Below, piece by piece: positions 1-24,000 of a stretch of 24,000 nt of DNA. The notes below the pieces were generated by a model. That model was not told where the DNA came from and did not search any database. It saw nothing but the letters and a program-made list of their open reading frames with translations. Source of the DNA: an uncultured Nitrososphaerota archaeon (GTDB lineage Archaea > Thermoproteota > Nitrososphaeria > Conexivisphaerales > DTJL01); contig CAWJIE010000004.1 in NCBI GenBank assembly GCA_963842885.1, positions 239,429-263,428 on the forward strand. Reading direction: 5' to 3'. The translations under genes and the position numbers were made by a program. Within the stretch, counting starts at the first letter, position 1. Each line of letters opens with the position of its first letter.

Positions 1-1
1 G

Positions 2-310
2 AGAATGATGGAGCGGATGGGCCTGAACATGAACGAAATCAAAGATGTGAAAGAGGTAGTCATTCTCACATCAGAGAAGGAGATCCATCTGGAGAAGGCG
101 TCGGTCTTCGAAATCAAGGCCAAGGACACGCGCGTCTTTCAGGTCACAGCGGAGAATGTCACGGAGAAGACCATCGCCGCTCCGAAATTCACCGAAGAGG
201 ACGTCTCCCTAGTGGTAACGAGCGCCAACGTCAGCCGGGAGAGGGCCATCTCGGCACTAGAGGAGACCGGCGGCGACATAGCGCTCGCCATCCTACGCCT
301 GAAGCCATAG
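2..310 (+). CDS. nac: Nascent polypeptide-associated complex (NAC) protein, 5' end cut by the window edge
   Basis: The reading frame is open to the window start. KEVVILTSEKEIHLEKASVFEIKAKDTRVFQV looks like the NAC beta-barrel. EEDVSLVVTSANVSRERAISALEETGGDIALAILRLK is the C-terminal UBA-like tail typical of archaeal NAC. MMERMGLNM resembles the internal N-terminal motif of the family, so the true start probably lies upstream of the window. Confidence 0.85.
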   Translation, partial: RMMERMGLNMNEIKDVKEVVILTSEKEIHLEKASVFEIKAKDTRVFQVTAENVTEKTIAAPKFTEEDVSLVVTSANVSRERAISALEETGGDIALAILRLKP

Positions 311-333
311 GCCGCGGAACGTTCCTTCCTGGA

Positions 334-423
334 TTGTCAAAACCTGTTGACCTGATGCGTTGAGGCGTCTCCTGACGGTCGTCGCGTCTCATCGTATGTG
401 GAAAGGGCATTTGTCAACATTGA
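334..423. promoter_or_regulatory. Repeated TTGTCAA / GTCAAC half-sites in the nrdJ upstream region (candidate operator)
   Basis: TTGTCAA occurs at 334-340 and again at 411-417. GTCAA (336-340) and TTGAC (347-351) form an inverted repeat with a 6-nt spacer. TCAAcaTTGA at 414-423 is a second small palindrome. AT-rich TATA-like stretches (gctaataaagg ~436-446, cttttaagagg ~467-477) lie before the ATG at 494. Confidence 0.25.
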
Positions 424-493
424 TTAACCAAAAACGCTAATAAAGGGCCAAACCATCTGGTGGCGGCTTTTAAGAGGCTAGTGGTTAAACAGC

Positions 494-3073
494 ATGGCGG
501 TCCTTTCGTCAAGAATCAAGTCAGTCCGCAAGCGCGACGGCAGGGTTGTAGCGTATGACAGCAGCAAGATATCTGAGGCCATCTGGAAGGCCATCAAGGC
601 CACCGGTGGCAAGGACAGGTCGACGGCCGTCGAACTCTCGCTCAAGGTCAACGAAATCTTGGAGAAGCGGTTCGGGGAGGGGGCCGTGCCTTCTGTCGAG
701 GATGTGCAGGACGCCGTCGAGCATGTTCTGATAGAGGGAGGATATGCCAAGACCGCCAAGGCCTACATACTCTACCGCCAGAAGAGGGCCGAAATCCGCG
801 AGGAGAAGATGAAGATCCTCGAGAAATCGGACATCGACGAAGTAGACAAGAGCTTCGATAGCAACGCCCTCAAGGTCCTCAGGGCGCGATATCTGCGCAA
901 GGATGAGAACGGCCATGTCTTGGAGTCGCCCAAGGAGCTCTTCATGAGGGTGGCCCTGCACACCGCATTGGCCAGCATCCTCTACGATCCTAGGGTTTTC
1001 GACGTCAAGGGAGGACAGCCCACAAAGGAGGCCCCTGAAAACGTCGATCTCATGGCGTATGCGGACCTGGGCGTGGGAAGGTTCAAACTTAACCAGTTCC
1101 ACGTGGAAGCTCTTCTGCGTGTCTTCAAACGGTTCAACGCCTCCGGGAAGTCCAAGGTGTCGTGGCAGGAGCTGCTGGAGATGTTCAGGAGAGGGGATTT
1201 CACCTCTTACGAGAAAGAGGTGGATGACTACCAGACGCTCATGGTCAGCAAGCATTTCATGCCGAACACTCCGGCATTGGCCAACTTCGGCAACGTGTTG
1301 GGAATGGGCTCGGCCTGCTTCGTACTGGACGTCGCTGACTCCATAGACGACATAATGGAGACGCTGAGGAGCGCGGCGATAATATTCAAGGCTGGAGGAG
1401 GGGTCGGCTACAACTTCTCCAAGCTGAGGCCTGAAGGAGACTTCGTCAAGAGCACGTCGGGCATCGCTTCGGGTCCCGTCAGCTTCATGCGACTGTTCGA
1501 CACCATGACCGAAGTGATCAAGCAGGGAGGGATAAGAAGGGGCGCCAACATGGGCATCCTCAACATCAACCACCCCGATATCGAGAGCTTCATCAAGGCT
1601 AAGGAGGGGAACAAGGCGCTCAGGAACTTCAACATATCCGTCCTCGTACTGGACGATTTCTGGAATTACTACAACAAGAACGAACCGTATCCGCTGGTGA
1701 ACCCCAGGACACATGAAGTGACGCGCTATGTGAACCCCAAGCAGCTCCTCGACATGATCGCTTTCCAGGCGTGGGAGAGCGCCGAGCCGGGGGTCATCTT
1801 CTCCGACAAGGTCAACGAGTTCAACCCCTTCCTCAAGTCGCTCGGCCCCATAGTGACCACCAACCCATGCGGAGAAGTCCTGCTCTACCCCAATGAGTCA
1901 TGCAACCTGGGAAGCATCAACGTGGCGGCGTTCACAAAGGAGGACGACGATGGGAACGTCACCTTGGACTGGGATGGCCTGAGGGACACGGTCGAGATGA
2001 CGACCAAGTTCCTCGACAACGTGATCGACATCAACCACTACCCTCTCCAGGCTATCGAGGATATAACCCTGAAGACGAGGAAGATAGGGCTGGGGGTGAT
2101 GGGGATGGCCGACATGCTCTTCGAGATGGGCGTGGCGTACAACAGCGAGGAAGGGCTCAAGTTCATGGAGCGGTTGATGGAGTTCGTCAACTACCATTCG
2201 AAGAAGGCCTCCATCAAGCTCGCGAAAGAGCGTGGTGTCCTGCCGTCCTTCGAAGATAGCAGCTACAAGGAAGGGAAGTTGCCGTTCGGAGGTTTTGCGG
2301 ACCAGTCCTCCTGGCACTTCGACTGGAAGGGGCTGGCGGAGGAGATAGCGCGAGAGGGAGTGAGGAACGGTTACACCACCGTCATCGCCCCGACGGGGAG
2401 CATCTCGATGATAGCAGGATGCAGCAGCGGCATAGAGCCGGTCTTCGCCCTCGTCTACGAGAAGAATGTATCGATAGGGAGCTTCTACTACGTTGACACT
2501 GCCTTCGAGAAGGCGATGAAGAAGGAGGGTCTCTTCGATGACGACCTCCTCAAGCAGATAGTCTCCAACCACGGCAACATAGGGGGCGTGTTCTACCTGC
2601 CCGAGAAGATCAAACATGTCTACGTCACGGCCATGGATATCGGCCCTGAAGACCACGTCAGGGCGATTGCGGCCTTCCAGAAGTGGGTCGACTCCAGCAT
2701 CTCAAAGACGACAAACCTACCTGCTGAGGCCACCGTGGAAGACGTGAAGAAAGTGTACATGCTCTCCTACGAGCTGGGATGCAAGGACGTCACGGTGTAC
2801 AGGGACAAGTCCATAACGAGCCAGGTCTTGCGCACACCGGCGTCAGGAAAGGAGGAGAAGGGTCCTGGGCTGGCGCCGCAGAAGACCGGTCCCACCCCTC
2901 TCGCCGTGCACGCTCCCGTTTCGTCTCCGCTCCAGACCTTCAACGCCCGTCTGAGCTTGGATGGCAAGAACGGCAGCCTGACCAACTGCCCCTCCTGCAG
3001 CACCAAGTTGGAGTTCAAGGAAGGCTGTGCGACATGCCCCGGCTGTGGCTGGAGCCTGTGCGTCAGCGCCTAG
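494..3073 (+). CDS. nrdJ: Class II (adenosylcobalamin-dependent) ribonucleotide reductase with N-terminal ATP-cone and C-terminal zinc ribbon
   Basis: N-terminal ATP-cone (VRKRDGRVVAYDSSKISEAIWKA...AKAYILYRQKRAE). RNR core with the thiyl-radical loop TTNPCGEVLLYPNESCNLGSINV. The C-terminal CPSC-x12-CPGC tail is as seen in archaeal and Thermotoga class II enzymes. Length 859 aa, no intein-like insertion. Confidence 0.95.
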   Translation: MAVLSSRIKSVRKRDGRVVAYDSSKISEAIWKAIKATGGKDRSTAVELSLKVNEILEKRFGEGAVPSVEDVQDAVEHVLIEGGYAKTAKAYILYRQKRAEIREEKMKILEKSDIDEVDKSFDSNALKVLRARYLRKDENGHVLESPKELFMRVALHTALASILYDPRVFDVKGGQPTKEAPENVDLMAYADLGVGRFKLNQFHVEALLRVFKRFNASGKSKVSWQELLEMFRRGDFTSYEKEVDDYQTLMVSKHFMPNTPALANFGNVLGMGSACFVLDVADSIDDIMETLRSAAIIFKAGGGVGYNFSKLRPEGDFVKSTSGIASGPVSFMRLFDTMTEVIKQGGIRRGANMGILNINHPDIESFIKAKEGNKALRNFNISVLVLDDFWNYYNKNEPYPLVNPRTHEVTRYVNPKQLLDMIAFQAWESAEPGVIFSDKVNEFNPFLKSLGPIVTTNPCGEVLLYPNESCNLGSINVAAFTKEDDDGNVTLDWDGLRDTVEMTTKFLDNVIDINHYPLQAIEDITLKTRKIGLGVMGMADMLFEMGVAYNSEEGLKFMERLMEFVNYHSKKASIKLAKERGVLPSFEDSSYKEGKLPFGGFADQSSWHFDWKGLAEEIAREGVRNGYTTVIAPTGSISMIAGCSSGIEPVFALVYEKNVSIGSFYYVDTAFEKAMKKEGLFDDDLLKQIVSNHGNIGGVFYLPEKIKHVYVTAMDIGPEDHVRAIAAFQKWVDSSISKTTNLPAEATVEDVKKVYMLSYELGCKDVTVYRDKSITSQVLRTPASGKEEKGPGLAPQKTGPTPLAVHAPVSSPLQTFNARLSLDGKNGSLTNCPSCSTKLEFKEGCATCPGCGWSLCVSA

Positions 3074-3075
3074 GG

Positions 3076-5133
3076 TCAGGCAAGGGGAGCAGTAGCCCCA
3101 CCGCATAGGCCGCAGCGCTCAGTTCCAGCGACTTCCTTGTTTCCGCATTTCTTGCATAGAGCTATCAGCGGTCTGATAGTGAAGTGGGGGAGGCGCACAT
3201 TTGCCTTTTCGATGAGCTTGGCAGCGTCGTTCAGGTCGGTGATTGGAAGGGACAGCCGCGCAAGCACTCCTCCGCCGATACTGCCGTCCAAGTCGTCCAG
3301 CCGCGCACCTGTGGACTCCGAATCCAGCTCCTTCGAGTCGATGGAGAAGGCCTGGCCGTACTGCGAAATGCTGAGGTTCTTCATCTTGGCCCTCCCGAAC
3401 CTTTCGACATCGAGCTGGGGGAACCGGATGGCGCTGTCGTCGATGGTCAGCACCAATGCGAACTTCTCATCGCCCTCCTTGCCAGCCGTTTCGAGGTACT
3501 GGTTTGCCGAGATAATCGTCTTCTCCTGCAGCTCCGCCAGCTCCTTGGTGGACGAATCTGGGCTTACCAGCTTGAGCGAATCCTCGAGCCCTGTCAGGTT
3601 CACCCTCAACAGGGGAGACTCGGAGTAGAGGAGGTTGCTCAGGACGTCGAGGGCAGGGAGGAGGCCGTTCTTCATGTTGTTCTGTATGAGGCGGCGCCTC
3701 ACCCGTAGCGCGTTGACGGCGTTTTCGAGTTGCATCGTGACCCGGGCGCGGAAGTATACCTCGTCGTTGTGAGCGTCAAGAGCTATGCGCGGAAGGTTGA
3801 TCGATATAGAGTCCAGGACCACGGGGCCGCCCTTCTTGAAGTCGTCGACGCTCAGGCCCTGGAAGGTCCTCCGGCGGCCACTCCCCTTGGACAGGGATAT
3901 CATCCCGTTGTTCCTCGCTATCTCGGCCAGAGGCCTGTAGGCTGACTTCTCCAGTTTCTCGGAGTTGATGATGGCCAGACCTATCGAAGGTGATGGGGTC
4001 GCCTTGACGTAGTCCAAGTATCCTCTGAAGAGTGAGTTGAAGATGCCGCCGGTCGTCTTCGCTGCGTCCACTTCGAGCTCGACCTTTGGACGCTCCGAGC
4101 CCTCCGGATAGGCATAGGCCATGAGATAGAAGAAGGAAGAGTAACCCTTGGCGTCGAGGTCAAGCTTCTGAGCGAGATCTGTGAAGCCCGCAAGGAAGAT
4201 CTCTCTCCCCGCCTCGCGCGTCAGCAGATAGCTGAGCGACAATAGCTTGGTCAGGTTCTCTTCGTCCGTGTTGTCGTAGCCTTCTCTGGGCGTGTGAGGG
4301 AACTTCGCGCCCAGGCGTGACAGGGAAAGCGACTGGTCGCTGATGTTGATGAACAGAGCATCAGGACGTAGCCCCCAGTAGTTGACGTTGGCGATGTGGA
4401 TGTCGCCTGAAAGATGGGAGTCTACGACGTCTCGGGGCAGCTGTATCAGCATGAGGTACTCTGAGAGCACGGAGCCCGCCGTCTGGTTGAAGACGCCCTC
4501 AAGTCCGTAGGGCCCTTCGCCTAGCTTCTCGAGGTTCTCCGTTACGTCGTAGACGGGCATCCCTAGCCGGCTCAGGCGGTGCCGGTACTCCTCCAGACCC
4601 TCCTCGATCAGGATCGAGTTCACCAGCTCCCTGATCAGGGGGGCCGTGAGGTAGGCAGTCTGAAACTTGTAGATCCTGGATTCGGCTTCGCTGGAGATCC
4701 TCTGGGCCAGCTCCACGGGCATCCCGGCCTCGGTGACAAGAGAATGGATTATCTTGTCGGTGGTGAACTCCTCCATCCTGTGGCGGGAGCTTCGGACGAA
4801 GAGCCTTCCGCTCTCCAGGAGGGCCTGCTCCTCTATCTGCTTCGCCGCGTTCAGGACCAGCCGACCCAGCGTGGTGAGCATGTACTTCCGCTCGGCCCGG
4901 TTCTGAGCTATCAGGTTCTGCCTGAGCAGCTTCCGAAGATGGTAGGCGAACTTGCCCGACTCCTTCTTCGACTTGAATCCGGCCAGCGTCTTCAGCTCTG
5001 AATAAGTCATCGGCCCTTTGGCGTTGAGTATCTTCAGTATCTCAAGGCGGCTGGGGGAAGCGATGACGGAGAAGATAGTCTTCACGCGGCGAATGGAGAC
5101 CTGAGTGCTCATAGAACCACTTATTGACATCAC
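3076..5133 (-). CDS. wHTH (ArsR-like) + ATP-cone + NrdD-like (class III RNR-like) protein lacking catalytic Cys and the glycyl-radical motif; putative nucleotide-sensing regulator
   Basis: The N-terminus SRLEILKILNAKGPMTYSELKTLAG...FAYHLRKLLRQNLI looks like an ArsR/winged-helix domain. LFVRSSRHRMEEFTTDKIIHSLV...LIRELVNSILIEEGLEEYRHR looks like an ATP-cone. The body resembles NrdD (HLSGDIHIANVNYW vs G-IHIHDLD; VVLDSISINLPRIALDA vs the NrdD NLPRIAL motif; C-terminal CKKC-x10-CGLC zinc ribbon). The protein ends 8 aa after the ribbon with no RVxGY motif, and its only four Cys residues are those of the ribbon. Confidence 0.8.
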   Translation of the reverse strand: MMSISGSMSTQVSIRRVKTIFSVIASPSRLEILKILNAKGPMTYSELKTLAGFKSKKESGKFAYHLRKLLRQNLIAQNRAERKYMLTTLGRLVLNAAKQIEEQALLESGRLFVRSSRHRMEEFTTDKIIHSLVTEAGMPVELAQRISSEAESRIYKFQTAYLTAPLIRELVNSILIEEGLEEYRHRLSRLGMPVYDVTENLEKLGEGPYGLEGVFNQTAGSVLSEYLMLIQLPRDVVDSHLSGDIHIANVNYWGLRPDALFINISDQSLSLSRLGAKFPHTPREGYDNTDEENLTKLLSLSYLLTREAGREIFLAGFTDLAQKLDLDAKGYSSFFYLMAYAYPEGSERPKVELEVDAAKTTGGIFNSLFRGYLDYVKATPSPSIGLAIINSEKLEKSAYRPLAEIARNNGMISLSKGSGRRRTFQGLSVDDFKKGGPVVLDSISINLPRIALDAHNDEVYFRARVTMQLENAVNALRVRRRLIQNNMKNGLLPALDVLSNLLYSESPLLRVNLTGLEDSLKLVSPDSSTKELAELQEKTIISANQYLETAGKEGDEKFALVLTIDDSAIRFPQLDVERFGRAKMKNLSISQYGQAFSIDSKELDSESTGARLDDLDGSIGGGVLARLSLPITDLNDAAKLIEKANVRLPHFTIRPLIALCKKCGNKEVAGTERCGLCGGATAPLA

Positions 5134-5186
5134 TTGCTATATCTAGGTCTAAAAAGGTTTACCACTCGGTTGGCTGCTGTGAAGGC

Positions 5187-5264
5187 TGGTGGGGCCGGGC
5201 GGATTTGAACCGCCGATCACCAGCGCCCGAGGCTGGTAGCGTAACCAAGCTAGCCCACGGCCCC
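5187..5264 (-). tRNA. tRNA-Pro (anticodon CGG), CCA encoded
   Basis: The reverse complement reads GGGGCCG-TG-GGCT..CGCT-A-CCAGC-CTCGGGC-GCTGG-TGATC-GGCGG-TTCAAAT-CCGCC-CGGCCCC-A-CCA. It has a 7-bp acceptor stem, 5-bp anticodon and T stems, a 7-nt loop with U33 and G37, and anticodon CGG. The D stem is imperfect. Confidence 0.9.
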
Positions 5265-5390
5265 AAGAGACGAAGCTGGCGGCTGCCCGTCTGTGGCAGT
5301 TTCAACCGGCACTTTTAAGCTTGTATCATGTGGCCGGCTCTGGTCTTTTGATAAGTTTAAAGAAGCAAAGGCGCCGACTAGGAAATTCGG

Positions 5391-6467
5391 ATGAAGATCG
5401 TCGTCACCGGCATCAGCGGGGCGGGCCGCGGCTCCTACCTGTCAGAGGTCGAGGGCCTAGCCAGGGCGGACGGGAGGAGCATCAGGATCTTCGAGACCGG
5501 CGACATGATGTTCGAGACCGCCAAGAAGCTGGGCATCGAGATACCGGAGGATAAGATCCTTGACCTGTCACCTTCTACGTTGAACTTCCTTAGAACGACC
5601 GTATTCGAGCAGATCATTAGGGAGTCCAAGGAGGTGGAGGACATCGTCATCAGTACCCACGCGTGTTTTCGCTGGAAGAAGCACATCATCCAGGCCTTCG
5701 ACTTCCACTACCTCGACCAGATTCGTCCTGACGTCTATGTTTCCATCATCGACTCCATCACTTCGATAAGGGCCCGGCAGGAAATGACGTCGCAGTGGAG
5801 GGGGCAGCTCTCCATGAAGGACATTCTGGTATGGAGAGACGAAGAGGTGTTCGTGACGAAGTCGATAGCGGACTTTCAGAGGAGGACGTTCTACATCATA
5901 CCCCGCGACGAACCCCCCGAGACGCTATTTCGCCTCCTCTATCGTCCGGGTACAAGGAAGGCGTACCTGAGCTACCCGATGACGCACACCGGAACGGATG
6001 AAGAAGATGTGAAGAGGAAGGACGCTTTCAGGGACAGGTTGCGCGACGCAGGGATGGTCGTGTTCGATCCCATCTCCATAGGGGATGGCGAGCTCTTGGC
6101 TTTCTTGGCCGACGCTAGAAGCAAAGGGGAGAGGACGATAGCCTATTCGAAGGGGAGGACGACCGTGAAGTTCGACATAAAGGAGGCGGAGGAGGTGAGC
6201 GACGACGTCAACGACCAGATCGTCGCCAGGGATTATCAGCTCATCGACCAGAGCGACATGATAGTGGTCTACTACTTTCTCCCCGTCATGTCGCCGGGAG
6301 TGCTTTCCGAGATGACCTATGGTTTCACGAACAAGAAGAACGTCTACGCCGTGTTCAAGGGTCAGGAGTCGCCATTCTTCAGATACTACTCCACCAAGAT
6401 ATTCCAAGACGAAGATGCCCTCCTTGGGTACCTGAAGGAGAAGGCTGGAGGGGAGCCAACCAGCTGA
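5391..6467 (+). CDS. Fusion protein: archaeal adenylate-kinase-like (AdkA/COG2019-like) N-domain with a non-canonical P-loop plus a nucleoside 2-deoxyribosyltransferase-like (NDT/Rcl-like) C-domain
   Basis: The N-terminal half parallels archaeal AdkA (MKIVVTGISGAGRGSY.., FETGDMMFETAKKLG, IVISTHACFRW, VYVSIIDSITSIRARQ). Its Walker A reads GISGAGRGS instead of GxPGxGKS/T. The C-terminal ~170 aa has the NDT-like layout (AYLSYPM.., MVVFDP, QSDMIVVYY, SPGVLSEMTYGF, resembling D-x-GT-x-x-E-x-G-x-A). A TATA-like ataagtttaaaga lies ~30 nt upstream. Confidence 0.65.
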   Translation: MKIVVTGISGAGRGSYLSEVEGLARADGRSIRIFETGDMMFETAKKLGIEIPEDKILDLSPSTLNFLRTTVFEQIIRESKEVEDIVISTHACFRWKKHIIQAFDFHYLDQIRPDVYVSIIDSITSIRARQEMTSQWRGQLSMKDILVWRDEEVFVTKSIADFQRRTFYIIPRDEPPETLFRLLYRPGTRKAYLSYPMTHTGTDEEDVKRKDAFRDRLRDAGMVVFDPISIGDGELLAFLADARSKGERTIAYSKGRTTVKFDIKEAEEVSDDVNDQIVARDYQLIDQSDMIVVYYFLPVMSPGVLSEMTYGFTNKKNVYAVFKGQESPFFRYYSTKIFQDEDALLGYLKEKAGGEPTS

Positions 6468-6481
6468 AGACGACGATCTAC

Positions 6482-6895
6482 GTGGGCGGGCTGCTTATAG
6501 ACGGGGGGAGCATCTTGCTGAAGACGGGAGGAGGGGCTTCCCAACAGTGGCTTCGCCCCCCAGGCAAGTACCTCGAGGGTGATGAGACCCTTGAGATGGC
6601 GGTGTCCAAGGGTTTCAAGGAGGAGACCGGATGGACGTGCGCCGTGAGGGACCTGGCTTACGTCATAGAGTCGTTCAAGGGCGACGGTGAACGGGAACTG
6701 GGCGTCTACTTCCTGGTCGGCGTTCCTTCGCTCAGGGACCGGAACGTCGTGGAGTCAGGGCTCCGATTTGTCTCAGTGGAGGATATGATAACGATGGATG
6801 TGCGCCCTGCCGTCCTGGCTGGGAAGATATTCGCAGACGAAAAGAGGGGCTCGTGTGGATCCGCCACCTACCTAGTCAACCACTGGAATGATTGA
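6482..6895 (+). CDS. Nudix-fold protein with a partly degenerate Nudix box
   Basis: PGKYLEGDETLEMAVSKGFKEETGW aligns to the Nudix box GX5EX7REUXEEXGU, but RE is replaced by KG. The GTG start lies 15 nt after the upstream stop, so co-transcription with 5391..6467 is likely. No other canonical in-frame start occurs in the ~90 nt upstream that I checked. Confidence 0.65.
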   Translation: MGGLLIDGGSILLKTGGGASQQWLRPPGKYLEGDETLEMAVSKGFKEETGWTCAVRDLAYVIESFKGDGERELGVYFLVGVPSLRDRNVVESGLRFVSVEDMITMDVRPAVLAGKIFADEKRGSCGSATYLVNHWND

Positions 6896-6998
6896 CGAAG
6901 CCGTCGTATGGCCGGCGGCCCAACTCAAACGTGGTCTATGAGGCCTCGGAAACCAAGTTCAAGGAGACGCTGTTCAGGATGCTCCGCGGCGAGCTCAG

Positions 6999-7811
6999 TT
7001 AGCGAGCGTGAGGCTTGCCTCGGGGAGGGGGTTCGGCCTCGAAGACAGGGTCGCTCTGCGATCTGAGCAGCCCGGACAATCCGATCAGCCCAAGCAGAAC
7101 ATATGGCGCCTCGAGGAGGTAGACGCCCGCCAGCGTGGTGCCAGACACATATACGTTGAGGAGTGGGACCGCGAAGTCTGCCACTGAAGCGTAGACCGTC
7201 GCGATCAGGAAGAGCCCCTTCACATTCCTCAAGGCCATGAACACCATCACTATGGCAAGGCACTCTATGCAGAGGTTCGACAGCCTGTCGATGATGGGCG
7301 CCCCGATGAAGGCGGCGCCTAGGGCATATTGGGCAGAGAGAGCCTGTTGCACTGATGGACTTAGAGTCCCCATTACTGATGGATTCATCAGAATCTCCAG
7401 GATTCCGAGGAAACTGTTGAGCCCCAGGACCAAGGATTCGATGCCGGCGAACCCCAAGCCGAAGCCGACGGCATCGTCGAAGGAAGCGCTGAACAATCTG
7501 AATCGCCTGGCCCATATCCAAGTGAACCCGGTCTCAGAGATGCCAGTCCTTATGCCGACGTACAGCCCGAGGACCAACGCCGAAGCCAAAGCGCCGGCGC
7601 CCTGGACGGCTGCTGACAAGGAAGGTGTGACGACCCCATCCATGACCAACTTCAAGATGGCGGCCGATAGCCAGGCTATGGCGCCCAGGCCGAAGACCTT
7701 CCAGGAAACTCCATGCTTCCTCTGCCAGTAGATGACGGGGGCCAGCCCGATCATCACCATGCCGAGCCCGCTCAGGAGGAGGACCGGGCTGGGCTGCACC
7801 AAGGTCGCCAA
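6999..7811 (-). CDS. Polytopic membrane protein, YhfC-like (putative intramembrane metalloprotease family)
   Basis: 270 aa with multiple hydrophobic segments and a TTG start. GISETGFTWIWARRF, GFGLGFAGIESLVLG and IDRLSNLCIECLAIV resemble, from memory, the E-E-x-x-R, G-H-G-G-x-E and E-R...H motifs of YhfC. Several catalytic positions appear substituted. The family assignment is tentative. Confidence 0.55.
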   Translation of the reverse strand: MATLVQPSPVLLLSGLGMVMIGLAPVIYWQRKHGVSWKVFGLGAIAWLSAAILKLVMDGVVTPSLSAAVQGAGALASALVLGLYVGIRTGISETGFTWIWARRFRLFSASFDDAVGFGLGFAGIESLVLGLNSFLGILEILMNPSVMGTLSPSVQQALSAQYALGAAFIGAPIIDRLSNLCIECLAIVMVFMALRNVKGLFLIATVYASVADFAVPLLNVYVSGTTLAGVYLLEAPYVLLGLIGLSGLLRSQSDPVFEAEPPPRGKPHAR

Positions 7812-7837
7812 AGCGAGAGACCTAGGCCTATCCTGCC

Positions 7838-8711
7838 TTAAGCCTTGTTGGACAGGCTCTTCGCATAGGCCACCAGGCTCCTGCAGACATCGGCCATGAA
7901 CGCGTAGTTCAACCCGTCTGGAGCGTCTGAAGGGGCGTGATAGCCGGAGTACCTTGAGGCTCCGGTGTCAGTCAGCAACAGTGCCTGGTATCCGTTGGCC
8001 CAGAACGTAGCTTGATCCCCCCTGAGTCCTTCGGGGGAGGTTTCGCCCTTGCCGGGCAAGATGACAGGGAAAATGGAGAGGCTGGCGACGGACGCCTTGT
8101 TGGAAGCGGAGAAGGTATCGGCCAGGCCCTTTGTCGCTTTCACAACCTACAACCGCAAGGAAGTCTCCTTCGGCTGGCAGCGCGACTGTTAGTCCCTCCG
8201 GGGTAGACTGTTTCATCTGGCCAGCCACGCCGACCGAATCAAGACAGATTGCCGCGCTGACGGGGATGCCCCTGGACTTCATGTTCGCCACCAGCCTTTC
8301 GCTGCCTCTCAGGCTGGACCCCTGCCACAGCTCTTTCATCGAGACCGCTGCGAAGAAGACGCGTACGGGAATCCCCGAGCTACCTATGAGCCTGCTGGCC
8401 TCCAGCATGACGGCCACCCCGCTGGCGTTGTCCCCAGCGCCGGGAGATTTGTCCACGGTATCGTAATGAGCGACGACGACCAGCGTCGGCGGGATGTGGA
8501 AACCTGCCGCCTTCTCACCCACTACGTTATGGAAGACGAGTTTCCCCGACCTCCAGCTCTGGTCCAACATGTAGCAGCCGCTCTCCATCATCTGATTCCA
8601 GATGTAGCCTCTAGCCTTTTCCAGTCCCTTCGGATTCGAATCCAGATGGCGCACGAAGTACAGGCTGGCGACATGAGACTTCAAGCGATCGAGAGAGACG
8701 TCCTCTGACAA
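7838..8711 (-). pseudogene. M28-family (aminopeptidase-like) peptidase interrupted by a frameshift near 8142-8154
   Basis: The upstream ORF (7968..8711) carries VVAHYDTV and PGAGDNASGVAVMLEASR (M28 metal ligands) and ICLDSVG. The downstream ORF (7838..8143, another frame) carries FWANGYQALLLTDTG..YHAPSDAPDGLNY, the C-terminal M28 His motif. The frames switch at GCGGTTGTAGGTTGTG on the gene strand. Joined length is ~291 aa. Confidence 0.8.
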
Positions 8712-8737
8712 AATCGTTCAACAAATGCCTATGGAAA

Positions 8738-8752
8738 TGAAAAATAAAAACC
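8738..8752 (-). terminator. Oligo-T tract (TTTTTATTTTT on the minus strand) downstream of the molybdoenzyme large subunit; may also serve as an AT-rich promoter element for the M28 gene
   Basis: The plus strand reads gaaaaataaaaacc, so the minus strand has T5-A-T5 about 25 nt after the stop at 8777. Archaeal RNA polymerase terminates at oligo-T runs. The tract also sits ~30 nt upstream of the TTG start at 8711. Confidence 0.4.
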
Positions 8753-8776
8753 TTGGGCTGAAATGCGGTGCCTTCA

Positions 8777-10786
8777 CTATCGAGGCAGGAGCTCATCCTG
8801 ATGGACAGGGGTCCTCTGAAGTCTCCTTCCGAGGACCTTCTCGAGGGCCCTGATAACGGCTGGGGGGAGGCCTGTCGTGGCCATTTCTCCTACGCCCTTG
8901 ACGCGGAGCGCCTCCGAGGGTGGATGCTCCGCGAACCTAACAACGACGCGAGGGATTGATGATGCCAACGGGAGGCCAGCATCGGCCAAAGTTCCGGTTA
9001 TCAGCTGTCCCTCCTCGCTGTACCAAGACTCCTCAGAGAGCGCCTGCCCGATTCCCTGGGCAGAACCGCCGACGACCTGCGCTTCTGCGTTTTCCTTGTC
9101 AAGCACCTTCCCTATGTCATAGAAGGCGAGACACTCCTCAACCTTCGCCTCCCCTGTTTCGCTCAGGGAAACCCTGACCAGGTTGGCTCCCAGGGAGCTG
9201 ACGGGCTCGTTCATGTAATGAAAGACCTTGACATCGAAATCATGCTTCAGAAGCTCGTCGGGGGAGTTGGCTCCCACCTTCTTCGCCTGTTGCCGGATCT
9301 TCCCCGCAGCCTCGACCAGCGCCGCACTGGCCACTATGGCCGTCCTGCTCCCCCATGTGCCGACTCCTTCGTCCAGCTCATCCGTGTCACACGGCTCCAG
9401 CTTCACCGCTGACTCGGGGATTCCAAGCTCTTCCTTCAGCACCTCTCTGACCATAACCTCGTGTCGCTGCCCGCTCTGGCCGCCTCCGATCCAGACCCTG
9501 ACCGAACCTCCCTTGATGGCTACCCTCGCTGACTCGCCAGGCTGCACGGCTGACAACAATATGAAACAGGAGAATCCAATATCCTTCTCCTTAGCCCGGC
9601 TCCAATACCCCAGCTGCTCAGCCGCCGTAGTGAGGAATGGTTTGAGGGGGTCAACCTTCAGACCCAGCGGCGAGACGAACTGCTTCGAGCTGGCGTTCCT
9701 AAGCCTAATCTCAACTGGGTCCTGCCTCAATTCGTCCGCCAGCAAGTCCATCATCCTCTCTATGAAGAAAGCTGCTTCGGGCCTTCCTGCGCCCCGATAT
9801 GGCCCCAAGGGGACCTTGTTGGTGTAGACCGAGGCGGCATTGATGTACGCCTTCCCTATCGAGTAGGGGCCGGTCAGCAGGTACCCGATGAACATCGGAG
9901 CCGATGAACCCATTCCGCTAGCAAATGCCCCGTTATCGACGAGCACATCCGCCTTGAGCCCGCTGACGTGGCCTTCCCTGTCGGCGAACATCTTCATCCG
10001 AGCCCGCGCCCCCCGACCTTGGTTGGTGGCGAGAAGATGCTCCGACCTGGTCTCCACCCACTTCACTGGCTTTCGCGTCTTAATCGCCGCATAGCAGGCG
10101 ACGGCGTATTCCGGGTAGAGGGAACTCTTGGCCCCGAAAGCACCTCCGGTATCCATCTGGATGACCCTCACGGCTTCCGCGGGAAGCTGCATGACGTCAC
10201 AGATGGCCTCCTTCCATGTGTGAACGGATTGGGTCGAAGCCCATACGGTGAGCCTGGAGCCGTCGTAGCGGGCGACCATGCCGCGGGGCTCCATGGGATT
10301 GGGGGATATCCTGGCATTGACCAGGACGTCCTCCAAGACGATGGGAGAGTCATCGATGAAATCCTCTCCTAGCTGCACTTCGTTGACGATGTTGGACTTG
10401 ATGCTGGGATGGATGGGCTCGAATGTCCTGGCCTCTTCGGGGTTGATAAGGGGCTTGAGCGGCTCGTAGTCGACTTCGACCTCATCCAGGAGGTCCTCGG
10501 CCTCATAAGGGTCCTTCCCCAGGACGGCCGCGACGGACTGGCCGGAGTAGCTTACGTACTCGGTCGGCAGGGCGGGATATGCGACTGACACGGGACCTCC
10601 CCAGGCGCCCTCACCGACAGAGACGATGTTCGCCTTGAACTCCGAGCCGGTTATACCGCCTTTGACCTTCAGGATGCGTGCCCTGGCGTAGGGGCTCCGC
10701 ACCATCTTGAGGTGAAGCATCCCTTCCAGCTTCAGATCGTCGACGAACCTCCCATTCCCCGAAAGGAACTTGTCCGATTCTCTCAA
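8777..10786 (-). CDS. Xanthine dehydrogenase / aerobic CO-dehydrogenase family molybdopterin-binding large subunit (CoxL-like)
   Basis: N-terminal a/b-hammerhead signature GRFVDDLKLEGMLHLKMVRSPYARARI. Molybdopterin-binding regions follow (GGAFGAKS, YRGAGRPEAAFFIERMMD, GQSGQRHEV, GVGEMATTG). No form-I CODH VAYRCSFR loop was seen, so the substrate is unknown. Confidence 0.92.
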   Translation of the reverse strand: MRESDKFLSGNGRFVDDLKLEGMLHLKMVRSPYARARILKVKGGITGSEFKANIVSVGEGAWGGPVSVAYPALPTEYVSYSGQSVAAVLGKDPYEAEDLLDEVEVDYEPLKPLINPEEARTFEPIHPSIKSNIVNEVQLGEDFIDDSPIVLEDVLVNARISPNPMEPRGMVARYDGSRLTVWASTQSVHTWKEAICDVMQLPAEAVRVIQMDTGGAFGAKSSLYPEYAVACYAAIKTRKPVKWVETRSEHLLATNQGRGARARMKMFADREGHVSGLKADVLVDNGAFASGMGSSAPMFIGYLLTGPYSIGKAYINAASVYTNKVPLGPYRGAGRPEAAFFIERMMDLLADELRQDPVEIRLRNASSKQFVSPLGLKVDPLKPFLTTAAEQLGYWSRAKEKDIGFSCFILLSAVQPGESARVAIKGGSVRVWIGGGQSGQRHEVMVREVLKEELGIPESAVKLEPCDTDELDEGVGTWGSRTAIVASAALVEAAGKIRQQAKKVGANSPDELLKHDFDVKVFHYMNEPVSSLGANLVRVSLSETGEAKVEECLAFYDIGKVLDKENAEAQVVGGSAQGIGQALSEESWYSEEGQLITGTLADAGLPLASSIPRVVVRFAEHPPSEALRVKGVGEMATTGLPPAVIRALEKVLGRRLQRTPVHQDELLPR

Positions 10787-11094
10787 GCTAGGCCTTCACC
10801 CCCGAGTGGGCGACGGGGTGAGAGAGGTCCAGCGTTCCCCTGCGCCGACGATCGACTTCTTTCGGCATCTTCTCACGGATGGAACGTCCCAATGACGTGT
10901 AGCGCTCTGCCAACGTCTTCTCGTGTTGGCCTTGGAGGGTAGTTAAGGATTAGCGCGTTCTCGATGTCGCGCATCTCAGCCGCCAGGATGCTGGGCGACG
11001 TCAGGAAACCCGTATTAGACCATCGGCCGGAGGGAAGCAGGATAGGATTTGGAGTTCGGAGGGATCCGAGCTCATACATGCGAAGAGGGAGGAG

Positions 11095-11502
11095 GTGTTC
11101 GATTTCATGGTTGACGCTCGGCATTTCTCCTCTGGGATCCCCGACATTCAGTCCGTCAGGGTCCTCAGCCCCGACAGGTTCAGTGTGACGGCTAAGCTCG
11201 GCATATCCGTCATCAGGTCGACGTTCGACATCGATTTCGAAGCTTCCGAGAAGACGGCGCCGTCACACGTCAAGCTGCTCGGACATGGCATCAGCGGAGG
11301 CAGCGCTTTGGACCTCGAATTGACGATCGACCTGGAAGATCGAAGCCCGTACACGGCTCTGAAGTGGATTGCCGTGGTCAGAGTTTCAGGGACCTTGGCC
11401 GCTCTGGGACAGAGGGTGCTCAGCGCTGTCGCCGACAGATTTGTGAGGGAGGTCTTCGGCAAGATACGTGCCGAGCTTGAAACCCCTGGCACGCAGGTCT
11501 GA
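11095..11502 (+). CDS. coxG: CoxG-like SRPBCC-fold protein (carbon monoxide dehydrogenase subunit G family); start uncertain
   Basis: FDFMVDARHFSSGIPDIQSVRVLSPDRFSVTAKL...ALKWIAVVRVSGTLAALGQRVLSAVADRFVREVFGKIRAEL matches the CoxG pattern (V-W-x-F-L-x-D, C-I-P-G-x-E-S-V, V-x-G-K-L-A-x-L-G). Similarity seems to continue upstream (EGSELIHAKREEV) where no canonical in-frame start exists. The coordinates use the first GTG. Confidence 0.7.
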   Translation: MFDFMVDARHFSSGIPDIQSVRVLSPDRFSVTAKLGISVIRSTFDIDFEASEKTAPSHVKLLGHGISGGSALDLELTIDLEDRSPYTALKWIAVVRVSGTLAALGQRVLSAVADRFVREVFGKIRAELETPGTQV

Positions 11503-11532
11503 GATAGGGCCTTCAGGAGTCCGATCGGCATC

Positions 11533-12030
11533 CTAATCGTCGGCAGGCTTCCGGGATCTGGAGCCTCCACCGCTCTCCCGTACTGCAGAGGCCTGAATGA
11601 TTGCTTGGACTATATTCGCGTATCCTGTGCACCGGCAGATGTTGCCCGAGATGGCCTTCCGGACCGAGTCCTCGTCCAGCTTGGAGTTCCTTGACAGCAA
11701 GTTGTATGAAGTCATCAGTAGTCCGGGGGTGCAGTAGCCGCACTGCACGGCAAGGCACTCGGAGAACGCCTTCTGCAGCGGATGAAAGCCCTCGTCGGTT
11801 GCAAGGCCCTCCGCGGTCAGGATGGAGGAGCCGTCGGCCTGGACGCCCAGCAGCAGACAGGACTTCACGGCGTTTCCGTCCAATATCACAGTGCAGGCGC
11901 CGCACCTCCCCTCATCGCACCCTTGATGCACGCTGAGGAACCCAAGGTCTCGGAGCACGTCCACAAGCAGGGTTCGGGGCGATGGGTCGACGTCTTGGAG
12001 CTTGCCGTTGACGGTGAGCTTGATATGCAT
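11533..12030 (-). CDS. coxS: [2Fe-2S]-binding small subunit of the XDH/CoxS family
   Basis: Plant-type ferredoxin motif CDEGRCGACTV plus the second cluster motif QCGYCTPG...CRCTGY. 165 aa, typical size. Confidence 0.95.
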   Translation of the reverse strand: MHIKLTVNGKLQDVDPSPRTLLVDVLRDLGFLSVHQGCDEGRCGACTVILDGNAVKSCLLLGVQADGSSILTAEGLATDEGFHPLQKAFSECLAVQCGYCTPGLLMTSYNLLSRNSKLDEDSVRKAISGNICRCTGYANIVQAIIQASAVRESGGGSRSRKPADD

Positions 12031-12899
12031 TCAGACGCCTCCAAATGCAGAAAGGAGGGCGCGCCTGGCGGCCAGGGATGCCATCTCGCGCCGGTAGGCC
12101 GCCCGGACCCTTGAATCAACCAGGGGTTCCCGAAGGTTGGAGCCAACGGCCTTGGCGGCTTCGAGGAGCGTCTCCTTTGACAACGTCTTGCCTACCAAGA
12201 TGCCCTCGGCTTCGGTCAGCCGGACCGGGATGGCCGTGGCGGCACCGACGACTATGGTGGCCGATTCGCAGACGGAGGCGTGAGCTTCCAGCAACACCGC
12301 CGCGATGGCCGTCGCGAAGCTTCCTCCCTGGCCGTGAATGACTTCGTAGCCCCAGGGAATCCCAAAGGGCTTCGGAATCCTGATCTCGGTGAGTATCTCG
12401 TCGGGGCCAAAGCATTTGTGAACATCTCCTTGAAGAAATCGGCCGCCCTAATCACCCTCTTTCCCCCAGCACCGGTGGCGACCAGCTCGGCGCCCAAGGC
12501 AACAACGGCAGGCAAGTAGTGGGCGGCGGGATCGGCGTGGCAGAGGCTGCCACCAATGGTGCCCCTGTTTCTGACCTGATAGTCGCCGATGTCCTCCGCA
12601 GCCTTCGCCAGCATGGGACATCGAGCCCTTACGACTTCAGATGTGGAGAGCTCGTGATGCGTGGTCAGGGCTCCTATGGAGATCCCATCTTGGTTTTCCC
12701 TTACGTACGACAGCTTCCCCCTGAGGTGCTTGCCGATATCGACCAACATGGCGGGGCTGACCAGCCTGAACCTCATCAAGGGCAACAGGCTCTGGCCGCC
12801 TGCGATCACCTTCGCCCGGTCCGGATTCTCGACGATCAGGTGAAGCGCGTCTTCGATGGTGGCTGGCGCATAATACTCAAAGGCCTTTGGATAGGGCAT
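12031..12899 (-). pseudogene. coxM: FAD-binding medium subunit of the XDH/CoxM family, split by a 1-nt frame disruption near 12403-12406
   Basis: The N-part (12252..12899) carries AGGQSLLP and RNRGTIGGSL, then FFKEMFTNALAP. The expected continuation DEILTEIRIPKPFGIPWGYEVIHGQGGSFATAIAAVLLEA...VRAAYRREMASLAARRALL is in another frame (ending 12031). One extra C in the CCCC run (gene strand) would give LAPDEILTEI in a single frame. Confidence 0.85.
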
Positions 12900-13046
12900 G
12901 TCCTGCGCGTCGGCATGATTCCGGACGACCCTTTAGACCTTATCCCGGGAATAGCACTGGTTTCCGTCGGACAAGTCTCGACGGCGAACGTGGAGGTCTG
13001 TAGTTTGGGCCAAGCTTAATAGCCGCAGTCGTGAGATTTCAGACCC

Positions 13047-13205
13047 ATGCCAGTCTGCGACGTCTGCGGCAAGGTCGTGAGCAGCCTGCGCAAGCACAAA
13101 GAAAGGGGGCGCTGCGGCAAGAAGGGGGCCAAGAAGGTCGCCGGCCCGATGCCCGGGAGCCCGCAGGAGACCCTTGCAAGATACAGCCGACTGGGCGGGC
13201 GTTAG
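13047..13205 (+). CDS. Candidate 52-aa basic protein with a C-x2-C-x9-H-x5-C zinc-finger-like motif (below the ORF-track size cutoff)
   Basis: ATG at 13047, TAG at 13203-13205. Translation: MPVCDVCGKVVSSLRKHKERGRCGKKGAKKVAGPMPGSPQETLARYSRLGGR. CDVCGK...LRKH recalls C2H2-type fingers. It lies in the divergent intergenic region next to coxM. There is no homology support and the ORF could be fortuitous. Confidence 0.3.
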   Translation: MPVCDVCGKVVSSLRKHKERGRCGKKGAKKVAGPMPGSPQETLARYSRLGGR

Positions 13206-13306
13206 TGCCCTCCCATCGTTTCGACGGTTCCGGAGCTATCGACTGGAAGGCGTAATGGCTGATCAGATTCCTGACGGATAGTCATGAACCTATCTGACTG
13301 AAGAGA

Positions 13307-13401
13307 TGGTAGCGAGGAGTGGATTTGAACCACTGCTCTGCGGGTGTCTCAACCATCGGTTTATGAGCCCGCCGGGATAGGCCTGGCTTCCCCACCTCGC
13401 T
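13307..13401 (-). tRNA. Initiator-type tRNA-Met (CAU) with a 16-nt intron at the canonical 37/38 position, CCA encoded
   Basis: The reverse complement reads AGCGAGG-TG-GGGA-AGCCAGGCCTA-TCCC-G-GCGGG-CTCATA[AACCGATGGTTGAGAC]A-CCCGC-AGAGC-AGTGG-TTCAAAT-CCACT-CCTCGCT-A-CCA. The A1:U72 pair and G29-31:C39-41 are initiator hallmarks. The intron (13346-13361) forms a bulge-helix-bulge: central helix CUCA/UGAG, 3-nt bulges UA|A and AC|A, inner helix ACC/GGU. Confidence 0.9.
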
Positions 13402-13460
13402 AAGAATGACTATTCAAGGTTTGCCAATCGTTCGGTATTAAAGTTTTGTGGAGCTGCCCG

Positions 13461-14768
13461 TCAGAGTTCGTAGGGCAGCGTCGCAGGCTTGCTAAGATGG
13501 CGTCGAGCTCGGGGCGGAACGGCGTAGAGTCCAGGAGAGATGGCTCTCTCGAGCTTCACCTTGATTGGCTGCAACGACATGGACTTGAATTTGCAGGCTG
13601 GGCACTGGAATCCCTTCCCCTTGCCTTCCGATTTCATGGTCTTCCCGCACTCGGGGCAGCCGGGATTCCTCGTGACCTCCAAGGTGGTCAGGGAGAGGAC
13701 CTCCATCTTCTCGACGTTGATGGTCAGAGGGGTGACCGGTTTCTCCTTGACGCCGCCATAGACTCTCACAGCATCGCCGGGCACAAGCGCCCTGCCGACG
13801 TCTCTGAAGCCCCTAGTGGGCTCGTAGATGGCACAGTCGACGGAGCCGCTGTCGTCTTTTATCCTGAATATCAGGTGGCCGCCGCGGATGACATGGGGCT
13901 TGGCGCACACGATGCCGGAGACCTTGACGGTGGTCAGAGGCGTTATCTTCCCAGCCTTGGCGTCGGAGATGTGGGCGTCGGTGGCTTGATTGGTTTCGTA
14001 AATCTGGAAGCGTTCGACGGGCTGAAGTGGCTTCACCAAGCTGAAGGCTCGCTCCAGATAGTGCGGTTTGAATGCTCGAATGCCGAAGTAGACCGGGCAG
14101 GGAGTGTGCGGCATTATCCTGACCTCGCCGGTGTTCTTGTCCAGGTTGTCGAAGGTGAAGGGGTAGGTGGCGTCGTTCATGGCAACTATGGACCCCAGCT
14201 CCATCTCTCTCCGGGTCCCGACGAACTGGGGGGTGCGATAGGCTATCAGCTCGTATGTGCGGCCGTATTCCAACCGGTTGCCTATCGCGGCTAGGGCGCC
14301 GATGATGCCGCGACCCAGCTTGAACTTGTGGACCTCTATTCCCAGCGAGTCCGCCACCGCGTCCGCATCCTCGATGGTCATCATCTCCTTGACCACCCGA
14401 GAGGAGAACTCGCCGAGGGAGACTGGTATCTCTTCGCCCACGAAGAAGGCGACGCCAGACTCCGTCCCTTCGTCGTCCAGCATGGCCATCTCCTTGACGC
14501 GTTTGAGGACCAGCTCCTTGATCTGGGGCATGATGGCCGGAGAGGCGCGGAACTTGAACGACAGGGCGGCGTTCCCTCTAGTCTTGAAGGGGCAGTTGGG
14601 GTTCAGTCGGATGAGCCGGGGGAAGCCCTCCAATTCCAGGCCGAAAGTGCTTTCAATCTCGTCGATGAGGACGGCCGCGAGATAAGTCGTGCACATGCCT
14701 TCGGAGGAGTCTGTGTCGTCCAGACCGACATGGAGGAGGGGAAGCAGGGTCTCCTTCTTTGACGCCAA
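13461..14768 (-). CDS. tiaS: tRNA(Ile2) 2-agmatinylcytidine synthetase
   Basis: The N-terminal LHVGLDDTDSSEGMCTTYLAAVL is the TiaS signature. 435 aa with an OB-like middle region and a C-terminal zinc ribbon CPECGKTMKSEGKGKGFQCPACK. TTG start. Confidence 0.92.
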   Translation of the reverse strand: MASKKETLLPLLHVGLDDTDSSEGMCTTYLAAVLIDEIESTFGLELEGFPRLIRLNPNCPFKTRGNAALSFKFRASPAIMPQIKELVLKRVKEMAMLDDEGTESGVAFFVGEEIPVSLGEFSSRVVKEMMTIEDADAVADSLGIEVHKFKLGRGIIGALAAIGNRLEYGRTYELIAYRTPQFVGTRREMELGSIVAMNDATYPFTFDNLDKNTGEVRIMPHTPCPVYFGIRAFKPHYLERAFSLVKPLQPVERFQIYETNQATDAHISDAKAGKITPLTTVKVSGIVCAKPHVIRGGHLIFRIKDDSGSVDCAIYEPTRGFRDVGRALVPGDAVRVYGGVKEKPVTPLTINVEKMEVLSLTTLEVTRNPGCPECGKTMKSEGKGKGFQCPACKFKSMSLQPIKVKLERAISPGLYAVPPRARRHLSKPATLPYEL

Positions 14769-14790
14769 GGGTCGATTCTCCCTCTCCAGT

Positions 14791-14803
14791 ATTGATTATT
14801 TGA
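14791..14803 (-). promoter_or_regulatory. AT-rich TATA-like element upstream of tiaS
   Basis: The minus strand reads TCAAATAATCAAT, 23-35 nt upstream of the TTG start at 14768. This fits an archaeal TATA box driving a leaderless or short-leader mRNA. It is a position and composition argument only. Confidence 0.25.
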
Positions 14804-15105
14804 GCATATGGTTGGGGGAAAAGTCGTCTAACCCTCCCTTATCTGCGTCCGCCCACGCCAGCGCTCCCGGCTTGGTCGATTTCATGCATGTCCAGCGACG
14901 GAGGCTTTGAACTAGCGGTGTGATGATGGGAAAGTGCGGCTGAGGGCTACCAGTGTCATTCATGCTCTCCTCTCAGTGCCTTGGGCTGTCTTGAGCGGAA
15001 GGTTGGCATCCCAAACTTACGTAGATTGGTCAGGAGTGAAAGCTTCCGAGTCATCCTGGTCTTGATCCTCTGCTGTCATGGCGAGACTTGTATGCCGGCC
15101 AAGGC

Positions 15106-15342
15106 GACACTCTTTGACACCCCTTACGGGAGGATTTGCGGCCCACCAGACGACGGGCTGATGATTTCTTTGGCTCGTTAACAGGCTGTCTTGACACCCT
15201 CCCCACGGCACTCAGAGCCTGTATAGTGAGTTTTTTGAGGTGTCAAAAGGTGTCGACAGGGTGCCGGCCAAAGTGTCGACACGGTGTCGACACCCCGTCA
15301 ACAGGGTGTCGCGCAAGAGCCGACACCCGCCATGACGGTGTC
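15106..15342. repeat. Dense array of GTGTC/GACAC half-sites, including tandem GTGTCGACAC palindromes
   Basis: GACAC starts at 15106, 15116, 15193, 15278, 15289 and 15322. GTGTC starts at 15240, 15250, 15273, 15284, 15306 and 15338. GTGTCGACAC occurs at 15273-15282 and 15284-15293 (tandem, 1-nt gap). A 12-bp perfect palindrome GGTGTCGACACC spans 15283-15294. GGGTGTCG (15304-15311) and CGACACCC (15321-15328) form an inverted repeat with a 9-nt spacer. Many copies are extended to RGGGTGTC. Confidence 0.85.
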
Positions 15343-15609
15343 AGACCAAGGGCAGGGGAAGGCCGGGTCCTTCCAAGTCCGACAAATAGGACTCGAACCC
15401 AATTCGGTACGAACCCCTTCGGGCCCACCACTCGGATCCCAATCCTGAATCAGAGTTAGTTCCTATCCTCCTGACGCCAGTCAAATCCCCATTTCTGCTG
15501 GGGGGTTCTTGCTTGGCCTCTCGGTCGACATCGGAGCCAGTTATGCAACCTTTTCATCTATGCTGATTGAGTCTAATGAATAGAAGGGAAAACTCGTCAG
15601 AACAGGGGC

Positions 15610-15843
15610 CTACTCTTCGACCACTATCATCGTCAGAGTGGAGCGTACCTTCTCCAGTCGCCTTATGTGCCAGGTGATGGTCTCCTTGACCTTCTCCATC
15701 GTGTCGGCTTCGACCTTCAAGATGAGATCGTACACACCGTACACCACGTAGACCTCCGTGACGTTTGTTATCTTCTTCACTTCGGCGACGAGCTCCTCCT
15801 CCGCGCCCAAATCGGCGTTAATCAGGACGAAAGCCTTTGGCAA
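15610..15843 (-). CDS. Stand-alone Lrp/AsnC-type ligand-binding (RAM) domain protein, no DNA-binding domain
   Basis: A 77-aa protein, AFVLINADLGAEEELVAEVKKITNVTEVYVVYGVYDLILKVEADTMEKVKETI..IRRLEKVRSTLTMIV. It shows the beta-alpha-beta-beta-alpha-beta RAM pattern of archaeal stand-alone RAM-domain proteins. Confidence 0.8.
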   Translation of the reverse strand: MPKAFVLINADLGAEEELVAEVKKITNVTEVYVVYGVYDLILKVEADTMEKVKETITWHIRRLEKVRSTLTMIVVEE

Positions 15844-15906
15844 TACTATCTGCCTAGCAGATTAATAGAAGGTGATTTTAAGCATTTGGGAGAATCGCAG
15901 AGAAAA

Positions 15907-16450
15907 ATGAGCGATGAAGAGCCGGGAAAAGCTAAACTGTTCGTGCTACACCTGCGGCAGGACGATCCCTCCAAGTGCACGGCGTCGAAGCTCAGGCGCC
16001 TGGGCAAGGTAGGCTTCCTCTCCAGGCACAGCCAACGCGGGCTGCTGCTCGACCCGTACTGCGATACCTCCATTTCCCGCACCGACAGGGAGACGGTGCT
16101 CTCGGAAGGCCTCACGGCGATCGACGCCAGCTGGAAGAAGGCCGTCGAATCGTTCAAAGGCATCAGATGGAGGAGGCGATCGTCGGCGGGCGCTCCCCTA
16201 TCTCGTCGCGGCTAACCCGACCAACTACGGCATCCCGGTGAACCTCTCGACCGCCGAAGCGCTGGCCGCGGGGCTCTTCATCGTGGGGCTCGGCGAACAG
16301 GCGGAGGAGGTCATGGGCTCTTTCAGGTGGGGTCACTCCTTCTTCGAGCTCAACCTGAAGTACCTGGAGGCGTACCGCAGGGCCGATTCCAGCTCCGGCG
16401 TCGTCGAAGCCCAGCGGGCATTCATGAGGGAGCTGGGCTTTGCAGTCTAA
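15907..16450 (+). pseudogene. tsr3: 16S rRNA aminocarboxypropyltransferase Tsr3 (DUF367), reading frame disrupted around 16160-16195
   Basis: Frame 1 from the ATG at 15907 gives KLFVLHLRQDDPSKCTASKLRRLG...LLLDPY...AIDASWKKAVESFKGIR. The conserved continuation RRALPYLVAANPTNYGIPVNLSTAEALAAGLFIVG...FRWGHSFFELNLKYLEAYR is in frame 2 and ends at 16450. Skipping one nt near 16168 gives FKGIRGGGDRRRALPYL, which matches the family spacing. Confidence 0.85.
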
Positions 16451-16461
16451 CCTTTAAATCG

Positions 16462-16866
16462 TGGGGAACGTCGGAGCTAGCCCGAGGATGTGAGCTGGTG
16501 GGCAGGTTCGGGGCGAATAGCCCTGAGGAAGCTCCTCCCTCCGTGCAGGAGACGCGGCGTTGAGAGACGCAGCGGGAGACCGCTGGCTCTGGAACAGAAA
16601 CGACACCCGCGCCGGGAATGCTATGAAGGCAGAGATGCCGGAGAAGTCCCGGATGAGGGATGAAACGGCCACCCCGCGTGGAGCAAGGTCAAATGGGGCT
16701 GATGACATGCTCACTGCTGGAAGCCCGGGTAGACCACTAAGCTGAATCCCGCCTAGAACAGAAGGAGGGCTATGGCCAGGAAACATCCTCACTTCAAACC
16801 CCCACTGATGATTAGGAAGGGAGCGGCGGTCGTTATACTGCCTGCTGAGCTTTCTGACGACCATCG
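16462..16866 (+). ncRNA. rnpB: RNase P RNA (archaeal type), ends approximate
   Basis: CR-I-like GAGGAAGCUCCUCC (16525-16538) pairs with a CR-V-like ACAGAAGGAGGGCUAU (16758-16773) to form P4 (UCCUCC/GGAGGG plus AAG/CU). AGGGAUGAAACGGCC and GAGCAAGGUCAAAUGGGG resemble the conserved AGGGUGAAACGG and GCAAGGCCAAAUAGGGG elements. P1 can form between GUCGGAGCU (16470-16478) and AGCUUUCUGAC (16848-16858). The only long ORF here (16454..16864, minus) is not protein-like. Confidence 0.85.
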
Positions 16867-16873
16867 CTCTATT

Positions 16874-17887
16874 TCATATCATCCGAACGGCGGCGAGTGA
16901 CCTTACGGCCTGAACTTCGCCGTTGAGGAGGGCCTTTGGCAGCCTCCCGCTCAGCACGTCGATGATGTTCTGCGCGGCGAATATCGCCATCCTGTCTCTG
17001 GTCTCCACCGTGGCGCTGGCCGCGTGTGGAAGGAGGACGACGTTGTCAAGCCCCAAGAGAGGCGAGTCCTTGGGAAGGGGCTCCGTCTCGAAGACGTCGA
17101 GGCCGGCTCCGGCAATCCGCCTCTCCTTCAGCGCGGCGGCCAGGGCCGATTCGTCGATGACGGTCCCCCTGCTAGTGTTCACCAGTATCGCCGTCCTGCG
17201 CATGAGAGAGAGCTCCCTTTCACCGATCATGCCGCGAGTCGTGTCATTCAGGGATAGGCTGACCGACACGTAGTCGGATTCTGACAGCAGCCTGTGCAGG
17301 TCGGCGTGCTCCGCCCCCAGCTCGGCTTCTAGGGCGGACTTCCTGTCCCGGCTGAAGTAGAGTATCTTCATGCCGAACCCCTTCCCCCTTCTCGCCACCT
17401 CTGCCCCAATGCGACCGAAGCCCACTACGCCCAGGGTCTTGTCATGGAAGTCATGGCCTATCATGAAGCTCAGGTCGCTGTCGGGCCCCCACAGCCCCTC
17501 GCGAACGTATCTGTCGCCCATGACGATGTGCCTTGACGTCGCCAGTAGGAGCCCCCAGGCGATGTCTGCTACGGCGCCGGACAGGACGTCAGGAGTATGT
17601 GTGACATAGATTCCCCTGCGAGTGGCCTCGGCCACGTCGATATGGTCGAAGCCTACGCTGTAGGTGGAGACGACGCGGAGCCTCTCCGCTCGGCCGAATA
17701 GCTCGGCGTCTATGCGATCGTGCGGCGAACAGAGGAGGGCGTCGGCGCCATCTATCTTCTCGAGGAGCTCGGCTCGCCCCATCCTGAGCGCATTCTCTGA
17801 TATGGTCGGGCGCTCGCCTAGAGCTCCCTCCAGCTTGTCCAACCCAGGCGCGGGAAGCCTGTAGGTCGAAAGTACTCGCGGCCTCAC
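16874..17887 (-). CDS. gyaR: D-2-hydroxyacid dehydrogenase, glyoxylate/hydroxypyruvate reductase type
   Basis: Close in layout to archaeal GyaR: RVVSTYSVGFDHIDVAEATRRGIYVTHTPDVLS, NAD-binding GVVGFGRIGAEVARR, ILVNTSRG, GAGLDVFETEP and catalytic PHAASAT. GTG start. Confidence 0.88.
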   Translation of the reverse strand: MRPRVLSTYRLPAPGLDKLEGALGERPTISENALRMGRAELLEKIDGADALLCSPHDRIDAELFGRAERLRVVSTYSVGFDHIDVAEATRRGIYVTHTPDVLSGAVADIAWGLLLATSRHIVMGDRYVREGLWGPDSDLSFMIGHDFHDKTLGVVGFGRIGAEVARRGKGFGMKILYFSRDRKSALEAELGAEHADLHRLLSESDYVSVSLSLNDTTRGMIGERELSLMRRTAILVNTSRGTVIDESALAAALKERRIAGAGLDVFETEPLPKDSPLLGLDNVVLLPHAASATVETRDRMAIFAAQNIIDVLSGRLPKALLNGEVQAVRSLAAVRMI

Positions 17888-17952
17888 GGCGGCAAGTTGC
17901 GACGCGTTTCCATTAAAGAGTTTGGCAGGGTTTGTTGAGCGGAGAACTGGCG

Positions 17953-18561
17953 TCAGCGCGTTTCCGTAGGGGAGGCTCTGTAGCCCATGTCGAACGCCTT
18001 CAAGTTGGGGGCCAGGGTTCTTTCAGGAACCAGCATCTTCAACGCCTCGCCGTATTCCGATGGCTTGATGAGCTCCTTCGTGATCCCTGCGAAGAAACCC
18101 AGGAGGACGGCGTTCTGGTAGAGAGACCTCCCAGCTGCCGAAGCCATCCCCGCGGCGTCGAGGAAGAAGGCCTTCTTGCAGATAGCGGATATGGAGGACC
18201 TTATCTCGGCCGGTGGAGGGTATTTCGCCTTCCCGCTGAACACGGTCACAGGCGGGACCTGGAGCGTGCTGACGACGAGGGTTGTCTTATCTCCAGCGTA
18301 GACGGATGACCTCAGCCCTTCGAGGAGCTCCATGGAGATGATGTAATCAGCCCTCCCAAGGTCTATCAGAGGGGAGTGCACCTCCTTGCCGAAGCGGACG
18401 AAGGAGACCAGTGAGCCTCCTCTTTGGCTGAGGCCGTGGGTCTCGGTCACCCGAACGTCCAATCCAGACAGCATGGCCGCGTTCCCTAGGATTTCTGACG
18501 TAAGCAGCACGCCTTGGCCGCCCACACCTGAAACGACGATGGAAACAGGCCTTCCCTCCAT
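17953..18561 (-). CDS. iorB: Indolepyruvate:ferredoxin oxidoreductase beta subunit
   Basis: IVVSGVGGQGVLLTSEILGNAAMLSGLDVRVTETHGLSQRGGSLVSFVRFG is the gamma-domain signature of 2-oxoacid:ferredoxin oxidoreductases. 202 aa, starting 3 nt after the iorA stop. Confidence 0.9.
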   Translation of the reverse strand: MEGRPVSIVVSGVGGQGVLLTSEILGNAAMLSGLDVRVTETHGLSQRGGSLVSFVRFGKEVHSPLIDLGRADYIISMELLEGLRSSVYAGDKTTLVVSTLQVPPVTVFSGKAKYPPPAEIRSSISAICKKAFFLDAAGMASAAGRSLYQNAVLLGFFAGITKELIKPSEYGEALKMLVPERTLAPNLKAFDMGYRASPTETR

Positions 18562-18564
18562 CTG

Positions 18565-20445
18565 CTATGCGACTCCCTGGATTATCGCACCGTAGGGGCA
18601 GACCTCGGCGCAGAAGCCGCAGCCCGTGCATGCGGCTGAGTCGATGGCCACCTTCGCCAACATCCCTCCCTCCTCTGTCATTGCTGGGATCAGCGCGGGG
18701 CAGCTCGCTAGCACGAGACAGGCGTTGCAGTTGTTGCAGTTCTCGGCGATGACGGCGTATGGAGCGGCCTTCCTTCCAAACGCCTTCAACTGTTGGCTTG
18801 TCAGGAGGGCGCAGGGCTGGCGGAGGATCATCACGGAGACCCCTCTCTCGTCCAGCATCTCCCGAATCTCCCTCTTCGATGCCTTAACCTGCAGAGGATC
18901 AAGGACCCGCAGGCTCTTGACGCCGCATGCCTTCACAAGCTCCTCTATGGAGACCCTCTCCGTTTCATGGAACTGAGAGTCGAGGCCGCTGGAAGGGTTG
19001 GGCTGAAGGCCGGTCATCGCGGTGATGTAGTTGTCAAGGATGATCAGGGCTAGGTCGTGCTTGTTCCACACCGCGTTTATGAGCGCTGGGATTCCGGCGT
19101 GGAGGAACGTGGAGTCGCCGATGACGGCGAGGGGCTTCAGCTTCGCTCCAATGGCAAAGCCCCCGGCTGCGCCAATGCTGAACCCCATGTCCAGCAGCAC
19201 GTCGCCGACGTCGGTGGGAGACAGAGCGCCCATGCCGTAGCAACCTATGTCGGACACGACTACCCGGTTCTTACCGGCCAGCGTCTTGATGAGATACATG
19301 GAGGCACGATGAGGACATCCCGCGCAGAAGACCGGGGGTCGAGCTGGGCCCGCTGGGACTGGCCGGCTGACCTTCTTCGCCTGGGGCACGCCTACCAGCG
19401 TAGCCATGGCCGAACGTACGTCGACCGGCATCAATTCGCCCACCGAGGGAATACCCGCCTCCTTCCCCAGGATAACCGTCTTGAGGCCGTTTTCGTAGGC
19501 AAGGCACTTGATCCGTGTCTCGAATATTGGGTCCAGCTCCTCCACGACAAGCACCCTCTTATGGGCCGAAAGGAACCTCACTATCGCTTCCTCGGGGAGC
19601 GGGTTGACCATGAGCATCTTCAGCACGTCTGGCTGCATCGGGCCTGGGAGCTCGGCGTCGAGGACATGCGTCGAAGCGGAACCGGCACAGATGACGCCGT
19701 TCTCAGAACCCCTGTCGATGAGCTTGACGAATTCTGGAGAGCAGCTGACAGCCTTGCACTTCTCCATCTTCTCAAGAAGGACTTCGTGAGCCCTCACAGG
19801 GTAGGGCGGTATGGCCGTGTACCTCCCTTTCTCCTTGACGAACTCCCTCCTCGAAGGAGGCTCCCGCAGGTCTCCCAATACGACTGGTCCTCTGACATGG
19901 CTGACGCGGATGTCCAGCCTGACGAGGACGGGCAGCTCCAAGGATTCGGATATTTCGGCTGCCTTCAGCATGCATTCCTTGACCTCCTGGGGGTCTGATG
20001 GCTGCAGCATTGGCAGGTTGGCGAAATAGCCGTAGTTGCGAGTGTCTTGCTCGTTCTGGCTACTGTATGCGGCAGGGTCATCGGCCACGACGATGACCAA
20101 GGCCGACTTGGGGGCGAAGTACGGCAGGGCCATGAAGGTATCGGAGGCCACGTTGAGGCCGACGTGCTTCATTGCGGTGATCGCTCTGAGGCCGTTCATG
20201 GCAGCGCCGGCGGCCGTGTCGATTGCGACCTTCTCGTTGACCGAGTACTCGGCGTGTATGCCGACGACCCTAGAAACCTCTGCGGCTACGTCCAAGACTT
20301 CGGAAGCAGGCGTGCCGGGATACGATGTGAAGACAGTGAAGCCGGCCTCAAGACCGCCTCGCACCACGGCCTCGTTTCCCAGGAGCAGGAATCTCTGGCC
20401 TCTGGCTCCGTTTGAAATGACTGATGTGTCAACCAACCAGCTCAC
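18565..20445 (-). CDS. iorA: Indolepyruvate:ferredoxin oxidoreductase alpha subunit (TPP-binding, two [4Fe-4S] motifs)
   Basis: N-terminal LLLGNEAVVRGGLEAGFTVFTSYPGTPASEV. TPP region GDSTFLHAGIPALINAVWN. C-terminal CNNCNACLVLASCP and CTGCGFCAEVCP ferredoxin motifs. GTG start with a TATA-like gaattaaaga ~27 nt upstream. Confidence 0.92.
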   Translation of the reverse strand: MSWLVDTSVISNGARGQRFLLLGNEAVVRGGLEAGFTVFTSYPGTPASEVLDVAAEVSRVVGIHAEYSVNEKVAIDTAAGAAMNGLRAITAMKHVGLNVASDTFMALPYFAPKSALVIVVADDPAAYSSQNEQDTRNYGYFANLPMLQPSDPQEVKECMLKAAEISESLELPVLVRLDIRVSHVRGPVVLGDLREPPSRREFVKEKGRYTAIPPYPVRAHEVLLEKMEKCKAVSCSPEFVKLIDRGSENGVICAGSASTHVLDAELPGPMQPDVLKMLMVNPLPEEAIVRFLSAHKRVLVVEELDPIFETRIKCLAYENGLKTVILGKEAGIPSVGELMPVDVRSAMATLVGVPQAKKVSRPVPAGPARPPVFCAGCPHRASMYLIKTLAGKNRVVVSDIGCYGMGALSPTDVGDVLLDMGFSIGAAGGFAIGAKLKPLAVIGDSTFLHAGIPALINAVWNKHDLALIILDNYITAMTGLQPNPSSGLDSQFHETERVSIEELVKACGVKSLRVLDPLQVKASKREIREMLDERGVSVMILRQPCALLTSQQLKAFGRKAAPYAVIAENCNNCNACLVLASCPALIPAMTEEGGMLAKVAIDSAACTGCGFCAEVCPYGAIIQGVA

Positions 20446-20775
20446 ACCAGCCCGCCAGGGTCTGTTGCATCTTTAATTCACAACTTCTTAGCTATTAAGC
20501 TGCATAAAAGAGTTCTTATCGGCTCGTCTCTGGCGATTAGGGCCGCCGATGAAAACGGACTGTCCGCGGAGGTTGGTGATAGAACGGGAGCGACCAGCCA
20601 AGGGAAGTCTGGTTTCACTGCCTAGTGACAGATGCTAGTCCTTTGGGTCCAGAGTCCAGTCATTCAACCACCCCCTCGGGCGAGGTTGCCAATCCGGACC
20701 TAGTCAGGGTGATGCAACCGTTAAATCGTGCGCTTCCAGATTCATGTGCGCGGTTGCTGACTCGGTGGAACAACA

Positions 20776-21258
20776 ATGACCAAAGTAGATGACGAAATAG
20801 AAGAAATGACTCAAACGATCCTGTCGGAGCTTGAAACGAAGAGTTCTTGGGATTTGTCAGAGAGCCTTCACGCGAAGAAGGCCTTGCTCCTGTGCGACCT
20901 TGATCACACAAGAGGGGTCTTGTTGGAGATGCGAAACGCTTCACCCGGAGAGAGGAGCGAGATCGAAAAGGGAGCAATCATAAAGGCGCTGCTGTATTCA
21001 ACGTGGTTGCAAAGACTCTACTTCGTAATAAGATCCGCCATCATGGGCCTCATAGGCGCGGTGATAACGCTCTCTGCCGTGGCGTTTCTTGGCAGAGTGG
21101 ACGCCTATGAGGTATTGGCTCTGGGCACCCTCTCATTCGCCCTTTCCCTGATCATATCGAGGCTCTTCGACGCGCAAGTAATGGGAATCACGAAGGGCAT
21201 CGTCAGATATCTGGCCAATCATGAGAGAATTAGGGATATCGTGATGGATCACGTCTAG
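20776..21258 (+). CDS. Hypothetical protein with an acidic N-terminal region and two predicted transmembrane helices
   Basis: 160-aa ORF. Hydrophobic segments AIMGLIGAVITLSAVAFLG and VLALGTLSFALSLIISRLF. No family recognised. A 6-bp-stem hairpin (CCGCAT..ATGCGG, 21259-21282) follows the stop. Confidence 0.5.
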   Translation: MTKVDDEIEEMTQTILSELETKSSWDLSESLHAKKALLLCDLDHTRGVLLEMRNASPGERSEIEKGAIIKALLYSTWLQRLYFVIRSAIMGLIGAVITLSAVAFLGRVDAYEVLALGTLSFALSLIISRLFDAQVMGITKGIVRYLANHERIRDIVMDHV

Positions 21259-21411
21259 CCGCATGGTATGGAACAGATGCGGTGTTCCCCACTGGTTCGA
21301 GCACGCAAGTGTCTAGGCTTTCGGCTTCGTTCAGACCATGCTCCGTCCTGTCTTGGGTTCAGATGGGACGTCCTTGACCGCAGAGGGACGTGCGCGTTAC
21401 TCATGAGCGCA

Positions 21412-21855
21412 TTATAAGTATACGTTCACGACGTACGACACGATGTAGAGCGGAATCACGACGTAAATCCACTCGTGGCCGACGATGGCTTTCTTGAGAC
21501 CCGTCCGCAGACCATCGCCCAGGAAATCGATGGCAACGCAAACTGCGACTATCGGCACCAAGAGGCCTACCCTGTACCAGACCATATTCCCTATCAGCTG
21601 AACATTACCCGTCAAAAGGAGAACCGCCATGATGACGTAACAGACGGGGATTATCAGATAGATCCAGAAGTGATGTATCCTATGCCCACTGAAGAAAAAC
21701 GGCCTGGCGTATCCCTTCCGATACATCATGTTGGCGATCTTGTCAATTGCTATGCAAGCTGCAACGACTACCAGAAACCCAACCACGACCCCCACGTGGA
21801 AGATTCTAGTTGCCACGTAGGCTGGAGTCGAGGCGTCTCCGAACCGAATCCCCAT
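21412..21855 (-). CDS. Hypothetical integral membrane protein (about 4 TM helices)
   Basis: 147-aa ORF with four long hydrophobic stretches and a His-rich loop, GHRIHHFW. No family recognised. Confidence 0.55.
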   Translation of the reverse strand: MGIRFGDASTPAYVATRIFHVGVVVGFLVVVAACIAIDKIANMMYRKGYARPFFFSGHRIHHFWIYLIIPVCYVIMAVLLLTGNVQLIGNMVWYRVGLLVPIVAVCVAIDFLGDGLRTGLKKAIVGHEWIYVVIPLYIVSYVVNVYL

Positions 21856-22154
21856 GCATGTTGCCTATGACGAGCTAACATAATAATCTCTTCCTCTGGC
21901 GTCGTCCAACATCATCAGATGCAAAGAAAACTAGGTCGGGTCTACGTTGCGACCGAGAAGGCAGTCCCGACGCACGCAATCATAGGCCGACTTGGCTATT
22001 GACCTGTCGGTCCGTAGAGCGATTTCTAGGCATCCGGGAGGTCCCCAATTGGCTGGAGAATCGTCTCGTTGATTTGAAAACAACTTCACTTTCCTATTGG
22101 AAAGGAAATGTCTAAATACCATCCGCCTGATGCTTGTCAGACGTGGGATACTAG

Positions 22155-22463
22155 ATGGAGTATGTCTACGCTGCTCTCATACTTCACAGACTCGGAAAGA
22201 AAGTGGACGAAGAGAGCATAAAGAAGATAATCACCGCTGCGGGTGTTCAGCCTGACGAAATCAAGGTGAAGGCCCTCGTAGCGGCCCTCGGCGAAATCAA
22301 TATCGATGAGGCGCTGAAGTCCGCAGTGGCCATGCCGGCCCAGCAACAGGCTGCTCCGGCCGCGGCTGCCGCCCCGGCGAAGAAGGAAGAGAAGAAAGAG
22401 GAAAAGAAGGAAGAGAAGAAGGAAGAAGAGGCCCTGGAAGGCCTAGCCGCCCTCTTCGGTTAA
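22155..22463 (+). CDS. rpl12: Large-subunit ribosomal stalk protein P1 (archaeal L12e/aP1)
   Basis: [48 protein letters not shown] is followed by an Ala/Pro hinge, an [10 protein letters not shown] acidic repeat and the conserved C-terminal LEGLAALFG. Confidence 0.93.
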
Positions 22464-22487
22464 TCGGACCTCCGTCTTCGGATACGA

Positions 22488-22507
22488 TTCGTTTCTGTTT
22501 CATTTTG
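22488..22507 (+). terminator. T-rich tract downstream of rpl12
   Basis: ttcgtttctgtttcattttgt begins ~25 nt after the stop and is preceded by a small CCG-TCTT-CGG hairpin. Oligo-T tracts are archaeal termination signals. It lies in the convergent gap with the ABC permease. Confidence 0.25.
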
Positions 22508-22565
22508 TCACTGTCAGCGTCAGCTTGGGAGAGGCTCTCCTCAAACTGGGGCTCCGACCGCGAGT

Positions 22566-23339
22566 CTATTCTATGATTCTTCGTATGGACACAGAAGCCA
22601 CGCCCAGGAACAGGAGCGTGAAGCCGCCAAGCACGGCGGCATCTAGGGGAAGTTTAGAGTAGTTGCCGGTCAGAATCATAGCCCTTACGGCGTCCACGAC
22701 GTAGCTCAGCGGATTGAAGACCGAAACCTTCTGCAGCCAGGCGGGCATCAGGGAAATTGGATAGATGGCGTCGCTGGCGAAGAAGAGCGGCATAGTGATC
22801 GCCTGACCGATGCCCATCATGCGGTCACGCGTCTTCAGGAACGATGCCAGTACCATCGAGAGGGCGGAGAAGCACATTGCGAAAACGATGATCACTACGA
22901 ATACACCGAGGACGTCAAGTATGTCGAACCTCAGGTTTACCCCTATTATCAATGCCAGGGCGAAGATCATGATCGCTTGGAAGATGCCTCTGACGCTTGC
23001 GGCTAGGGCCTTCCCCACGATGATGGAGGACCTTGGTGAAGGCGTGGAGAGGAGTTTGTTCAGAATGCCGACATCTCTCTCCCAGACGACTGTGATTCCG
23101 TAGAAGATGGCTACGAAAAGCACCGACTGCGCCAGGACCCCCGGCGTTAAGAACTGGAGGTAGGTGTACCCCCCCGTGTCTATCCCGCGAATAGAGGTGA
23201 ACACTTCGCCGAAGACTAAGAGCCAGAGGGCCGGCTGAACCAGCCTGGTCCACAGCTCGGTCGAATCATGGCGGATCTTCCTTGCTTCCATCTCAGCCAC
23301 GGTCAGAGAGCTGGAGACGAAGCGGCTGATGGGGTTCAT
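22566..23339 (-). CDS. ABC-2 type transporter permease (DrrB/NodJ-like exporter)
   Basis: 257 aa with six hydrophobic segments. The N-terminal cytoplasmic EARKIRHDSTELWTRLVQPALWLLVFG is typical of ABC-2 permeases. Its ATG overlaps the upstream ATPase stop (TAATG at 23337-23341), suggesting translational coupling. Confidence 0.88.
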   Translation of the reverse strand: MNPISRFVSSSLTVAEMEARKIRHDSTELWTRLVQPALWLLVFGEVFTSIRGIDTGGYTYLQFLTPGVLAQSVLFVAIFYGITVVWERDVGILNKLLSTPSPRSSIIVGKALAASVRGIFQAIMIFALALIIGVNLRFDILDVLGVFVVIIVFAMCFSALSMVLASFLKTRDRMMGIGQAITMPLFFASDAIYPISLMPAWLQKVSVFNPLSYVVDAVRAMILTGNYSKLPLDAAVLGGFTLLFLGVASVSIRRIIE

Positions 23340-24000
23340 TATCGAGCATGCCTCATGAAGCTTCTGCGGGCCTGACGCGCTTGCGAGAGGCTCTCTGCCT
23401 CCTCTATCCTCACCTTGGTGTACTTCAGGAAGACGTCGTCAAGGCTGGGCTTGTTCAGAGACAGGGAGAGCACTTGCAGGCCGCTCTGTTCATAGAAACC
23501 GACAATCCTCGGGATGGCCGTTTCACCGTTGGCCGTCAGGATGTCGATGGAGTCGTCCGCGCTGTGAACGACCTTCCCGATGTCCTCAGGCAATAGTGCT
23601 CCGGCCTGGGCCGAGAGCTTCACGCTCACCATGTCTCCGCCGACGTTCCGTTTCAGTTCCGCCGGGGTGCCTCCCGCCACGAATCTGCCATGGTTCATTA
23701 TTGCGATTCGGCCGCACAGTTCGTCGGCTTCGGCCATGTCGTGCGTGGTGATGAAGACGGTCATCCCCAGTTCCTTGTTCAGGCGTCTGATATGATTCCA
23801 GACCTGCCTCTTTGACGAGGGATCGAGGCCTATGCTGGGTTCGTCCAGGAAAAGGACCCTGGGGCGGCTGACAACCGCTTCACCTATCTCGAGGCGCCGC
23901 ATCATGCCGCCTGAGTAGTGCTTGACGAGATCGTTCGCCCTCTCCGTGAGTTCCATCTCCTGCAGCGCCTCCTTTATCCTGGGGTCGCGGTCTTTCTTCT
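23339..24000 (-). CDS. ABC transporter ATP-binding protein (DrrA-like), 5' end beyond the window
   Basis: ABC signature YSGGMMRRLEIG, Walker B VLFLDEPSIGLD, H-loop ITTHDM, and a C-terminal accessory domain as in daunorubicin-type exporters. The frame stays open upstream of the first Met to the window end (..KKDRDPRIKEALQEMELTERA), so Walker A lies outside the window. Confidence 0.92.
   Translation of the reverse strand, partial: KKDRDPRIKEALQEMELTERANDLVKHYSGGMMRRLEIGEAVVSRPRVLFLDEPSIGLDPSSKRQVWNHIRRLNKELGMTVFITTHDMAEADELCGRIAIMNHGRFVAGGTPAELKRNVGGDMVSVKLSAQAGALLPEDIGKVVHSADDSIDILTANGETAIPRIVGFYEQSGLQVLSLSLNKPSLDDVFLKYTKVRIEEAESLSQARQARRSFMRHAR

Follow-up and report, generated by a model that had tools for sequence, protein, structure and literature searches.

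The gene on the minus strand at 3076–5133 very probably encodes a regulator of DNA-precursor synthesis that has not been described before. From the N- to the C-terminus, its product consists of a winged helix, an ATP-cone-like domain, a body with the full NrdD fold, and a CxxC-x10-CxxC ribbon. This architecture is established, as are the loss of the catalytic residues, the purifying selection on the gene, its adjacency to a ribonucleotide reductase (RNR) gene, and the presence of one palindrome in the promoters of both genes. No published description of such a family, with a winged helix-turn-helix (wHTH), a cone and an NrdD body in one chain, was found in a literature search, which cannot exclude an earlier mention, for example in subscription journals. 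In what follows, the window is the whole 24,000-nucleotide stretch of DNA that was analysed. The genes and domains concerned are:

3076–5133, minus strand: gene of the wHTH / ATP-cone-like / NrdD-like protein (longest ORF of 685 aa, GTG at 5133)
4846–5079, minus strand: winged helix-turn-helix, residues 19–96 of the 685-aa ORF (DUF7347, HTH_20)
4564–4821, minus strand: ATP-cone-like domain, residues about 105–190 (Pfam, DSSP of the model, alignments)
3169–4563, minus strand: NrdD-like alpha/beta-barrel body, residues about 191–655 (NRDD, profile, Foldseek)
3103–3156, minus strand: C-terminal NrdD-type zinc ribbon CKKC-x10-CGLC, residues 660–677
494–3073, plus strand: nrdJ, class II (B12-dependent) ribonucleotide reductase (TIGR02504 NrdJ_Z, Pfam ATP-cone)

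The probable start of the regulator gene is the ATG at 5112, which gives a protein of 678 aa, and the stop codon occupies 3076–3078. A database protein that is 100% identical to this ORF (P0001) begins at the same ATG and has the same length of 678 aa. The three-part architecture proposed in the first-pass annotation is borne out by Pfam matches to HTH_20 and DUF7347, to the ATP-cone (a marginal match), and to NRDD. Public records name members of the family partly as anaerobic ribonucleoside-triphosphate reductase and partly as “ArsR family transcriptional regulator”. The former name, carried by hundreds of Nitrososphaeria entries, is a misannotation and could mislead on anaerobic metabolism.

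The winged helix and the cone-like domain

The best Pfam match of the N-terminal domain is DUF7347 (42.6 bits, E 7e-11, residues 19–96), and HTH_20 also scores above its cutoff (33.4 bits; cutoff 27). HTH_5 stays under its cutoff at 16 bits, and the NCBIfam model HTH_metalloreg matches the domain only weakly (28.1 vs a cutoff of 55). There is no Cys in residues 1–659, and the N-terminal domain has no other metal-site residues either. Recognition is presumed to fall to the helix KKESGKFAYHLRKL, which is the same in 12/12 deep clusters of the family, and no part of the protein is better conserved than the winged helix as a whole, whose family mean identity is 81% as compared to 79% for the cone and 37% for the core. 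The AF2 model of this domain is of low confidence (pLDDT 31–54).

The ATP-cone described earlier needs one correction, in that its sequence is non-canonical. The Pfam ATP-cone model (PF03477) gives 25.1 bits over residues 112–183, just below the cutoff of 25.8; the scores of homologues exceed that cutoff and reach 46.4 bits. A cone fold, with a beta-hairpin and four helices, is predicted by DSSP of the AF2 model. The MAFFT alignment places the sequence VRSSRHRMEEF against the canonical signature, with VRSS where V-x-K-R-D-G is expected: the F...KI part of the signature is kept, K-R-D-G is replaced by S-S-R-H, and the phosphate-binding Lys-Arg of canonical cones has become Ser-Ser here and Thr-Ser in relatives. 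A phmmer search with the cone/linker segment alone found no match among the PDB sequences. The family profile, unlike that search, did reach NrdD structures but left the cone unaligned, and the residue-level comparison with solved cones is therefore limited to the MAFFT alignment. In the alignments the regulator cone corresponds to the inner, divergent cone of two-cone NrdDs; in some multi-cone RNRs it is the inner cone that is inactive. Since the cone is of this inner, divergent type and lacks the canonical Lys-Arg pair, ATP or dATP as the signal is not yet supported.

Selection acts unevenly along the protein. In comparisons with loci L001–L003 the dN/dS of the whole gene is 0.06–0.08, with about 0.01 for the wHTH and the cone and 0.08–0.11 for the core. 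Constraint is concentrated in the wHTH and the cone, as the family identities given above also show. The cone together with the helix that follows it is the most conserved region after the wHTH, nearly invariant across orders.

These properties bear on the alternative that survives best, namely that the protein does regulate the transcription of nrdJ and of its own gene, but that the NrdD-like body and the cone are a mere dimerisation or architectural scaffold, or sense something other than a nucleotide (for example the redox state, or a protein partner such as NrdJ), with no ATP/dATP read-out. A cone under the Pfam cutoff and without the canonical Lys-Arg would be in keeping with such a scaffold, and so would the loss of the NxN flap and of the active-site residues, a core identity of just 37% family-wide, and the existence of shorter relatives with a reduced core. 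Yet a dN/dS of about 0.01 in the cone and the next helix is more constraint than is usual for a passive linker or scaffold, the core is also under purifying selection, and the genes of the family cluster with those of nucleotide metabolism (RNR, pyrBI, nucleoside phosphorylases, DeoC, and dCMP deaminase). We consider a scaffold without nucleotide read-out unlikely, without being in a position to set it aside.

The neighbouring reductase gene and the shared palindrome

The neighbour of the regulator gene is a reductase gene, and the predicted target: nrdJ matches TIGR02504 NrdJ_Z with 713 bits (vs a cutoff of 400), and NrdJ carries a canonical ATP-cone of its own (Pfam, 75.5 bits). The two genes are convergent, nrdJ ending at 3073 and the regulator gene at 3076, so the tail-to-tail arrangement with 2 nt between the stops is as first described; a terminator scan of this 2-nt junction found nothing. 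A conserved neighbourhood, which a local regulator had been expected to show, is found well beyond the window. A NrdJ gene adjoins the family gene in 74/74 Nitrososphaeria loci with enough flank, in two arrangements, convergent in Conexivisphaerales and co-directional in Nitrososphaerales. In a longer-tailed sister subfamily, of which a sampled member is annotated as Bathyarchaeota, an RNR gene, mostly a true nrdD, lies next downstream in 38/52 loci, and other family members adjoin pyrBI or nucleoside-salvage genes. It should be kept in mind that the loci are phylogenetically related, so that there are fewer independent observations than the locus counts suggest.

A 16-bp palindrome, GTCAA-N6-TTGAC, ranked first among 13,312 palindromic dyads. 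It occurs in 59 regions, whereas the dyads ranked next reach 25, and several of these differ from it merely by a shift or by one base. With at most one mismatch it is present in 33/74 nrdJ promoters and 26/78 promoters of the family gene itself, as compared to 0/405 controls, which were other promoters from the same loci. The spacing between GTCAA and TTGAC has a sharp optimum at N6. Upstream of nrdJ the palindrome is found in 6/11 deep lineages; the strict N6 form is absent there in the other 5/11, including Nitrosopumilaceae and Nitrososphaera, whose nrdJ upstream regions hold only N5 variants or half-sites. Neither was this Nitrososphaeria palindrome found near the family genes in L081 or L084. 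For the long-tailed subfamily no shared motif emerged, the de novo dyad enumeration having given AT-rich patterns. The candidate GAAGC-N4-GCTTC was rejected as an operator of that subfamily, as it is nrdD ATP-cone coding sequence and a window-boundary artefact.

Within the window there are three matches with at most one mismatch, vs 0.52 expected, and two of the three fall in the 183-nt nrdJ leader. The candidate sites are:

336–351, upstream of nrdJ: distal candidate operator GTCAAAACCTGTTGAC, a perfect GTCAA-N6-TTGAC
413–428, upstream of nrdJ: proximal candidate operator GTCAACATTGATTAAC, with one mismatch
385–392, plus strand: CGTCTCAT element between the two nrdJ operators, role unknown
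5147–5162, minus strand: weak candidate autoregulatory site GTAAACCTTTTTAGAC, with two mismatches

The proximal operator lies 77 bp centre-to-centre from the distal one, and a TATA-like TAATAAA (438–444) begins 10 nt past its end; the leader has a second TATA-like element, TTTTAAG, at 468–474. An operator pair spaced 72–77 bp is also seen in L001, L007, L015, L024, L033, L046 and L052, and paired boxes with a spacing of either 21 or 72–77 bp are present in 16 loci. On the other side, the weak site at 5147–5162 overlaps the TATA-like TTTTTAG (5149–5155) of the regulator gene's own promoter, and a GTCAA half-site (5124–5128) is located near the predicted transcription start of this gene. When up to two mismatches are allowed, the palindrome is found in 78% of own-gene promoters vs 6.4% of the 405 controls. 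The count at this threshold within the window alone is not significant (10 matches vs 7.0 expected), and the own-promoter site thus rests on cross-locus data only. Two regions of the window, 311–493 and 5134–5186, had earlier been named for EMSA, and candidate operators fall inside both. The third match in the window with at most one mismatch, at 15242–15257, was rejected as a regulon member because it belongs to an unrelated GGTGTCGACA repeat cluster.

The CGTCTCAT element represents a second conserved element, CGYYTCAT. In 27 Nitrososphaerales loci this element keeps a fixed offset, exactly 7 nt past the distal operator. The possibility that CGYYTCATG is the start of a small upstream ORF was rejected, since the peptides that follow differ between loci, as judged by eye.

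The link between the protein and the palindrome is merely correlative, and it can be argued that the palindrome belongs to a different regulator and that the protein has some other role in ribonucleotide reduction, for example as a partner that regulates or chaperones NrdJ, or as an RNA-binding protein. The CGYYTCAT element at its fixed offset hints at extra factors, and the strict motif is missing in some lineages where the recognition helix is invariant. We nevertheless find such a division of roles improbable. A motif shared by the own-gene and the nrdJ promoters is what an autoregulated local regulator usually leaves, a 16-bp dyad fits a dimeric wHTH protein, and the wHTH is the very part that is best conserved, while none of the 405 other promoters of the same loci has the motif.

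Loss of radical chemistry from the NrdD-like body

The homology to NrdD covers the whole body, the middle region included, as had been proposed. Pfam NRDD matches residues 433–678 with 64.5 bits (cutoff 26.2), the family profile matches residues 104–630 of Thermotoga (T.) maritima NrdD among the PDB NrdD structures with an E of 1.9e-39, and the AF2 model of the body is confident (pLDDT about 90). When this model was compared to the PDB by Foldseek, the best 36 matches were all NrdD, with E down to 1e-17, so the ten-stranded alpha/beta barrel of NrdD is present.

The elements of catalysis are missing from this fold. The translation confirms that the only Cys residues of the protein are 660, 663, 674 and 677, the four of the CKKC-x10-CGLC ribbon, which are invariant in alignments A1 and A2. 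In alignment A2 the thiyl Cys of true NrdD (T4 C290; the GCR motif on the finger loop, NAMGCRTRL) is aligned with a Leu, in FQGLSV, so that the reported loss of the thiyl-radical Cys is upheld both by this position and by the lack of any Cys outside the ribbon. The NxN flap, the second catalytic Cys and the Asn are also missing from the body in A2. The ribbon is followed by 8 residues, GGATAPLA, and the stop, and a motif of the form R[VIT][CST]GY is absent from any frame downstream of the gene and from anywhere in the window; the glycyl-radical domain is therefore lost, as stated before, and not hidden in another exon or frame with the motif. No radical-SAM/NrdG-like ORF was found among the ORFs of the window, which agrees with the earlier remark that it has no nrdG activase and applies to these 24 kb only, not to the whole genome. 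The protein scores 51.7 bits with the NrdD equivalog TIGR02487, vs a cutoff of 326, and is far under the cutoffs of the other NrdD models as well; among the NCBIfam models for NrdR it has no match.

One could still imagine an enzyme, that is, an unusual class III-type reductase or a member of the glycyl-radical family that uses other catalytic residues or a radical partner in trans, given that the NrdD fold and the zinc ribbon are fully kept and that some public records carry the reductase annotation. This is scarcely tenable for a protein that has Cys only in the ribbon, lacks the NxN flap and the Asn, has a glycyl-radical loop in none of the frames, and scores so far under all the NrdD equivalog cutoffs, in a window without an activase. 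Among its hosts, moreover, are aerobic ammonia oxidisers that have NrdJ already. The loss of all catalytic residues could also suggest decay, but a decaying pseudogene, or an artefact of assembly or annotation, is refuted by an ORF that is intact in hundreds of genomes, by the dN/dS of 0.06–0.08, and by the conserved length and domain order. Relatives are present in at least 534 species-representative genomes of Nitrososphaeria, and the family amounts to 322 clusters at 50% identity (E<1e-30). Because of this wide occurrence and the low dN/dS, the gene is not a relic.

Proposed mechanism and relation to known systems

The reading that we favour, and hold to be probable if only just, is that of a dimeric, RNR-derived one-component transcription factor with a nucleotide sensor, which controls nrdJ and itself through a binding that is inferred. 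A class III ribonucleotide reductase would have been duplicated and converted into such a factor, the wHTH taking the place of the outer ATP-cone of a two-cone NrdD, with the inner cone, the NrdD barrel and the zinc ribbon retained and all radical-chemistry elements gone. Through NrdD-like dimerisation, two winged helices may be presented to GTCAA-N6-TTGAC; the sites of the protein would be those at 336–351 and 413–428 upstream of nrdJ and the degenerate one at 5147–5162 on its own TATA box. The cone and the NrdD-derived body would act as the sensor, with (deoxy)nucleotides as the most plausible ligand. The ligand is envisaged to reposition or oligomerise the N-terminal module and so to change the occupancy of the operators, whereby nrdJ transcription would be matched to the dNTP supply, the job of NrdR in bacteria. 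The cones of true NrdDs are repositioned or made to dimerise by ATP and dATP (PMC12662201, PMC11226230), and a DNA-binding domain at the N-terminus could plausibly be shifted by a nucleotide-driven movement of this kind. As the own-promoter site overlaps the TATA box, the protein likely represses its own gene, although no binding data exist; the nrdJ sites are situated upstream of the TATA box and leave the effect there undetermined. The binding of the palindrome, the dimer state, the nucleotide ligand and the sign of regulation are all inferred, in the absence of any DNA- or ligand-binding data. With this reservation about DNA binding, the first-pass idea of a pseudoenzyme serving as a regulator has gained support from the NrdD-homologous middle region, the lack of a hidden glycyl-radical frame and the conserved neighbourhood.

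A wider hypothesis can be offered only tentatively, as we are slightly more inclined to doubt it than to accept it. The family may be the missing archaeal counterpart of NrdR, in which a dead RNR serves as sensor and dimerisation body and reads nucleotide pools via retained allosteric sites (the inner cone, possibly the specificity site). Its subfamilies, in Nitrososphaeria and in lineages annotated as Bathyarchaeota and Thorarchaeota, would control the RNR of the host, nrdD in anaerobes and nrdJ in Nitrososphaeria, via GTCAA-N6-TTGAC. The earlier remark that no archaeal equivalent of NrdR was known needs correction, as NrdR is rare in archaea and not absent (PMC9110341, PMC2795772).

Ribonucleotide reductase gates DNA synthesis, and the family represents a candidate archaeal regulator of it for which an operator and targets are predicted and a ligand is hypothesised, in hosts that include globally abundant ammonia-oxidising archaea. 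To our knowledge, how the level of ribonucleotide reductase is controlled in archaea is largely unknown. We also know of no earlier report of an RNR as the scaffold of a transcription factor; if our interpretation is true, this would be the first one reused in that way, a case of allosteric machinery outliving catalysis.

The regulator resembles NrdR in that an ATP-cone-type domain is joined to a DNA-binding element, in hosts whose RNR expression must follow nucleotide pools (PMC9110341, PMC12176259, PMC12051234). As with NrdR, palindromic 16-bp boxes stand in pairs before RNR genes, at distances close to whole helical turns. The differences are nonetheless considerable. In NrdR it is an N-terminal zinc ribbon that binds DNA, whereas here a wHTH is N-terminal and the ribbon is C-terminal and of the NrdD type. 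The archaeal protein is 4–5 times larger and contains a whole dead NrdD barrel; there is no homology outside the cone, and the canonical Lys-Arg is missing from the archaeal cone. Nor are the boxes related in sequence to those of NrdR, which makes the relation one of functional analogy and not of membership.

With NrdD itself the protein shares a homologous cone, the barrel and the C-terminal zinc ribbon, including the motifs YLTAPLIRE, NLPR and GLLP, the GG motif and the four ribbon Cys, and genes of the sister subfamily lie directly upstream of a true nrdD. It differs from NrdD by the lack of the thiyl Cys, the second Cys, the NxN flap, the Asn and the glycyl-radical loop, by the absence of NrdG from the window, by the gain of an N-terminal wHTH, and by its scores far under the NrdD equivalog cutoffs. 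The similarity to the ArsR/SmtB regulators is confined to the N-terminal wHTH, which matches HTH_20 and, weakly, HTH_5 and the NCBIfam profile for metalloregulators. Unlike those small stand-alone dimers it is a multidomain protein of 678 aa, without an N-terminal Cys or metal site, and the Pfam model that fits its N-terminal domain best is the archaeal DUF7347 and not ArsR proper.

The closest parallel in design is perhaps with NrtR, RbkR and MocR, in which a duplicated pathway enzyme became the effector-sensing domain of a local pathway regulator. NrtR has a Nudix-like sensor with a winged helix (PMC2330246), RbkR is an archaeal riboflavin kinase regulator that is also found in Thaumarchaeota (PMC5397151), and MocR is aminotransferase-like (PMC5320631). 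The present family meets this type of design in its fusion architecture, its RNR adjacency, and the operator-like motif in both the target promoter and its own, with binding inferred. It is set apart by its donor enzyme, a ribonucleotide reductase, and, as compared to RbkR, which is catalytically active still, by the fact that the NrdD-like protein cannot be. It was by comparing operator motifs across genomes, the approach also taken here, that the NrtR, RbkR and MocR families were first recognised.

Domain architecture and loss of reductase chemistry

The first-pass annotation read the proposed regulator protein as a winged helix and an ATP-cone joined to an NrdD-like body with a CxxC-x10-CxxC ribbon, and the Pfam matches agree, with the cone just below its cutoff.

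494-3073, plus strand: nrdJ, the class II (B12-dependent) RNR gene
3076-5133, minus strand: proposed regulator gene, an ORF of 685 aa with a GTG start

Pfam matches of the regulator protein
Winged helix: DUF7347, 42.6 bits; HTH_20, 33.4 bits (cutoff 27)
ATP-cone: 25.1 bits (cutoff 25.8)
NRDD part: 64.5 bits (cutoff 26.2)

The database protein P0001 (678 aa) is identical to the ORF product and takes the ATG at 5112 as its start, which is likelier than the GTG. Exactly four cysteines are present (660, 663, 674 and 677), all in the ribbon CKKC-x10-CGLC, and the stop codon follows eight residues later, 2 nt from the nrdJ end. No radical-SAM or NrdG-like ORF was found among the window ORFs, and a search of all frames, which allowed for a hidden exon beyond the end of the gene, found no glycyl-radical motif there or elsewhere in the window. 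The ribbon, the domain matches, the 2-nt gap and the lack of both NrdG and a glycyl-radical motif therefore confirm the original observation in full.

The claimed resemblance to NrdD was borne out by structure and profile comparisons. The AlphaFold2 model has a mean pLDDT of 77, with values near 90 across the body and just 31-54 in the winged helix. Class III reductases (T. maritima, S. thermophilus, phage T4, P. copri; E down to 1e-17) make up all of its best 36 Foldseek matches in the PDB, with other glycyl-radical enzymes and class I/II RNRs ranked below them, and the family profile aligned with T. maritima NrdD over residues 104-630 (E 1.9e-39). An alignment including true NrdD (A2) was bridged by P0251, a genuine NrdD with NAMGCRTRL and SRITGYL. 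In it the thiyl cysteine is Leu in the regulator protein, as its proposed loss would have it; the second cysteine and the TGN asparagine are missing, the NxN flap is deleted, and the chain stops ahead of the glycyl loop position. All NCBIfam NrdD equivalogs were missed by far (51.7 vs 326 bits). The protein cannot be a reductase. In public databases it goes under two names, “ArsR family transcriptional regulator” and “anaerobic ribonucleoside-triphosphate reductase”, of which the latter is wrong for the Nitrososphaeria members of the family.

The cone itself is unusual. P0251 has two cones, VVKRSG (outer, canonical) and IRTSEKEFESF (inner); the regulator cone, VRSSRHRMEEF, matches the position of the inner one, and the winged helix takes the place of the outer. 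The basic pair of canonical cones, the K-R of V-x-K-R-D-G that we take from E. coli NrdA to contact the triphosphate, is Ser-Ser here and Thr-Ser in relatives. The family cone is nearly invariant despite this loss, and relatives score up to 46 bits against the Pfam ATP-cone model.

Conservation and ribonucleotide reductase neighbours

Relatives are encoded in at least 534 species-representative genomes and form 322 clusters (50% identity, E<1e-30). Almost all listed loci with a lineage name are Nitrososphaeria, including Nitrosopumilaceae, Nitrososphaera and Nitrosotalea. The window is of archaeal origin: its closest relatives are annotated Conexivisphaerales, and it carries a NAC domain gene, archaeal RNase P RNA and TiaS. 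A full-text literature search, with most subscription-journal papers outside its reach, found no description of the family. Purifying selection acts on the entire protein, so the gene is maintained. Constraint is strongest in the N-terminal module, whose presumed recognition helix, KKESGKFAYHLRKL, does not vary in 12/12 deep clusters sampled.

Mean family-wide identity, and dN/dS of the regulator gene against three close relatives
Identity: winged helix 81%, cone 79%, linker with first core helix 64%, NrdD-like core 37%
dN/dS: about 0.01 in each of the first three regions, 0.08-0.11 in the NrdD-like core

The neighbourhood was surveyed by tblastn on 80 loci, and an RNR gene adjoins the regulator gene in all 74 with sufficient flank. 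In Conexivisphaerales-type loci, the window among them, the two are convergent with few bases between; in Nitrososphaerales they are co-directional, and about 50-700 nt (150-350 in most cases) separates them. Three sampled RNR neighbours passed the NrdJ_Z cutoff. That the association holds across two gene arrangements speaks for the two genes being functionally linked and against inherited synteny as the sole cause. As a side observation, the window and L068 NrdJ proteins have an ATP-cone match, which is absent from the adjacent NrdJ of some Nitrososphaerales lineages (L008, 10239-12542; L032, 10414-12816), where the NrdJ_Z match starts no more than 40 residues from the N-terminus. Transcriptional control by an adjacent regulator may be more important where NrdJ is without allosteric on/off control.

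A sister, long-tailed subfamily (740-780 aa) shares this architecture and adds a degenerate glycyl-radical tail such as SRSLAKYLPL, although one member retains SRISGML; the thiyl Cys is missing here too. The minority of cluster members with names are annotated Bathyarchaeota and Thorarchaeota, with one labelled Dormibacteraeota bacterium. The next downstream gene is an RNR in 38 of 52 metagenomic loci (only those with at least 1.5 kb downstream), mostly true nrdD, often followed by pyrB and pyrI and, in L084 and L089, by a thioredoxin-like gene; one Bathyarchaeota locus has nrdJ in place of nrdD. Further family members adjoin pyrBI or lie among nucleoside phosphorylase, DeoC, phosphopentomutase-like and dCMP-deaminase genes. 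Its neighbours thus tie the family to nucleotide metabolism, and above all to the RNR, of whichever kind, that its host uses. The spacer between the regulator-like gene and nrdD in L091-L146 is typically 435-650 nt, unusually long for archaea, and yielded no motif or RNA element. Two small AsnC_trans_reg genes immediately precede the regulator-like gene in L085, a Bathyarchaeota locus; by eye, a 77-aa window ORF (15610-15843, minus strand) similarly resembles a stand-alone Lrp/AsnC ligand-binding (RAM) domain protein.

The remaining window features are as follows:

5187-5264, minus strand: tRNA-Pro(CGG)
5391-6467, plus strand: fusion of AAA_17 (adenylate-kinase-like) and nucleoside 2-deoxyribosyltransferase-like domains, divergent from the regulator gene beyond tRNA-Pro
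6482-6895, plus strand: NUDIX hydrolase gene, after the fusion gene
8777-12899, minus strand, and 11095-11502, plus strand: xanthine/CO-dehydrogenase family cluster (molybdopterin large, [2Fe-2S] and FAD subunits, CoxG-like gene)
13307-13401, minus strand: tRNA-Met(CAT), 95 nt and therefore probably with an intron
13461-14768, minus strand: TiaS (agmatidine synthase) gene, just downstream of tRNA-Met(CAT)
16490-16784, plus strand: archaeal RNase P RNA (190 bits)

The fusion and NUDIX genes look like nucleotide-metabolism genes, and the closest relatives (L001-L003) alone gave tblastn matches to them. A 136-aa ORF (16454-16864) that overlaps the RNase P RNA on the opposite strand is probably spurious. 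The NrdJ C-terminus (about 2960-3070, plus strand) has a Cys-rich ribbon, CPSCSTKLEFKEGCATCPGCGWSLC, with a weak IBR match, so both convergent genes end in zinc-ribbon-like tails.

The candidate operator

The inverted repeat GTCAA-N6-TTGAC was first suggested by inspection of the regions upstream of nrdJ and the regulator gene. A spacer test gave a sharp peak at six. When every 5-mer and its reverse complement were enumerated at spacers of 0-12, it ranked first of 13,312 dyads (59 regions), the runners-up reaching at most 25, including shifted or one-base variants such as TGTCA-N8 and GTTAA-N6.

Occurrence of GTCAA-N6-TTGAC (at most one mismatch; at most two)
nrdJ upstream regions (n=74): 33; 58%
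Regulator gene upstream regions (n=78): 26; 78%
Other promoter-like regions, same loci (n=405): 0; 6.4%

With loci clustered at 60% protein identity, the strict motif lies upstream of nrdJ in 6/11 lineages and of the regulator gene in 4/12; it was not seen in Nitrosopumilaceae and Nitrososphaera, which have an N5 variant or half-sites beside the TATA box. Its conservation is therefore broad, not universal.

336-351: distal candidate operator, a perfect copy, within the 183-nt spacer before nrdJ
413-428: proximal candidate operator, one mismatch, within the same spacer
5147-5162: own-promoter site, two mismatches, overlapping the TATA-like TTTTTAG

Matches with at most one mismatch number 3 in the 24-kb window against 0.52 expected. 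One such match, at 15242-15257, was rejected as part of a cluster of GGTGTCGACA-like repeats (especially 15240-15320) in an ORF-free stretch of about 840 nt (14769-15609); this stretch also holds a tRNA-like T-arm (15360-15440, minus strand), and ARAGORN and Rfam called no gene in it. The distal and proximal operators are 77 bp apart, and pairs recur at 72-77 bp in seven further loci and at 21 bp in eight more. A TATA-like TAATAAA starts 10 nt past the proximal operator. The own-promoter site is not significant alone and is supported only by the cross-locus pattern; in many Nitrososphaerales it reads GTTAAATACTTTTGAC, with the TATA box within the palindrome. This promoter region is very short: just some 55 nt separates the ORF from tRNA-Pro on its upstream side. 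About 15 other loci carry T-arm-like k-mers (GGATTTGAACC/GGTTCAAATCC) ahead of the gene, which suggests a tRNA gene there too.

In 27 Nitrososphaerales loci (among L007-L077) the distal operator is followed, after exactly 7 nt, by a second element, CG[CT][CT]TCAT(G), in constant orientation. This element is present in 26/74 nrdJ leaders, against 5/405 control promoters and 0/78 regulator gene promoters. The window has a similar GCGTCTCAT between both operators (385-392, also 366-373) at a different offset. The element could form part of an extended operator, serve a second factor or act at the RNA level.

Proposed control and known systems

The comparative evidence is consistent with a one-component regulator, dimeric and derived from an RNR, that would bind these palindromes and control nrdJ and itself; the regulatory role proposed at first pass has independent support in the RNR adjacency and the operator motif. 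The dimer would bind GTCAA-N6-TTGAC at both promoters. Archaeal repressors can act by occluding TBP/TFB, and autorepression is predicted from the overlap of the own-promoter site with the TATA box. The nrdJ sites lie upstream of the TATA box, where activation, or repression by bridging two sites, would both be possible. In active NrdDs the cones move or dimerise in response to ATP and dATP, which can also alter the oligomeric state (PMC11226230, PMC12662201). The same nucleotide-driven lever, we infer, would move a winged helix placed ahead of the cone. Nucleotide sensing is plausible; the identity of the ligand is likewise inferred, and binding is untested. The family suggests, in a form open to direct test, how ribonucleotide reductase may be controlled in many archaea.

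Functionally the closest known system is NrdR, which also joins a cone to a DNA-binding element and uses paired boxes at RNR promoters. The regulator protein, however, lacks the N-terminal ribbon, uses other boxes and has no homology to NrdR past the cone; it is a functional analogue, not an NrdR. By descent it is a paralogue of NrdD, without four of the features that define the enzyme. Its design places it with the enzyme-derived one-component regulators NrtR (PMC2330246), RbkR (PMC5397151) and MocR (PMC5320631), in which a pathway enzyme is reused as a sensor.

Follow-up and report, generated by a model that had tools for sequence, protein, structure and literature searches.

Evenly phased palindromic sites in a lineage-specific spacer of a Conexivisphaerales archaeon: a possible orphan binding array

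Why does one short palindromic motif stand twelve times, evenly phased, in a 240-bp non-coding stretch of an archaeal chromosome? The copies lie between tiaS and a stand-alone RAM-domain gene, in the 24,000-nucleotide stretch of DNA analysed here (the window), and a first reading, made from the letters alone, had proposed either a multi-site operator or a replication origin. Our tentative answer, to which we assign a probability of roughly 45%, is that the copies form an orphan platform, iteron-like in its layout, where double-stranded DNA is bound by a dimeric protein encoded elsewhere, with an ancestry in a mobile element. The two genes that frame the spacer were both confirmed:

13461–14768, minus strand: tiaS, flanking gene
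15610–15843, minus strand: stand-alone RAM-domain gene, flanking gene

Anatomy of the spacer and the array

The sequence-only reading saw no convincing ORF from 14769 to 15609, and our analysis agrees: GC3 periodicity is flat from 14830 to 15600, compared with values of 0.8–0.9 in tiaS and the RAM gene. A Pfam search of nine small spacer ORFs gave no match at E ≤ 10, and for a 107-aa spacer ORF a search of 5.8 billion proteins found no homologue; on these three grounds a hidden small gene was rejected. Also rejected was a 55-aa ORF (14796–14963, minus strand) with a GAGG-like motif before its ATG, in which the strain differences (3/3) fall at codon positions 1 or 2. An Rfam search of the spacer returned no family at the gathering threshold or at E ≤ 10, and the C/D-box-like TGATGA at 14920 and 15158 stand, by reading, without partner boxes, so that a known RNA was discarded as well; near 15390 the minus strand reads GGTTCGAGTCC, which resembles a T-loop, and neither ARAGORN nor Rfam identifies it as a tRNA fragment. 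The spacer surrounding the array also holds scrambled short duplications, with TGCCGGCCAA, GGCTGTCTTGA and TTGACACCC each present twice.

Direct counting places 12 GTGTC/GACAC cores in 15106–15342. Thirteen had been claimed for these 240 bp; the thirteenth, a GTGTC at 14953, belongs to the spacer but falls short of the 240 bp. The other 31 cores of the window are spread over 23.7 kb, giving 0.31 expected per 237 bp, which upholds the estimate that chance alone would supply well under one, and the Poisson probability of 12 or more cores per 237 bp is ~1e-15. When the window was shuffled with dinucleotides preserved (n = 300), the densest 237-bp stretch held a mean of 3.2 cores and a maximum of 6. 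The window-wide total (43 cores) matches the shuffle expectation (44.5), and the excess is therefore one of local clustering, not of enrichment throughout the window. Exact GGGTGTC/GACACCC copies are concentrated in the same place, with 5 of the window's 7 falling within the array, whose parts are as follows:

15106, 15116, 15193, 15278, 15289 and 15322: the six GACAC cores
15240, 15250, 15273, 15284, 15306 and 15338: the six GTGTC cores
15105–15121: left arm of a 17-bp inverted repeat, CGACACTCTTTGACACC, with two GACAC-oriented half-sites 10 bp apart
15184–15199: imperfect dyad GGCTGTC-TT-GACACCC, including the third left-hand GACACCC site, found by reading and a 1-mismatch motif scan
15219–15240: AT-rich patch tgtatagtgagttttttgag, which separates the left and right site clusters
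15239–15255: right arm of the 17-bp inverted repeat, GGTGTCAAAAGGTGTCG, with two GGTGTC-oriented half-sites 10 bp apart
15249–15311: tandem array with a period of 11 bp and 5.6 copies (about six units), consensus GGTGTCGACAC (Tandem Repeats Finder)
15337–15342: last half-site GGTGTC, which keeps the phase of the tandem array, standing 32 bp (about 3 × 11) past the 15306 half-site

The core of the tandem array is degenerate, at 64% matches in Tandem Repeats Finder, and comprises three good dyad units (centres 15254/55, 15277/78 and 15288/89), the remainder being degenerate or half units; a motif scan places 12-mer palindrome matches with starts at 15249, 15272 and 15283. The six GTGTC-oriented cores keep an 11-bp phase with a vector strength of 0.96, and this coherence, taken with the 11-bp tandem period, would set the sites on one face of the helix. 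A direct-repeat family of three 20-nt copies, spaced 23 and 22 bp apart, adds a super-period of 22–23 bp.

Several elements picked out by the earlier reading are present. The two 10-bp palindromes GTGTCGACAC are both perfect and lie 1 nt apart (15273–15282 and 15284–15293), the second extending into the perfect 12-bp palindrome GGTGTCGACACC at 15283–15294; the 8-nt inverted repeat GGGTGTCG-n9-CGACACCC at 15304–15328 is a split dyad with 100% complementarity; and GTCGAC sites occur at 15252, 15275 and 15286, with another at 15524. Copies left of 15200 are GACAC-oriented in 3/3 cases, and the G-run extension noted earlier sits on the outer side of the motif in both orientations. The candidate recognised element is a half-site, (G)GGTGTC(G/A), often placed head-to-head to form the dyad GGTGTCGACACC. 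Strand symmetry of the motif, together with an outer G-run in both orientations, is as predicted for recognition of double-stranded DNA by a dimer.

Sites of the opposite orientation lie 40–135 bp to the left of the tandem array, across a short patch rich in AT and T-tracts, and the arms of the 17-bp inverted repeat (15105–15121 and 15239–15255) are 88% complementary with 117 bp between them. Left and right clusters are separated by a 40-bp gap without sites (15200–15238), and the AT-rich stretch between them is, as had been claimed, the GC minimum of the segment (30% over 20 bp, 40% over 40 bp), with about 1–2% of the window's stretches of equal size matching or exceeding it in AT content, and AT-richer ones existing elsewhere in it. 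The patch abuts the 11-bp tandem array, giving helix-phased tandem repeats beside an AT-rich region, as in an iteron-type origin.

A lineage-specific segment at a variable locus

Comparison with other assemblies delimits the DNA that carries the array:

14805–15566: lineage-specific non-coding segment of 762 bp, carrying the array and edged by 5-bp direct repeats TTGAG (14800–14804 and 15567–15571)
14808–14831, plus strand: 8-codon stub ATGGTTGGGGGAAAAGTCGTCTAA, homologous to the start of a membrane-protein gene that is divergent from tiaS in L150 and L151
15414–15566: RAM-proximal part of the segment, 70–88% identical to L025, which diverges beyond it

A near-identical 841-bp spacer is found in three assemblies, namely the window, L024 (99.0%) and L519 (97.3%), and as the latter two are independent assemblies with the same spacer, gap-free, an assembly artefact can be dismissed. 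Across these strains the 239-bp array varies at one site (15304, where L024 has A for the window's G) and the 559 bp of spacer around it at 11, a difference that is suggestive but not significant (one-sided Fisher p = 0.08, three strains). The sequence-only reading had made the interest of the array depend on its conservation in close relatives: the array is kept in L024 and L519 at 97–99% identity, and is missing in relatives whose tiaS protein is 76–93% identical. It is missing from at least 11 relatives in which the flanking genes are the same, and the locus takes at least four other states. No array lies between the RAM gene and tiaS in L001–L003, L027, L148 and L150–L154; the RAM–tiaS gap is only 57–75 bp in L148, L027, L153/L154 and L003, and in other relatives the spot is taken by 316 bp of unrelated spacer, by a PLP-enzyme gene or, upstream of tiaS, by a gene for a membrane protein. 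Neither L152 nor L150 has an array of a different motif at this locus. The intergenic spot between the RAM gene and tiaS is a hot spot for gene gain and loss in close relatives.

The start ATG of the 8-codon stub lies within a CCATATG common to L149–L152 in the alignment, window positions 14769–14888 match L151 at 68.6% identity (E = 1.5e-11), and at its tiaS-side end (CCATATG...) the segment corresponds to where a resident gene starts in L150–L152. A decayed membrane-protein gene (as in L150/L151) was nevertheless rejected as the source of the spacer, which holds the 8-codon start stub and no further remnant, and so was a decayed copy of the PLP-enzyme gene that fills the spot in L001/L002, a tblastn search of the spacer being empty. 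The flanking TTGAG/CTCAA is present once in L148, at the junction, and reads CTGAA in L027. As a mark of insertion the 5-bp flanking repeat is ambiguous, because the 'inserted' end is partly the decayed start of the older resident gene, and microhomology-mediated deletion could account for the pattern equally well.

Searches for a mobile parent were negative within their scope. BLAST of the segment against 72,556 plasmids and 50,697 phages gave no similarity, and the 24-kb window holds no further copy of the segment, no mobile-element gene (rep, par, integrase or transposase) in Pfam scans of its sizeable ORFs, and no candidate gene for a binding protein or repressor. A MITE was rejected, the segment having no terminal inverted repeats and a best end-to-end inverted match of 6 nt, below the shuffle mean. 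The 27-aa gene end of the L025 element, considered under the idea of an IS200/IS605-TnpB origin, has as a very short query no Pfam match. A metagenome scan for paired GTGTCGACAC produced at least 120 matches, to unrelated bacterial and eukaryotic repeats, with this lineage not among the matches listed.

Another reading is that nothing is bound here, slippage or hairpin-mediated duplication having multiplied a palindromic 11-bp unit in the junk DNA that remained when a gene was lost. Consistent with this, the array core is a degenerate tandem repeat (64% matches), the surrounding spacer is rich in scrambled short duplications, the locus is a hypervariable gene-loss spot, and the array is not conserved past near-identical strains. 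However, slippage yields contiguous direct copies, whereas here copies of opposite orientation stand 40–230 bp off and a 17-bp inverted repeat links the two sides; moreover, the same outer G-run marks copies of both orientations, and strain differences in the flanking spacer contrast with perfect dyads that remain intact. We consider a non-functional repeat unlikely.

Regulation, RNA and replication

Two further features bear on whether the array acts on a transcript:

14795–14804, minus strand: tiaS TATA box, CTCAAATAAT, conserved in all relatives in the upstream alignment
15486–15514, plus strand: terminator-like hairpin followed by the T-run TTCTTGCTT

The proposal of a multi-site operator for a dimeric protein survives in part. 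A binding-site array fits the anatomy, with its symmetry, 11-bp dyads and clustering, and is supported, whereas the operator role finds no support: at the array there is neither a promoter nor a gene under regulation. Comparison of upstream regions revealed a TATA box of type YTTAAAW common to twelve promoters in the window. A motif scan found no box of this type in or beside the array, where the AT patch reads TGTATAGTG, and placed weak TATA candidates at 15481 and 15573, both outside the array. An operator would overlap or abut a regulated promoter; the nearest TATA box of the genome's type is that of tiaS, about 300 bp from the array and the sole promoter-like element of that type on that side. 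As this box is conserved in relatives that lack the array, tiaS does not need the array.

A local operator could still be imagined, controlling either a spacer promoter that drives a small gene missed by annotation, for an RNA or a peptide (such as a plus-strand transcript that starts just right of the TATAG/T-run patch and ends at the 15486–15514 hairpin) or the tiaS promoter at a distance. The one-turn-spaced dyads, which follow immediately on the only AT-rich patch, are reminiscent of repressor roadblocks or operator clusters, the terminator-like hairpin and its TTCTTGCTT follow about 250 nt downstream on the plus strand, and phage contig L156 has GTGTCGACAC dyads just 5′ of what reads as a sigma-70-like promoter, dyads that may themselves be operators. 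Against such control stand the lack of a YTTAAAW-type TATA box near the array, spacer ORFs that show neither coding signal nor homologues, and, for tiaS, the 300 bp to its TATA box, and we regard local regulation as improbable. The hairpin at 15486–15514 differs between the window and L025; by eye its pairing was judged to be kept, and RNAalifold does not predict the pair.

Alternatively, the locus may act as a single strand, as a structured non-coding RNA or DNA element of roughly 250 nt in which a stem of 15104–15122 with 15238–15256 is followed by two hairpins. It folds far better than shuffles (plus strand −108.7 kcal/mol, z = −4.5; minus strand z = −3.2), but such z-scores arise from any inverted-repeat DNA, and on both strands. 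The stems of an RNA are not expected all to share one sequence, unlike the motif here, and several stems built from one sequence would invite misfolding. Given also that there is no Rfam family, even at E ≤ 10, no promoter found, and no diverged homologues (other copies are only 97–99% identical), a structured element is decidedly improbable.

The suggested likeness to an archaeal replication origin is not supported. A scan at ≤3 mismatches for ORB/mini-ORB-like TTCCAGTGGAAAC, used as the consensus, found five sites window-wide against 5.8 expected and none in the spacer. Pfam scans of the sizeable ORFs found no Orc1/Cdc6, Cdt1/WhiP or Rep domain, in keeping with the earlier statement that the window has no orc1/cdc6 gene. 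The GC-skew profile proposed as a check has no inflection at 15 kb, although 24 kb is short and the skew noisy; the site lies between two genes, tiaS and RAM, that point the same way; and the syntenic conservation expected of an archaeal origin is not seen, relatives with 76–93% identical tiaS lacking the segment. Inverted clusters do flank an AT-rich patch, but this patch, 20 bp at 30% GC, appears too short for a typical unwinding element. That the array is the chromosome's replication origin is very unlikely. Archaeal origins consist of an AT-rich region flanked by ORBs and adjoin their initiator gene (PMC4010727), and no such gene lies within 24 kb here. Archaeal chromosomes do gain origins through capture of extrachromosomal elements (PMC4010727), and a captured secondary origin, or an ORB-type origin with unusual boxes and a remote initiator, could draw on the inverted G-run clusters on both sides of the AT patch and on iterons at 11/22-bp spacing beside it, a plasmid-origin layout; set against the objections above, its chances are slim.

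An orphan binding platform and its counterparts

In the orphan binding platform that we favour, a dimeric sequence-specific protein, perhaps of the ribbon-helix-helix or small winged-helix kind, would sit on one dyad per helical turn, and its dimers could polymerise cooperatively along a single face of the helix, with the inverted left-hand sites allowing the AT patch to be looped or bent. Such cooperative dimer occupancy and looping or bending is the mode of action of iteron or centromere arrays in plasmids and phages. The partner protein may be encoded elsewhere in the genome or on an extrachromosomal element, or may have been lost. The array would have come with about 0.5–0.76 kb of unrelated non-coding DNA, displacing a variable gene at the hypervariable RAM–tiaS spot, in the recent ancestry of one species-level lineage. 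A recent replacement in a single such lineage makes it most likely that the array is a cis-element derived from a mobile element, be it origin iterons, a partition site or a repressor operator cluster, and it may still be used in trans or be a young relic.

Several known systems share parts of this layout. In the parC site of plasmid R1, five 11-bp iterons stand on each side of a 39-bp promoter region, 159 bp in total, with one ParR dimer per iteron (PMC2241845). The window array resembles this type II partition site, served by a ribbon-helix-helix ParR, in having two repeat clusters of 11-bp period about 40 bp apart, and where ParR binds cooperatively, with one dimer per 11-bp unit on one helical face, the predicted array offers about six 11-bp units. 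In contrast, parC repeats are all direct, whereas the two sides of the window array are inverted and several of its units are themselves dyads; parC includes the promoter of parM and parR, the genes that follow it directly, whereas the window array has no such gene or promoter adjacent; and parC belongs to a plasmid, while the window array occupies a chromosomal site in an archaeal host. Iteron-type plasmid and phage origins carry Rep-binding direct repeats beside an AT-rich region, with inverted copies for autoregulation. The array shares their 11/22-bp spacing, an AT-rich patch directly beside the repeats and extra inverted copies at a distance, but differs in having no rep gene and a very short AT patch, and there is no evidence that the locus is or was a replicon. 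Archaeal ORB origins, bound by Orc1/Cdc6, likewise have inverted repeats with G-rich extensions on either side of an AT-rich stretch (PMC4010727); unlike them, the window has a motif unrelated to known ORB cores, sites packed at one-turn spacing, and no nearby initiator gene, conservation in relatives or extended unwinding element.

The same motif recurs in viruses. IMG/VR contigs resembling pelagiphages HTVC023P/HTVC027P carry 4–5 copies of GGGTGTCGAnA, a roughly 100-bp AT-rich spacer and 4–5 copies of TnTCGACACCC, with the same 11-bp unit and period as the window array (GGGTGTCGACAGGGTGTCGACAGGTGTCGACA in L562, GGTGTCGACAGGGTGCCG at 15249–15266 of the window) and, as there, two inverted clusters around an AT-rich spacer. 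The viral clusters converge (GGGTGTCG ... CGACACCC), whereas those of the window have the opposite relative orientation, and the viral arrays, from bacterial viruses of 33–41% GC, have an exonuclease gene on one side and a 106-aa gene on the other. No homologues of pelagiphage proteins were found in the window. With a control hexamer, phased arrays in viral contigs are just as numerous and just as dense, which suggests that the shared motif is probably convergent, and in the cultured HTVC027P, which is related to those phages, this place is occupied by a different repeat. Common descent with the pelagiphage arrays was rejected on these two results, and we treat the match as analogy, not homology.

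A bolder form of the binding platform would have the array at work in cis for a mobile element, or a system that organises the chromosome, not yet seen in Conexivisphaerales, such as a partition or origin site served in trans by a protein from a plasmid or virus of the same cells, or a captured secondary origin; we think this quite unlikely. To our knowledge, no iteron- or centromere-type system has been described before for this deep-branching, non-ammonia-oxidising thaumarchaeal order, and we know of no plasmid, partition system or sequence-specific regulator–operator pair described for it. Literature retrieved under the genus name consists only of ecological and comparative-genomic papers, and that under GTGTCGACAC only of cloning primers with SalI sites. 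If the array does work in this way, it would be the first iteron/centromere-type system for the order, with GGTGTCGACACC as a handle for its protein partner; if it is only a relic, its worth would be as a marker of past acquisition. The array (search form RGGTGTCGACAYY) provides a specific probe, a 12-bp perfect dyad at one-turn spacing from a lineage represented by metagenomes only, with which its binding protein could be isolated or the extrachromosomal element of origin traced.

A phased array of GTGTC half-sites

The source is a Nitrososphaerota archaeon related to Conexivisphaerales (GC ~58%), and its nearest tiaS matches in species-representative genomes, all MAGs labelled Conexivisphaerales or Nitrososphaerota, share 78–80% protein identity. 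The array occupies part of the 841 bp that separate tiaS from a RAM-domain gene; as both genes are on the minus strand, this spacer follows the RAM gene and precedes tiaS. Among the genes nearby are housekeeping ones: ribonucleotide reductase, CO-dehydrogenase/xanthine-dehydrogenase-family subunits, pyruvate:ferredoxin-oxidoreductase-type enzymes and an ABC transporter.

Features of the locus (window positions)
13307–13401, minus: tRNA-Met (CAT)
13461–14768, minus: tiaS, with four TiaS Pfam domains
15105–15121 and 15239–15255: 17-bp inverted repeat, CGACACTCTTTGACACC / GGTGTCAAAAGGTGTCG, bracketing 117 bp
15249–15311: tandem array (Tandem Repeats Finder), period 11 bp, 5.6 copies, consensus GGTGTCGACAC
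15610–15843, minus: stand-alone RAM-domain gene, 77 aa
16490–16784, plus: archaeal RNase P RNA

Twelve GTGTC/GACAC cores fall in 15106–15342, where the 31 cores in the remaining 23.7 kb predict 0.31 per 237 bp (Poisson P ~1e-15) and the densest 237-bp stretch in 300 dinucleotide-preserving shuffles held at most 6. The sequence-only reading had counted thirteen cores in 240 bp; twelve stand, and the thirteenth, at 14953, lies outside. Window-wide the pentamer is not enriched (43 observed, 44.5 expected), and the excess is a single local cluster, holding all three TGTCGACA octamers and five of the seven exact GGGTGTC/GACACCC heptamers of the window. The tandem 10-bp palindromes, the 12-bp palindrome, GGGTGTCG-n9-CGACACCC, the GTCGAC sites, the orientation bias of the copies and the AT-rich patch between the two site clusters, all described in the same reading, were verified.

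Six GTGTC-oriented cores are in phase at 11 bp (vector strength 0.96, versus 0.06 at 10 bp and 0.32 at 12 bp), and a repeat search returned a super-period of 22–23 bp in three 20-nt copies. Good dyad centres occur at 15254/55, 15277/78 and 15288/89; the units that separate and follow these dyads are degenerate. Aligned in one orientation, all copies yield the half-site (G)GGTGTC(G/A), with the G-run on the outer side in every copy, on either strand, a symmetry that would be predicted for a dimer reading double-stranded DNA. The array is a genuine, highly non-random set of repeats of protein-binding type.

A variable slot, probably refilled recently, between syntenic genes

The RAM–tiaS neighbourhood is syntenic across the order, with hypervariable intervening content; among close relatives the slot is a gene-turnover hot spot. 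In the relatives' loci the gap is only 57–75 bp (L003, L027, L148, L153, L154), or is occupied by a 413–418-aa gene that reads as a Cys/Met-metabolism PLP enzyme (L001, L002), a membrane-protein gene divergent from tiaS (L150, L151) or an unrelated 316-bp spacer (L152); L025 has in common with the window only the RAM-proximal 120–200 bp and then diverges. No GTGTC cluster or other repeat array was found at this slot in the loci compared (L001–L003, L025, L027, L148, L150–L154). Identity of the tiaS protein to that of the window is 93% in L149, 91.5% in L148, 90% in L150, 87% in L151 and L152, and 77–82% in the rest. The 841-bp spacer occurs in only three assemblies, namely the window and those of two near-identical strains, L024 (SRR18214612; 99.0%, no gaps) and L519 (ERZ27247850; 97.3%). 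The check for conservation in related genomes proposed earlier thus came out negative: the array is confined to these assemblies, and the segment is missing from close relatives in which gene order is the same.

A stretch of 762 bases (14805–15566) is present in the window but not in L148 and L027; it is flanked by a 5-bp direct repeat that L148 has once, and looks like an insertion with target duplication. The tiaS-side end of the segment, CCATATG..., is common to L149–L152, and in L151 it gives the divergent membrane-protein gene its start codon. Of this gene the window retains an 8-codon stub; the segment has no terminal inverted repeats. Because of the resident-gene stub and the missing terminal repeats, we read the locus as a variable gene slot that was probably refilled in the window's lineage with ~0.5 kb of unrelated non-coding DNA, and consider clean transposition less likely. 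Under either history, the array is young and lineage-specific.

The 200 bp adjoining the RAM-gene stop (15414–15608) are 70–88% identical to L025 751–950, and a hairpin at 15486–15504 differs between the two with pairing kept, by eye; this stretch could be a 3′ UTR element or small RNA, as read from two effective sequences. Divergence between L519 and the window over 13116–16105 is mosaic (tiaS 0.7%, spacer 0–2%, RAM gene 3.4%, Tsr3 side 3.8%), reaching 14% with indels on the tRNA-Met side (13116–13460), suggesting inter-strain recombination around the locus.

Candidate functions and known arrays

We consider it rather probable that the array is bound at the DNA level, operator and origin variants included. 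Our preferred reading, at a probability of about 0.45, is an orphan iteron-, centromere- or operator-like cis-element of mobile-element ancestry that this hypervariable locus acquired recently. Its binding partner would be a dimeric protein with its gene elsewhere, occupying one dyad every 11 bp, or may since have been lost. In the centromere parC of plasmid R1, a 39-bp promoter region separates two groups of five 11-bp iterons, and one ParR dimer binds each iteron (PMC2241845). The window array matches it in period, unit number and central gap (15200–15238, 39 bp), but differs in orientation and gene context.

Scanning viral contigs for three phased GGTGTC copies recovered a family of 4–9 kb contigs (33–41% GC) with 4–5 × GGGTGTCGAnA, a ~100 bp AT-rich spacer with a TTAGAATNATTCTAA palindrome, then 4–5 × TnTCGACACCC. 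These two inverted clusters of 11-bp period lie at 3670–3870 in L279, 2900–3065 in L286 and 1985–2200 in L562, and also occur in L539, L544 and L547 (all IMG/VR contigs). The unit is that of the window: GGTGTCGACAGGGTGTCG in L562 is one base apart from GGTGTCGACAGGGTGCCG at 15249–15266. The contigs come from relatives of Pelagibacter phages HTVC023P/027P (exonuclease 44–49% identical), as fragments that carry small terminase and endonuclease VII. Their array is flanked by the exonuclease gene on one side and, on the other, by a 106-aa gene whose function is not known (phrog_25889); it may serve as an origin, a packaging site or an operator not described before. In cultured HTVC027P the corresponding spot is taken by another repeat, typical of a binding site co-evolving with its protein. 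The common motif was rejected as evidence of shared ancestry with the phage arrays: with a composition-matched control hexamer, phased arrays in viral contigs were equally many and equally dense, and phage-protein homologues are absent from the window and archaeal loci. The phage arrays are therefore an analogy only, phased iterons of this form being a device widespread among mobile elements. Two unrelated bacterial-type contigs use the same GTGTCGACAC dyad: metagenome contig L055 (GC 0.65) has about eleven 21-bp iterons, CGTGTCGACACGCTTTTTCTA, at 2480–2720, and viral contig L156 has dyads at 2630–2700, immediately ahead of a sigma-70-like promoter.

It is unlikely that the array is a local operator serving an unannotated transcript. 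The multi-site operator for a dimeric protein proposed from sequence keeps its strand-symmetric, binding-type array, but has neither promoter nor gene there: the YTTAAAW-type TATA box common to twelve upstream regions of the window recurs in the spacer only at the tiaS promoter (14795–14804) and, weakly, at 15481 and 15573, with none at the array in a motif scan of the spacer. The ORF-poor character of the spacer was upheld, third-codon-position GC reaching 0.8–0.9 in both flanking genes, tiaS and the RAM gene, and staying flat (≤0.74) across 14830–15600; none of nine small spacer ORFs matched Pfam at E ≤ 10, and the longest (107 aa) had no homologue among 5.8 billion predicted proteins.

We give a functionless palindromic tandem expansion the same low standing. 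Across three strains, one variable site falls in the 239-bp array (15304, a G of a G-run) versus 11 in the 559-bp flanking spacer, a difference whose direction fits constraint and which is not significant (one-sided Fisher p = 0.08).

A structured RNA is quite improbable: the array region folds better than shuffles (z = −4.5 and −3.2), but does so on both strands, as any inverted-repeat DNA would, several different stems would have to share one sequence, and the spacer has no Rfam match even at E ≤ 10.

Least probable is a replication origin, a possibility that the sequence-only reading had raised from the layout. An archaeal origin is an AT-rich region with ORBs on both sides and an initiator gene next to it (PMC4010727). 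The 24-kb window has no Orc1/Cdc6, WhiP or Rep gene (the absence of orc1/cdc6 had been noted correctly), no ORB-like motif and no GC-skew turn at the array, skew being noisy over so short a stretch, and the AT patch measures 20 bp (30% GC), with AT-richer stretches elsewhere in the window. Together with the missing segment in close relatives, a conserved chromosomal origin is excluded; a secondary origin that was captured recently and is served in trans is improbable, nothing speaking for it.

Neighbouring genes

TiaS modifies the CAU anticodon of tRNA-Ile2; the tRNA-Met (CAT) gene, 60 bp downstream of tiaS, is 95 nt long and, given this length, probably contains an intron. A Tsr3-type gene (16S rRNA aminocarboxypropyltransferase family; 15907–16447, plus) is split by a +1 frameshift near 16173–16175, residues 1–89 and 90–180 of the L153 orthologue aligning in different frames, and is either a pseudogene or an assembly indel error. 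The CO-dehydrogenase-type flavoprotein (12031–12899, minus) is likewise divided into two overlapping ORFs (FAD_binding_5, 12252–12899; CO_deh_flav_C, 12031–12297), versus a single 288–289-aa gene in L148 and L153, and this second apparent frameshift suggests indel-prone sequencing of the MAG. A 685-aa protein (3076–5133, minus), whose gene is convergent with that of an 859-aa ribonucleotide reductase large subunit (494–3073; class II by our reading), has, besides an ATP-cone, a winged helix (HTH_20 / DUF7347) at its N terminus and a region like NrdD (anaerobic ribonucleotide reductase) at its C terminus; it is unusual for a reductase-like body to be fused with a DNA-binding domain.
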